Of a stretch of 39,697 nucleotides of DNA, positions 1-39,697 are shown in pieces; positions within the stretch are counted from its first letter, which is position 1; every line of letters begins with the position of its first letter. The notes under the pieces are model-generated. The model did no database searches, had not been told where the DNA came from, and was given only the letters and a program-made list of their open reading frames with translations. The DNA lies in contig JBDRNG010000039.1 in NCBI GenBank assembly GCA_043811275.1, positions 1 through 39,697 on the forward strand. Direction: 5' to 3'. Both the position numbers and the translations under genes were made by a program. Source of the DNA: Candidatus Falkowbacteria bacterium (lineage in GTDB: Bacteria; Patescibacteriota; Patescibacteriia; Patescibacteriales; XYC2-FULL-47-12).

Positions 1-257
1 TATAATACTTTGTTAGTGCTAAAAACACTCATTATCCGCCTGTCCCGCTGACGCAGTCAGACGGGCAGGTAGATCTTTAGCTTCGTTTGTCCCTGCGGGA
101 CTTCACTATGCTCAAGATGACAAAAAGAGAAGTTTGCTATTGTTGAATGGACGTAAACGGATATCGTCCGTACGTGGAAACCGCGGCCGACCGGCTTCGC
201 CGGTGGATTTTTAAATAATTAAAATTTTAATATTGAAAATTGATTGAAAATTGATAA

Positions 258-1223
258 TTAAATTTTAGATTGCGTCTTTCCCTTAAACCTAAATATCTGT
301 ATTATCCATGCCAAAATTAAATTGTCCCAATTAGCTATTTTTAAAATAAACCAAGCCAATGAACCATGATGTTTCTTAAAATAAATCAACATTCCCCTAT
401 TAAATCGCTTTTGTTTAATTAAACTTAATTGTTGGGCAAAACTTCTACCTTCATAGTGGATTACACGACTAACTGGTGTGTATATTATTTTTTCACCGAA
501 CTTTCTTAATCGCTTACATAGATCAAGATCTTCCCACCAAATAAAATAATCTTCTGACCAACCACCTATCTTTAACATAATATCGCGACGGATAAAAACA
601 AAAGCTCCCATAATCTGCTCCACTTCCTGTTCATGGGCATAATCAAAATCTTTAGCTAGATATTTTTTTAAAAACCAGGGCTGCCAAAAATGATGTAGTT
701 TATATAAAATCCAAAGCTGTGATAAAAAACTCGGATCACGTTTTATATTTGGCTGGCGATGCCCGTCGCCGTATTGCAGTTGGCAAGTGCATGCACTTAC
801 CTCGCCCTTGTCCTTCGTAGCTTCAGTATAGGATGAAGCGTAGAAGGATTCCATATAATCATACAATAATTTAGGCGTATTTTCTACTAGTTCCATATCA
901 GGATTCATAAATAAAACATATTTTCCCTTCGCTTTTTGCAGCCCCTGATTATTAGCTTTAGCAAAACCAACATTTTCTTCATTAAAAATAACCTGTAAAT
1001 TATCATGCTCTCCGCCCGAGGTGGATCCCTGCCTACCGGACAGGCAGGCGCCTTGGACGGAAAAAGTCAAAAAATTAAGCATCTGCACAGAGCCGTCATC
1101 TGAATTATTATCTATCACAATGATTTCATAATCAATATTTTCTGTAAATAAAAAAATAGACTTAAGACATTGGTGCAGTAAGTCGCGCACATTCCAGTTG
1201 ACGATGATAATAGATAAATTCAT
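258..1223 (-). CDS. GT2 family glycosyltransferase (rhamnosyltransferase-like) with two in-frame palindromic insertions
   Basis: LSIIIVNWN, IIVIDNNSDDGS, NVGFAKANNQG, NPD and FIWWEDLDLC motifs. Start moved to the ATG at 1223 because the upstream 35 codons are a GTCATTGCG repeat. Confidence 0.9.
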   Translation of the reverse strand: MNLSIIIVNWNVRDLLHQCLKSIFLFTENIDYEIIVIDNNSDDGSVQMLNFLTFSVQGACLSGRQGSTSGGEHDNLQVIFNEENVGFAKANNQGLQKAKGKYVLFMNPDMELVENTPKLLYDYMESFYASSYTEATKDKGEVSACTCQLQYGDGHRQPNIKRDPSFLSQLWILYKLHHFWQPWFLKKYLAKDFDYAHEQEVEQIMGAFVFIRRDIMLKIGGWSEDYFIWWEDLDLCKRLRKFGEKIIYTPVSRVIHYEGRSFAQQLSLIKQKRFNRGMLIYFKKHHGSLAWFILKIANWDNLILAWIIQIFRFKGKTQSKI

Positions 1224-1230
1224 ATATACA

Positions 1231-1327
1231 CTGTCATTGCGAAACGTAGCGAAGCAATCCCTTGAGTTTAAGATTATTTTATCCTCACGGGATTGCTTCG
1301 CTACGCTCTGGACTCCTCGCAATGACA
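1231..1327. repeat. REP/RPE-like GTCATTGCG...CGCAATGAC element
   Basis: TGTCATTGCGA..CGTAGCGAAGCAATCCC / GGGATTGCTTCGCTACG..TCGCAATGACA. Confidence 0.85.
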
Positions 1328-1348
1328 TTATTATTTAAAATTTCTTTG

Positions 1349-2071
1349 TTATTTATTATTTACTATTTGGTGCTTACGCCTTATGGTATTAACTGCTTCC
1401 TTATATTTCTTAACTTCCTTTGATTTAGCAACCGGCAATTTATATAAAATCTTCGGGAACCAGGAACTCATTGTTCCATGCTCGGTCAGCACTGTAAATA
1501 AAAATTCCGGAACCCAGACCCCTTTGTACCCTCTTTGCAACATTGTAAGCCATAAATCCCAATCCTGCAATCGATCAATTCGCGCGTCCCATCCAGGAAA
1601 ATACGCCCGCCTCATCAATGAGGTGCTATGAATATACGGTATCTTTTTTAATTTTTCTTCATCAAATTCCCAAAGCTTAAATTTTTTCTTGCCAAAAATA
1701 AAAGATGAGTAAGCATATTTCGCCTCTGAATTTTCCTGTAGTTTATCATACATTTTAATCAGCATTTCCGGACTGGCAACTATATCAGCGTCCCAAAAAA
1801 TTACATATTCTCCCCTGCTTTCTTTAAATCCCCTATTTCGCGCATTATTAGACCCTTGATTATTCTGTTGAATTATTTTGAACCTGATTTTTTTATTATA
1901 AAATTTATGCTTTAACTCATCAATTACTAAAACAGAATTATCAGTAGATCCATCATTAACAATAATCACCTCATAATCCTGCCAGGTTTGCGATAATAAA
2001 CTAGCCAAAGACGCGCGTAGTTCTTCAGATTTGTTATAGACTGGAATTATTACTGATATTAAATTATTCAT
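1349..2071 (-). CDS. GT2 family glycosyltransferase
   Basis: ISVIIPVYN, VNDGSTD, ARNRG, DAD and QDWDLWL motifs. Confidence 0.92.
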   Translation of the reverse strand: MNNLISVIIPVYNKSEELRASLASLLSQTWQDYEVIIVNDGSTDNSVLVIDELKHKFYNKKIRFKIIQQNNQGSNNARNRGFKESRGEYVIFWDADIVASPEMLIKMYDKLQENSEAKYAYSSFIFGKKKFKLWEFDEEKLKKIPYIHSTSLMRRAYFPGWDARIDRLQDWDLWLTMLQRGYKGVWVPEFLFTVLTEHGTMSSWFPKILYKLPVAKSKEVKKYKEAVNTIRRKHQIVNNK

Positions 2072-2229
2072 ATTTAATTAAAAATTTTAAATAGCACACG
2101 GATTAAACGGATTAAATAGATACGCACGGATAAATCCGTGTAAATTCGTCCAATCCGTTAAATTCGTGTTCTATTATTTTTTTCAACCGTCCGATATTTT
2201 CGGACACTTCACATAAATAGCAATTTAAC

Positions 2230-3333
2230 CTACCTTCGCCAAAGCTTCGGCAAGGCAAATAATTTAACAATTTTATTTACCTGCCCTTCCCAACTAAACT
2301 TCTTCACCCACTCCCTTCCCTGCTCACCTAATTTTTTTGCCAACTCTTCATCTTTACATAATTTAACAATCGCCTTGCTAATTTCTTCTACACTTTCTGG
2401 ATTTACTAATAATCCGTTCACGCCATTCTGAACTGCATCTCGCACTCCCCCGCTATCGCCAGCAATGACTGGCTTGCCGTGGACGTTCGCTTCTAAATAA
2501 ACAATTCCAAATCCTTCAAAGTCGCCATCAATATTTCTGGCCGGCATTATAAAAATATCGCAAAGATTATACCAAGCCTCAACCTCTTCATTGCTGGCGT
2601 CAGTTATCAGTATTACATGATTTTTGATATTGGATATTTGATATTGGATATTTGATATTTCAGGCCCATCACCAATAATTATATACATTAAATCCGGCAC
2701 TTCATTTAATACTTGTAGCATCGCCTCTAGCGCTTTATCAACTCCTTTTCTCTTCACTAATCGCCCCACCTGTAATAAAATCTTTTTATTTTGTAAATTA
2801 TATTTCTCAATTAGTTGTTTTCTTGTTTTCTTGCTTGTCCTCCGTAGCTTTGGCGAAGGTGGGTTTTCTTGTTTTTTTATCGTGACGCCTGGATTAACAA
2901 TCACAACTTTATCCTCATCTACCAACTCCTTCAGCAACTCGCCTGCATAACTGTTCGCCGTAATCACCTTCTTAGCATTAGCTAAAATCTTGCGGGTTAT
3001 TTTTTTCTTGCGCGCATACTTATTAATAATCCCTAATTCCATGCCATGAATAAAAACAACATAATCAAGCCTCATGATTCTGCTTAACCAATACGCTACT
3101 GTGCCTAATGGTAAAACATGACCGACTAATACTGTCTTCACCTTGTACTTTTTAATCGCTTGCCATAAATAAAATACAGAAAAAATCCAATGCGGTTTAG
3201 TTAACTTTTTCCCTGTCAATACAAAAATATCACCAACTATCCAGTATTTTACAACATTACTATAATAAGTAGCTACCCCGCCTATTTGGGGTGGATACTC
3301 TAAGGTGAATAATAATACATTATCTTTTGACAT
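2230..3333 (-). CDS. GT4 family glycosyltransferase
   Basis: EYPPQIGGVA, VGRLVKRKG and EGFGIVYLEA..GKPVIAGDSGG motifs. Confidence 0.92.
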   Translation of the reverse strand: MSKDNVLLFTLEYPPQIGGVATYYSNVVKYWIVGDIFVLTGKKLTKPHWIFSVFYLWQAIKKYKVKTVLVGHVLPLGTVAYWLSRIMRLDYVVFIHGMELGIINKYARKKKITRKILANAKKVITANSYAGELLKELVDEDKVVIVNPGVTIKKQENPPSPKLRRTSKKTRKQLIEKYNLQNKKILLQVGRLVKRKGVDKALEAMLQVLNEVPDLMYIIIGDGPEISNIQYQISNIKNHVILITDASNEEVEAWYNLCDIFIMPARNIDGDFEGFGIVYLEANVHGKPVIAGDSGGVRDAVQNGVNGLLVNPESVEEISKAIVKLCKDEELAKKLGEQGREWVKKFSWEGQVNKIVKLFALPKLWRR

Positions 3334-3351
3334 ACTTAATCCTATAAATTT

Positions 3352-3452
3352 AATGTGATGCTAATCCGTCCCGCAACGGCGGGACTAATACCGCGAATAG
3401 AATTATTCGCGATTAGCAGATTAGTATTTTATTCGTGGATTAGCATCACATT
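3352..3452. repeat. Element with ATGTGATGCTAAT terminal inverted repeats
   Basis: 16-bp perfect IR AATGTGATGCTAATCC/GGATTAGCATCACATT. Second copy at 24541-24628 has a different interior. Confidence 0.75.
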
Positions 3453-3472
3453 TTAAATTCGTGGGGATTAAC

Positions 3473-4909
3473 TTAAGCTTTACCTATAATAGCATTACGA
3501 ATACTAATAATATCCTCCTTAGTATAACCCTTTAGTATATACAAAACTCCAATATATACAACCGCTCCCACAAAAACACTGGCAATAATTGGAATATAGA
3601 CCTTAATCAGCCAGATAACCAATCCCATAATCAAAACTGACAATAACGCTTTAGCAAAAACAGTAATAATAACCTTTTTATGATACTCAATAATTTTCGG
3701 CACCCAGAACAGGCCTAAAATTAAAAGCAAGGCATTAGTTATCAGCACTGTAATACTTGCGCCAATCGCCTGATAGCGAGGAATCAGAAAAATATTTAAT
3801 AGCACACTAAATACTAATACTATTCCCATGTTGGCCGTATTTGTTCTTTGCCGATCACAGGCATTAAGCAATGAACCGACAGGATAACTGGCAAATATAA
3901 AAATCAAACTAGCAACAATAATCTGCAACGGCAAAATTGACCCCGTATATCCTTCTTTAAAAATCAATACAATCCTGTCAGCCAACACAATAATTCCAAA
4001 AGAAATTGGCAAAGCAATGATAATTAAATAATTCATGGCTCGTTCAAAAATAGTTGCCAGCTGTTTTTTATTATGGACATAATAAGAACTCATGGCTGGA
4101 AAAAGTGAAGCTACAAAAGCCAGTGGCAAAAACTGCAAAGCAAAAGTTATTTTAAAAGCCACACTGTATAAGCCCACATAAGTATCCCCGGCCAAAATGG
4201 ATAACAAAATGCTATCAAAATAAGTATAAAATCTTTGAAAAATTCCAAATAAAGCAAACGGCAAAGACATCTTAATAATATTGCGAATTATATCCTGATT
4301 AAATTGTGGCCACAAAGACATCTTCCACTGGTATTTTACAATGCTAGCTGAATACAAAAAGTTAATAGCGCTGGCCACTACAATCGCCCCCATCAGCCAA
4401 TGCAAACTATAATCAAAATACAAGAACAAACTACCCATGCTTAAAATCAACGCCTGATACAAAACCACCGCAAAACTCTCAAAGCTTAAATTATGAAAAC
4501 CACGACTAACCGCAAAAAAAGTCAGGGTAAAAGAATCTAAGATCATGGCCACTGAAGAAAGATAAACCAACTGCTTGGTCAACTCCGGATAACCCATTAG
4601 ATTGATTAAAACAAAAACAGTTACAAATGAAAACAAAGTCAAAATCAATTTCAACCCAATCACATTACGCAAATAATATTCAGCTCGCTGACGCACCTTG
4701 GCTGTTTCCCGAATCAGCACCGAAGCCATTCCCACATCAATGAAGATGGCAAAAATCGTGGTAAAGGAAATAGCGAAATAATACTTGCCTAAATTTTCCG
4801 GCCCGATCGCCCGCGCGATAATTATAAAATAACTAAAAGAAATGACCTTTTGTAAAATTAAGGCCAGAGTAAAATAACTGGTATTTTTTGCGATATTGGC
4901 TATTTTCAT
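3473..4909 (-). CDS. Polysaccharide flippase (Wzx/MOP superfamily)
   Basis: Roughly 12-14 hydrophobic segments, IARAIGPENLGKY and VGLYSVAFK motifs, next to glycosyltransferases. Confidence 0.88.
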   Translation of the reverse strand: MKIANIAKNTSYFTLALILQKVISFSYFIIIARAIGPENLGKYYFAISFTTIFAIFIDVGMASVLIRETAKVRQRAEYYLRNVIGLKLILTLFSFVTVFVLINLMGYPELTKQLVYLSSVAMILDSFTLTFFAVSRGFHNLSFESFAVVLYQALILSMGSLFLYFDYSLHWLMGAIVVASAINFLYSASIVKYQWKMSLWPQFNQDIIRNIIKMSLPFALFGIFQRFYTYFDSILLSILAGDTYVGLYSVAFKITFALQFLPLAFVASLFPAMSSYYVHNKKQLATIFERAMNYLIIIALPISFGIIVLADRIVLIFKEGYTGSILPLQIIVASLIFIFASYPVGSLLNACDRQRTNTANMGIVLVFSVLLNIFLIPRYQAIGASITVLITNALLLILGLFWVPKIIEYHKKVIITVFAKALLSVLIMGLVIWLIKVYIPIIASVFVGAVVYIGVLYILKGYTKEDIISIRNAIIGKA

Positions 4910-5068
4910 GTATTTTTATTATAGCTTTTTTGCTTAAAAAAATAAAGCTTTATTTGTTACTGTCACGAACTTTATTGCGCACAAAATTCGTAGCTAAAAA
5001 ATTACCTTTTTTAATGCGTGGGAAGTTTGTAGATACTTGCCCGCCAGACCGCAGAACTGTTGTGGTGG

Positions 5069-5115
5069 TTGACAAAAATTACTAACAGTACTATACTGTC
5101 AAAAGACTGATCTTT
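5069..5115 (+). promoter_or_regulatory. Sigma70 promoter followed by a boxA-like motif
   Basis: TTGACA (5069-5074), 17 bp, TATACT (5092-5097), then AAAGACTGATCTTT (5102-5115). Confidence 0.75.
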
Positions 5116-5137
5116 AAATTTTTATATTCTATACAAA

Positions 5138-5377
5138 ATGGAGGATAAAAAAATGATTCAGGTAGAATCAACAATACCGCCAACAGCGCAAGAAACCAAC
5201 GGCCTGCCATGCAAGCCAATGGACGATGAATGGTGCATTGAGTGTTGTTCTAAACCTATCTATGTTGGTAAAAGAGGTCCGGTTTGGTGTTATAGTTGTC
5301 ACACAGAATACTACGCTTGCTGGCCATATACAAAATGGAGGGTAACAGATGAAAAAACTATTCCAGTCTTTGCTTAA
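5138..5377 (+). CDS. Small Cys-rich putative zinc-ribbon protein
   Basis: CIECC...CYSC motif. Lies between a consensus promoter and a terminator and is similar to the next ORF. Confidence 0.6.
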   Translation: MEDKKMIQVESTIPPTAQETNGLPCKPMDDEWCIECCSKPIYVGKRGPVWCYSCHTEYYACWPYTKWRVTDEKTIPVFA

Positions 5378-5540
5378 ATCATTATTATATCTTTTTGTAA
5401 AACAGACTGACGATCTACCGCGCCAAAAAATGGACCCGTCTGGTTACATTAAATGTTTTTGTAACGAACGCATCTTTGCTGGTGGAAGAGGAGTGGTTGA
5501 ATGCAGTAAGTGCGAAAAAAAACACTACGCTTACTGGTAA
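5349..5540 (+). CDS. Small Cys-rich putative zinc-ribbon protein, paralog of 5138..5377
   Basis: KCFC...GGRGVVECSKC..HYAYW aligns with ECC...GKRGPVWCYSC..YYACW. Confidence 0.6.
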   Translation: MKKLFQSLLKSLLYLFVKQTDDLPRQKMDPSGYIKCFCNERIFAGGRGVVECSKCEKKHYAYW

Positions 5541-5565
5541 ACGCACAACAAAAATCCATAAATCA

Positions 5566-5604
5566 TAAAAGCCGTAAGGAATTTAAACCTTACGGCTGTT
5601 TTTT
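5566..5604 (+). terminator. Intrinsic terminator, probably bidirectional
   Basis: AGCCGTAAGG/CCTTACGGCT stem with a T-run, between convergent genes. Confidence 0.8.
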
Positions 5605-5615
5605 ATTTAAAAAAT

Positions 5616-5894
5616 TTATTTATTATCTTTTTGTCCCCTCTCCCCGTGGGAGAGGGTTAGGGTGAGAGCATTTTTCTCTGCTCTAGACAACTTCTTAATC
5701 CTAAACTCCTCTTTCAACGCCTCCGACTTATCTTTACTAGAACTTGAATATACTAACTTCACTGGACGACGACCTCTGGTATATTTAGCGCCTAACGTAG
5801 AACTATTATGTTCTTCCACTCTCCTCTTTAAATCAGTCGTCACTCCAGTATAAAAACTCCCACCTTTGCATTGTAAAATATAAGTGTACCACAT
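5616..5894 (-). CDS. GIY-YIG nuclease family protein (UPF0213-like)
   Basis: YTYILQC..SFYTGVTTDLKRRVEEHN..GAKYTRGRRP..ALKEE.RIKKLSR. The C-terminal LTLTLSHGERG is encoded by a palindromic repeat. Confidence 0.92.
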   Translation of the reverse strand: MWYTYILQCKGGSFYTGVTTDLKRRVEEHNSSTLGAKYTRGRRPVKLVYSSSSKDKSEALKEEFRIKKLSRAEKNALTLTLSHGERGQKDNK

Positions 5895-5943
5895 TAATAT
5901 TATGCTAATATTAGCTTATTTATATTTTATCCACTTTTTTAAC

Positions 5944-5972
5944 TTGACAATCTTTTATTATTAATATATACT
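5944..5972 (+). promoter_or_regulatory. Sigma70 promoter facing the 3' end of the NYN gene
   Basis: TTGACA (5944-5949), 17 bp, TATACT (5967-5972). Confidence 0.7.
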
Positions 5973-5978
5973 AATAAT

Positions 5979-6030
5979 ATTAAGACAAAAGGGTCCCGGC
6001 GATCGCAAGATCAAAGGCCCCCTTTTTATT
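5979..6030 (+). ncRNA. Candidate hairpin small RNA of about 50 nt
   Basis: AAAAGGG..GATC-GCAA-GATC..CCCTTTT stem with a GNRA loop directly after the promoter. No ORF follows on this strand. Confidence 0.4.
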
Positions 6031-6535
6031 TTAGCTCAATTTGATGTTTTATATTTTTAAGATAATCAAAATAAACTCTTGTTATCTCTTTATATAATGA
6101 AGATGCAAACTGTTTATTTGGGAAAAGTATTTTTTTAAATTTTTCTTCTTCAATCAAAAAATCTACCAACATCTTATAATCACCATCTCCAGAAACAAGA
6201 ACTATCTTATTAAATAGTTCTTTTTTATACATTTTCTTCATAATATTAAAAACTATATCAGTGTCTACATTGCCTTTTTTCTTACCCAACATTGCGGGAT
6301 TATGCTGTTTAAATACAAGTATAAATCCTGCTTCTTGAATAGAACTATACAAATCTTGATGTACCTCATTAACATATCCTAAAAAATAATAAGCTTTTTG
6401 TATATCATATTTTTTAGATAGATATTCACGAAATTTTACCAAATCAATTTTCCATTTAGGTTTATCCGATCCTGTCCCCATATATAAATTCTGTCCATCT
6501 ATATAAGCTAAATTGTTTTCTTCTTTTGTTTTCAT
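6026..6535 (-). CDS. NYN domain (LabA/DUF88) ribonuclease-like protein
   Basis: AYIDGQNL, KGNVDTD and LVSGDGDY motifs. Confidence 0.92.
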   Translation of the reverse strand: MKTKEENNLAYIDGQNLYMGTGSDKPKWKIDLVKFREYLSKKYDIQKAYYFLGYVNEVHQDLYSSIQEAGFILVFKQHNPAMLGKKKGNVDTDIVFNIMKKMYKKELFNKIVLVSGDGDYKMLVDFLIEEEKFKKILFPNKQFASSLYKEITRVYFDYLKNIKHQIELK

Positions 6536-6639
6536 ATTTCTAATTTATTCCTCTATCTTTAGCTTACCCGCCTACAACTTTATGGTCAAGTAAATAAAAA
6601 ACCACCCTATAAAAACGAGTGGTTTTTTTCCTGCTTGTC

Positions 6640-8079
6640 TTAACGAGCGCTACGTTGACGATTACTACGATTAGTAAAACGTTTCATAGCGCCTTGGGCA
6701 GAGCGTTTGCGAGAGCGTTTAGCAGGGCGTTGTCTAATTTCTTGACTAGATCCTTGATTTGGTCGCTGATTAGAGCGTTGACCAAATTTCTTACCAGAAC
6801 CTTGACTGGTAGAACTTTTACCAAAACGCTTGCTAGAACCATTGCTAGAGCGATTAGCAGAGCGCTGTGGACGACCACCAGAACGGCTTGGACGAGATGA
6901 TCGAAAGTTTCTGCGTGGTCTATTATCAGCAAAATTTGGGTCTGGAGTGGCGGAAGTAACGCCGTGGGGTAGTTTAGAAATTGGTAGGTTTTTCTTTATT
7001 AATCTTTCAATATCAAAAATATCACGCTTTTGCGATGGAGTAGCAAAAGAAATGGCATGGCCTTCGTGTCCGGCGCGACCGGTACGACCAATACGATGGA
7101 CATAATCTTCTGGTTTTTCTGGTAAGTCATAGTTGATGACTAATTCAATGTTTTTAACATCAATACCGCGGGCTGCAATGTCAGTCGCTACTAGCACACG
7201 AAATTCTCCTGATTTAAAACCTCTCAGGGCTGTTAGACGTTGATTTAAAGTGCGGTTGGAATGTATTTCAGTGGCAGTGTAACCAGCAGCGCGAATTCCG
7301 GCGGAAATTTTCTTGGCGCCGTGTTTGGTGCGGGAAAAAACTAGAGTTGACCCTTTATATTCGGCTAGTAATTTTTTTAATAATTCAACTTTAGCAGATT
7401 GGTTAACGAAAAAGATTTCGTGGGTAACATTTGGCGCGGCTGTGCCAGAGGGAGTCACCTCTACCCGTACTGGTAGGCGCATATATGATGTTGCTAGATC
7501 AATAATGCTTGCTGGCATGGTTGCTGAAAAAAGCATGGTTTGACGTTCTTGAGGGACATGCTGAAGAACTTTCTTAATCTGCGGAGCAAATCCCATGTCT
7601 AACATGCGATCAGCTTCGTCTAAAATTAATGTTTTCACATTATTTAATGAAACAGTTTTTCGCACTAAATGATCTGCTAATCTTCCGGGTGTAGCAATAA
7701 TTATTTGAGGACTACAACGTAGACTTTTGATTTGTTTAAACATGTTGTCGCCACCAATAATAACGCTAGTGCGCAATTTCATAGAACTACCAAGTTTAAT
7801 AAGCTCTTCATTAACCTGTATGGCTAATTCACGAGTTGGTAATAATATTAAAGCGCTACCTTTAAATTTCATTAAGCGCTGTAAAGTAGGAATACCAAAA
7901 GCTAAGGTCTTGCCAGTACCTGTTTGAGCAATCCCCATAATATCTCTATCCTGCAGAGCGTGCGGGATAGCTTGATATTGAATAGGAGTTGGTATAGTAA
8001 ACTTTAATTTATCTAAAACTTCTAAAAGCCAAGGTGATATGCCCATGCCATCAAAAGTATGTTTTGTATTTTGTGTCAT
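6640..8079 (-). CDS. DEAD-box RNA helicase with basic C-terminal tail
   Basis: PTPIQ, AQTGTGKT, PTRELA, DEAD, SAT, ARGID and HRIGRTGR motifs. ATG at 8079 preferred as start. Confidence 0.96.
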   Translation of the reverse strand: MTQNTKHTFDGMGISPWLLEVLDKLKFTIPTPIQYQAIPHALQDRDIMGIAQTGTGKTLAFGIPTLQRLMKFKGSALILLPTRELAIQVNEELIKLGSSMKLRTSVIIGGDNMFKQIKSLRCSPQIIIATPGRLADHLVRKTVSLNNVKTLILDEADRMLDMGFAPQIKKVLQHVPQERQTMLFSATMPASIIDLATSYMRLPVRVEVTPSGTAAPNVTHEIFFVNQSAKVELLKKLLAEYKGSTLVFSRTKHGAKKISAGIRAAGYTATEIHSNRTLNQRLTALRGFKSGEFRVLVATDIAARGIDVKNIELVINYDLPEKPEDYVHRIGRTGRAGHEGHAISFATPSQKRDIFDIERLIKKNLPISKLPHGVTSATPDPNFADNRPRRNFRSSRPSRSGGRPQRSANRSSNGSSKRFGKSSTSQGSGKKFGQRSNQRPNQGSSQEIRQRPAKRSRKRSAQGAMKRFTNRSNRQRSAR

Positions 8080-8196
8080 ATAACTACTATAAATTTCAAA
8101 ATTAAAAAAGGAAAATAAAAATCTGACCCCAAGTTTCAAGGCCAGATCATTGATTCAGAAATGGATATAAAAACAAGTTATTAAGTTATCTTACAT

Positions 8197-8225
8197 ATAG
8201 TAACATAAGCAAATATTTTTGTCAA
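8197..8225 (-). promoter_or_regulatory. Sigma70 promoter of the DEAD-box helicase gene
   Basis: Minus strand TTGACA, 17 bp, TACTAT with extended TG. Confidence 0.6.
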
Positions 8226-8649
8226 TCCTAAGGGGGGAATAGAATTTAAGAAACACATGAATCCGAAAATCTAAATTTGTACTAAAATTAATATAAAAAA
8301 TATTAAAAAATAACTAAATTAATTCGTGATAATTCGTCTAATTCGCTAAATTCGTGTGCTATTTTCTATTTTTATGGCACACCTGCCTTCGCTAAAGCTA
8401 CAGCAAGGCACGCGAATTGGACGAATTGAATAAATTTACACGAATGTTAAACAAAAAATCGCCCCACAGAGATAGGATGCCAGTACAAAGGCAATCTTTT
8501 AGCCATGAACATTGTATGCGCGTTAAACTCTGTCAATAAAAAAGACACCCAAACAAGACATCTCTATAATATGTTATACAAATATAAAAACGTGGCAGTG
8601 CCACTCTACGTTTAATGTTATGCGATATGTGTTCCACGTTATGCGAGCT

Positions 8650-9069
8650 TTAACGTTTTGACCATTGCGGCGCTCGACGGGCTTTTTTCAAACCAGGTTT
8701 TTTACGTTCTTTCTTGCGAGCATCACGAGTAGTTAAGCCACTTGCTTTTAAGGCTGGTTTTGCTTCTTTATTTATAATTAATAAAGCGCGGGTGATACCA
8801 TGACGGATTGCTTCTGCTTGTCCGACTTTACCGCCACCTTTTACTAAAATAGAAAATCCTAATTCTTTATCAGCTCCAGCTAATTTTAATGGCTGCATAA
8901 TTAAGTTGATTGATTCTTTGGAAGGAAAATAATCTTTTACATCTTTGTCATTTACAATAATAACACCTTTACCATTTTTATATAGGCGTATTTGAGCCGC
9001 AGATGTTTTTCGTCTGCCAATAGCGGTAATATATTTTCCTGTAAATTTTTCTTTTGTTTCTTCGGGCAT
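8650..9069 (-). CDS. rpsI: 30S ribosomal protein S9
   Basis: GRRKTS, GGGKVGQAEAIRHG and ERKKPGLKKARRAPQWSKR. Confidence 0.98.
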   Translation of the reverse strand: MPEETKEKFTGKYITAIGRRKTSAAQIRLYKNGKGVIIVNDKDVKDYFPSKESINLIMQPLKLAGADKELGFSILVKGGGKVGQAEAIRHGITRALLIINKEAKPALKASGLTTRDARKKERKKPGLKKARRAPQWSKR

Positions 9070-9127
9070 AATTAGAGTCTAAAGTTTAAAAGTCATAAAG
9101 TCTAAAGTCCATTTGACTTTTTTATTT

Positions 9128-9484
9128 TTAACTAATTTTTAATCGCTTTATCATTTCTTTACGTAATTTATTTTTAGGCAGCATATTCCAAACAGCTTTG
9201 CGTAAAACTTCGGTTGGATTCTTTTCAAAAAATTCATTTAATTTTGTAGTTTTTAAACTACCCGGATAACCAGAATGACGATAATATTCTTTTTGATCTA
9301 ATTTTTTTCCAGTAAATTTTGCTTGTTTAATATTTTTTACTTCTACCTCGTCGCCTATATCAATATTTAACTGGAATTCTGGTTTATGTTTTCCACGCAA
9401 AAGACCAGCAATTTCAGTAGCCATTCGGCCAATTGCTTTGTCAGTCGCATCTATTTTATGTAATTGTCGTTCTGTCTTATTCAT
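9128..9484 (-). CDS. rplM: 50S ribosomal protein L13 (short form)
   Basis: IDA..GRMA..LRGKHKP, YYRHSGYPG and MLPKNKL. Confidence 0.97.
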   Translation of the reverse strand: MNKTERQLHKIDATDKAIGRMATEIAGLLRGKHKPEFQLNIDIGDEVEVKNIKQAKFTGKKLDQKEYYRHSGYPGSLKTTKLNEFFEKNPTEVLRKAVWNMLPKNKLRKEMIKRLKIS

Positions 9485-9485
9485 A

Positions 9486-9681
9486 GTTCAAGTTATTTTT
9501 TACGGATTTACACTGTTATCAAACCATTAATTCGAATATATTGTACGGATTAAACCAGACGTGCAACTATCCGAATACCACAAATTCTGCATTCGGAGCA
9601 TTCGGATAATCGCGCGAAAATATAGATATATATACATCATATTCGGATTAAGGGATTGCAAATGATTTAATCCCGCACAAA
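9486..9681 (-). repeat. Rod-like structured element, copy 1, filling the rplQ-rplM spacer
   Basis: Nested stems (ATCCGAAT/ATTCGGAT) with G-U pairs on the minus strand. Homologous to 13110-13358 and 27005-27335. Confidence 0.75.
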
Positions 9682-9688
9682 GATACTT

Positions 9689-10039
9689 CTACACTAATTC
9701 TATCTGCACAACTTTTGCGCCATCGCCCTGTCTTGTCCCTAGTTTCACTATTCTAGTATAACCACTTTTTCTATCTTTATATTTTTCTCCTAAAACTTCC
9801 ATTAATTTTTTAACAGCCATTTTTTGTGGCAATTTTTCTAATAATTTACGTCGCGCATTTAAATCACCTTTTTTACTAATAGTAATCAATTTATCAACCA
9901 ACGATCTGACTACTTTTGCTTTGGCTTCAGTAGTAGTTACCTTTTCATAAATAATAATACTGGATGCTAGATTTCTTAGCATCATTTCTCTGGGCTGTTT
10001 TTTTCTATCTAAAATTTTTGTCTTAATTCTGTGACGCAT
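9689..10039 (-). CDS. rplQ: 50S ribosomal protein L17
   Basis: MRHR start at 10039, TTEAKAK and GYTRIVKLG.RQGDGA. Confidence 0.97.
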   Translation of the reverse strand: MRHRIKTKILDRKKQPREMMLRNLASSIIIYEKVTTTEAKAKVVRSLVDKLITISKKGDLNARRKLLEKLPQKMAVKKLMEVLGEKYKDRKSGYTRIVKLGTRQGDGAKVVQIELV

Positions 10040-10064
10040 ATTTTTAAATAAATAATTTAACAAT

Positions 10065-10886
10065 TTATTTTTCCTCATCTTCTTTGTCTGTAATAGATTC
10101 ATCGTCAGCGGATTCATCATCTTCTTCTTCCTGTTTCTTCTTTTTTTTGTCAGATTTCTTTTTCTTAGATTTATCAGCAGGTGCTTCAGCTGATTGTTCT
10201 AATAGAAAAGAAAATTGTTCAACTAAAATTTTAGTTACTTCTTGAAGTGCTTCTTTAAAATCAATAGTGCCGTCTGTTTTAATATCGATGACCAATTTGT
10301 CCCAGTTAGTCATTTTACCAACGCGTACATTTTCTATTTCAACTTTAACAACTTTGACCGAACTGAAAACAGCGTCTATATCAATATAACCAACTTCTTT
10401 TTCCTGATGTTCACGGCCTTCAATTGGAAGATAGCCATAGCCGTGCATAATAAATATTTCTAATTCAACTTCTGTTTTCTTATCAGTTATTTCTAAAATA
10501 TGTAAATCTTTACTGGCAACTTCCACCTTACTGTTTTTAGTAATATCATCGGCAGTAACTTTTTTAATACCAGATACTTTTAATTCTAATTTTATTACTT
10601 CATTTTCTGTTGGTTTAAAAACTTTCAGACGCAATTGCTTTAAATTTAAAATGATTTCCAACACATCTTCTTTTACACCATCAATAGTGGTAAACTCATG
10701 GCTGGCATTTTTAATTTTAACGCCGATTACAGCCGCGCCTGGCAATGAAGATAATAATACTCGGCGGATACCGTTGCCTAAAGTAGTGCCATAGCCAGGA
10801 TAGCATGGTTCAATTACCACCTGTCCACTATTTTTTTCTTTACTGGGCGTAAAGGTAACTTTTTTTGGTAAAACTATATTATTCAT
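10065..10886 (-). CDS. rpoA: RNA polymerase alpha subunit, NTD only with a charged tail
   Basis: GYGTTLGNGIRRVLLSSLPG, HEF..GVKEDV.EIILNLK and VENVRVG-like motifs, located between rpsD and rplQ. Confidence 0.97.
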   Translation of the reverse strand: MNNIVLPKKVTFTPSKEKNSGQVVIEPCYPGYGTTLGNGIRRVLLSSLPGAAVIGVKIKNASHEFTTIDGVKEDVLEIILNLKQLRLKVFKPTENEVIKLELKVSGIKKVTADDITKNSKVEVASKDLHILEITDKKTEVELEIFIMHGYGYLPIEGREHQEKEVGYIDIDAVFSSVKVVKVEIENVRVGKMTNWDKLVIDIKTDGTIDFKEALQEVTKILVEQFSFLLEQSAEAPADKSKKKKSDKKKKKQEEEDDESADDESITDKEDEEK

Positions 10887-10923
10887 ATAAAAATATTTAA
10901 TAAATTATGAAATAATTGCAAAA

Positions 10924-11529
10924 CTATCTGCGAGAATAATATTCAACTATTGCTTGCGTATCTATATTTCTTTCTACTTCATCTTTACTAGGGACGTGTA
11001 ATACTTTGCTTTCCATTTTTTTGGCGTCAAAATTAAGCCAGCCCGGCAAAATTTCTGCTTTCGTGCCTAATTGTAAATTTTTAAAATACTTTTTATTTTC
11101 CTTCCCTTTATGTAAAGTCATCACATCGCCTTTGGTAACTCTATAGGAAGGAATATTAACTTTTTTATTATTTAATAGAAAATGTCCATGATTAACTAAC
11201 TGTCTTGCTTGCGCGCGAGTTTCAGCAATTCCTAAACGATAAACTACGTTATCAAAACGCATCTCTAAAATTTTTAATAAATTTTGGCCGGCATCGCCTT
11301 CTACCTTAGTCGCCCGATCAAAAGTTAATCGGAATTGTTTTTCGGTAATATTATAAATTACTTTGGCTTTCTGCTTTTCCGCTAATTGCAAGGCGTATTC
11401 AGTTAAACGCAAACGCCCCTTGGGTCCTTGGACTCCAGGAGGATAATTACGACGGGCAACCGGACATTTGGCTGATTGACATAATTTTATGCCATAACGG
11501 CGACATGATTTGTGTGAATATCTTTTCAT
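10924..11529 (-). CDS. rpsD: 30S ribosomal protein S4
   Basis: EYALQLAEKQK, LEMRFDNVVYRLG, ARQLVNHGH and IVEYYSR. Confidence 0.98.
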   Translation of the reverse strand: MKRYSHKSCRRYGIKLCQSAKCPVARRNYPPGVQGPKGRLRLTEYALQLAEKQKAKVIYNITEKQFRLTFDRATKVEGDAGQNLLKILEMRFDNVVYRLGIAETRAQARQLVNHGHFLLNNKKVNIPSYRVTKGDVMTLHKGKENKKYFKNLQLGTKAEILPGWLNFDAKKMESKVLHVPSKDEVERNIDTQAIVEYYSRR

Positions 11530-11604
11530 TGTATCTTTTTGTTATATAATTTTTGTTTAAAACTTTGCTATTATTCAAAATTTTGCGATTAACTCACTAT
11601 TTAC

Positions 11605-11902
11605 TCACTACTAATTACTAATCCCGAGTACTCGGGACTAATATACCAAAATTCGTTGTCTCGTTGCTTAGAAATTGTTATAATTAGAAATTTGTTGCTT
11701 CGAAATTCGAAATTAGCCCGCCCGCCTAACTGCGTTAGCAGGCTGGGCAGGTAATAGAAATTAGAAAATCGAAATTCGTATTTTTCTAATTTCCAATTTC
11801 GATTTTCTATTACCGCGCCCGACTGACGCCGTCAGCGTTCGGGCGAGCGATTTTCTAATTTCGTGACAACTAATTTCTAAAATTGGTATATTAGTAATTG
11901 GC
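11605..11902. repeat. Nested hairpin complex between rpsK and rpsD
   Basis: Outer TTACTAAT..ATACCAA / TTGGTATATTAGTAA arms, inner 7-mer (AGAAATT/CGAAATT) arrays in inverted orientation, and three GC-rich palindromes inserted. Confidence 0.8.
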
Positions 11903-11909
11903 AGGACCA

Positions 11910-12431
11910 TTAGACTCTTCGTGGTTTACGTGACCGACAGCCATTGTGAGGAATCGGCGTTATATCTTTAATAGAAATAATATTAATTCCATTGGCATTT
12001 AAAGCTCTGACAGCTGATTCGCGTCCAGTGCCTACGCCTTTTACAAATACAGCTACTTCTTTTAGGCCGTGCTCTTTAGCTTTTTCTACCGCTTTTTTAG
12101 TAATGATCTGCGAAGCATAAGGAGTGGCTTTTTTTGCTCCTTTAAAACCGCAACTACCAGCGCTAGCCCAAGAAAGCACATTACCGTTCTGATCTGATAA
12201 AGTTACAATGGTATTATTATAGGTGGCTTTAATATTAGCTCGACCAACTGATATATTCTTTTTTTCTTTTTTCTTTTTCTTGCTTTTTGTTTTTCTAATT
12301 TTTTTATTTTCAATTTCTTGCTCATCAATCCCGCTCAACGGGACTGTTTTATCTTTTTCATTAACAACCACTCCTGCTTTAACTTCAGAGACTTCATCTT
12401 TTTTTGTTTTTTCTTTTTTTTCTGCAATCAT
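11910..12431 (-). CDS. rpsK: 30S ribosomal protein S11 with charged N-terminal extension
   Basis: [21 protein letters not shown] and [11 protein letters not shown]. Confidence 0.98.
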
Positions 12432-12507
12432 AATAATTCATTATTAGCTCCCTTTCCATCAGGGAGAGGGTTGCCTGCCCCGTCGGATGACGGAAGGGTG
12501 AAGGAAT

Positions 12508-12900
12508 TTAAGTTTTTTGCGCTGTTGCCTTCTTACCTGAAGTAGCAGTCTTTCTAATATTACCGCGCACTGTGCGTGAATTTGTTTTAGTTCTTTGTCC
12601 GCGCACTGGCAACCCCTTAGTATGCCTTAATCCTCGGTAACAATTTATTTCTTTTAATCTTTTTATATTACTAGAAACTTCTCGACGCAAATCACCTTCT
12701 ACTGTATATTCTTTTTCAATAATAGTACGCAATGTATTCACTTCATCTTCTGCTAAATCTTTTACACGAGTATCAGGATTTATTTTTGTTTTTGCTAAAA
12801 TTTTATTAGACACGCTTCTGCCCACACCAAAAACATAGGTTAAAGCAATTTCAACCCGTTTTTCATTTGGAATAGTTGTGCCTGCAATTCTAACTGCCAT
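12508..12900 (-). CDS. rpsM: 30S ribosomal protein S13
   Basis: [26 protein letters not shown]. Confidence 0.98.
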
Positions 12901-12994
12901 ACTTTATTACATTTAACATCTGACAAATAATGTTAATCAACTGTCAAATGTCGCACTTTGCGCATTACTTGTAGTCCGTAGCTTTAGCGAAGGA

Positions 12995-13108
12995 CTATCC
13001 TTGTCTTTGTTTATGTTTAGGATTTTTACATATAACATGCACCCGCTTTTCACGGCGGATAATCTTGCAATCTTTACAAATTTTTTTTACTGACGATCTT
13101 ACTTTCAT
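12995..13108 (-). CDS. rpmJ: 50S ribosomal protein L36, zinc-binding type (absent from ORF track)
   Basis: Manual translation [37 protein letters not shown]. Confidence 0.97.
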
Positions 13109-13109
13109 A

Positions 13110-13358
13110 TGTTCAAGTTATTTTGTGCGGATTTATTAGCATATTAAACCATTAATCCGAATACTTCGTGTCTATTTAGAATTTCCTGCAACTATCCGAA
13201 TACCACGAATTCTATATATCCAAATTTGTAGTAAACATCTGGGGCATTTTTACCCCCAAAGCTTTAGCGTAGGGCGGGCACGTAGTTGCATGAAAGTATA
13301 GAGATGCACAGCTCATTCGGATTAAACGATCATCTATATTAATAAGTCCGTACATATT
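13110..13358 (-). repeat. Rod-like structured element, copy 2, filling the infA-rpmJ spacer
   Basis: Shares GTTCAAGTTATTTT..CGGATTTA..AAACCATTAAT.CGAATA..TGCAACTATCCGAATACCAC with copy 1. Confidence 0.8.
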
Positions 13359-13368
13359 TAAACTAATG

Positions 13369-13623
13369 TTACATTCTATAAGTAATTCGTCCCTTACTTA
13401 AATCATAGGGGCTCATGTCAATTTTTACCTTATCTCCCGGCAAAATCTTAATTTTATACATTCTCATTTTACCTGATAAATGGCATAAAATTTCGTGTCC
13501 ATTTTCTAAACGCACTAAAAAAGTAGCACCAGGCTTTAATTCTAATACCTCTCCTTGTGCTTCTATGAAATCTTTAGCATTAATAACTGCTTCCTGCTCC
13601 TTATTATTCTTTTTTTGAGTCAT
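13369..13623 (-). CDS. infA: Translation initiation factor IF-1
   Basis: [27 protein letters not shown]...[13 protein letters not shown]. Confidence 0.98.
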
Positions 13624-13751
13624 TAATATATCTTTGATAACTTAAAAAAATCCTACTTAGTTCTTCTTCTTAAAAAAACCCGTAGAATTCTTAAAAAAAC
13701 TTAATATTTTGTATTTGTGTATATTTGTGTATAAATGTATAATGTAGAATT

Positions 13752-13780
13752 ATTATATATTTTATTGAAAAAAGTGTCAA
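13752..13780 (-). promoter_or_regulatory. Consensus sigma70 promoter of the infA-rpsI operon
   Basis: Minus strand TTGACA, 17 bp, TATAAT. Confidence 0.85.
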
Positions 13781-13928
13781 GTGCGGGTGAAATATGTACA
13801 GAATATTTGATTTTCTGATAGTCTTTAGTATAAAAAAGCAACTTTTTCTGAAAAGATGCCTTGAAAAGATGCCTTTTTATTGCCTTGATTAACAAAACTA
13901 CTTATTTTTTTATCTCTGATACTATCTT

Positions 13929-14058
13929 TTTTGTCATCCTGAGTGTAGCGCCTGCTCGCCTTGGGGGGGGAGCGAAACGAAGGATCTATTTGTGTATTAT
14001 ACAAATAGATTCTTCATCCCAATTCCGTTTCACTGCATCGGGATTCAGAATGACAAAA
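13929..14058. repeat. REP-like element of the TGTCAT(C/T)CTGA...TCAGAATGACA family
   Basis: Terminal inverted repeat with inner GAAGGATCT/AGATTCTTC stem. Relatives at 36048-36225 and a half copy at 71-126. Confidence 0.8.
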
Positions 14059-14081
14059 ATAAAGTATATTACTTAAAATGT

Positions 14082-16511
14082 TTACATACTCCCCAACTTC
14101 TGCAAAATCACATCTTTAGTCGCTTGATCCGGAATAACATCCACTAATCTTCTATAATATTCCTTGGCTTTGCTTTTCTCTCCTAATGTTTCATACATCA
14201 TAGCTAAACTATAAATAGCATTGGCGTGATTTGGACTTACTTTTAGAATTGAATTAAAAACTGTTTCGGCTTTAATTAAATCATTATTTTTTTGCGCAGT
14301 TCCTGCCTTTCCGGCTACGCTTAAATCTTCCTCCTCTACCGCATCATCATAATCTTCGTTAGAAGTAATTTCAGTGGTTTGTTGCTGGGTTAAGCTTTGT
14401 CCACTAACTCCTTTATTAAAATATAATCTGCCTAACTCAAAACGATAGTCTATGCTATTAGGAGCCGCTACAACAGCGTTGCTAAGATTTTCAATCGCTT
14501 TATCAAAATCGCCCTTGCGTTCATAGACGATAGCGATACCATAGTAAGCTGGGGCTAAATTAGGTTTTTTCTTAATAGCCTGTTCATAATATTTAATGGC
14601 TTCATCATAAAAATATTGTTTTTCTTCATCAGCTTCTTCCTGATTTGATTGCGCCATTTTCACTAGTGCTAATCTGATGTAAGGAGTTGGGCTATCCGGC
14701 TCTAAAGAAACAACTTCATTATAATACTTTTCCGCCCATTCTAATGATCCGCCAATTCCATAAACAGCGGCATTCTCATAAATTAAGGCCAGTGACTCAT
14801 TATTAACGGCGCTGTTAGGCGCTAGATCCACTGCTTGTTTGCCAGTGTTAATGGCAGAACTTATTAATTGCTGGATTAAAGCAACATCAGCCTTTTGACC
14901 TAGTGCTACTTCTTGATTGGCTCGCATTAAATAAAGTTTAGATAACTGCAAATAGTACTGATCATTTTTATTAAAAGTAACTATTGCTCTATTTAAATCA
15001 GCAATCGCTTCTTCAACATTTTCTCTTTTATTTATTTTATTAGCGTAAAAATCAGCTAGATATACCTTGAACCCACTAGTGAAAAGCATTACTACTCCAG
15101 CGCTAACTAATAAAAATAAGGCTGATAGCGCTAAAGCATATTTAGGAGATGATCTAAATGATAAAACTATTTCTTTAAATTTTTCTGGATAATTATCTAT
15201 TATTAACGCTGTTGCCAATGATCCTAATATTACAATTTCTAAAATAATAACACCTGAGACAGCGCTTATTAAAGCATTAATAATTAAAACCGCTACGCTG
15301 GAAAAAATTCCCAAAAGCAATAATCTTTCCTTATTATCACCTGCTTTCATTAAACTGATAAAAGCAATGCTGATAAAAATCAAACCAACAATCAACAGAC
15401 TGAAGGCGCCGAGTATGCCGATAGTTACTAACATTTCAAAAAAATTTCCGCTAGCTGTGTCAAAACGAACTGTCCATAAATTACTGTCATTAAAATCAGT
15501 GCCACGATATTTGGCAAAAGCATAATTAAAAGTTGCCGGTCCACTACCGAATAAAGGACTATTTTTTAAACTATCTTTAGCAATATTCCAAGATAAACTA
15601 CGTGATAAACTTACTTCGGTCGGCAATTGCACGTTAATTAAATTAAAATTGCCACCGACTAATAAAAAAATAAGAAATAAAAAAACCGCTACGGGAGCAA
15701 ACATGTCTTTTTGCTTTAAAGTAATAACTTGTGACAAGGTAAACATTAAAACAATGATGACGCCTAAAATTGCGGCTGGCCAAAAAATAAAATTATTTAA
15801 TAAGAAAAGAAGCGCTAAAGAAGTTAATATTAATAAAATAACAACCACTCGCAAAATAATATTTATTACTTTTTTAACAACTGAGCTGGCTTTACTCATT
15901 ATTAATACTGGAGCGATGATTGTTAAAAATGGAAGAATGGACGCAATAAATACCCCTAGCGATGATGAACTGCCAATTGGATTAAAGGAAACTGTTTTAG
16001 TAGCGGCAAAAGGAAGGATGAAAATTCCGAAAATTTGCAGAGTAGAATAAATAATAATTAAAGCAAAAGAACTTAACAGCGCCCAAGTAAATAATTTAAT
16101 TCTTTTCGGCGTAATATTATTAACTAACAAATAATAAAAAGCTATATAAGCAATAAAGGCGATAAAGCTTTTAGTAGTCGCGCCAAAAAATCCTAAAAAA
16201 CTACCTCCTTTATCAACTGAAAAAATTGAAGAAACTAATAGGATAATTGTTAAAACCGCTAAAGCTATATCCAAAGGCGTTCGCTTTACCCGCAATTCTC
16301 CGGTAGCAACGCCTTTAGTAACCCAAGCCACTAAACCAAATAGAATGAGTAGATAAAATAAGATTACTTTTTCAAAAACAATACCCTGTGAAACTAAACC
16401 AGTAAAAAACAAGGGAATTAGTAAAAAAATTAAAAAATTAACAGCGGTGATAATAAAATCACATAATTTAATAAGGCTATTTTTCTCCTTAATTAATACT
16501 TCTTTAGGCAT
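14082..16511 (-). CDS. O-antigen ligase-like polytopic membrane protein with C-terminal TPR repeats
   Basis: Many TM segments, PLFGSGPATF loop, EMLVTIGILG, and TPR patterns (AIKKKPNLAPAYYGIA). Confidence 0.8.
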   Translation of the reverse strand: MPKEVLIKEKNSLIKLCDFIITAVNFLIFLLIPLFFTGLVSQGIVFEKVILFYLLILFGLVAWVTKGVATGELRVKRTPLDIALAVLTIILLVSSIFSVDKGGSFLGFFGATTKSFIAFIAYIAFYYLLVNNITPKRIKLFTWALLSSFALIIIYSTLQIFGIFILPFAATKTVSFNPIGSSSSLGVFIASILPFLTIIAPVLIMSKASSVVKKVINIILRVVVILLILTSLALLFLLNNFIFWPAAILGVIIVLMFTLSQVITLKQKDMFAPVAVFLFLIFLLVGGNFNLINVQLPTEVSLSRSLSWNIAKDSLKNSPLFGSGPATFNYAFAKYRGTDFNDSNLWTVRFDTASGNFFEMLVTIGILGAFSLLIVGLIFISIAFISLMKAGDNKERLLLLGIFSSVAVLIINALISAVSGVIILEIVILGSLATALIIDNYPEKFKEIVLSFRSSPKYALALSALFLLVSAGVVMLFTSGFKVYLADFYANKINKRENVEEAIADLNRAIVTFNKNDQYYLQLSKLYLMRANQEVALGQKADVALIQQLISSAINTGKQAVDLAPNSAVNNESLALIYENAAVYGIGGSLEWAEKYYNEVVSLEPDSPTPYIRLALVKMAQSNQEEADEEKQYFYDEAIKYYEQAIKKKPNLAPAYYGIAIVYERKGDFDKAIENLSNAVVAAPNSIDYRFELGRLYFNKGVSGQSLTQQQTTEITSNEDYDDAVEEEDLSVAGKAGTAQKNNDLIKAETVFNSILKVSPNHANAIYSLAMMYETLGEKSKAKEYYRRLVDVIPDQATKDVILQKLGSM

Positions 16512-16524
16512 ATATTTTAAACAA

Positions 16525-16879
16525 TTATTTTATTAATGGTTTTATTAATTTTTTTAATTTTGGTAGATCATTTTGGCATGTTTTCCATACTATTTCAAAG
16601 TCAACTTCAATATATTGATGAATAATAAAATTACGCATTGCAATAATATCGCGAAATTCAATTTCAAAATTTTTACTTTTAAAACTTTCGCTTAAATTAT
16701 TAATGGCTTCTAATGGCTTCGCCGATTGTGATTAGTTCTCTTTCTACGGCATCTTTAACTAAATCATTTTTTTTAAATTTTTTATAATCAAAGCCATTTA
16801 AATATTTCTTTATTTTATTAATAGCACCCCATATATGATTTAAATATTCAGTGTCATTTTTTGGTTTATTTATTTTCAT
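16525..16879 (-). pseudogene. HEPN (DUF86/HepT-like) toxin frameshifted by a 10-bp tandem duplication
   Basis: Removing one TAATGGCTTC copy (16701-16720) restores a 114-aa ORF with DAVERELITIGEA and the RNFIIHQY motif. It overlaps the MNT stop. Confidence 0.85.
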
Positions 16880-17174
16880 ATATTTTTTGCGCTTTTTTAA
16901 TTACCGACGATCTAAAAAATCGACTGATTGCCCGAGGAGTCAATAAATCTACTGGTTTGTCTATACTTTTAGAAAAATTTCTTTGAATATGGGATAATTC
17001 GAAATAACCAATGGACGCATTTTTTTTAAACTCAATCAAAATATCCACATCGCTTTTTGGATGTGGTTTTCCATAGGCGTAAGAGCCAAAGATGGACACT
17101 CTTTTAATATCTTTTTTATGAGGACTTTTTTCTATAGCTTGTTTAATTTTTTTCTTAATTTCTGTTTTATTCAT
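16866..17174 (-). CDS. Minimal nucleotidyltransferase (MNT/MntA-like antitoxin)
   Basis: IFGSYAYG...SDVDILIEF and VDLLT motifs, upstream of the HEPN gene. Confidence 0.9.
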   Translation of the reverse strand: MNKTEIKKKIKQAIEKSPHKKDIKRVSIFGSYAYGKPHPKSDVDILIEFKKNASIGYFELSHIQRNFSKSIDKPVDLLTPRAISRFFRSSVIKKAQKIYENK

Positions 17175-17267
17175 AATTAATATAAAACTTATTTAGAGTT
17201 GTTCACAAATACATACTAAAATATATAAATTCTTAACATAATTACTATACCATATTTTTATTAATGC

Positions 17268-17306
17268 AACAAAAAACAGCCTCAAATACTTGAAACTGTT
17301 TTTGTT
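17268..17306. terminator. Probable terminator hairpin
   Basis: AAAAACAG..TCAA/TTGA..CTGTTTTT inverted repeat downstream of 17346..19511. Confidence 0.55.
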
Positions 17307-17345
17307 AATTAATATTTTTTACTTCTTAATTCTTAATTCTAATTT

Positions 17346-19511
17346 CTACTCAAACTCCCCCACCTGAATCTTTCGCAAATCATCATTTTTAATACCTAAA
17401 CTTAAAAATCTCATTACATTGTAAGCGGTGTTACCATCGCCTAAATAATATCTTCGGCCATCGCTTGGGTTAATATACCAAGCTTCTCCGTGAGACTCCA
17501 CTTGCAAAGCGATTCTACCTTTCAATCTATTTATTAAACTTTGATTATAATTAAATTTTCCTTCTTTGTCCGGACGATAACCATTGAATATTTCTGATTT
17601 ATCATCAAAACCATCACCATCTGTGTCTGCTTTGTTCGGATCAGTGCCAATCGCTATTTCTAAATTATCTGGAATCTTATCTCCATCAGTGTCTTGCAAT
17701 GTATAAATTTTTTCTTGGATACCAATTGGGATAGTTTCTAAATCAGCGTTAGTTATTCCTAATCCCAGAGATCTCATGATGTCGTAAGAAGCCTGCCCGT
17801 CTTTCATATAGAACTTATTTTCTGATTCTGGATCTACATACCAGGCTTCGCCGTTGTTTTCTACCTGTAATAATATTCTACCTTTAATTCTATTAGTTAA
17901 TTCTTTATCTATTTTTTGCACTAATCTCTTTTCCATTTCCACTATTTTATTTTCTAATTGCGAGATGGTGCGTTCTAGCTTCAGGATGAGTAAGTCAGCC
18001 TTATCTTCAGAATAGCGGGCGTGGATTGAAGGTGCTTTTTTTATTGCACTGTTTGTTTGTGTTGCATTTTTAATTACATCATCTACTTGTCCATCACCTC
18101 CAACCGTAATTGTTTTAGTTGATGTATTATTAGCTTCATCGCTTTCAGTAATATCATTATCAGCATCAAGAGTAACCTTAACTGTGTATGTACCCGGAGT
18201 CATACCAAAAAATGTTGAGGTAATTTCACCTGAAGCTATTTTTTCACCTTCAGGTACTTCATTTCGCAACGTCGTTTGTCCATTAGTTAATACTATTGCA
18301 AAACCTCCATTAATTTCGCCAGGGCCAAGATTACTGTATTTTACTGTTATACCACCATCACCTTCTGTAATACCTTTAAAAAATAACTCCACTCCTACTT
18401 CAAGTTCTCTGGTTTCTAAATCTGTCTCGCCGTTTTCTTCGCCTTCATAAATAAACATCTGCGCATCACTACAGGCTCCGTGTCCAAAATCACCCGTTGA
18501 ATTACAAACTTTATATTCATAAGTACTCCCACTCATTAAGCTGTAATCTTCTCCAAAAATCCTCTCATGCTTAGTTGTTTGTGAATTATGAAAACCTCCA
18601 TTAATAATATTATTGTTCCATTTAGTGGTAAACCAATGGTCAGAATCAGCAAAACGCCATTTAACATTATAAAAATGACTCTTTAAATTTGTAGTCCATT
18701 CTGCTTTAGCTGTATTATTGGGTAAAATAGTCAGCGCTATATTATTAAAAACAGGAGGTTCACCCGAACCCACTGTTTTAAAAGTGATATAATCTTCGTC
18801 TTTGTTATTATTATTAACAATCCCATTATTTACCTCTGCGCTTGATATGTGGCATGTATATTCTGTATTTGGCTTTAGGTAATCAATGCCCATAGAATGA
18901 TAAATTCCGATTACATTTACATTAGTAGTTGGTTTTATTTCTTCATCAATACCAAACGCGCTACAAGAGGCTTCACCATTACTCAAAATATAAGGAGTTT
19001 TCCAATAAAGTTCAGCTCCAGTCCAACCTATGAACCTTGCTTGAGAATTTTTAATTTCAAGTTTTTTATTTCCTATAACATCATCAAAAGTAATAGATTT
19101 AACTAATGTATTATTACTTTCATCTGTTTCAACAAGTTTGTCTAAAGAATCAGGATAATTAACAATAAAAGTAATTAGATGTGTCTTGCCATCTGGTCTA
19201 ATGCCAAAATCGCTAAGTCCTATTTGAATATTTTTTGTTTCATTTTTATCATATACTCTGCCTGTGCCACTATATGATTTTTTTTCATCATACAAAGCTT
19301 TGACAAAATAATTTAATTGAGTGAGTGACTCTGTTTCATTAATATCTTTTATGGTCATACCAACACTAACTGTATCATCACCTATCACTGTTTGAAAGCT
19401 ATTTTCATCAAAAACAAAATCAGGAATTCCTTCTGCTTGCGCGCTATTTAAATTTAATATAATAAATGCCAGCGCGCAAACTAAAGTGAATAAAACTATT
19501 TTCCTAAACAT
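17346..19511 (-). CDS. Secreted surface protein with CARDB/Ig-like domains and CPR-type C-terminal repeats
   Basis: Signal peptide, two E.DE.NN CARDB ends, duplicated GRI.LQVE..GEAWY..P modules around DTDGD calcium-binding-like repeats. Confidence 0.75.
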   Translation of the reverse strand: MFRKIVLFTLVCALAFIILNLNSAQAEGIPDFVFDENSFQTVIGDDTVSVGMTIKDINETESLTQLNYFVKALYDEKKSYSGTGRVYDKNETKNIQIGLSDFGIRPDGKTHLITFIVNYPDSLDKLVETDESNNTLVKSITFDDVIGNKKLEIKNSQARFIGWTGAELYWKTPYILSNGEASCSAFGIDEEIKPTTNVNVIGIYHSMGIDYLKPNTEYTCHISSAEVNNGIVNNNNKDEDYITFKTVGSGEPPVFNNIALTILPNNTAKAEWTTNLKSHFYNVKWRFADSDHWFTTKWNNNIINGGFHNSQTTKHERIFGEDYSLMSGSTYEYKVCNSTGDFGHGACSDAQMFIYEGEENGETDLETRELEVGVELFFKGITEGDGGITVKYSNLGPGEINGGFAIVLTNGQTTLRNEVPEGEKIASGEITSTFFGMTPGTYTVKVTLDADNDITESDEANNTSTKTITVGGDGQVDDVIKNATQTNSAIKKAPSIHARYSEDKADLLILKLERTISQLENKIVEMEKRLVQKIDKELTNRIKGRILLQVENNGEAWYVDPESENKFYMKDGQASYDIMRSLGLGITNADLETIPIGIQEKIYTLQDTDGDKIPDNLEIAIGTDPNKADTDGDGFDDKSEIFNGYRPDKEGKFNYNQSLINRLKGRIALQVESHGEAWYINPSDGRRYYLGDGNTAYNVMRFLSLGIKNDDLRKIQVGEFE

Positions 19512-19620
19512 ATGTCTTTTTTAATTGTTAAATTGTTTTATTGTTAATAACAATGAAACAATTTTATTAATTAATAATTTTTTAACTTTAAGCTTTAGAC
19601 TTTGAACTTTAGACTTTAGA

Positions 19621-21546
19621 CTATTCCACCTTCCCATACCCCTTCCCTACTTCATCATCTTCCAGGTTGGTGGTTTTAGCTTTAGTGCTTAAGCTAATTA
19701 TACCTGCGCTGACAGTGTCTTCAGCGCTAACATTGGCTGGATTTAGCAATGACACTATTTTATTCTTATCAACGTCAGTCGGAGTAAAAATAATACTAAA
19801 TTCCGCTATGGCTGGTTCATCTATAACGTCCCATTCGTTAATAGCCCAAGATATTTCTCGACTATTAGAATCGTATAATATTTTTCCAGCGCTGTTACTA
19901 TAATTACTTTCCCAGTTGACATTGGCTGGCAATTTAACACTGGTGGTAATATTTTTTAAATCATGGCGAGAATTAGTTAAAGTCCAAAAAACTTTAAACT
20001 TGGTTTGTTCGCCGACTTTAGGTGGCAACGGCCCTTCACCGACAGCAATGTTATTGCGGTCAAAATAACGAACTTCATTTTTAAATGCTAAATCACTGTT
20101 AACTTTATTTACTACTCTGGTTACTGATTGGCCGTTGTCTTTAAGCTTGCTGTCAATGCTATAATCCAGCGAACTTATAATATTAAAATCTGCTGTCGCT
20201 ATTTTTTTTGCTTCTTCAGCTGTTTTTACTTTCAGAGAAAAGCTAAAACTACTTTCTTCATCAGGGCTGATATTGCTTAAAGAATTTACTTCTTCTTTGG
20301 TCCAAATAATGGAATTTCCCCGCCGTTCACCTTTATTATTATCAACTAAATCATCCCAATCAACCATAACCGAATCTACCGTGGCCATAATTGCCACATT
20401 TTTTAAACTAGCGTCGCTATTATTTTTATAATGCAGTACATAATTTAGGGCATCGCCTAAATCTACTGCTTTATTTCCCAATGAACCATTCACTGACAGG
20501 CTTAATTGCAACGCTCCTTCGGCCACGGCCGCGCTTAAATCATATTCAGCAAAGATATGTTCAGTGACAGACATTTTTCCGTCTAGCTCAATTTCTTGAG
20601 GAATAAAAAATACTAATCTTAAATTATCAGTTTGGGGCTTCTTTTTGTATTTTCCTTTAATTATTAATTCTTGTTTTTGTTCAGTTAAATCATTGATTTC
20701 CCACTCACCTGTTTGACTATTACTAATGACAAAATTATCATCATGCTCAAGACGAATTTTAAAGTAATCAAAAAAACTTTCTTTTTGTTTGGTATATTCA
20801 AGTTTAATTTCCGATTCTTCATTAACATGAAAAAATGACGGCGCTTCCACATTTAAATTAACTCCGGTTGAAGAAACTTTAGTAGTTATTTCTTTTTCTA
20901 CGTCAAAAGTTGAACTAAAATTTTCCGGCCGATAAGTAATAAAAGCTTTGATGGCCTGTTCGCTTTCTAACGGAGCAATAATTATCGCTTTAACAACTAT
21001 CCGACCACTTCGTTTAATATCAATTTGTTCAAGCTGCCAGGAAGCAAGCGCTGGATTATTATCCCCGCCAGCTGTTACCGGAGCCGCGTCTAATACAACA
21101 AAACCTTCCGGATACATTAAATTAATCTGCACATCGCGCAAATTAAATTTGCTTAAATTTTTATACTGCAGTTCATAAACAACTTCTTCTCCAGCTACTA
21201 CCTCTTCTGGTCCGATAATATTAAATTCTATATCTTCCGTGCGCATCCTTGCTCCAGAATTGAACAAAAAAAATAAAAACCAAGAAACAATAGTAATCAT
21301 TCCTAATAATACTAAAAACATCACTGTTATTTTTTTCCAAGGATCTGCCTGTTTTCGATGAAATACAGAAGATGGTTGTGTTGGTTCACCGGATACAGAG
21401 CTTTTATCGCTATTATTATCATCATTTCCATTCTGATAAATTTCTTTAATACTGGCGTCCAATTTGCTATCTTGTTCTTTTTCTTTTAACAGTTTGGCAA
21501 AATTTTCTTCTTTATTATGGTTATTATTGTTATCTTGTTTAGACAT
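19621..21546 (-). CDS. Membrane-anchored protein with Ig-like (DUF11-like) domains
   Basis: One N-terminal TM helix, beta-rich repeats (Y.L.YKN.S), GEGPLPPKVG motif. ATG at 21546 preferred. Confidence 0.7.
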   Translation of the reverse strand: MSKQDNNNNHNKEENFAKLLKEKEQDSKLDASIKEIYQNGNDDNNSDKSSVSGEPTQPSSVFHRKQADPWKKITVMFLVLLGMITIVSWFLFFLFNSGARMRTEDIEFNIIGPEEVVAGEEVVYELQYKNLSKFNLRDVQINLMYPEGFVVLDAAPVTAGGDNNPALASWQLEQIDIKRSGRIVVKAIIIAPLESEQAIKAFITYRPENFSSTFDVEKEITTKVSSTGVNLNVEAPSFFHVNEESEIKLEYTKQKESFFDYFKIRLEHDDNFVISNSQTGEWEINDLTEQKQELIIKGKYKKKPQTDNLRLVFFIPQEIELDGKMSVTEHIFAEYDLSAAVAEGALQLSLSVNGSLGNKAVDLGDALNYVLHYKNNSDASLKNVAIMATVDSVMVDWDDLVDNNKGERRGNSIIWTKEEVNSLSNISPDEESSFSFSLKVKTAEEAKKIATADFNIISSLDYSIDSKLKDNGQSVTRVVNKVNSDLAFKNEVRYFDRNNIAVGEGPLPPKVGEQTKFKVFWTLTNSRHDLKNITTSVKLPANVNWESNYSNSAGKILYDSNSREISWAINEWDVIDEPAIAEFSIIFTPTDVDKNKIVSLLNPANVSAEDTVSAGIISLSTKAKTTNLEDDEVGKGYGKVE

Positions 21547-21553
21547 AGTTACA

Positions 21554-22030
21554 CCCCACAAATCTACAAATCAGCTACAAATAATACAAATCTCTATTTT
21601 TGTAGATTATTAGGATTTAAAATTCTAATGGATTTAACACCACTAGGTGTGAAGTTAGCTAAAATAGCTAGTTTTAAACCTGTAATTTGGAGATACTGTT
21701 TAACTTGATCCATATTCTGTTTTGAAAAGTGATTTCCTTTTTTTATTTCTAAAACTATTTTTTCATCTACAATAAAATCTATATAATTCGTAGCTATAAT
21801 TTTATTATTAACTCTAATTTTATACGGAGCTTGTCTTGTGTATTTTATGTTTCTGCTAATAAAATATTGTTCAATTCCTTTTTCGTAATATTTTTCTTTA
21901 TATCCATAACCTAACTGATTATATGTTTCAAATAATATACCTACTATCTGATAGCTTAAATCTTTATGTAGCACTTTATTGTCGTTCATAGCATTTGTAT
22001 TATTTGTAGCTGATTTGTAGATTTGTGGGG
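21554..22030. mobile_element. Inverted-repeat-bounded GxxExxY cassette (putative mobile or intervening element)
   Basis: Perfect 38-bp inverted repeats at 21554-21591 and 21993-22030 enclose exactly one gene. Confidence 0.65.
21594..21989 (-). CDS. GxxExxY protein (PD-(D/E)xK nuclease-like)
   Basis: LGYGYKEKYY, IDFIVDEKIVLEIK, Q...YL and LANF motifs. Confidence 0.92.
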   Translation of the reverse strand: MNDNKVLHKDLSYQIVGILFETYNQLGYGYKEKYYEKGIEQYFISRNIKYTRQAPYKIRVNNKIIATNYIDFIVDEKIVLEIKKGNHFSKQNMDQVKQYLQITGLKLAILANFTPSGVKSIRILNPNNLQK

Positions 22031-22033
22031 GGG

Positions 22034-24016
22034 TTAACGTTCCTTTTCTACCTGATAATAGTTTAACACAAAATCAGCAATTTCCCTAAAAAGCGGAGCC
22101 GCCGAAGAAGCGGAAAAACGAACATCTTTAGGGTCTTGCAGGTAAGCTATCATTACAAACTGTGGGTCATCCACTGGAGCAAAGCCAACAAAAGAATGAT
22201 TAGTTCGGTTGGAATAACCGCGAACAATACTGGAAGCGATCTGGGCTGTGCCAGTCTTACCAGCGACATAATATCCTTCCACTTCTGCCAGTTTAGCATG
22301 GCCACCATCAACCACATTAACCAGCATGCCAGACACTAAAGCGGCGGCTCGTGGCGAAATAACTCGTTTTAATTCTTGTGGCTGTGTTTTGATTCGCTCG
22401 CCGTCCGGCTTAATAATTTCGTCAATAATATATGGCTTAACTAAAATTCCCTGATTAGCGATAGCGGCAAAAGCAGTTACCATTTGCAAAGGAGTGGTCG
22501 TAATGCCTTGTCCAAAAGAAGCAGTGGCCATGTTAAGATTTCCTCCTAAATTTTTATGATACAAAGAACTAATATTACCCTCGCTTTCTGTTTTTAATTT
22601 AATACCGGTTTTTTCTCCAAAGCCAAAATCTTCCATATATTTTATGAAATTATTAATGCCTACTTTTTGAGCAACATATACCGCGCCAGTATTAATTGAA
22701 TTTTCTAATATTTGATTTATAGTAACATCGCCATAAACAAGGTCGTCAGAGTTATGAATGGTTTCGGTTGCTAAAGTAACTGATCCAATATCATGAAAAA
22801 TGCTATCCGGCTCCACTAACCCTAAGTCAACCCCCATGGCCATGGTAATGGGCTTAAAGATTGAGCCTGGTTCATAGGCTTGAAAAATGCCAATATTATT
22901 AAAATATTTTAGATCTTTTGTCTTGCCATAATCATTAGGATCAAAATCAGGATAAACGCACATAGCGATAATAGCCCCCGTTTTTGGATTCATAATTATG
23001 ACAGCGCCTAAATCAGCTCCGTGTCGTAAGGTTGATTCATTAAGTTTACGGCAAGCTACATTTTGAATTGTTTTATCAATTGTTAAAATTATGTCATCGC
23101 CATTAATCGCTGGATTAAACTGGCGGTCAGCGGCAATGATTGTTTGTCCACTAGCATCACGTTCAGCGACTAACGATCCCATCACTCCTTTTAATTCATT
23201 ATTAAAATACCCTTCTACCCCGTAAGATCCTTGACTTAATTCATTATTACTATTGGCAATAACATAACCCAGTACATGCGAAGAAATATTTTTCTCTGGA
23301 TAATAGCGATAACTGCTCATAGAATAATCAATGCCTTTAATTTTCAAAGCTAAAATTTCCGCCAACTTTTCTTCATTAACTTTTTTTGCCAACGGCTCAT
23401 AAGGATCACCACGTTTGGAAAGTTTTTTAAATAATTCTTCCGAATATTCTTCTAACTTTTTTTCATGATCTTGTTCTATTTCTTCTTCAATAGCCAAACG
23501 TTCTTTCTCTAACGCCACCGCTAACTGCTCTTCATTAATAACTATCTCTTCTCCTGCCTTTAATTTACCAGACGCCTTAATTTCATTAGCCATTTCTTCA
23601 CGCAAACGTTGTTCAACTACTGCCACTAGATGCTCAACATCCGGTTCTTTATAAACTAAAGTAAATAAAACCGGCGCTAATTTCTTTACCGCATCTTCTG
23701 GATCAAGAACATCTTTTGGCACTGTATAAATTAAAGCAAAATCTTTATTAGCGGCTAAAGGATATAATTCGCTTTTATTATTATCACCTTCTTTGCTACG
23801 TACAAAAATACGCCCTCTCTCTGGCATAATTTCTTTATCCACGCCGTGCTGTCGCAATGCTTTAGCGGCGTATAAATCATAATTTAATAATTGCACATTA
23901 AATAAACGAATAATAATAGCTATGGCAAATAAAAAAATAATCGCTACAAGCAGTGTGATGCGATTATCTTTATCTAAACGACCGTTATTTTTTTTATGAT
24001 ATAAGCTCCAAATCAT
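22034..24016 (-). CDS. ftsI: Class B penicillin-binding protein (FtsI-like)
   Basis: ERGRI, RYYP, EPGSIFK (SxxK), SIN (SxN) and KTGTAQ motifs, in mraZ-rsmH-ftsL context. Confidence 0.9.
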   Translation of the reverse strand: MIWSLYHKKNNGRLDKDNRITLLVAIIFLFAIAIIIRLFNVQLLNYDLYAAKALRQHGVDKEIMPERGRIFVRSKEGDNNKSELYPLAANKDFALIYTVPKDVLDPEDAVKKLAPVLFTLVYKEPDVEHLVAVVEQRLREEMANEIKASGKLKAGEEIVINEEQLAVALEKERLAIEEEIEQDHEKKLEEYSEELFKKLSKRGDPYEPLAKKVNEEKLAEILALKIKGIDYSMSSYRYYPEKNISSHVLGYVIANSNNELSQGSYGVEGYFNNELKGVMGSLVAERDASGQTIIAADRQFNPAINGDDIILTIDKTIQNVACRKLNESTLRHGADLGAVIIMNPKTGAIIAMCVYPDFDPNDYGKTKDLKYFNNIGIFQAYEPGSIFKPITMAMGVDLGLVEPDSIFHDIGSVTLATETIHNSDDLVYGDVTINQILENSINTGAVYVAQKVGINNFIKYMEDFGFGEKTGIKLKTESEGNISSLYHKNLGGNLNMATASFGQGITTTPLQMVTAFAAIANQGILVKPYIIDEIIKPDGERIKTQPQELKRVISPRAAALVSGMLVNVVDGGHAKLAEVEGYYVAGKTGTAQIASSIVRGYSNRTNHSFVGFAPVDDPQFVMIAYLQDPKDVRFSASSAAPLFREIADFVLNYYQVEKER

Positions 24017-24119
24017 GCTTTAGTTGATTAGTTACATAGTTACACAGTTGACTAATTTTTAAAAACAACACCTAATTAACTAAACAACTATTTAACTATG
24101 TAACTGATTAACTGATTAA

Positions 24120-24503
24120 CTAATCCGCCATAGCAACATTTTCATTTTTAAATTCAATATAATCAATTTCATTAACACTAACCATTTCTAATTCTTGAAT
24201 GCGTTCTTGCAGTCCTTTATAAGATTCTAAATTCATGACAATTAATTCTAAGTCTCTATTATTCTTTTTTAAATCTTGAACGCTATTTTTTATTTCATTA
24301 ATAGCAAAACCCTGTGAAATAAGATGATTACTAGCCACAAAATAACTAATACTCACAATTAATATTAATGAAGCTAAAAAATAATTCAATGTTTTCATGT
24401 TCAACTGTAATGGCAAGCGCATTCTTCGCACCTGCGCGGCATAACCATACAAATTATTTCTGCCTTCGCATTCTTTAAATTTAGTTGTTGTTAATTCCTC
24501 CAT
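24120..24503 (-). CDS. ftsL: FtsL-like cell division protein
   Basis: Single TM helix followed by a coiled coil, between rsmH and ftsI. Start uncertain. Confidence 0.6.
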   Translation of the reverse strand: MEELTTTKFKECEGRNNLYGYAAQVRRMRLPLQLNMKTLNYFLASLILIVSISYFVASNHLISQGFAINEIKNSVQDLKKNNRDLELIVMNLESYKGLQERIQELEMVSVNEIDYIEFKNENVAMAD

Positions 24504-24667
24504 GTTAATCAACTTATAATAATAAATACTGTAATATTACATGTGATGCTAATTAACTGTCATTGCGCTACGTTTATGAGCGGATCGCAATGACAGTTAA
24601 GTCGTAAATCGTAAAATTAGCATCATATTCTTTCTGCTTCCCTCTTCCGCCAGCTGGCGGATTTGCG

Positions 24668-25696
24668 CTACATCTTTTCCGCTATCCGCATTTTCGCGCT
24701 GCGGGCGCGCGGATTTTGCTTAATTTCCTCTATTGATGGTATTACAACTTTTTTAGTTATAATTTTTAATTGCGCCTGATGCTGACATTGACAGATCGGC
24801 ATAGCCGGCGGACAAATGCAATCTTTAGACTCTTGTTTAAAAAATTGTTTAACTATTCTGTCTTCCAACGAATGGTAAGAAATAATTACTACACGACCGC
24901 CCTGATTTAAAGCTAGGACAGATTGTTCTAATAATGCTTTTAAATTTTCCAGTTCATTATTAGTCGCGATGCGGAGCGCCTGAAAAGTCCGCGTTGCTGG
25001 GTGTATTCGCACTTTTCTATAATTTTTAGGATTGCCTCTATAACTTTCAGGATTGCCTCGCCGTAGTCCCGAGTCACTCGGGACGAAGGCGGGTACTGCT
25101 TGAATGATAATGTCCGCCAATTGTTTAGCTGTTCGAATCACTGGAGCGCTCCTCCGCCCGGAATGCATGGTTTCTGGGCTCCTCCTTGTTTGGACAATCG
25201 CTCCGGCAATGCGATCAGCATACCTTTCTTCTCCAAAATTTTTAATAATTTCAACTAATTTTTCTTTACTATATTTATTTATAATTTCTAAAGTTTTTTC
25301 GCTTTCATCTTTATTATTAAAAGCCATATTTAACGGCGCATCCAATCCAAAAGAGAATCCGCGATTCCGGTCTTGGAGTTGAGCTGATGATAAACCAAGA
25401 TCAGCAACAAGGCCATCAACGGCTTCCAACTCATTTTCTTGAATAATATTTTGTAAGTGTTTAAAATTATCATGGACTAATGTTATATTTTTGTTTTTAA
25501 AAATTTTTTGAGCATTTTTGATGGCCAGCTCGTCTGCGTCAATTGCAATTACTTTTCCTTTGGCGCCAACTTTTTTAGCAATCTCTTTAGTGTATCCTCC
25601 GCCACCTAGGGTGCAATCAACTATTACTTGCCCTGCTTGCGGACGCAAATATTCTATTGCCTCCTTAAGCATGACTGGTGTATGTTGATAGGCCAT
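24668..25696 (-). CDS. rsmH: 16S rRNA m4C1402 methyltransferase with in-frame insertions
   Basis: HTPVML, DCTLGGGG, DLGLSS.Q, HPATRTFQALRI, SYHSLEDRIVK and NPRARSAK. Confidence 0.97.
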   Translation of the reverse strand: MAYQHTPVMLKEAIEYLRPQAGQVIVDCTLGGGGYTKEIAKKVGAKGKVIAIDADELAIKNAQKIFKNKNITLVHDNFKHLQNIIQENELEAVDGLVADLGLSSAQLQDRNRGFSFGLDAPLNMAFNNKDESEKTLEIINKYSKEKLVEIIKNFGEERYADRIAGAIVQTRRSPETMHSGRRSAPVIRTAKQLADIIIQAVPAFVPSDSGLRRGNPESYRGNPKNYRKVRIHPATRTFQALRIATNNELENLKALLEQSVLALNQGGRVVIISYHSLEDRIVKQFFKQESKDCICPPAMPICQCQHQAQLKIITKKVVIPSIEEIKQNPRARSAKMRIAEKM

Positions 25697-25697
25697 T

Positions 25698-25823
25698 TTA
25701 TCCTAAAATAAGTCTTAAAGTTTCAGCTTCCGCGCCGACTGAAGAAATTAACATAATGAAGACCGGCACAATAATAACAGCTAAAATAAAAATTAAATTT
25801 GGTATTATATTTATTTTTGTCAT
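25698..25823 (-). CDS. Unannotated 41-aa single-TM protein
   Basis: MTKINIIPNLIFILAVIIVPVFIMLISSVGAEAETLRLILG*. Stop is 1 nt before the rsmH ATG and GAGG lies upstream. Confidence 0.55.
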   Translation of the reverse strand: MTKINIIPNLIFILAVIIVPVFIMLISSVGAEAETLRLILG

Positions 25824-25964
25824 ATTCCTCTCATCCTAACCCTCTCCCCCAGGGAGAAAAAACTTAAATGAATTAAATTATTTTCGCCCCCCTCGCCCCG
25901 AAGTACTTCGAGAGGTGGGGGGTGCCTGCCCGCCCAGCTTACAAAGCTTGTGGAGGGAGGGAGT

Positions 25965-26393
25965 TTATGCTAATTCCCCTAATCCTTCAGCTATTTTACT
26001 GCTATTTTTTTCTGTTGTTTTACTATATTTTTTCCAAGCTGATTCATCCCAAATTTCAATTCTATTATATAGCCCCGCAATAATAGCCTTCTTTTTTAAA
26101 CTAGCATAGTCGCGTAAATATTCTGGCAATAAAATTCTACCCTGTTTATCAAATTCTGCTTCCATTGCTCCGGCTAACATGTAGCGGCCAAAAGCGCGGG
26201 TATTTGCTTTATTAATAGGAGCGCTGGCAATTTGTTCTGCCAACTTCTTCCATTCGTCTTGGGAGTAAAGAAAAAGACAGTTGTCAAGACCACGGGTAAC
26301 CACTGCCCCGCTTTTTAACTTAGAACGAAACTTTGCCGGCACGGCCACTCGCCCTTTATCGTCTATATTATGTGAGTACTCTCCAATAAACAC
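25965..26393 (-). CDS. mraZ: Transcriptional regulator MraZ
   Basis: FIGEY.H.IDDKGRV.VP, DKQGRILLP and IEIWD, GTG start. Confidence 0.97.
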   Translation of the reverse strand: MFIGEYSHNIDDKGRVAVPAKFRSKLKSGAVVTRGLDNCLFLYSQDEWKKLAEQIASAPINKANTRAFGRYMLAGAMEAEFDKQGRILLPEYLRDYASLKKKAIIAGLYNRIEIWDESAWKKYSKTTEKNSSKIAEGLGELA

Positions 26394-26430
26394 TAGGTTG
26401 AATTTAGAATTTATAATTAAAAATTTAGAA

Positions 26431-26787
26431 TTAATTTTTATTTGCGTTTTTAACGCTTTTAACTAAAATGCAAATAATTTCCTCACTTTCTTCTATTAAT
26501 AATTTCATTTTATCTTTCTGCATTAAACCAACTGCTATTATCATTTCTAACCAACGTTTAGTTTCTTTTGCTTCTTTTAATGATATCCTTAGATGATTTA
26601 TAAAATCTTTTCTAGAAACACCTCCTTTAGCTTGAACTATATTAGAATTTATTGAAGTAGAGGAATTTATTACTTGCCCGCCAATTTTCCAAGCAACAAC
26701 ATTATTTGGCAGGCACAAAACCATTTTTATTACTCTTACGGCAAATTGAAAAGTACGTTCATCAATATCCCAAATCTTTTCATTCAT
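26431..26787 (-). CDS. Four helix bundle protein (23S rRNA IVP-like family)
   Basis: ERTFQFAVRVI, QVINSSTSI.SNI, SRKDF...L.ISLKEAKET..WL. Confidence 0.9.
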   Translation of the reverse strand: MNEKIWDIDERTFQFAVRVIKMVLCLPNNVVAWKIGGQVINSSTSINSNIVQAKGGVSRKDFINHLRISLKEAKETKRWLEMIIAVGLMQKDKMKLLIEESEEIICILVKSVKNANKN

Positions 26788-26825
26788 ATACTATTTTTTA
26801 ATTCTAATTTCTTAATTCTTAATTG

Positions 26826-27003
26826 CCTGTAAGGTGCAAGAGAAGTATGGCTGAACTCAGACGGATCCAAATTCACCCAAACCCCTTCTATACCTTAGTG
26901 ACTTAATTACTAAGCTTAAGGCGCTTAGCAACCTTTGTCCCTCTAACAGGACTTTTTATTTTTGCAGGTTTGAGCGTTTATAGTCTAAGCTCAAACTATC
27001 TGC
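26826..27003 (-). ncRNA. Candidate structured leader RNA upstream of mraZ
   Basis: Several stems with G-U pairs favouring the minus strand, e.g. UGAAUUUGGA-UCCG-UCUGAGUUCA and GUUUGAGC/GCUCAAAC. Confidence 0.4.
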
Positions 27004-27004
27004 T

Positions 27005-27335
27005 GTTCAATAAATCATTTATGGATCTATTAAATATAATGAACCATTAATCCGAATAATATGTATTTATCTAAAATTTCATGCAACTATCCGAATGTTC
27101 CGAATTCTGTTTATTAAATTTAATTCGAATGAAATAATTTGTAGAATTTGCCTGCCCGCAATGTAAAGTATAGCTTTGGCAGGCGGGTAACAAACATTTG
27201 GGGCATTCGCCACGCCCGTCCCGCTGACGCAGTCGGTCGGGCGGGGATTTATTTGTGTCAGAGTAGATACGTACAGAGTATTTGGATTTCCGCCCGAGGC
27301 GGATCAGCCTTGGGCTGAAAACGATCACAGATGTT
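27005..27335 (-). repeat. Rod-like structured element, copy 3, interrupted by three palindromic insertions
   Basis: AACCATTAATCCGAATA and TGCAACTATCCGAAT blocks shared with copies 1 and 2. Confidence 0.7.
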
Positions 27336-27362
27336 TTAGAAGTATACTAAATTAATTTTAAT

Positions 27363-27426
27363 CACCACTATTCCCCACTCATCACCATCTGTATTTCATC
27401 ATACTCCACTTTTCCCTATTTGTCAA
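27363..27426 (-). promoter_or_regulatory. dcw operon promoter with MraZ-type GTGG direct repeats
   Basis: Minus strand TTGACA (27426-27421), 17 bp, TATGAT (27403-27398), with GTGG/ATGG repeats at about 10-bp spacing overlapping and following it. Confidence 0.75.
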
Positions 27427-27480
27427 CGCAAATTCCCCAAAAAAATTTTTAATAGATTTATTAGGAAATTTAAAAATAAA

Positions 27481-27520
27481 AAAATAAAAAACTCGTCTGT
27501 TGATAAGACGAGTTATTTTT
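27481..27520 (-). terminator. Terminator after tsaB
   Basis: AACTCGTCT/AGACGAGTT stem flanked by A and T runs. Confidence 0.65.
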
Positions 27521-27669
27521 TATTTATAAAAATTCAGCTTTGCCTGTGGACTACTCTTACTATTACACAAGTTATAAACATCTTTTACACTTTATCATAT
27601 AAATCTTACTTGTCCTGTAGAATGACTGGAATTAATCCTTGCAAATATGTTAGCAAAAGATTTATATGA

Positions 27670-28155
27670 TTAATATGATTTCTTACTTTTTGTTATACTC
27701 GGCTCCTTATCATAAAACGGCTCTACTGTATTATTCTTTTTACAGTTTTTCACTCTCTGATAACCTTTCTTTATTAATTCATCTATATTTTCAAATTCAT
27801 TCGCTTTTATACCAACCACTGAAATATTTAATCCATAAGCTAGCGCGTTAGCAGTGGCCACGCCTATCCGTGTAGCTGAAAAAGGTCCTGAACCATTTAC
27901 CACTACAATGCCTTTTATCTGACTTAAGTCCAGAGCTCTCTGGACTTTACCCCGTCCTACGCCAGTAACGCAGGGTTTACTCCGCCTAGAATTTAAATTC
28001 AGGCAGAGTGAACCCAGTAATTTATCAATTGTTTTAAGTAATTTCTCTGATTGCTGGTACTTTGCCTTAACTCTGCTTTTTGCCATTAAAACACCCTTAT
28101 CGCCTAAAGCGACAGTCATAATCTCGGAATCGGTTGTGTTTATGTATAAAGTCAT
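27670..28155 (-). CDS. tsaB: tRNA t6A biosynthesis protein TsaB, short form with an in-frame insertion
   Basis: LYINT, QSEKLL..ID.LL, GIVVVNGSGPFSATRIGVATANALAY. Confidence 0.88.
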   Translation of the reverse strand: MTLYINTTDSEIMTVALGDKGVLMAKSRVKAKYQQSEKLLKTIDKLLGSLCLNLNSRRSKPCVTGVGRGKVQRALDLSQIKGIVVVNGSGPFSATRIGVATANALAYGLNISVVGIKANEFENIDELIKKGYQRVKNCKKNNTVEPFYDKEPSITKSKKSY

Positions 28156-28281
28156 GGATTTATAATATCATATTTTCTTTATTTTTCAATCTATTTATAC
28201 CCTTTTTCCCTAAAATTAGCTAAAAATGTCTAAAATAACTTACTCGCCTAACTATTCCGAGAATTCGGGACTATTGGTGAG

Positions 28282-28340
28282 TTGACACAAAATACAAAGT
28301 ATGCTATACTAATAAATCATTTAAAGACTGATCTTTGACA
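28282..28340 (+). promoter_or_regulatory. Sigma70 promoter followed by a boxA-like motif
   Basis: TTGACA (28282-28287), 17 bp, TG-extended TATACT (28305-28310), then AAAGACTGATCTTTGACA from 28323. Confidence 0.78.
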
Positions 28341-28507
28341 AAAATATAGGGAATACTTCCCTGTGATATATATAGATAAAAACCTATACTTTGGTGGAGG
28401 CGTTTAGAAGCGCCATAAAGCGCGTAGGGCTCTTTCTGAGCTTGCAGTACGGCCAAAGTTAGGTTTTAAAATAGACGTACAAAAAACAGAAAGATTGGAG
28501 AAGAAAA

Positions 28508-29443
28508 ATGACAACACTGTATGAAGACAGAAAAAAAGATGAGAATGTCGAGGAAAACAAAAATAAACCCGTCCAGGTCGAGGATATACTTGATACCGAT
28601 GAGGATTTTGACGAGGGCGAAGACCTTCCTACAGATGATGATACGCTCAAAGATTTTCTGAGCAACAATGTCAAAAAGACACCTCCGGTAAGTGGCAAAA
28701 GAACAAACCCGTCCAACAACTTCGCCTGCGGATTTCCCAAGTGGTTGAAGCGGTTCATCCCGGTCACAACCATCATTATCATCGGCTTGCTTCTCTGGAA
28801 TCACTTTGATCGGCTCGAAGCAGTCATTGACCACGCGGGTATTCAGGATGCCATCGACGGTTCCACAACAGGAATGAAAATCAACTTCCTCGAGGATGCG
28901 GTTTTAGGTAACGATGATGACACTGGACTCGTTGAAAAAATAAACGAGATCAACAAAAAAATTGACAGTTTCGACGAAAGCTTTACTGGGTCAATCAATC
29001 AAGTCAACACGACGATAACTCAACTGAACGTTACAGTCAATGCCCAGAATGAAAAAATTGACAATTTACAGATCACTGTCGACAAAATTGCCAATCAGCT
29101 ACTCGGCACTGGCCACAGCTTGCGTCGGACCACCGGACAATTCGGTTGGGCTAAAACCAAATTAACTCACGCGAATGAAGTGGCTTTCATCCAAGACATC
29201 CTTCCGGAGATCAAAAAAAACACCACTGACAACCCAGACATGATCGTCCGAGTTGTCGGACGTGTTGACCGATCTTCCACGAGCAAGGTCAACGATGGCC
29301 AAGTAAAAGTCGGAAATGGACGAGCCAACTACATCGCCAAAATCCTTCGGGACAATGGCGTGAAAGTGACAAAAACCACATGGGCATACAGCTACTCGCC
29401 CAATCGACGCGTTGTTGACGTCTACGTGGAACTACCGAAATAA
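28508..29443 (+). CDS. Single-TM coiled-coil protein with divergent OmpA/MotB-like C-terminal domain
   Basis: TM helix IPVTTIIIIGLLLW, heptad region, VVGRVD...N...G..RA..I...L...GV...PNRRV pattern. Confidence 0.6.
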   Translation: MTTLYEDRKKDENVEENKNKPVQVEDILDTDEDFDEGEDLPTDDDTLKDFLSNNVKKTPPVSGKRTNPSNNFACGFPKWLKRFIPVTTIIIIGLLLWNHFDRLEAVIDHAGIQDAIDGSTTGMKINFLEDAVLGNDDDTGLVEKINEINKKIDSFDESFTGSINQVNTTITQLNVTVNAQNEKIDNLQITVDKIANQLLGTGHSLRRTTGQFGWAKTKLTHANEVAFIQDILPEIKKNTTDNPDMIVRVVGRVDRSSTSKVNDGQVKVGNGRANYIAKILRDNGVKVTKTTWAYSYSPNRRVVDVYVELPK

Positions 29444-29480
29444 TCGACTTCACAAATATCACTATGTTCTTTATCACTAA

Positions 29481-29529
29481 TAAAACCCCGAGCATCTCTA
29501 TAAATAGAGCTCTACTCGGGGTCTTTTTA
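29481..29529 (+). terminator. Intrinsic terminator, probably bidirectional
   Basis: ACCCCGAG/CTCGGGGT stem with a T-run, between convergent genes. Confidence 0.75.
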
Positions 29530-29549
29530 TTATGAAGTTCTTTTTAAAT

Positions 29550-32500
29550 TTATATATTAACAGATGATTCCATGTTGTTCTGTAAAATTTTAATTAATTC
29601 ACCCCTTCTCATGTCTTTAATATTTAATTTTATATCATTGTTTTCATTTTTGAATTGGATTTGTTTTGGTGTTAATATAGCGTTTGACTCTATTGTACCT
29701 TGTTTATAACTTATTTTTATTTTGTCATTTTCTATTTTCTCAACATCATACCCTTTATCATCCCCAACAAGCGCCTGTAAAGCCGCTTTGTTGTTATTAA
29801 TATCATTATCAAATAAATCTCGTAATGCACTTTGTTCAGTTTCAGTTAAAGTATTATAATTAAATAATTTTTCTGCCCCTTCCCCCTTACCAAAATACCC
29901 TTCCGGATCCTTTAAATTATTTTTCATATCTTCGCTTGAAATATTTTCTAATTTTAATTCTCCTATTTTAGAGCCATCACTACTAAACAAAATAGCCTTG
30001 TCACCAAGTATTCTTACTTTTGAGCTGTCATTATATTTAAAAATTATTTCATTACTTTCAGTTATACTAACTGATTTTATTATACCTAAATCTTTATCAA
30101 TACTTCCGAGAATTTCTGAAGCATCTCCTTTGTCACTAAATATATTTAACAACGCCACTTGCATACTTTCATCAAAATATCCCCTATCAACTATTTTAAA
30201 ATTATCAGCTAACTCCATTGGAGGAATCCCTGTCTTTTCAGCTAAGCTATTAAACTTATCTAATCTATTTTCTGGAATACCATGCGCTTTAAGGGTATTT
30301 AATCTTGATTGCTCATCTGGTGTTCCTGCCTGCTTTTCTACCACAAGAGCTTGCTCTTGAGGTTTTACTTCTGTCCCTGTTGTTCCTACTTCAGGTGTAG
30401 CATCAACTTTAGATTCATTAACATCAGTTACCTTCTGATTTAGTTCTTCTGCTTTCTCTACTGCTTCAGGAGTATCACTTCCTGATTCTGGCTCCGCTAC
30501 TTCCCCACTACCTATAGACTCTTCCGCTATACTTTGCGTCTCTATTCCTCCCCTTGCTAAGGGGGGGCTAGGGGGGGTATTTTTTTCACTCCCAACCTCT
30601 GTAACATCCTTAACACTATCTACGCTACTATCCCCTTGCACTGTAGCTAAAATTTTAACATTTTCCGGACCATCAATTTCTTTATCAACAATCGCCACCT
30701 CCATATTCTTTCCGTGAAAAACTGCTTTACCGTTTTCTGCGGTAAATAAATTACTTTCTTGTGGAATTATTAATTTTCCATTATCATCAACGTTTAAAGA
30801 AATTACTTCTTGCTGATTTTCGCCAGTAGAAAATAATATCTTTACTTCCTTTCCCTCTTCCACAAGACCTTTAACATTTTCTTCCTCTAACATATCCTTA
30901 ATATCTAAAACAAAATCTCCATCCTTATTTATCCCAGTTCTTTCTACCCCGCCCCACTTAAGCATCTGTTCATTCTCACCCTTTATCCACTCACGATTTT
31001 TTATGGTAAACGTTTCTTGTGAGGTTTCTGGGGTTGTTTCAGGTTCAGGTTCAGGTTCTGGTGTTGTTGGTTCTGATAGTTTTTGGTTTTCTATTTGTTT
31101 TTCTAATTCTTCAACCTCGTCTTTTAATGCGTCTGCTAAATCATGATCACCTCTTTGTTCATATCTATCTATTAACTGTTTTCCCGCCACAACTTTTTTA
31201 TCTAAATTTCTCTCTCCTGTAAATTTATCCTCTAACATACTAAGAGGTGTTTCTGGGGCGGAAGTTTCTGGTGGGGTTGGGGTTGATTCTTCAATTTTAC
31301 TAACTTTTGAATCTGATACTACCTCATCACCGCCCCAAACATACCCACGTATTAACCAACCCAAAGTAGCAAATGTGGCGCCCAACGTTACTCCTTTACC
31401 CATTTGTTTTAATAAATACGTCTTTTTCTCTTTAGCTACTTTTGAATATTTTTTATTTAAACGATTTTCTAATCGCTCTGGTAACCTACCTAATTGTTTT
31501 ACTAACTTATCATTTTCTATGTCTATATCATCTGCACTATTAACAACGCTATCTGCCTTGGCAAGTTTTTGCATTAACTCATAATGATTAACAATCCTTT
31601 TATTTTCTTCACCAAAATTAACTAAACCACTATCAATCTTTTCTGATGTATAATTAATCCTTTCTTTCAAGAAAGCAAGAATTTTTTTTATCTTTTCTCT
31701 GTTCTTGTCATCTTGTTTGCCTTTATTAAGAGAACTATATTTATTAAAATCACTAATTGTATATTCTAATTTTTTAGTTAAACTTTCAGCGTCTACAAGA
31801 TCATAAGTTTCTTTGCTTTTATCTTTTGTTCCTTTGCGCCCTAATTTTTCGCGCTCAATTAAGCTCTCTTTCCCTCTTTTTCTGGCTATAAGCCCACCTA
31901 TTAATCCAGCCACTGCCGGAACTGCTATAGCTCCTAATAAACTAACTGTTACCGTTCTAGTAATAAAACCTGCTCCAGTATATATCCCTCTTTCAGTTAA
32001 AGTATCTTTAAGTGTTTTTCTCCATAATCCCTTATCACTAATATTTTGTAATTCTTTTTCTACTTCAGGATTAGTATTTAAAAATTGATTAAATTGAACA
32101 TTGCGATCAATTTCAAATATTTTTTCTTCTGCCTTTTTGTCATAAAGCATATTTTCCATCAATTCTCCGCGAGCTTTTTCATAATCTTCTTTAACTTTAT
32201 TCCATTTTTCTATATCCTTATTACTAGCTGTACTCTCATACGACCACTCATGTGGTATTTTACTAAACTCCGTAGCTATTTTATTAAATTTTTTAATAAC
32301 ACTTTCATGCACATTTTCCAATCCTGAGGCATATTGAATTTCTAACTCACTTTTTTCATTCACTTCTACTTCTGTATTAAAATTTTTCATTCCGTTTACT
32401 AACTGCTGTAAAACATCTTTATGCATTTCTATACCACCTGCTTTTATTTCAGCTAATTCTTCTTTTTCCTTTTTAGCTATTTGATATTGCTTAGTAATTC

Positions 32501-35153
32501 CTTTCCATATTCTAGAAAAAATACCAACATTAGATAAATCTTTATGATAACCAGCTCTAGACGCATCTTGTGTTCTACCTAGAGTAATTTGTTTTAAATT
32601 TTCTAAAACTAAAAATTGTTGTCCTTCTGAGAGCTCATCAAATCCTTCTACCTTTTTCATGTCTTCAAGGGATATATTAAATTTTTCTAATCCACCTTCA
32701 ACGCTTGCTTCATGTATTTCATCTGGAATCTCTATTTCTTTCTGTTCTTCTTCAATAGATTCTGCTGGTTTTTCTGTTGATTCTACAAATTCTGCTTCCG
32801 CTACACTTCCTGATGGATTAAGCTTTAATAAATCATTAATAAGAATAATTTTTTTTACTTCTTTATTTTCTACTTCAACACTCTGCACAGTTAACGAAGT
32901 TTTATCTGTTACTGGCTGAGGATTATAAATAATTTTTTTAATCACAAAGTCATTCTCAATGTCACCTGAACTTCTCTTTACTTTAACATAATCTCCTGTC
33001 TCAAATAATGCCTCACCCACTCTAAATCTATTTTTTTCATCTTTTTCTGCATTTTCAAGCTTCTCTGTCTTTTTTTTCAGCTTTACCTCTCCCTCTTCTT
33101 CTATTGGCTTTTCTTTTACTTCCTCCTTATCTTTCTGCTCAATTGTCTCTTTTAATCTTTCACTAAAAAGATGCGACTCAAATAAATGATCTGAAGGCGC
33201 TAATTCTATATCTAAAAGACTATCATACTCTTTTAACTTACTAACAATTTTGTTAATTTCATCATCGCCCTTAGTAGCAAGGTCTTCTGTATTAAATACA
33301 TCATCTGTAAACTTAAATATTTCATCAAGTAGATCATCCTCAATTTTACTTTCTGGCAAAGAAACATCTCCTTCAGATGCTTTTCTTCTTCTATTTTTTA
33401 GCTTTTCTATCTTTGATTTTATACCTAAAGCAAGCTCATGCTGTATTTTTATAGGCTCCATTTTTTCAATTTTTTCTTCCTCTGCTTCTACCGATTCTTC
33501 TTCTTTTATTATTCCTCTTTCTTTAAGTAACTCTATAAATTCTTCTTCGGATATACCAGTGTCCTTTAAAAGTTTCATAGCTAAATCTAATCGTTCTTGA
33601 TGACTATATTTTGATTCCGCTTTTTCATATGCATTTAAAGCTAACTCTATCCATGTTTCTGTAGTTTTTTGCTTAACTGCTGACCCAATTTCAATTGCCT
33701 CACCCTCTGATGATAAAATAAATTTTTCTACTAGTTTATCTGTTGGACTATTTTTATCAACAGTCCCTGCTTCTTCTTTCTGTTTAATGCTTTTATCCCA
33801 TTTAATAGTTTCTTCATCCCATTTGATAAGCTTATTTGTCTGTAAATAAGTAAAAACATCTTCTCCCTCTTCTTTTGCTTTTTTGGTATCCTCTTCTTTT
33901 TCTACAGAATATAAACGCGCAAATTTTTCTCTTGTTAAAGGCCCTTCTTTTTTAAATATTTTTAATCCTAATTTATTTTTTTCACTAATTTCTTCTTCTG
34001 TTTCTGTTTCTGTTTTTTCAGGAGGAGTTGTTTCCTGTTCTTCTTCAACATCCTCTACAGCATCGTTTAATGTTGTTTCTATTTCTTTATGAGTTAATAT
34101 TTCTTCAGATTCTTCCTCCTCTATTATTCCTCTTTCTTTAAGTAATTCTGTAAATTCTTCTACAGACATACCCGCTTCCGTTAAATCATCCTTGAGTAAA
34201 TATAATAAATCTTCATGACTCTCTTCTGATTTCATTTCTTTATATGTAGTTAAAGCTAACTCTATCTGTGGTTTTTCCTCTTCTGTTTTTTGTTTAACAT
34301 CAAACTCATCAACAAATTCTTTTACTCTTTCTGAAGTAACTTCTTGCTTGTTTTCTTTTTTTGCTTGCACCGCTTCTTCCTTTGACATTTTAGGAAGCAC
34401 AGGTTTAGTAATTTTAGAATCTTCTTTCTCTTCCTCAACCGTCGGCGCAGTTTCAGTTTTTTTAGGCCAATTTAATTCTACTAATTCATCTGGGGCAACA
34501 TGTATTCTTATTTTTTTTCCTTTTTCTCCTTTTTCTAAAACATAAGATCCTATTTCACCGTTACTATTTTTTACTCTGCCAGCGACTTTCCACCCTTCTT
34601 CTCGTATACCATCTTTATTTTTACCTATCACCTCTTGGCCTATTTGAAAAGCGCCCTTTTCTTGTATTTTTATCTCTGGCTTTTCTTCTTTAGCAGGAAA
34701 CTCTTTATCAAGGTGTTGCGCTAATTCTTTAGTGAATTCTTTTCTACCAGTTTCTTTTTTTTCTAAAAATTTTAAAAATTCTTGTTTAGTAGTATTATAT
34801 TCAGCAAATTCATCATCTTCGGTCATAACTCCTATGATAGCATCCTTATCATACACTCCTAACTTCACTAATTCATCATAAAGATTAATCAAATCATTCA
34901 TGTTCGCTTTTTCTTGAGATGCAGGCTGTTCTTTTTCAGCCTCAATATCCTCTCCTATAATAACAGGGGTGGGTTTTGGTTTTTCAGATTTAATTTTTTT
35001 ATCCTTTTCTTTTGATTTTTGCTTTTCTTGCTTTAGCTTTTCTGATCTTCCTTGAAATCCTGCCTTATTGTCAACAAAATCCTCTCCATTCTCTTCTTCG
35101 TCTTGTCCACTCTCATTTTGCCTTGATTTATATTTTTCTCTTTCATCTACCAT
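29550..35153 (-). CDS. Giant Glu/Lys-rich protein with internal repeats and two hydrophobic Gly-rich segments
   Basis: 1867-aa uninterrupted ORF, duplicated IELAL...EEF.ELLKERGII.EEES module, membrane-like segments in the C-terminal half. Confidence 0.8.
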   Translation of the reverse strand: MVDEREKYKSRQNESGQDEEENGEDFVDNKAGFQGRSEKLKQEKQKSKEKDKKIKSEKPKPTPVIIGEDIEAEKEQPASQEKANMNDLINLYDELVKLGVYDKDAIIGVMTEDDEFAEYNTTKQEFLKFLEKKETGRKEFTKELAQHLDKEFPAKEEKPEIKIQEKGAFQIGQEVIGKNKDGIREEGWKVAGRVKNSNGEIGSYVLEKGEKGKKIRIHVAPDELVELNWPKKTETAPTVEEEKEDSKITKPVLPKMSKEEAVQAKKENKQEVTSERVKEFVDEFDVKQKTEEEKPQIELALTTYKEMKSEESHEDLLYLLKDDLTEAGMSVEEFTELLKERGIIEEEESEEILTHKEIETTLNDAVEDVEEEQETTPPEKTETETEEEISEKNKLGLKIFKKEGPLTREKFARLYSVEKEEDTKKAKEEGEDVFTYLQTNKLIKWDEETIKWDKSIKQKEEAGTVDKNSPTDKLVEKFILSSEGEAIEIGSAVKQKTTETWIELALNAYEKAESKYSHQERLDLAMKLLKDTGISEEEFIELLKERGIIKEEESVEAEEEKIEKMEPIKIQHELALGIKSKIEKLKNRRRKASEGDVSLPESKIEDDLLDEIFKFTDDVFNTEDLATKGDDEINKIVSKLKEYDSLLDIELAPSDHLFESHLFSERLKETIEQKDKEEVKEKPIEEEGEVKLKKKTEKLENAEKDEKNRFRVGEALFETGDYVKVKRSSGDIENDFVIKKIIYNPQPVTDKTSLTVQSVEVENKEVKKIILINDLLKLNPSGSVAEAEFVESTEKPAESIEEEQKEIEIPDEIHEASVEGGLEKFNISLEDMKKVEGFDELSEGQQFLVLENLKQITLGRTQDASRAGYHKDLSNVGIFSRIWKGITKQYQIAKKEKEELAEIKAGGIEMHKDVLQQLVNGMKNFNTEVEVNEKSELEIQYASGLENVHESVIKKFNKIATEFSKIPHEWSYESTASNKDIEKWNKVKEDYEKARGELMENMLYDKKAEEKIFEIDRNVQFNQFLNTNPEVEKELQNISDKGLWRKTLKDTLTERGIYTGAGFITRTVTVSLLGAIAVPAVAGLIGGLIARKRGKESLIEREKLGRKGTKDKSKETYDLVDAESLTKKLEYTISDFNKYSSLNKGKQDDKNREKIKKILAFLKERINYTSEKIDSGLVNFGEENKRIVNHYELMQKLAKADSVVNSADDIDIENDKLVKQLGRLPERLENRLNKKYSKVAKEKKTYLLKQMGKGVTLGATFATLGWLIRGYVWGGDEVVSDSKVSKIEESTPTPPETSAPETPLSMLEDKFTGERNLDKKVVAGKQLIDRYEQRGDHDLADALKDEVEELEKQIENQKLSEPTTPEPEPEPETTPETSQETFTIKNREWIKGENEQMLKWGGVERTGINKDGDFVLDIKDMLEEENVKGLVEEGKEVKILFSTGENQQEVISLNVDDNGKLIIPQESNLFTAENGKAVFHGKNMEVAIVDKEIDGPENVKILATVQGDSSVDSVKDVTEVGSEKNTPPSPPLARGGIETQSIAEESIGSGEVAEPESGSDTPEAVEKAEELNQKVTDVNESKVDATPEVGTTGTEVKPQEQALVVEKQAGTPDEQSRLNTLKAHGIPENRLDKFNSLAEKTGIPPMELADNFKIVDRGYFDESMQVALLNIFSDKGDASEILGSIDKDLGIIKSVSITESNEIIFKYNDSSKVRILGDKAILFSSDGSKIGELKLENISSEDMKNNLKDPEGYFGKGEGAEKLFNYNTLTETEQSALRDLFDNDINNNKAALQALVGDDKGYDVEKIENDKIKISYKQGTIESNAILTPKQIQFKNENNDIKLNIKDMRRGELIKILQNNMESSVNI

Positions 35154-35219
35154 AAAAAAATAGAGTTAATAATTAACTCTATTATATCATAAATAAAAAT
35201 CTCAAGCCATGTATTACTC

Positions 35220-35420
35220 TGTCATTACGATCCGCTCATAAGCGTAGCGCATTGAGCGGAGTGGCAATCCCGTGAGAATTAAATAACAGTATTAATAAAT
35301 TATTATTAACACTCACGGGATTGCTTCGCATCCGCTAAAGCTCCGGCTCGCAATGACAGTGTTCCTCACGGGATTGCTTCGTCGTCTCCGCCAGCTGGTG
35401 GATCCTTCTCGCAATGACAG
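35220..35420. repeat. REP/RPE-like GTCATTGCG...CGCAATGAC element with duplicated right arm
   Basis: GCAATCCCGTGAG/CTCACGGGATTGC stem. The same family occurs at 1231-1327 and 24554-24599. Confidence 0.85.
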
Positions 35421-35424
35421 GTAG

Positions 35425-36006
35425 TTAATCAAACTTATTCACTACCTCAATTTTTTTAGCCATCAGGATATTGTGCATAAACATATCGCCGACATCTTTT
35501 CTGTATAAGAAGTCATCAGAGTCCATTAAGGACCAATTTATTTCCCAGCCGATTACTTTTTCAAATTCACTGATAATTTTAGCGCACTTACTTTTACTAA
35601 TACTGCCGACTATTAAGACATCAATATCCGTGTCAATCACGCCGGTAAATCTACCTGTTAGCGCAATGTATTCCACGTCGCCCATTTTCTTTAATTTATC
35701 TTTAAAAATTTCCAGATCATGCACTTGTAGTTTTAAAAACACGCTGTAGATTTCCTCAAACATAAAAAACTCTGGGTTGGCTTTATAGTGCTTTACATTC
35801 ACTACTTTCTTATTAAGCTCTAATGGCTTGGTCGTCTCTATCACGCTGTTAGTCGCTAATAATTTTACTAATTCTTTATTAATACTACGTACAACTGATC
35901 CAGTTTTTTGCGCCATTTCACCTGCCGTAAATTCTGAATTGGCGTGCATAATTAAAAATTTTAAAATTCTGACACGGATATGTGAAGAAAATAATTGAGT
36001 AAGCAT
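35425..36006 (-). CDS. Winged-HTH protein with nucleotidyltransferase-like C-terminal domain
   Basis: LFSSHIRVRIL..HTH..Y.ANPEF N-terminus and LTGRF...DIDVLIVG C-terminus. Confidence 0.7.
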   Translation of the reverse strand: MLTQLFSSHIRVRILKFLIMHANSEFTAGEMAQKTGSVVRSINKELVKLLATNSVIETTKPLELNKKVVNVKHYKANPEFFMFEEIYSVFLKLQVHDLEIFKDKLKKMGDVEYIALTGRFTGVIDTDIDVLIVGSISKSKCAKIISEFEKVIGWEINWSLMDSDDFLYRKDVGDMFMHNILMAKKIEVVNKFD

Positions 36007-36047
36007 AGGAAAAATTTTAAATTATATTAAACTAAAAACATTTTTCG

Positions 36048-36225
36048 TTTTGTCATTCTGACCTGCTCATAAGCTTGTCCACCCAAAGCGTAGCACTAGG
36101 GCGGACGAGCGCATTGAGCGGGGAAGAATCTATTACCACGTTCGTGGAATTAGATCTTTCACTACGCTCGTCCCGCTAAGCGGGACTTCACTTCATTTAA
36201 GATGACAAAACTCAGAATGACAAAA
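36048..36225. repeat. REP-like TGTCATTCTGA...TCAGAATGACA element with nested palindromes
   Basis: 14-bp terminal IR, inner GAAGAATCTA/TAGATCTTTC, two nested GC-rich hairpins. Confidence 0.8.
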
Positions 36226-36343
36226 AGTAAAACATCTTGGACCTAATCGTTCCTTGTGGATATAACATACCATAAGCTTCTGGAACCATCAAGACCACTT
36301 TAATCACAGGTTAATGACAGGTATTATTCTTGGTTAATTTATT

Positions 36344-39697: not shown

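Follow-up and report, generated by a model that had tools for sequence, protein, structure and literature searches.

How does a conserved enzyme gene come to carry, in frame, one hairpin repeat nested inside another? This question was raised by a family 2 glycosyltransferase (GT2) gene in the stretch of DNA analyzed here (the window, 39,697 nt), which is contig C39 of genome G000 (665 kb, 34% GC, 59% complete). The host of the gene is an ultra-small groundwater bacterium, and the organisms named for the closest homologs indicate Patescibacteria. The main comparison was with G001, a genome of the same genus with about 82% DNA identity to G000, of which 67 of about 80 contigs (916 kb) were covered. 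We consider one explanation highly probable as a whole: two dispersed hairpin repeats arrived sequentially as selfish elements, were tolerated as whole codons, and are likely translated.

Integrity and predicted fold of the GT2 gene

The gene and the second of its two inserts are located as follows.
258..1223, minus strand: GT2 gene, 321 aa (292 aa without the two inserts), Pfam PF00535.
807..848, minus strand: second in-frame hairpin insert, about 42 nt, composed of a member of a ~30-nt family and about 12 nt.

The start codon was set by homolog alignment at the ATG at 1223, which gives the 321 aa protein, and not at 1328, where the longer open reading frame (ORF) starts. Immediately upstream of the true start, a long GC-rich hairpin repeat (1233-1327) accounts for 35 spurious N-terminal residues in the 356-aa ORF. 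Members of this repeat family also lie on both sides of a GIY-YIG gene at position 24889 of contig C21 in G000.

Two inserts in one gene, together with the presence of other GT2 paralogs in G000, could be taken as signs of a young pseudogene that is accumulating repeats. We regard this as barely credible. The frame is open over a normal length, the catalytic motifs NPD and WEDLD were retained, and the comparison with the G001 ortholog, inserts excluded, gave dN 0.032, dS 0.255 and dN/dS 0.12 for this one genome pair. Moreover, an ortholog was found in 10/10 family genomes (in one, split across two contigs), and the nested insert is common to two species. Judged from these sequence data, the gene is intact and not decaying, although decay had been named in the first-pass annotation as the reading opposed to its own.

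The AlphaFold2 model of the protein had a GT-A fold with a mean pLDDT of 86. The first insert lies between a helix and a strand, with pLDDT <50 at residues 60-71, and the second forms a block at residues 131-140 with a mean pLDDT of 56. Both inserts were thus placed in low-confidence loops of the predicted fold; the annotation had proposed such a structure prediction to see whether they lie in surface loops. In 118/120 homologs listed, the segment with the first insertion site is 19-25 aa long; as its length varies naturally among homologs, the first site appears to be a tolerant place.

The second insert is absent from the G001 ortholog, relative to which the net gain is 36 nt or 12 aa. The annotation had described this hairpin as 38-39 nt at 810-848, adding ~13 aa; its existence and frame stood, and the exact size was corrected to ~42 nt at 807-848, with a net 12 aa. 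The 3ʹ part of the insert is a member of an abundant 30-nt family. A related shorter insert occurs in the same loop of P0003 and P0004, which were placed apart from P0001 and P0002 in the tree (supports 80-93), and this combination suggests that the loop is tolerant and may have been hit repeatedly. An in-frame 30-nt hairpin of the second insert's family is also present at ~2838-2868 in ORF 2230-3333, the neighboring GT4 gene.

A 21-nt element within a 30-nt element

The first insert occupies 1011-1061 (51 nt); read on the minus strand it is SVQGACLSGRQGSTSGG, and it adds 17 residues in frame. Its parts, and a free copy of the outer element elsewhere in the window, are listed below.
1011..1027, no strand assigned: outer 30-nt double-hairpin element, first part (arm 1011-1023 and four central bases).
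1028..1048, plus strand: inner 21-nt hairpin element with a 7-bp stem and a 7-nt loop, antisense to GT2 in G000.
1049..1061, no strand assigned: outer element, second part (13-nt arm).
1024..1048, no strand assigned: 25-nt spacer between the outer arms, reversed in G001.
27289..27318, plus strand: free intergenic copy of the outer element, matching the joined outer element at 26/30 positions.

The coordinates, lengths, frame and peptide reported for this insert on first inspection were correct (51 = 30 + 21 nt). It had been described as a 21-nt palindrome inside a 30-nt palindrome; the nesting was confirmed, whereas neither palindrome is perfect, as the inner one has a 7-nt loop and the outer arms in the window differ at 3/13 positions. 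Between the joined outer element (30 nt) and the copy at 27289-27318, 4/30 positions differ, and a free copy with perfect arms is located at position 4646 of contig C18 in G000.

When 37 proteins were aligned, 35/36 homologs had a clean gap in place of the 17 residues, in line with the annotation's view that the protein without them looks like normal GT2 spacing, and orthologs showed gaps at both insertion sites. The long form was present in 2/120 homologs listed, the second carrier being the same-genus (G001) protein. One or both junctions were covered, with zero differences, by contigs from three public runs (two studies), indicating that the insert is not an assembly slip, with the reservation that the window may itself derive from one of these runs and that none of these contigs individually spans the whole insert. 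No empty or flipped allele was seen in the public-run DNA contigs, which counts as proof of nothing.

Sequential arrival of the two elements

Un-nested copies of the outer element, a double hairpin of 30 nt, numbered 15 in G000 and 12 in the G001 contigs covered, and a single 15-nt half of it also inserts by itself. The inner 21-mer (≤3 mismatches) was found in 3 copies in G000 and 12 in G001. Within other repeats lie 13/15 of these copies (5 recognized by pattern, 8 by eye), and 5/15 are at the same position of the outer element, in both geometries. There are six distinct sites with the 21-mer at this outer position, one of which lacks the inner element in the other species. At position 3601 of contig C52 in G000 the outer element stands alone, and its counterpart in contig C44 of G001 has the 21-mer nested inside. 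This pair represents the intermediate state predicted by a sequential model and therefore supports sequential nesting. An empty orthologous site for the inner 21-mer was also found at the G000 counterpart of position 10118 in contig C31 of G001. The same nested junction, with differing outer variants, was present at contig C45 of G000, C24 of G001, C13 of G084, and locus L137.

Sequential insertion, which the first-pass annotation had put forward, was thus borne out by the 27 un-nested outer copies, the recurrent inner position, and the outer-only orthologous site. An outer-only allele of GT2 itself was found neither among the 120 homologs listed nor in the ten family genomes. A more distantly related GT2 homolog (L286 and P0097) has, at another site of the protein, a 10-residue peptide that is typical for the outer element by itself.

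In the sequence of events that we propose, the 30-mer would have entered the genome of the genus ancestor with no duplication of its target, and the 21-mer would then have landed in the 30-mer stem, directly 5ʹ of a C, at a position that is hit recurrently. Insertions in genes that broke the frame would have been purged. Selfish sequential arrival is likely, as is persistence by virtue of whole codons in a tolerant loop.

Copies of the inner family were located in older hairpins more often than control windows (44/144 vs 42/284, p=2e-4). The idea that new hairpins of every family favor older ones was also considered and was unsupported in coding DNA (6/60 vs 78/1200, p=0.28). In noncoding DNA, nesting in older hairpins was weak at −5 kcal/mol (7/37 vs 140/1200, p=0.19); at −7 kcal/mol the counts were 5/37 vs 59/1200 (p=0.04).

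Selection for frame across the genome

G000 was aligned to the 67 G001 contigs (457 kb aligned, 82% identity), and indels of ≥9 nt with well-aligned flanks were kept (n=249), of which 97 were GC-rich hairpins. Whether an indel fell in an ORF or outside was judged in the genome without the insert. The length of hairpin inserts was a multiple of three in 57/60 cases in ORFs, compared to 13/37 outside (Fisher p=1.7e-10), which confirmed the filtering for frame by selection that had been suspected at the GT2 locus. The three exceptional coding cases look like ORF-calling artefacts, as they precede a more likely start codon or fall in what is probably a shadow ORF. As hairpins outside genes were spread evenly across the three length classes, the excess of whole codons points to selection and not to a property of the elements. 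For non-hairpin indels the corresponding values were 43/49 in ORFs and 33/103 outside, as expected for ordinary coding DNA. The genes that host hairpins include rpoB, topA, aspS, pheT, alaS, prfA, tsf, atpG, tsaD, and fmt (43/44 ORFs scanned). In practice, inserts of this kind make essential proteins of these bacteria longer, give rise to false extensions at the N terminus, and can lead alignments astray. Within the window, a further in-frame hairpin insert (net 54 nt, absent in G001) lies at ~27956 in ORF 27670-28155, which is TsaD/TsaB-like.

Another way in which so many essential genes could harbor inserts is that the hairpins are spliced from the message or bypassed by the ribosome, leaving a protein of normal length. 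Translational bypassing occurs at the mitochondrial 'byps', and the GT2 insert folds better than shuffled sequences on both strands (z −3.0 and −3.4), so that strong RNA hairpins are available in both orientations. However, length would then be irrelevant, and the 3n excess in coding inserts argues against their removal from RNA. Rfam gave zero matches in the window, and the boundaries and families of the inserts are diverse. We therefore hold splicing or bypassing to be very improbable. We infer that the insert is retained in the GT2 protein, where the 17 residues are likely translated as a floppy loop.

The interior of the insert is reversed in G001

In the GT2 gene of G001, the identical position holds an insert of 51 nt that reads SAQGGSLPTGQAGALGG. 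When the 25-nt spacers of G000 and G001 were compared, there were 13 differences in the forward direction and only 1 as reverse complement (24/25 match). Consequently, 10/17 insert residues differ between the two genomes. The 13-nt arms of the G001 insert are perfect, a condition seen in only 1/27 un-nested copies, whereas those of G000 have 3 differences and keep the usual asymmetric loops of the family. Among GC-rich micro-inversions in the 457 kb alignment there were three candidates, of which the GT2 spacer was the sole clear one. Two species carry the GT2 insert, and a third state was not found among the genomes examined.

A single intermolecular template switch accounts for both the reversed spacer and the perfect arms. 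In one lineage, more likely that of G001, such a switch between the 13-nt arms would have reversed the 25-nt spacer and equalized the arms. On the strength of these comparisons we think it probable that spacer inversion and arm equalization in G001 arose in this way. In coding genes of yeast, spacers between inverted repeats have been inverted by template switching, and in REG2 spacer inversion and arm homogenization occurred as a single event, according to the part of that study drawn on here (PMC8604942). The features of these cases are present in GT2, namely a spacer reversed between inverted arms of >9 bp and equalized arms, the latter seen once in the yeast cases drawn upon (REG2). The yeast spacers described there are 2-5 bp, with ≤5 residues changed, whereas the GT2 spacer is 25 nt, changes 10/17 residues, and, unlike them, is itself a mobile repeat (PMC8604942). 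Two other readings were discarded: that the G000 geometry is atypical and hence derived was dropped because contig C24 of G001 shares it, and a flip of the whole element fitted more poorly than a spacer flip, as the G000 arms keep the usual order of the family.

The inversion step, and only that step, would be replaced if the outer element had entered once, in the ancestor, and each species had then acquired the 21-mer on its own, on opposite strands and at the two symmetric copies of its preferred site, or if the 51-nt composite were itself mobile. The 5/15 inner copies at this outer position, in both geometries across G000 and G001, are compatible with independent nesting, as is the occurrence of the G000 geometry at C24 of G001 and of the G001 geometry at C45 of G000. 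Yet independent nesting demands two hits on one 30-nt copy and a separate cause for the perfect G001 arms (1/27). A mobile composite would explain why a G001-like composite, one base apart and likewise with perfect arms, is found in the unrelated lineage L137, but the junction occurs in only 3/316 genomes of the order and in 0/400 other genomes drawn from the phylum. The rarity of clear GC-rich micro-inversions, with just this one in the 457 kb aligned, also speaks for a reading without inversion. Taken together, these alternatives to the template switch seem possible but rather doubtful.

A further reading is that the inserted peptide or hairpin is adaptive, tuning the enzyme or the handling of its mRNA. 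In its favor, two species that share about 82% of their DNA sequence have both retained the insert, and related inserts are found in the second loop in other lineages (P0003, P0004). Against this, 10/17 residues differ between the two species, the insert is absent from 118/120 homologs listed, and it is predicted to be disordered. Adaptation is very unlikely. The GT2 insert taken alone is most likely a neutral passenger.

The inner 21-mer in other bacteria and phages

The exact 21-mer, with one loop position free, was found at at least 123 loci in GTDB genomes and at 16 viral loci. Its hosts among the matches listed include Bacteroidota, Nitrospirota, Patescibacteria, Dehalococcoidia, proteobacteria, and others. 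The base 3ʹ of the 21-mer was C in 105/144 and T in 32/144 distinct copies (pyrimidine in 137/144). Direct repeats of 2, 3, 4, and 5 nt at its ends were seen in 3, 0, 1, and 0 of 144 copies, indicating no target duplication; as the insertion ends have a one-base register ambiguity, this applies to duplications above 1 nt. An open frame ran across the 21-mer at 61/140 loci of adequate length, and a hand tally of the single-frame loci (n=55) gave the peptide LPTGQAG in 37 and CLSGRQ in 5. Copies in tandem arrays of 6-7 nt were noted at L151, L167, L199, L211, L193, L157, and others. On a viral contig (L326, 20 kb fetched) there were 6 inner 21-mers, several of them nested in older copies of the 21-mer. 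Scanning of 22/104 ORFs of this phage identified a terminase, a P22-like portal, lysins, and a PD-(D/E)XK nuclease, and no transposase was among these 22.

It is a speculative possibility that the 21-mer is a minimal mobile element of many phyla and phages that inserts into single strands, without duplication, before a pyrimidine and preferably in older stems, and that its nested genic copies act as flippable cassettes which rewrite ~10 loop residues per step. If true, such cassettes would let Patescibacteria arrive quickly at new peptide sequences.

Comparison with known repeat elements

In the portions of the reports used here, Rickettsia palindromic elements (RPE; Ogata et al. 2000, 2002) are dispersed palindromes of about 105-150 bp, found in intergenic regions and in frame in conserved genes, without clear target duplication or a known mobilizer, and for one enzyme with an RPE both translation and activity were demonstrated (PMC2229807, PMC10969869). 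The repeats described here are likewise dispersed, palindromic, and in frame in conserved protein genes. Their sizes (21, 30, and about 42 nt) fall outside the 105-150 bp given for RPE, and, unlike RPE as described there, they comprise many short families, nest mutually, and include an inner element that extends beyond one genus.

The intragenic GTAG/CGTC REPs with RAYT subclass 2.4, as far as the cited accounts go, are GC-rich hairpins of 20-40 bp, some of which are in-frame parts of genes for replication, repair, and tRNA ligases and are thought to be neutral in loops (PMC3733652, PMC6006769). A GC-rich stem-loop of 20-40 bp is shared with them as they are described. In contrast to these REPs, GTAG, GTGG, or CGTC was present within 6 nt in just 4/144 inner copies and was absent at the outer ends in the window. 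Compared to MITEs, which have target-site duplications, TA termini, and 70-300 bp, the elements are too short, and no duplication was found at the GT2 site or in the 144 copies.

A further parallel is cyanobacterial. Elhai and coworkers are said to have described SDR1-8 in 2008 as mobile units of 21-27 nt that insert in other repeats and in frame, and that are reportedly confined to Nostocaceae. Copies of cyanobacterial SDR elements sit in short tandem arrays. Here, too, a 21-nt unit is mobile, with empty orthologous sites (C52:3601 in G000 and the G000 counterpart of C31:10118 in G001), and copies land in heptamer arrays and in other palindromes. An SDR5 copy inserted into HIP1 is mentioned in the part of the literature consulted (PMC5861425).

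A literature search, largely without subscription papers, found no publications on such inserts in Patescibacteria. The GT2 insert is a selfish coding palindrome of a known kind, in a smaller and nesting form. What it adds to known palindromes is a measured frame filter, a target rule, a recurrent nesting position, and an intragenic inversion of a 25-nt spacer. The spread of protein-coding palindromes has been a standing question ever since they were studied in Rickettsia, and the G000/G001 pair, with dozens of filled and empty sites, the frame filter, the target rule, and the nesting position, makes the mechanism of mobilization testable.

Candidate mobilizers

The lack of duplication, the one-sided pyrimidine rule, and the landing in hairpin stems would fit insertion into single-stranded DNA. 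Our guess is a host single-strand nuclease or transposase acting in trans, of the HUH/Y1 or small GIY-YIG type. No match to a Y1/HUH gene and no RAYT (PF01797) was found in G000, which is 59% complete, and PF01797 gave one weak match in G001, with another repeat in its flanks. Small GIY-YIG matches numbered 4 in G000 and 6 in G001, one of them in the window.
5676-5894, minus strand: gene for a small, stand-alone nuclease of the GIY-YIG type, whose 3ʹ end has a GC-rich hairpin repeat.

The GIY-YIG genes are flanked by tRNA genes or other repeat families, and neither of the two GT2 elements was found specifically beside them, except for tRNA-like copies in contig C3 of G001. There, at about 8900-9450, tRNA-like copies riddled with short hairpin inserts flank a small GIY-YIG gene; the inserts resemble the outer half-unit, and an intact-looking tRNA-like copy adjoins.

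Three other features of the window were noted. An ORF of 1867 aa with internal repeats and zero Pfam matches spans 29550-35153. A gene for a four-helix-bundle protein (TIGR02436 / 23S rRNA IVP family) at 26431-26787 adjoins mraZ. At 21554-22030, a GxxExxY gene (TIGR04256, PD-(D/E)XK; 21594-21989) lies between perfect 38-bp inverted repeats and is possibly a small mobile cassette.

Follow-up and report, generated by a model that had tools for sequence, protein, structure and literature searches.

The rplQ–rplM and infA–rpmJ spacers are probably, with a likelihood that we put at roughly 0.7, insertions of a dispersed palindromic DNA repeat, non-autonomous and of MITE/REPIN-like type, that is co-transcribed inside operons. 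Both lie in a window of 39,697 nt, the whole stretch analysed, from a 665-kb groundwater Patescibacteria genome (G000) that is 58.7% complete by marker count. The element is mobile insofar as it is dispersed through the genome at sites that vary among relatives, and it is a further representative of a known class, the small palindromic mobile repeats. Repeat search and alignment identified the rplQ–rplM spacer (9486–9692), the infA–rpmJ spacer (13111–13367) and a third site (27005–27358) as homologous; within the third site, the stretch at ~27005–27121 belongs to the same repeat family as both spacers. An earlier, sequence-only reading had described the two spacers as homologous and hairpin-forming, which repeat search, alignment and folding bore out. 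It had also placed the element in the spacers correctly, but the true ends lie slightly farther out, at 9692, including the rplQ stop codon, and at 13367. Its count of three copies proved far too low, as the genome has about 25 loci.

Architecture of the element and its copies in the window

One element consists of two inverted homologous 103-nt arms arranged head to head, usually an A-type arm (outer end ...ACTTGAAC) paired with a B-type arm (outer end ...ACTTCTAC, complement GTAGAAGT). The two types are distinguished by their last four bases. Each arm comprises two tandem units of ~40 nt with the pattern ATTCGGAT - ~20 nt - TAAATCCGYACAAA, and both sub-units contain short internal inverted repeats, i.e., small imperfect palindromes. 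The outer ~25 nt of the two arms align, and the inverted homology extends over 103 nt. Elements measure about 200–320 bp and their arms are AT-rich; ORFs inside them reach at most 85 aa, and neither of the two tested had a Pfam match. Overall, copies are ~62–67% identical, with some blocks more than 90% conserved across genera.

Copy 1 separates the Pfam-identified genes for L17 (rplQ, 9689–10120) and L13 (rplM, 9128–9484) on the minus strand, the strand of all features described here for the window. Its A-type arm, the 3′ arm on the transcribed strand, occupies 9486–9588 (nhmmer match 9588 to 9486, E 2e-26) and ends ...ACTTGAAC, 1 nt ahead of the rplM ATG at 9484. The B-type 5′ arm spans 9589–9692, extrapolated to 9692 from an arm match at 9591–9687, and its outer end GTAGAAGT contains the rplQ stop codon TAG (9691–9689).

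Copy 2 lies between the genes for IF-1 (infA, 13369–13623) and L36 (rpmJ, 12995–13108), both likewise identified by Pfam. Its A-type arm at 13111–13213 (arm match E 4.6e-28) again ends ...ACTTGAAC, here 2 nt ahead of the rpmJ ATG at 13108; the ending ...AAAATAACTTGAAC shared by both copies, at these distances from the ATG, had already been seen in the sequence. The 5′ arm is a divergent B-like arm at 13264–13367, extrapolated from matches at 13283–13358 (E 4e-7) and 13272–13360, which begins 1–4 nt past the infA stop codon. Mid-copy, a GC-rich stretch with approximate boundaries 13241–13283 is nested, as delimited by pairwise alignment of G000 with the same-genus genome G001, whose orthologous copy does not have it. 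Because a promoter scan found a perfect promoter-like site (TTGACA-17-TATAAT, 12/12 matches) upstream of infA at 13752–13780, copy 2 is placed inside the infA–rpmJ transcription unit.

The A-type arm of copy 3 is located at 27005–27108 (arm match E 1.9e-21), and no gene adjoins its outer end, the nearest next ORF start being 217 nt off. The 5′ arm (27109–27358, from alignment to the G001 locus L066 with matched flanks) is split by three GC-rich mini-hairpins at ~27290–27322, 27210–27245 and 27151–27187, none of which is present in the intact two-armed G001 orthologue. Copies 2 and 3 host other small repeats nested within them. The earlier description of a third copy behind a promoter was accurate: copy 3 lies ~40 nt downstream of a sigma-70-like TTGACA-17-TATGAT site read by eye (27398–27426), and it is this upstream site that places the copy in a 5′ leader.

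Copy number, placement and turnover of sites

A three-copy arm model detected 43 arms at 25 loci in the source genome, and a 40-arm model 45–46 arms. At least 17 loci are two-armed and about 5–8 hold a single arm; all 25 loci are intergenic according to our own ORF calls. With rough gene calls, 37.5% of the intergenic DNA of this genome recurs elsewhere in it. Model R1 matched all ten other sampled genomes of the family (f1), with 3–54 arm matches each, and both genomes of family f8 (4 and 8 matches), whereas matches in three more genomes of the order were weak (1–2). Altogether, 5 of the 30 other genomes of the order outside family f1 had any match, the two f8 genomes included. On the favoured reading, a MITE-like repeat has colonised one Patescibacteria family related to Ca. 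Falkowbacteria.

The placement of the elements at stop and start codons is an unusual feature of this family. After hand correction for rpmJ, rplQ, tRNAs and two spurious ORFs, 17 of the 24 outer ends facing a start codon lie within 0–5 nt of it, and 13 of the 17 facing a stop codon overlap it or sit within 5 nt; two more outer ends adjoin tRNA 3′ ends. By hand tally, 9 of 17 two-armed elements are flush at both sides. Spacers of 10 nt or less make up only 0.3% of the element-free non-coding DNA. Among the flush stop codons were seven TAG, five TAA and one TGA, compared with 86 TAG in 503 genome-wide (binomial p 0.003). Co-directional housekeeping genes flank the majority of copies (adk–map, infA–rpmJ, rplQ–rplM, nusG–rplK, ssb–rpsR, ftsE–ftsX, rpsA–ftsH), and 6 of the ~22 abutted downstream genes encode ribosomal proteins or initiation factors. 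The element also precedes ftsH, dnaE, ftsX, pilin-like genes and others. A single arm fills the ftsE–ftsX junction flush (C13:23693-23794), convergent genes enclose one element (C22:27100-27297), and divergent spacers contain others.

Occupied sites turn over quickly. At rplQ–rplM, none of the ten relatives has an arm, the spacer measuring 2–4 nt in seven and 21–37 nt in three. At infA–rpmJ, only the same-genus G001 carries an element among the relatives, and five others have a spacer of 2–5 nt. The insertions at these two junctions are recent. Three of 80 metagenome rplM loci have an arm, in no case at rplQ–rplM; in two (L231 and L233) the element sits at the rplM–rpsI junction, and in L231 it supplies the final two codons of L13. 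At two further element sites of G001, the source genome has an unrelated GC-rich palindrome instead, and the same junctions in other genera hold different short-motif palindromes. A clean pair of empty and filled sites was not found in close relatives, and no target-site duplication is definable.

If these spacers are insertions of a mobile repeat, the element would be moved by an enzyme acting in trans, and would land or survive in the few bases that separate a stop codon from the next start. The TAG at or in the element end would then terminate the upstream gene, while the A-rich last 25 nt could act as a pre-start region free of a Shine-Dalgarno (SD) motif. Gene context and promoters suggest that copies in operons are co-transcribed; a search of RNA runs turned up none containing the sequence. 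Among the arm pairs of G000, G001 and G007 (all incomplete MAGs, to which this search was confined) all are compact and none flanks a gene-sized insert that could represent an autonomous partner; solo end pairs flanking an ORF were likewise not found in G000. What counts against a plain MITE is that the placement is far from random, which such a model does not predict.

A further reading, which we regard as tentative and rather unlikely, is that the element is a junction-specialised mobile module. Such a module would target the 2–5-nt gaps between translationally coupled genes and bring its own TAG stop to one boundary and an A-rich, SD-free leader to the other; its RNA would either fold back, keeping the upstream stop beside the downstream start, or be cut by RNase III.

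Hairpin folding and alternative explanations

On the transcribed strand, copy 1 is predicted to fold into a single long nested hairpin of −60.1 kcal/mol (z −4.29), a value equalled by none of 200 shuffles, and copy 2 into a long imperfect hairpin of −68.1 kcal/mol (z −3.73). The three G-U pairs noted by the sequence-only reading in the inner stem of copy 1 are present in sequence and fold. It had also judged the outer stem of copy 2 to pair better on the plus strand; copy 2 as a whole is equally stable on the two strands (−68.1 vs −68.5). Five of 13 elements are more stable by folding energy on the transcribed strand (Wilcoxon p 0.95), and mismatches on that strand are balanced (96 G-U vs 107 A-C). 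Across 36 elements, complementarity of arms in cis is 0.636, compared with 0.646 ± 0.008 when partners are shuffled; 449 of 500 shuffles score at least as high. At 43 variable columns the corresponding values are 0.402 and 0.419, with 427 of 500 shuffles reaching the former. Arm identity is 0.62 both within one element and between elements, and RNAalifold gave no consensus structure inside single arms. Orientation relative to transcription is mixed, as the A end lies at the downstream start in seven two-armed loci and the B end in six. We read the hairpin as a by-product of inverted conserved blocks rather than a structure maintained by compensatory change.

Searches against Rfam yielded no match at gathering score across the whole window and none at E ≤ 1 in 6.6 kb around copies 1 and 2, in agreement with the early remark that the element was not recognised as a known riboswitch or r-protein leader. 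An SD signal is absent across the whole source genome. SD-independent initiation is therefore not peculiar to the genes behind the element. The mixed orientation, the lack of covariation and of a G-U excess, and the lack of strand preference speak against a dedicated structured RNA, a processing site or an initiation aid; random orientation and missing covariation had been named as refuting by the sequence-only reading itself. Two parts of the original proposal hold up, the lack of an Rfam match and the mobile, dispersed repeat.

RNA-level effects, e.g., RNase III cutting of the element hairpin, may occur, and by analogy with Correia and ERIC elements cleavage of the long duplex may be a side effect on the mRNA. 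That the host retains the elements for such effects appears improbable to us. As an exapted cis-acting module, a ~90-bp imperfect hairpin in operon transcripts would be cut by RNase III or stabilise the upstream cistron, and would bring the upstream stop beside the downstream start, with coupled expression kept or tuned. The prevalence of co-directional housekeeping neighbours, the coincidence of element ends with stop and start codons and the perfect promoter-like site upstream of copy 2 accord with this, but single arms, unable to form the rod, also fill junctions flush, as at ftsE–ftsX, and some elements sit between convergent genes or in divergent spacers. RNase III is encoded in the source genome and 9 of 10 relatives, and passages in PMC3184786 report that ERIC alters mRNA cleavage or stability; the elements themselves are devoid of compensatory change, G-U bias and strand preference, and occur in both orientations. 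Two sites could reflect retention: at C22:33548 the source genome keeps only the element's last 15 nt beside the ATG, the remainder being replaced, and G001 retains 34 nt ahead of rplM, perhaps an element-end remnant. Against this, occupied sites turn over between genera.

We consider it still less probable that the element is a REPIN-like doublet moved by a Y1 (HUH) transposase of RAYT type that uses single-stranded DNA hairpins as substrate, with the A and B arms equivalent to a BIME's two REP types and their asymmetric last bases as cleavage or target motifs. The doublets of inverted units alongside singlets, the two small imperfect palindromes per arm and the arm types differing in their last four bases would suit it, yet the 103-nt AT-rich arms are unlike short GC-rich REPs. 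All 10 relatives encode Y1_Tnp proteins, several with HUH and RAYT-like C-terminal motifs, and GC-rich palindromes headed by GTAG flank or invade some of their genes; REP/RAYT-type systems are therefore active in this lineage. However, the palindromes adjoining Y1 genes are sequences unrelated to the element, and none of 12 Y1 loci has a complete arm within ~1.5–2 kb; at one, three partial arms, all weak, lie 1.1 kb or more away. No Y1 gene was found in the source genome, 58.7% complete as it is, and the arm-rich G001 and G007 have weak Y1 matches only, whereas G006, with three arms, has a strong one. Y2 (HUH) transposases of the IS91 type (PF04986) matched in 0 of 11 genomes, with control genomes likewise giving 0 matches.

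Very unlikely, finally, is a DNA-level array whose ATTCGGAT and AAATCCG blocks bind a nucleoid-associated or regulatory host protein and are retained to organise the chromosome or control transcription: ATTCGGATAGTTGCA and ATTCGGATTAA show conservation of at least 90% next to freely varying columns, block conservation extends across genera, and other genera have different short-motif palindromes at the same junctions, but no protein is known that binds the blocks, occupied sites turn over fast, arm numbers range from 3 to 54 between sister genera, sigma-70-type sites in arms are not above chance (18 vs 21.9 expected), and the same block pattern is equally expected if only copies keeping transposase-binding sites spread. 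The blocks conserved above 90% do fit long-term sequence constraint, which could stem from a host function and not only from requirements of mobility.

Relation to known repeats and implications

The element, probably a non-autonomous palindromic mobile repeat, is close in design to REPIN/BIME doublets and to the MITE-class Correia (CREE, Neisseria) and ERIC (enterobacteria) elements. Correia and ERIC, too, are small, non-coding and palindromic with inverted ends, have many dispersed copies at sites differing between relatives, and are often co-transcribed with their neighbours. At ~100–160 bp they are shorter than the present ~200–270 bp, and they differ from the present element in its two 103-nt arms of two tandem sub-units each, in its ends directly on stop and start codons in essential operons, and in its host, a Patescibacteria lineage without SD signal. 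TA adjoining the termini, reported for ERIC-type elements (PMC3184786), is enriched here (~17 of 40 arm ends), yet T is the usual base at position −1 of starts genome-wide (59%). With REP/BIME/REPIN-RAYT systems the element shares a palindromic unit that occurs as inverted doublets and as singlets, two unit types alternating in orientation, a strictly extragenic location and a lineage in which RAYT-like genes exist. Unlike in those systems, its ~40-nt units sit in AT-rich 103-nt arms and no RAYT-like gene adjoins it (0 of 12 loci in relatives); REPs are matched more closely by the GC-rich mini-hairpins inside copies 2 and 3 than by the element itself.

PMC3184786 describes Neisseria REP2 and Borrelia upstream repeats, which provide genes with initiation signals from a position directly ahead of them, and Rickettsia RPE and other ORF-end-fused repeats, which extend or replace gene 3′ ends. 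Our element, too, supplies TAG stops with its end; it differs from these repeats in that no promoter or SD was found in its arms and in that it is not inserted within coding sequence. It resembles the r-protein leaders and riboswitches of Rfam in its stable predicted fold directly upstream of r-protein genes, but has neither an Rfam match nor covariation, and other genera do not have it at these junctions. None of the text returned by a full-text literature search described repeats of the MITE, REP or RAYT kind for this phylum.

For annotation, these results are a warning that a conserved-looking hairpin ahead of an r-protein gene in such MAGs calls for a search for genome-wide copies before it is labelled a riboregulator. 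Patescibacteria genomes are usually called streamlined; here, one repeat family fills ~25 gene junctions, some of them in ribosomal-protein operons. It offers a test case for how small mobile repeats reach, or persist in, gaps of a few bases between coupled genes, and for the effect of a long hairpin on polycistronic mRNAs where translation starts without Shine-Dalgarno pairing. If the element were indeed specialised for junctions, a streamlined bacterium devoid of SD signals would tolerate 200-nt insertions in its ribosomal-protein operons and may thereby uncouple cistrons.

Homologous spacers in the ribosomal protein region

Pfam searches placed the genes for IF-1 (13369-13623), L36 (12995-13108), L17 (9689-10120) and L13 (9128-9484) on the minus strand, with those for S13, S11, S4, RpoA and S9 on the same strand in the same part of the window. 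The rplQ-rplM spacer measures 200 nt and the infA-rpmJ spacer 260 nt; as the sequence-only reading had held, they share homology with each other and with a stretch near 27005-27121 (repeat families D2 and D12; alignment A1). We refer to the repeats at 9486-9692, 13111-13367 and 27005-27358 as copies 1, 2 and 3. The transcribed strand of copy 1 forms a single long hairpin of nested stems (-60.1 kcal/mol, z -4.29; equalled by 0 of 200 shuffles), and that of copy 2 a similar one (-68.1 kcal/mol, z -3.73). The opposite strands also fold: that of copy 1 reaches -44.8 kcal/mol (z -2.97) and that of copy 2 -68.5 kcal/mol (z -4.31). The three G-U pairs described for the inner stem of copy 1 are present, copies 1 and 2 both terminate in ...AAAATAACTTGAAC with the ATG 1 or 2 nt further on, and a TTGACA-17-TATGAT site (27426-27398) precedes copy 3. 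Searches against Rfam returned no match at the gathering score and none at E<=1. The original observation is thereby confirmed. Two other identities considered from sequence only, integron attC site and intrinsic terminator, were set aside, as the neighbours belong to the core housekeeping set and keep a conserved order, and the stem is not followed by a T-run.

Copy 3 corresponds to an intact two-armed copy in the same-genus relative G001 plus three GC-rich mini-hairpins of 26-37 nt (27151-27187, 27210-27245 and ~27290-27322), and copy 2 carries a GC-rich insert at ~13241-13283; all of these are missing in the G001 orthologues. A further GC-rich mini-hairpin lies at 37-78 of the window, and similar pieces are dispersed over many contigs.

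Upstream of infA there is a perfect promoter-like site, and copy 2 is therefore probably transcribed inside the infA-rpmJ unit. No RNA run was listed as containing the sequence of 8650-13623. A promoter within copy 1 was considered and dismissed, the one weak 9-of-12 site being no better than shuffle expectation. Across all arms, the homologous halves of the element, sigma-70-type promoters were not above chance (18 sites vs 21.9 expected).

Anatomy of the dispersed repeat and its fit between genes

The genome of the window (G000; 664,648 bases in 52 contigs, 34% G+C, the window being contig C39) was matched by BLAST with the three copies on many contigs. A profile built from the 3' half recovered 43 arms at 25 loci, and a profile of 40 arms recovered 45 (E<=1e-5); the arm model gave no match in C5:27788-32041, the region of the 23S intron, at E<=10. 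No fewer than 17 loci have two arms and span 198-324 nt, the inner ends of the 103-nt arms lying face to face with 0-122 nt between them; the remaining loci are single arms. In the arm alignment (A2), the blocks ATTCGGATAGTTGCA and ATTCGGATTAA are at least 90% conserved and an AAATCCG block less so (at least 70%), set apart by columns that vary freely. Each arm consists of two tandem units of ~40 nt (ATTCGGAT - ~20 nt - TAAATCCGYACAAA) and has one of two outer ends, an A-type (...ACTTGAAC) or a B-type (...ACTTCTAC/T), the complement of the latter, GTAGAAGT, including TAG. Counted by eye, 13 of the two-armed elements are A+B and three B+B, and a further one has lost part of an arm. The motif TAGTAATTAGTAG, which holds several stop codons, immediately follows several B-type ends (G000 contigs C5:15636-15650, C22:38308-38322 and C22:32415-32430; G001 loci L022 and L063) and could be an extension that only some copies of the element carry.

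The elements sit beside housekeeping genes of conserved order, occupying the junctions adk|map, infA|rpmJ, rplQ|rplM, nusG|rplK, ssb|rpsR, ftsE|ftsX, rpsA|ftsH and tRNA|infC, and also lie upstream of rpmE and dnaE. Among outer ends facing a start codon, 17 of 24 lie at 0-5 nt from it, these distances being approximate since a simple longest-ORF script supplied the gene calls; 13 of 17 ends facing a stop codon overlap it or are at most 5 nt away, and two further outer ends adjoin tRNA 3' ends. These counts were corrected by hand where the caller had missed rpmJ, rplQ or tRNAs or had taken two spurious ORFs. By hand tally, nine of the 17 two-armed elements fit flush at either end. Only 220 of the 81,930 element-free non-coding bases (0.3%) belong to spacers of at most 10 nt, and a plain random-insertion model fails to account for the placement: either stop-start junctions are favoured by the insertion machinery, or insertions persist only there. 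Flush stops are TAG in seven of 13 cases vs 86 of 503 genome-wide (p 0.003); the rplQ stop is TAA in nine of ten relatives and TAG in G000. TA follows many arm ends, and a T at -1 is common to 59% of G000 genes generally, so that a TA target duplication is left unproven.

The sequence-only reading had also suggested an aid to initiation independent of a Shine-Dalgarno (SD) sequence. No G-rich peak was found upstream of 520 G000 genes, only 76 of which have an SD-like 4-mer; SD-independent initiation thus belongs to the organism and not to the element. The pre-start region is A-rich across the same 520 genes, and the final 25 nt of the arm are A-rich like this native sequence.

The repeat content of G000 is unexpectedly high for a genome below 1 Mb: by rough gene calls, 37.5% of its intergenic DNA has a similar counterpart in another intergenic region, and same-strand spacers have a median length of 107 nt. 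Short AAATCCGT / AAATTCGT motif arrays (repeat family D11) occupy two intergenic regions of the window, 2130-2183 and 8318-8371. Elsewhere in the window, a PD-(D/E)XK gene (PF13366; 21594-21989) lies between 38-nt perfect inverted repeats (21554-21591 and 21993-22030). It has G000 paralogues at C30:58552-58947, C30:31581-31910 and C13:30171-30503, and all 11 genomes of the taxonomic family carry members of its gene family. In metagenome contigs of runs X2, X4 and X5 the 38-nt repeats are joined without the gene, and 21554-22030 looks like a small mobile gene cassette with a gene-less derivative.

Structured RNA or mobile DNA

The spacers had been read as a possible new cis-acting or mobile structured RNA, for which the hairpins and the G-U pairs of copy 1 spoke. 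Across elements this reading finds no support. With transcription direction taken from the flanking genes, the A end points towards the downstream start in seven A+B elements and the B end in six, so orientation is not fixed. Mismatches on the transcribed strand of 13 elements comprise 96 G-U vs 107 A-C (100 vs 84 on the element's own A-forward strand), which shows no G-U preference, and in just five of the 13 does the transcribed strand fold more stably than its opposite (mean difference -0.4 kcal/mol; Wilcoxon p 0.95); the folding advantage of copy 1 is an individual accident. Covariation is likewise missing: over 36 two-armed elements from G000 and relatives, related genomes being non-independent samples, cis complementarity is 0.636 vs 0.646 +/- 0.008 with shuffled partners (observed value reached in 449 of 500 shuffles), and at the 43 variable columns 0.402 vs 0.419 +/- 0.015 (427 of 500). 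Arms resemble each other equally within and between elements (0.62 in both cases), and RNAalifold predicted no consensus fold within single arms. Two homologous arms in inverted order yield a hairpin in any case, and nothing points to the pairing itself being maintained. Every test for a structured RNA, whether catalogued or covarying, was thus negative.

RpoA places the organism in the Patescibacteria, the nearest named relatives being Ca. Falkowbacteria (59-65% identity). An arm profile model (R1) run against 40 related genomes, all of them incomplete MAGs, matched all ten other genomes of the same taxonomic family (seven genera, 3 to 54 arms each), the two genomes of a second family (4 and 8 arms) and, weakly (1-2 matches each), three of the 28 remaining genomes of the order. 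Scanning other genomes with a 15-nt arm motif gave mostly chance matches, with real arms at six of 80 fetched loci, in three MAGs, one of them from a Patescibacteria group.

Neither of the two r-protein sites is conserved among relatives. At rplQ|rplM, none of ten relatives has an arm, the spacer being 2-4 nt in seven and 21-37 nt in three; the 34-nt spacer of G001 may be the leftover of an element end. At infA|rpmJ, G001 is the only relative to share the element, five others having 2-5 nt and three unrelated short-repeat sequences. Among 80 metagenome rplM loci, three have an arm and none has rplQ|rplM occupied; in two loci a complete element lies at rplM|rpsI, and its end supplies the stop codon of L13 together with the two codons before it. 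No closer filled/empty pair around L13 was found in the metagenome contigs, the closest relative being 78% identical, and among the joints listed for contigs of four DNA runs (8500-28400) none skips copy 1, 2 or 3, hence none gives an empty allele or a target duplication. G000 and G001 have the majority of element sites in common. At two junctions G001 has the AT-rich repeat and G000 an unrelated GC-rich palindrome, and at one of these G000 retains just the final 15 nt of the element beside the ATG. Such site turnover, together with the nested inserts, is the behaviour of mobile DNA. Altogether, the data show a dispersed, two-armed, sequence-conserved repeat whose sites turn over and which has no RNA-structure signal.

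The replacing palindrome has the ends GTCATTGCGAG...CTCGCAATGAC (G000 C22:33548-33716 and C22:28128-28291); different repeat families take each other's place at the same junctions. Between copy 3 and mraZ, G000 carries a 23S-rRNA-intervening-sequence-protein gene (PF05635; 26431-26787), and the G001 equivalent is a 244-nt two-armed repeat copy without this gene.

Proposed mobilisation and persistence at gene junctions

No gene is enclosed by an arm pair in G000, G001 or the arm-rich relative G007, and no ORF is flanked by solo ends in G000. Y1 (IS200/RAYT-type) proteins occur in ten of ten relatives; none was detected in G000, whose completeness by marker count is 58.7%. A RAYT as mobiliser of the element is unsupported: 0 of 12 Y1 loci examined have a complete arm nearby, and the palindromes there are unrelated. 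Several of the Y1 genes have GC-rich palindromes with a GTAG head beside or inside them, which makes the GC-rich mini-hairpins, rather than the AT-rich element, the likely REP partners and suggests REP/RAYT-type systems in a Patescibacteria lineage. One RAYT-like ORF of 244 aa in G001 (locus L295; C22, ~12945-13676) contains in-frame GHCPVP...VGA peptide repeats encoded by GC-rich palindromic repeats inserted into the gene. The last bases of the A end resemble the fixed target tetranucleotides of the IS91-like family; no Y2 transposase was found in a search whose positive control was likewise silent.

The closest known kinds are Correia/ERIC-type MITEs and REP/BIME/REPIN doublets. In its descriptive features the element resembles MITEs: it is small and non-coding, its ends are inverted, its copies are numerous, and relatives differ in where it is present or absent; a target duplication and an autonomous partner remain putative. 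It differs from REP/REPIN in failing the RAYT-adjacency test. At the level of titles and abstracts, our literature search found no description of MITE-, REP- or RAYT-type repeats in this phylum.

We suggest that a trans-acting enzyme would recognise the conserved blocks and spread the element, whose ends would furnish a stop codon and an acceptable leader and so let it persist at gene junctions. Riding in operon transcripts, its duplex could be an RNase III substrate, by analogy with ERIC and Correia elements. In Correia elements the transcribed duplex is likewise a substrate of RNase III. This enzyme is encoded in G000 and in nine of ten relatives. For ERIC elements, comparable effects on mRNA cleavage or stability are reported (PMC3184786).

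In other genera (loci L046-L052), infA-rpmJ and rpmJ-rpsM hold different palindromes of short tandem motifs, for example of ATTCGTAGATTAGCAT-type and TACGAAG/CTTCGTA-type. The exact fit of the element between stop and start codons where essential genes are tightly packed is the one feature worth following up, and filling junctions with repeats appears to be a general habit of the taxonomic family.

What the first reader, a model, noticed from the sequence alone, without database searches (positions are those of the whole stretch)
21554..22030. GxxExxY gene sealed inside a perfect 38-bp inverted repeat within the division operon
Seen: CCCCACAAATCTACAAATCAGCTACAAATAATACAAAT (21554-21591) and its exact reverse complement (21993-22030), each with four ACAAAT units. 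The arms lie 2-3 nt from the stop and start of the gene, 3 nt after the ftsI stop and 7 nt before the next ATG. In the mRNA they could form a 38-bp duplex that loops out the whole gene, hides its initiation region and brings the flanking genes together. Known: GxxExxY proteins are PD-(D/E)xK-like with no defined role. Inference: a minimal selfish cassette or mRNA intervening sequence, or an invertible segment. Identical arms imply recent formation or homogenisation.
Basis: partly seen in the sequence, partly recalled or inferred. Interest (0 to 1): 0.82.

Follow-up and report, generated by a model that had tools for sequence, protein, structure and literature searches.

The report
Nuclease gene inside a dispersed hairpin repeat
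A small nuclease gene after the cell-division gene ftsI sits in the loop of a hairpin-forming repeat that is scattered, mostly without the gene, through this and related genomes, so it looks like a small selfish nuclease-plus-repeat module and not a part of the division operon.

Summary
A perfect 38-nt inverted repeat (21554-21591 / 21993-22030, four ACAAAT units per arm) encloses an intact GxxExxY (PD-(D/E)xK) gene, 3 nt after ftsI and 7 nt before the next ATG.

New here: the arms are not private to this gene. They belong to a dispersed palindromic repeat family.
- The own 665-kb genome holds 12 arm pairs, 10 of them gene-less hairpins of 79-102 nt.
- A 17-nt arm word occurs in 71 of 151 genomes of the order.
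- The same-genus relative lacks the cassette at this junction.
- The arms are 76/76 identical to a paralogous cassette whose ORF has diverged to dS 0.78.
- The ORF is under purifying selection (dN/dS 0.13-0.21).
- About four ACRAAT units per arm are kept in 21 of 27 cassettes of this protein clade. Only 2 of 23 more distant GxxExxY cassettes have them; those use other units.

Best reading: a repeat-nuclease-repeat module, a PD-(D/E)xK counterpart of NTS-ssnA-NTS and REP-RAYT. It is built like ORF-bearing 23S rRNA intervening sequences and is co-transcribed in sense. That the nuclease recognises the repeats, and that RNase III cuts the stem, are both inferred.

Inversion has no support. This scan has already reported such cassettes on other DNA (31 notes in at least 30 genomes). 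I found no published description.

The parts
21554..22030 (-). Whole cassette, 477 bp: arm, GxxExxY gene, arm. It is the unit of homology with copies elsewhere.
   Evidence: Homology with the paralogous cassettes (own C30:58512-58988; G001:C1; G145:C42) starts and stops at the outer ends of the arms. Metagenome contigs diverge from the window at 21554 and at 22029/22030 (table 7).
21993..22030 (-). 5' arm in transcript sense: CCCC followed by four ACAAAT units with spacings of 8, 11 and 9 nt.
   Evidence: The same 38-mer, with 0-9 mismatches, occurs 28 times in the own genome.
21594..21989 (-). GxxExxY protein gene, 131 aa, a single-domain PD-(D/E)xK nuclease. Motif G29-E32-Y35; catalytic D71, E81, K83.
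   Evidence: PF13366 6.7e-25 and TIGR04256 1.8e-24. D71 and K83 are invariant, E32 and E81 nearly so, in 28 sequences. The AlphaFold model has pLDDT 91.8; the best folds are Cas4 SSO0001, lambda exonuclease and Hjc. dN/dS is 0.13-0.21.
21554..21591 (-). 3' arm in transcript sense, the exact reverse complement of the 5' arm. Its outer GGGG lies 7 nt before the ATG of the next gene.
21990..21992 (-). Three nucleotides between the 5' arm and the ATG. They sit where gene-less copies have their 3-nt loop.
   Evidence: In one search, 12 of 23 complete gene-less elements have 3-4 nt loops. One of these (L152, from G001) has the same three letters as the spacer of the G001 cassette.
22034..24016 (-). 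Upstream host gene ftsI (class B penicillin-binding protein). Its stop codon lies 3 nt from the cassette.
   Evidence: PF00905 4.2e-73 and PF03717. It is 95% identical to the same-genus orthologue.
19621..21546 (-). Downstream host gene, a DUF11-domain protein. Its ATG (21544-21546) lies 7 nt after the cassette.
   Evidence: PF01345 4.2e-08. The orthologue follows ftsI in G001 without the cassette.

Best explanation
The 477-bp unit is a gene-carrying member of a dispersed family of palindromic hairpin repeats whose arms are arrays of about four ACRAAT units. It is a repeat-nuclease-repeat module. It entered, or replaced what lay in, the short spacer after ftsI as one discrete piece, and it is not part of the division machinery. 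I take the ACRAAT units to be iterated recognition sites for the cassette's own GxxExxY nuclease. On this reading the nuclease binds, and cuts at or near, the hairpin or cruciform that its repeat forms in DNA. This would keep the arms uniform and would spread or maintain both the gene-bearing and the gene-less copies, as Ssn nucleases do with NTS repeats and RAYT transposases with REP/REPIN. The gene has no visible promoter of its own and lies in sense with its neighbours, so it is probably transcribed with ftsI. In that RNA the 38-bp stem would hide its start codon and the GGGG before the next gene, and would be a substrate for the RNase III that the genome encodes, as in ORF-bearing 23S rRNA intervening sequences. 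Shown: the anatomy, the dispersal, the sharp ends, the presence/absence between relatives, the arm conservation, purifying selection on an intact nuclease, the sense orientation, and units that track the protein clade. Inferred: that this protein reads these units, what it cuts, how copies move, and any RNA processing.
For: The arm is a repeat family. There are 28 arm matches and 12 arm pairs in the own genome, 10 of them gene-less hairpins of 79-102 nt. A 17-nt arm word with up to 2 mismatches occurs in 71 of 151 genomes of the order, up to 43 times per genome, while the word read backwards gives 0-4 hits. In two groundwater metagenomes (X2, X3) the arms have roughly 10 times the depth of the flanks. 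Contigs in all four runs laid join the two arms over short loops in foreign flanks. The unit is discrete and not fixed. The same-genus G001 (ftsI 95% identical) has ftsI followed by the DUF11 gene with a 274-nt spacer of other hairpins. None of the 29 relatives' ftsI loci has a GxxExxY hit beside ftsI, and 6 of 13 relatives have only 4-15 nt there. The arms are constrained. Against the G001 cassette the arms are 76/76 identical while the interior is 329/401 identical with dS 0.78. In the orthologous pair C30a/G001 the arms differ at 4/76 positions against 14 of 74 synonymous sites. The protein is functional: dN/dS is 0.13-0.21, the catalytic residues are conserved, and the nuclease fold is confident. 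The units track the protein. At least 2 ACRAAT units occur in both arms in 21 of 27 cassettes with 49% or more protein identity (3.1 units per 60-nt arm), against 2 of 23 more distant ones, which use other units. Spacers between units diverge freely. The sister pair L174/L176 shares a variant unit. On the tree the label needs 9 changes against 15.2 in shuffles, and 1 of 500 shuffles is as low. At genome level, 23 of 26 genomes with 6 or more arm hits carry a GxxExxY gene against 40 of 124 others. A homologue at 50% identity or more is found in 13 of 26 against 10 of 124 (tallied). The design is general: 18 of 30 GxxExxY loci of the order exceed the 5th percentile of mismatched-flank controls. 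Orientation: both neighbours are on the same strand in 24 of 32 loci and on the opposite strand in 0 of 32. rnc is present. Published precedent: NTS-ssnA-NTS, a single-domain nuclease gene flanked by the dispersed hairpin repeat that it cuts next to (PMC11893778, sections 7 and 12 read).
Against: G103 and G149, the two genomes with the most arm hits (42 and 43; 93% and 97% complete), have no PF13366 gene at all, and 13 of 26 hairpin-rich genomes lack a close homologue. The hairpins therefore persist without this nuclease. Four-helix-bundle genes, which are not nucleases, are packaged the same way in this genome. Units that track the protein clade could partly reflect common descent of whole cassettes, and related genomes are not independent. 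I saw no target-site duplication, no conserved target and no clean empty site in the sister species, so nothing about the mechanism of movement is shown. On the RNA side, there is no G.U over A.C excess in stems on the sense strand (28 against 45 in 61 hairpins, p = 0.06). No biochemical data exist for any GxxExxY protein in the papers I could search.
Confidence: 0.55

Rival explanations
1. An RNA device first: an intervening sequence of an mRNA. The arms exist to form a long stem in the ftsI transcript. RNase III cuts the stem, releases the GxxExxY message and separates the flanking messages, exactly as for ORF-bearing 23S rRNA IVS. Dispersal of the hairpins would be secondary.
For: The anatomy equals that of the Coxiella IVS: 428 nt, a 28-bp terminal stem, the ORF in the loop, tandem heptamers before the ORF, and RNase III excision shown experimentally (PMC4990558, passages read). 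The stem is predicted with z = -9. Start and stop codons hug the stem. The orientation is always sense and rnc is present. No promoter or terminator signal exceeds chance.
Against: There is no G.U over A.C excess on the sense strand. Hairpins of this genome also lie between convergent (13) and divergent (7) gene pairs. The primary sequence of the arms and their units is conserved far beyond what pairing needs. No RNA data are available.
Confidence: 0.22
2. A passenger gene in an independent hairpin element. The hairpin repeat spreads or is kept by a host factor or an unknown one. The GxxExxY gene, like four-helix-bundle genes, is a separate selfish gene that lodges at the apex of such hairpins, as homing endonuclease genes lodge in loops of group I introns. 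It need not recognise the arms.
For: The ORF sits exactly after the 3-nt position that is the loop of gene-less copies. Gene-less copies far outnumber gene-bearing ones (10 to 2 in the own genome; no gene-sized arm pair in G103, G029 or G046). G103 and G149 have hairpins but no GxxExxY gene. Non-nuclease four-helix-bundle genes use the same housing. Hairpins can enclose other inserts.
Against: The unit motif co-varies with the nuclease clade, and different GxxExxY clades within one genome use different units. That is hard to explain with one host factor. Eight of 23 gene-less loops keep the first ~8 and last ~4 interior nucleotides of the cassette, so they are deletion derivatives of gene-bearing copies.
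Confidence: 0.18
3. An invertible segment: recombination between the identical arms flips the gene as a switch.
For: A perfect 38-bp inverted repeat could in principle support inversion. One 'opposite strands' joint was listed in run X2.
Against: That joint has the same depth (6.78) as a gene-less hairpin contig of the same run and only 41 nt on one side, so it is most likely the same foreign hairpin laid twice. Zero of 32 loci lie antisense to both neighbours. The cassette has room for only the one 131-aa ORF. I did not search its neighbourhood for a recombinase gene.
Confidence: 0.02

Closest known systems
ORF-bearing intervening sequences of 23S rRNA (Coxiella burnetii helix 45, Leptospira; S23p / four-helix-bundle ORF), PMC4990558
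   Same: The size is similar (428 against 477 nt). Both have a long terminal inverted repeat forming a stem, one small ORF filling the loop, and short tandem units next to the ORF. Both are regarded as selfish. The four-helix-bundle family of those IVS is packaged identically in this genome.
   Different: This one lies between protein genes, not in rRNA. Its ORF is a PD-(D/E)xK nuclease, not S23p. RNase III excision is shown for the IVS and untested here. The arms here belong to a dispersed gene-less repeat family. In the passages of PMC4990558 that I read, nothing of that kind is reported for the Coxiella IVS.
Ssn (GIY-YIG) site-specific ssDNA nucleases with NTS/SRM repeats, PMC11893778
   Same: A single-domain nuclease gene of about 100-130 aa is flanked on both sides by a 20-50 nt hairpin-forming repeat that is dispersed through the genome. 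Many nuclease-repeat pairs exist, each with its own sequence. Nuclease and repeats co-occur at genome level (81% of repeat-rich genomes in the paper; 23 of 26 here).
   Different: The fold is different (PD-(D/E)xK, not GIY-YIG). Here the arms are arrays of about four short units and form one long stem around the gene. Cleavage specificity is proven for SsnA and unknown here. A GIY-YIG gene flanked by another repeat family also exists in this genome (C21:24832-25134).
REPIN-RAYT systems (abstracts of PMC3116915 and PMC3337134 seen in the listing)
   Same: A gene is flanked by inverted copies of a palindromic repeat, which also exists as many gene-less hairpin doublets taken to be non-autonomous derivatives.
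   Different: RAYT is an IS200/IS605-type tyrosine transposase, and the abstracts seen describe it as single-copy and mostly vertically inherited. Here the gene is a small nuclease with two copies carrying these arms in the own genome. The distribution is patchy, and the arms are near-identical across families of the order.
Correia repeat enclosed elements and other bacterial MITEs (abstracts of PMC2649163 and PMC10969869 seen in the listing)
   Same: Short elements with terminal inverted repeats lie between genes and are co-transcribed. According to the abstract of PMC2649163, the Correia element binds RNase III and is either cleaved or protected by it.
   Different: From recall, those elements have target-site duplications and no gene-bearing form with a nuclease in the loop. 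No duplication was seen here.
Homing endonuclease genes in loops of group I introns (recalled, no call)
   Same: A selfish nuclease gene is housed in the loop of an RNA-structured element. Gene-less forms are in the majority, and there are remnants of lost ORFs.
   Different: There is no ribozyme and no splicing here, and homing has not been shown.

Membership tests
GxxExxY protein family (TIGR04256 / Pfam PF13366 PDDEXK_3) | Score above the curated cut-offs of both models | tested here: met
   PF13366 scores 88.2 bits (cut-off 22) and TIGR04256 scores 86.4 bits (cut-off 35).
GxxExxY protein family (TIGR04256 / Pfam PF13366 PDDEXK_3) | GxxExxY motif and PD-(D/E)xK catalytic residues on a restriction-endonuclease-like fold | tested here: met
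   G29, E32 and Y35 are read from the sequence. D71 and K83 are invariant, E32 and E81 at least 90% conserved, in 28 sequences. The model has pLDDT 91.8. Foldseek matches Cas4 SSO0001 at E 3.5e-05, then lambda exonuclease and Hjc. Nuclease activity itself was not tested.
ORF-bearing 23S rRNA intervening sequence | Inserted in a helix of the 23S rRNA gene | tested here: not met
   It lies between ftsI and a DUF11 protein gene, and there is no Rfam match anywhere in the window.
ORF-bearing 23S rRNA intervening sequence | Terminal inverted repeats form a long stem with a single ORF in the loop and tandem short units beside it | tested here: met
   Compare PMC4990558.
ORF-bearing 23S rRNA intervening sequence | Excised from the transcript by RNase III | not testable with these tools
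   An rnc gene is present at C5:26438-26836. No RNA run holds the sequence.
Repeat-associated nuclease module (Ssn/NTS-like, RAYT/REP-like) | The gene is flanked on both sides by a repeat that is also dispersed without the gene | tested here: met
   There are 10 gene-less and 2 gene-bearing arm pairs in the own genome, and the arm word occurs in 71 of 151 genomes of the order.
Repeat-associated nuclease module (Ssn/NTS-like, RAYT/REP-like) | Nuclease and repeat co-occur across genomes, and the repeat type tracks the nuclease type | tested here: inconclusive
   In favour: 23 of 26 against 40 of 124 genomes, and 21 of 27 against 2 of 23 cassettes. Against: G103 and G149 have 42-43 arm hits and no such gene, and related genomes are not independent.
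Repeat-associated nuclease module (Ssn/NTS-like, RAYT/REP-like) | The protein binds or cuts its own repeat | not testable with these tools
   This needs biochemistry.
MITE (miniature inverted-repeat transposable element) | Target-site duplication and a cognate transposase | tested here: not met
   The flanks of the 12 arm pairs show no duplication and no shared target. The only ORF is a PD-(D/E)xK nuclease.
Invertible DNA switch | Both orientations occur, with a recombinase nearby | tested here: not met
   Zero of 32 loci lie antisense to both neighbours. No contig among the four runs laid shows an inverted form. I did not search the neighbourhood for a recombinase gene.

The most novel reading that the evidence does not exclude
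GxxExxY proteins are a large, unrecognised family of single-domain PD-(D/E)xK nucleases. Each would be paired with its own iterated short DNA word, read as an array of about four units on each arm of a hairpin. They would create, homogenise and spread palindromic repeat families across bacteria. On this reading the ORF-bearing intervening sequences of 23S rRNA are merely the copies of such modules that landed in rRNA, and gene-less IVS and many intergenic hairpins are their decayed offspring.
Probability: 0.3. Interest if true: 0.85.

Novelty: new variant of a known kind. Interest (0 to 1): 0.66.

Why it matters
GxxExxY and four-helix-bundle proteins are among the commonest small 'hypothetical' proteins of bacteria, and no function is known for them (PMC3424549 lists PF13366 as 'Unknown'). 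The origin of rRNA intervening sequences has been open since 1990 (PMC4990558, discussion).

This locus ties together three things: an intact, selected nuclease; a specific short DNA word repeated on both arms; and a dispersed population of gene-less hairpins with the same arms.

That yields a directly testable hypothesis, unit-specific binding and cleavage. It also yields a way to predict the recognition word of each family member from its own flanks, as was done for Ssn nucleases. If the hypothesis holds, it would add a second fold to the class of repeat-associated site-specific nucleases and explain much of the hairpin litter in the small genomes of this order.

For the division operon the result is negative. 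The cassette is an insertion, not a division gene.

Tried and rejected
- RNA evidence: no RNA holder is listed for the 1.2-kb stretch, so expression and processing could not be examined.
- Rfam: 0 matches in the window.
- PDB by sequence: 0 matches at E up to 1.
- Promoter and terminator scan of 19400-27200: 34 promoter-like sites against 30.5 expected and 10 terminator-like sites against 5.8. None bears on the cassette.
- G.U against A.C mismatches in 61 hairpins between co-directional genes: 28 against 45, with 60 other mismatches. There is no wobble signature for selection on the sense RNA.
- Target-site duplications and a shared target were looked for in the flanks of the 12 arm pairs. None was seen.
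- A clean empty site in the sister species G001 was not found. At the ftsI junction and at 3 of 5 orthologous sites of own arm copies (4 gene-less hairpins and 1 solo arm), G001 carries other repeat families instead. One site keeps the hairpin (C22:36764) and one (C29:2249) I did not resolve.
- The inversion joint 21547/21989 in X2 was rejected as evidence. It has the same depth as a gene-less hairpin contig and only 41 nt on one side.
- Loops of about 180 nt between ACAAAT arms in G103 were tested for decayed GxxExxY sequence. No homology was found; they hold nested hairpins.
- GxxExxY as an obligatory partner of the hairpins was rejected by G103 and G149.
- Rows dropped: of 37 loci, 5 were skipped (contig end, or fused ORF over 200 aa) and 2 (L101, L109) fell out for lack of a start codon in range, leaving 30 scored. 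L089 was scored with a start codon that lies too far upstream and so counts as a miss.
- Rows dropped: 50 distinct loci were scored from 64 locus records. The rest were duplicates of the same place, hits under 90 aa, or had under 60 nt of flank.
- Rows dropped: 45 proteins were used. Five more were dropped for internal stops or length.
- Literature searches: 'GxxExxY' (3 papers); five names of the two protein families (28 papers, listing only); CPR with palindromic, repeat, intergenic and hairpin (3 papers). None describes such cassettes. Supplementary tables of the Ssn paper, which list its repeat-gene associations, could not be seen and might include PD-(D/E)xK neighbours.

Full report
**The observation**

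The window carries, on its minus strand, a four-helix-bundle gene, mraZ, rsmH, an ftsL-like ORF, ftsI (a class B PBP), a 131-aa ORF and a DUF11-domain protein gene. The 131-aa ORF (21594-21989) is a GxxExxY / PF13366 protein.

It is bracketed by a perfect 38-nt inverted repeat, 21554-21591 and 21993-22030, with four ACAAAT units in each arm. The distances are 2 and 3 nt to the ORF, 3 nt to the ftsI stop and 7 nt to the next ATG.

This is far beyond chance:
- It is the only perfect pair among the 20 inverted repeats of the window.
- Its flank-to-flank duplex is the strongest among 163 small ORFs of the genome (-66.2 against a median of -14.8 kcal/mol).
- The RNA fold has z = -9.0.

**The genome, and other genes with the same design**

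The assembly is 665 kb in 52 contigs, 34% G+C and 59% complete. It holds 4 GxxExxY genes and 6 PF05635 four-helix-bundle genes, one of the latter below the cut-off.

Most of these genes are bracketed by a long stem of their own, each with a different arm sequence made of short tandem units. With 70-nt flanks they rank 1, 2, 5, 8, 11, 12 and 27 of 163. The fourth GxxExxY gene (C30:31551) and the sub-threshold four-helix-bundle gene have weak stems.

In a sample of the order, 18 of 30 GxxExxY loci exceed the 5th percentile of a control that pairs each upstream flank with another locus's downstream flank. The medians are -38.3 against -18.8 kcal/mol.

**The arms are copies of a dispersed repeat**

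The 38-mer occurs 28 times in the own genome with up to 9 mismatches. It forms 12 arm pairs. Two enclose a GxxExxY gene (this one and C30:58512-58988). Ten are gene-less hairpins of 79-102 nt with loops of 3-26 nt. Four arms are solo.

A 17-nt word of the arm, with up to 2 mismatches, is found in 71 of 151 genomes of the order, patchily and up to 43 times per genome. The same word read backwards gives 0-4 hits.

I laid contigs of four metagenomes on the window:
- In X2 and X3, the arm bins have about ten times the depth of the flanks.
- In X2-X5, contigs join the two arms over loops of 9-31 nt within foreign flanks.
- Loose ends pile up at 21554 and at 22029/22030.
- One X2 contig carries a whole cassette, 85% identical, in other flanks.

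The unit of homology is therefore exactly arm-gene-arm.

Arms of three four-helix-bundle cassettes of this genome also have gene-less relatives. Those of the GxxExxY gene on C13 do not.

**Presence and absence between relatives**

The same-genus genome G001 (ftsI 95% identical) has ftsI followed by the DUF11 gene. Between them is a 274-nt spacer that holds two gene-less hairpins of another unit type and no GxxExxY gene. None of the 29 relatives' ftsI loci has a GxxExxY hit next to ftsI. In 6 of 13 relatives examined the spacer after ftsI is only 4-15 nt.

The second own cassette (C30) is syntenic with the single ACAAAT-armed cassette of G001. The interior is 375/401 identical and the flanks 89-91%. 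So that copy is inherited, while the window's copy is a paralogue (interior 82-83% identical) that the sister species lacks at this site.

Orthologous sites of five own arm copies (four gene-less hairpins and one solo arm) were compared in G001. One keeps the hairpin, three carry other repeat families, and one was not resolved. Spacers in these genomes turn over by replacement, and I found no clean empty site in the sister species.

**Constraint on the arms and on the gene**

Against the G001 cassette, the window's arms are 38/38 and 38/38 identical, while the interior is 329/401 identical with dS 0.78. In the orthologous pair C30/G001 the arms differ at 4 of 76 positions, against 14 of 74 synonymous sites.

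The arms are thus held far more tightly than silent sites, either by selection on their sequence or by continual homogenisation. 'Recent formation' does not explain their identity.

The ORF is under purifying selection (dN/dS 0.13-0.21). It keeps D71 and K83 invariant, and E32 and E81 nearly so, in 28 sequences. It models confidently (pLDDT 91.8) as a minimal PD-(D/E)xK nuclease. The nearest solved folds are Cas4 SSO0001, lambda exonuclease and archaeal Hjc resolvases. No solved relative is found by sequence.

**The repeated unit tracks the nuclease clade**

I examined 27 distinct cassettes whose protein is 49% or more identical to the window's. They include the window's own and come from many genera. 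Both arms hold at least two ACRAAT units in 21 of them. The mean is 3.1 units per 60-nt arm, where chance gives about 0.05 by my estimate from base composition. Meanwhile the spacers between units and the outer ends diverge freely.

Among 23 more distant GxxExxY cassettes only 2 have these units. The others use other words, one of which resembles the heptamer of the Coxiella IVS.

The exceptions inside the clade mostly carry one-letter variants of the unit, and the sister pair L174/L176 shares such a variant. On a protein tree the label needs 9 changes against 15.2 in shuffles, and 1 of 500 shuffles is as low.

Different GxxExxY clades within the own genome use different units. That argues against a single host factor and for recognition by the cassette's own protein. 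Shared descent of whole cassettes contributes to this signal, and related genomes are not independent.

**Link between nuclease and hairpins at genome level**

Of 26 genomes with six or more arm-word hits, 23 carry a GxxExxY gene, against 40 of 124 others. A homologue at 50% identity or more is present in 13 of 26 against 10 of 124 (tallied).

The link is not obligatory. G103 and G149 have the most hits (42 and 43) and are 93% and 97% complete, yet have no PF13366 gene. No gene-sized arm pair is seen in G103, G029 or G046.

**Relation between gene-less and gene-bearing copies**

I classified 23 complete gene-less elements, 10 own and 13 from G001:
- 12 have a 3-4 nt loop.
- 8 have a loop of about 21 nt that begins with the first ~8 interior nucleotides of the cassette (including its start codon or a decayed form of it) and ends with the last ~4.
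- 3 have other loops.

The 3 nt between the 5' arm and the ATG of the cassettes sit where the short copies have their triloop. In one short copy from G001 these three letters are the same as in the G001 cassette.

So the ORF sits at the apex of the hairpin, and the 21-nt-loop copies are best read as internal deletions of gene-bearing copies. Whether the triloop form is the ancestor or the end product cannot be told.

**The RNA side**

In 24 of 32 loci with two neighbours, both neighbours lie on the gene's strand. In none are both opposite. No promoter or terminator signal stands out. The cassette is therefore probably read through from ftsI.

In that RNA the stem would cover the start region of the nuclease gene and the GGGG before the next gene. 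The genome encodes RNase III. This is the logic shown experimentally for the Coxiella IVS (PMC4990558).

Against a primary RNA role, stems of 61 hairpins between co-directional genes show 28 G.U against 45 A.C mismatches on the sense strand. Hairpins also lie between convergent and divergent genes. No RNA run holds the sequence.

**What is known**

'GxxExxY' occurs in 3 papers of the library, none of them about its context. PF13366 is listed as 'Unknown' with multiple transfers (PMC3424549). Searches for the family names and for CPR hairpin repeats gave nothing on such cassettes.

The closest characterised system is the Ssn family: a single-domain GIY-YIG nuclease gene flanked by its dispersed hairpin repeat, with site-specific ssDNA cleavage shown (PMC11893778, sections 7 and 12). 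REPIN-RAYT and Correia elements are further parallels (abstracts only).

The scan has already reported hairpin-bounded GxxExxY cassettes (31 notes in at least 30 genomes), some of them with ACAAAT or TACAAAT arms and gene-less copies.

- the quantitative contrast between arm and ORF conservation;
- the test of unit against protein clade;
- the genome-level association together with its exceptions;
- the negative wobble test;
- the apex position of the ORF.

**Verdict**

The feature is real and is not a division gene. It is a gene-bearing member of a dispersed hairpin-repeat family and most likely a nuclease paired with its own iterated recognition word. It is built like an rRNA intervening sequence and housed in an operon spacer. 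The DNA-level module is well supported. The enzyme's target, the way copies move and the RNA processing are inferred.

Noticed in passing
window 26408-26824 (-): A four-helix-bundle gene (PF05635, 118 aa, 26431-26787) is bracketed by 27-nt arms with 4 mismatches, made of AATTAAG-like units. The cassette ends 6 nt before the GTG of mraZ. The mraZ-ftsI block is therefore capped by a cassette at each end.
   Followed up: partly
window 24022-24113, 24553-24600, 25887-25922: Every spacer of the mraZ-rsmH-ftsL-ftsI block holds a gene-less hairpin. Between ftsL and ftsI lies a 36-nt-arm hairpin made of AGTTA-type units. The other two belong to other repeat families, one of them a repeat seen all over this genome.
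   Followed up: partly
window 19512-19620 and 17300-17345: Tandem arrays of short units stand alone without a complementary arm (five TCTAAAG-like units; AATTAAG-like units resembling the arm of the four-helix-bundle cassette). Next to them is a small hairpin of AACAAT units that matches the arms of the four-helix-bundle cassette on C45.
   Followed up: partly
own genome C21:24832-25134 (L-less; genome.fa): A 100-aa GIY-YIG protein gene is flanked by inverted copies of another abundant repeat of this genome. It looks like an Ssn-type nuclease with its own repeat, which makes it a second nuclease-repeat pair in the same genome.
   Followed up: no
own genome C29:2662-3027: A 121-aa ORF is flanked by G+C-rich hairpins. 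From its sequence alone it looks to me like a DUF559 / Vsr-like endonuclease, but no family search was run. It may be another small nuclease with the same kind of housing.
   Followed up: no
L074-L079 (G103), L084 (G001:C9): ACAAAT-armed hairpins enclose about 180 nt of nested structured inserts without an ORF, or have a second hairpin inserted into one arm. Elements appear to insert into one another.
   Followed up: partly
L109 (G142:C5), L144-type rows: Several GxxExxY hits in the order carry in-frame stops (for example 1 TAG in G142:C5, and TGA plus TAA in G003:C37), so they are decaying copies. The G142 cassette uses ACAGAT units, close to the heptamer of the Coxiella IVS.
   Followed up: no
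window 16866-17174 (-): A 102-aa nucleotidyltransferase (PF18765 / PF01909) of the kind found in NTase-HEPN pairs. I did not look for a partner.
   Followed up: no
rows G106:C68, G047:C4, G067:C30, G055:C7: PF13366 matches lie inside open frames of 750-860 aa, so fused forms of the GxxExxY domain exist in this order.
   Followed up: no

Follow-up and report, generated by a model that had tools for sequence, protein, structure and literature searches.

A likely mobile DNA cassette in the mraZ leader of a Candidatus Falkowbacteria bacterium: a four-helix-bundle gene of the S23p family between inverted arrays of heptamers

Intervening sequences (IVSs) within 23S rRNA are cut out by RNase III without ligation. 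That of Coxiella burnetii encodes a protein of the S23p family; in the portion of the source available, this IVS is given as 428 nt long, with terminal inverted repeats of ~28 nt and tandem heptamers before the start codon, and S23p is described as decaying (PMC4990558). REP/REPIN-RAYT systems and TIRtrons likewise consist of a small gene within inverted repeats, each protein group having its own repeat type, and many gene-less hairpin doublets tied to the cognate gene lie in extragenic space; RAYT is an HUH tyrosine transposase, and REPs are short palindromes with a GTAG end (sections of PMC3116915, PMC3733652). Avd of the diversity-generating retroelements (DGRs) is a basic protein with a four-helix fold and is accompanied by an adjacent reverse transcriptase (RT) (PDB 4DWL; excerpts of 10.1101/2023.10.23.563531, PMC10053308). 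In Beggiatoaceae, arrays of the heptamer TAACTGA end just upstream of start codons and are described as direct repeats, with no partner arm or cargo gene and no known transfer mechanism; the main text of that paper does not use the terms "four helix", "S23" or "intervening" (PMC4679880).

The locus described here lies in a window of 39,697 nt, contig C39 of a genome of 0.66 Mb (G000, 34% G+C, 59% complete; other G numbers denote relatives' genomes, which measure 0.7-1.4 Mb, and L numbers denote loci). The DNA is present in metagenomes from groundwater and biofilm. Along the minus strand, a tsaB-like gene is followed by a terminator, a promoter, a leader of ~1 kb, mraZ, rsmH, an ftsL-like gene, a PBP gene, a GxxExxY gene, and a DUF11 gene. 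An earlier note on this DNA had placed a four-helix-bundle gene between the mraZ promoter and mraZ, inside an imperfect inverted repeat of 7-mers; both arms that it quoted are present, and the gene order agrees, the promoter being a predicted one (Table 1). GTGG boxes at 27409, 27378, and 27368 are presumably MraZ operators.

Table 1. Coordinates of the mraZ-leader cassette, its surroundings, and related elements in the window
Feature	Position	Strand	Remarks
Terminator	27514-27490	-	3' of tsaB-like gene
Predicted mraZ promoter	27398..27426	-	TTGACA-17-TATGAT, 11/12 consensus, best promoter-like site
Conserved host leader hairpin, outside cassette	26830..26897	-	directly upstream of insertion site
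5' arm, ~four 7-mer units (AATTAAG type)	26798..26824	-	ends 10 nt before ATG
Four-helix-bundle gene, 118 aa (S23p, Avd-like fold)	26431..26787	-	TIGR02436 / PF05635
3' arm, ~five complementary 7-mer units	26400..26434	-	overlaps stop codon of four-helix gene
mraZ, host gene downstream of cassette	25965..26393	-	TIGR00242
Gene-less hairpin of 8-mer repeats	24022..24113	.	ftsL-like/PBP junction
Sister cassette, GxxExxY gene (21594-21989) in perfect 38-nt inverted arms	21554..22030	-	junction after PBP gene
Lone array of AATTAAG units	17310..17347	-	behind stop codon of 721-aa gene

The four-helix gene scores 81.8 bits against TIGR02436 (cut-off 24) and 65.5 bits against PF05635 (cut-off 33.8). 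Its arms form a 27-nt inverted repeat (26408-26434 and 26798-26824), 85% complementary and 363 nt apart, beyond which the 3' array continues to 26400 and ends 6 nt before the mraZ GTG start; the whole cassette occupies 425 bp between the conserved leader hairpin and that start codon. By local alignment the arms score 34, whereas shuffled sequence averages 16.2 (sd 2.6); none of 5000 mononucleotide shuffles and none of 100 dinucleotide shuffles (z 6.5) attains this score, and in flank complementarity the gene ranks 11th among the 1174 ORFs of the genome. Two public DNA contigs, one of them possibly from the source sample, span the cassette with 0 differences, and no joint skipping it is found among the joints listed from contigs of four DNA runs. 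A structure model from a 109-sequence alignment (pLDDT 94.8) has four helices and matches 2RLD at TM 0.87 and 2GSC at TM 0.83-0.86; the fold shared with Avd, which the earlier note had mentioned, is recovered as a weaker match to 4DWL (TM 0.78, 12% identity, E 0.09). The protein is basic, with a net charge of +6, and would probably be a homopentamer, by analogy to a Xanthomonas protein (described in part of PMC4990558) and to the five chains in 2RLD.

In protein family, length, terminal repeats, and the heptamers before the start codon, the cassette resembles the Coxiella IVS, and it is kin of the ORF-bearing rRNA intervening sequences, but by location it is not one of them: no rRNA match lies in 26300-27700, and the cassette sits in an mRNA leader and its relatives at gene junctions, whereas the Coxiella element sits in rRNA. 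The two differ also in the state of the protein and in behavior. dN is well below dS in 11 of 11 pairs of four-helix genes (dS being near saturation in distant pairs), which indicates purifying selection rather than decay; gene-less hairpins and copies at several loci are seen here, and neither gene-less derivatives nor movement between loci belong to the Coxiella IVS description in the available part of PMC4990558.

The insertion site was compared at mraZ loci taken from 30 of 61 genomes, 20 of them with the conserved leader hairpin. This hairpin has both-side changes at 10 of 20 predicted pairs among 21 aligned copies (19 genomes, some with two copies) and is likely a cis-acting RNA; an Rfam search of the mraZ leader gave no family at gathering score and chance-level matches only. 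A second stem lies beside it near 26915-26940, and at 26940-27330 the leader has more nested hairpin repeats, part of which recruits many contigs (summed depth 60-250 vs ~10). The interval from hairpin to start codon is a short spacer of 7-38 nt in 10 of the 20 leaders, contains some other insert (71-242 nt) in 7, and accommodates a four-helix cassette in 3, where it measures 436-458 nt; without its 425-bp cassette the window leader would keep 11 nt, similar to the empty sites. G008 carries an orthologous cassette at this site (60% protein identity, same 7-mer arms), in which a T-to-C change of the 5' arm has its counterpart in the 3' arm, so the inverted repeat of the window both surpasses shuffled sequence and recurs at a homologous locus. 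The same site holds, in G060, another four-helix gene, interrupted by an internal stop; in G040, a gene-less hairpin of a similar 7-mer; and in G001, which belongs to the same genus and has a 98% identical MraZ, an unrelated 242-nt insert. At the PBP stop codon, each of six family genomes inspected has a different element.

It is highly improbable, given these comparisons, that regulating mraZ and the division cluster is the dedicated role of the cassette. Such a role would suit a cassette found at one site in both G000 and G008, with another four-helix gene there in G060 and a 3' arm that stops just short of the mraZ start; the cassette is missing, however, from 17 of 20 leaders, including that of G001, the G060 copy has its internal stop, and the closest homologues are at unrelated loci, a patchy distribution that weakens the idea.

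TIGR02436 matches are found in 47 of the 61 genomes in up to 15 copies (317 matches, 150 of them listed). Sources for the survey were 30 loci among the matches listed, 100 further regions, the mraZ loci, and G000; the 148 profile matches yielded 133 distinct genes after removal of short matches, start- or stop-less ones, and duplicates, and 132 were scored once a gene at a contig edge had also been removed. Arms that beat all 100 dinucleotide shuffles flank 112 of the 132, and in 126 of the 132 at most 5 shuffles reach the observed score. Median arm scores are 38 for own pairs, 16 for cross pairs, and 17 for the direct orientation, and the arms hold a median of 4.7 units. Among GxxExxY genes, 42 of the 50 scored (53 matches) have arms; in G000 itself 5/5 TIGR02436 and 4/4 GxxExxY genes carry arms beating 100/100 shuffles. 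Two unrelated cargo families thus use one design, as had been claimed from the window alone; that the two window cassettes share one transcript is suggested by gene order. The survey of flanks proposed in the earlier note also answered its question whether period tracks cargo, and it does: the 112 four-helix arms have period 7 in 76, 8 in 18, 9 in 17, and 5 in 1, against period 7 in only 5 of 42 for GxxExxY (Fisher 3e-10, a value that overstates the difference because kin are not independent).

Within the four-helix family the repeat unit follows the protein at short range. Along a FastTree protein tree, the 5-mer cosine between arms is 0.77 at distances <0.5, 0.42 at 0.5-1, and at most 0.07 beyond; similarity of arms therefore tracks the tree at short distance only, and, taken globally, the Mantel correlation is weak (rho 0.09, 8/499 permutations). 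At other loci, the units in both arms of the nearest homologues (G007, L226, L157, and G096; 58-69% identity) have drifted. Of 300 genomes of the phylum, one has a close homologue (E 1e-36); a scan for related loci gave one relative in metagenomes and none in genome contigs. Neighbors are co-oriented with four-helix genes in 118/123 cases upstream and 115/121 downstream, by crude ORF calls, where the background in G000 is 88% and 86%, respectively. An Rfam scan of 20 selected loci showed some cassettes (L122, L123, L142, and L159) between tRNA genes, in a 16S-23S spacer, or directly behind tmRNA.

Copies at unrelated sites, together with the comparison at mraZ, make it very probable that the cassette is mobile as DNA or through a copy. 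Near-identical four-helix genes with unrelated flanks occur within G041 (99%) and within G045 (100%, the pair being only 2 kb apart, so that local duplication is possible), and G055 has three copies at 89-90% at non-homologous sites. The two closest GxxExxY cassettes of G000 are 85% alike over 484 nt, the likeness ending at the arms, and the window GxxExxY cassette has a paralogue on contig C30. Many gene-less copies of the window GxxExxY arm pair are found in G001 and in G000; they have two slightly different arms and face either way relative to transcription. In the DNA-run contigs, a joint across the window GxxExxY gene leaves 26 other letters between the arms, and such gene-less copies elsewhere are its most likely source. 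Reading of flanks by eye made no consistent target duplication or terminal motif evident. Gene-less inverted repeats of several families also mark other junctions of the window (2090-2175, 11684-11880, 13152-13325, 19517-19577, and 39478-39541, besides that in Table 1).

The earlier note had extended its observations to a general mRNA intervening-sequence system; on such a view the arms would be kept for RNA pairing, RNase III would excise the cargo, and the stem would restore the spacing of flanking signals. In its favor, the genome has an RNase III gene, the predicted RNA fold pairs arm with arm at a probability >0.9 across most of the inner arm, and the change in G008 is mirrored between its arms. 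RNase III cuts the Coxiella IVS, which carries heptamer repeats and has a stem of 28 bp (as stated in part of PMC4990558). The fit to junctions is tight as well: in 67/101 cases no more than 20 nt separate the 5' arm from the upstream stop, and in 62/98 the 3' arm lies between -10 and +20 nt relative to the next start. The window stem, however, is weak (-13.9 kcal/mol) and has a translated loop of 363 nt to close, and in most relatives the mraZ site is empty or otherwise filled.

A stem selected in mRNA should favor G-U over A-C on the coding strand, and the mismatch scoring used treats the two alike. In four-helix arms, G-U and A-C number 117 and 121 (95% interval of the G-U share 0.43-0.56), G-U making up 117 of 700 mismatches (16.7%); the corresponding counts are 62 and 51 for GxxExxY arms and 45 and 56 for gene-less hairpins, all such counts in tandem arrays hinging on the alignment, which limits the test. 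The RNA controls, in contrast, show the excess, with 74 G-U vs 26 A-C in the mraZ leader hairpin (21 related, non-independent copies) and 19 vs 5 in 39 terminator-like hairpins. At protein identities of at least 75%, own arms reach 42 and kin arms 39 (p 0.12, n=54), and at 60% identity own arms win in 88/101; shuffling the order of units retains 35 of 40 points of pairing score. Since kin arms pair nearly as well and the unit-order shuffle retains most of the score, complementarity comes mostly from unit identity, and inverted arrays of binding sites fit better than a tuned RNA helix. Lacking a coding-strand G-U excess, with nearly interchangeable kin arms and with gain, loss, and duplication at the DNA level, the elements lend no support to the proposed mRNA system, and we regard that proposal as distinctly unlikely; the strand-bias result turns attention away from RNA processing and toward mobility as DNA. 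As RNase III is present, the arms are predicted to pair, and the Coxiella analogue is cut, processing may occur without being the reason for the arms, so that an RNA stem and its cutting are possible as a side effect.

An RNA-level route to mobility can also be considered, in which the Avd-like protein binds cassette RNA and recruits a DGR-type RT in trans. The fold match to Avd and the strong sense orientation of cassettes would accord with this route, as would the single RT of G000 (PF00078, at G000:C14:17589-18200, on another contig than the window). The known homologue Avd binds RNA, and a stem-loop is contacted by all five protomers (excerpts of 10.1101/2023.10.23.563531). The arms, however, have no RNA strand bias; in contrast to DGRs, no RT gene occurs among the window ORFs or next to the four-helix cassette, identity to Avd is as low as noted above, and the presence of an RT is not associated with the family (23/47 four-helix genomes vs 5/14 without, p 0.54, in incomplete genomes). 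Retro-mobility therefore appears improbable. Obligate pairing with GxxExxY is likewise unsupported, this gene being missing from 17 of 47 four-helix genomes (again incomplete); with RT unrelated to the family and GxxExxY absent so often, neither is established as a partner.

The reading that we favor, at about even odds, is that of a small mobile DNA cassette inserted between the mraZ leader hairpin and the mraZ start, whose protein recognizes the repeats of its arms. It builds on the architecture and its family-wide recurrence, the presence and absence at the mraZ site, the copies at unrelated sites, the co-inheritance of unit and clade, the selection on the protein, and the gene-less hairpins of like units. 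The arms would act as inverted arrays of DNA binding sites, ~five units of which would be bound by the basic, probably pentameric protein. This protein might serve as a specificity adaptor for an activity that cuts and joins and that the host provides or that acts in trans; gene-less hairpins could then be non-autonomous derivatives, and transcription reading through from host promoters would express the cassette. Passive formation of an RNA stem would give RNase III a possible substrate, which would explain how a cassette is tolerated inside 23S rRNA. Plain co-inheritance would also make unit and protein co-vary, and the weak Mantel correlation and the drifted units of the closest homologues count against this reading, as do the flanks with no evident target duplication or terminal motif, the listed joints with none that skips the cassette, the genomes rich in repeats but lacking the cognate gene, the protein's having no known catalytic role, and the RNA binding of Avd; co-orientation of neighbors above the ~87% background also fits an RNA-level role.

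The abundance of gene-less hairpins bears on whether the protein drives movement or is a passenger, the hairpins being mobile via another enzyme (e.g., GxxExxY nucleases) or via slippage or template switching. Hairpins scoring at least 34 occupy 109 of 524 junctions in G000 (39 clearly periodic, the rest including other repeat families), far outnumbering the 9 gene-carrying cassettes, and the four-helix protein has no known catalytic residues. GxxExxY and four-helix counts correlate (rho 0.63), which would suit a passenger, although GxxExxY is missing from the 17 genomes mentioned and the periods of the two cargo families differ. One repeat family has at least 10 matches in 11/13 genomes with the cognate clade, in 13/34 with other four-helix genes only, and in 0/14 without any, numbers inflated by overlapping matches and by the cassette's own arms; repeats do persist where the cognate gene is missing, as in G041 (99% complete, 59 matches) and some other genomes, but the family tested is nearly absent from the 14 genomes that have no four-helix gene. 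As the unit also tracks protein clade across genomes and loci and the gene is under purifying selection, a passenger role seems unlikely.

By analogy, the closer parallel to how the mobile cassette would work is a REP/RAYT pair, but one that has no known transposase. The two have in common gene-less inverted doublets that are spread through extragenic space and linked to a cognate gene. Its cargo is not an HUH tyrosine transposase by profile and fold searches, its arms are tandem arrays of 7-9-mers instead of short palindromes, and, unlike REP/RAYT as described in the sections available (PMC3116915, PMC3733652), gene-carrying cassettes themselves appear at new sites. The Beggiatoaceae arrays share the position just upstream of start codons and differ in that the cassettes have both a partner arm and a cargo gene (main text of PMC4679880). 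The similar cassettes that many related bacteria have at gene junctions likely represent mobile DNA of a kind little described so far; the literature covered, which leaves out most subscription papers, gave no account of cassettes outside rRNA genes, nor does the main text of PMC2864571 connect Gut-1 with S23 or intervening sequences. The Coxiella IVS has the look of such a cassette after insertion into rRNA. A wider proposition, possible but doubtful, is that TIGR02436 proteins confer specificity on mobile DNA of a large, hitherto undescribed class that does without transposases: Avd-like rings would read their own heptamer arrays and drive the spread of cassettes, with or without a gene, into junctions of transcribed genes, with ORF-bearing rRNA intervening sequences and intergenic heptamer arrays as products. 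The results touch two matters, where ORF-bearing rRNA intervening sequences come from and what the S23p/four-helix family does, and the pairing of protein clade with repeat unit offers a direct binding test with built-in negative controls. If true, the reading of the cassette as mobile DNA would explain hairpins at ~1/5 of gene junctions in a small genome and may point to an ancestral job of Avd.

Other parts of the window have features of their own. The 342-aa rsmH product has an apparent in-frame insertion at ~25040-25180 that includes palindromic repeat sequence, and its NCBIfam match is broken into two stretches. A 1867-aa ORF (29550-35153) has no Pfam match, nor has a 311-aa ORF on the plus strand (28508-29443) in an island of higher G+C. 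On the minus strand at 16524-17174, an MntA-like nucleotidyltransferase is followed by an ORF with a frame change midway, which may be its HEPN-type partner.
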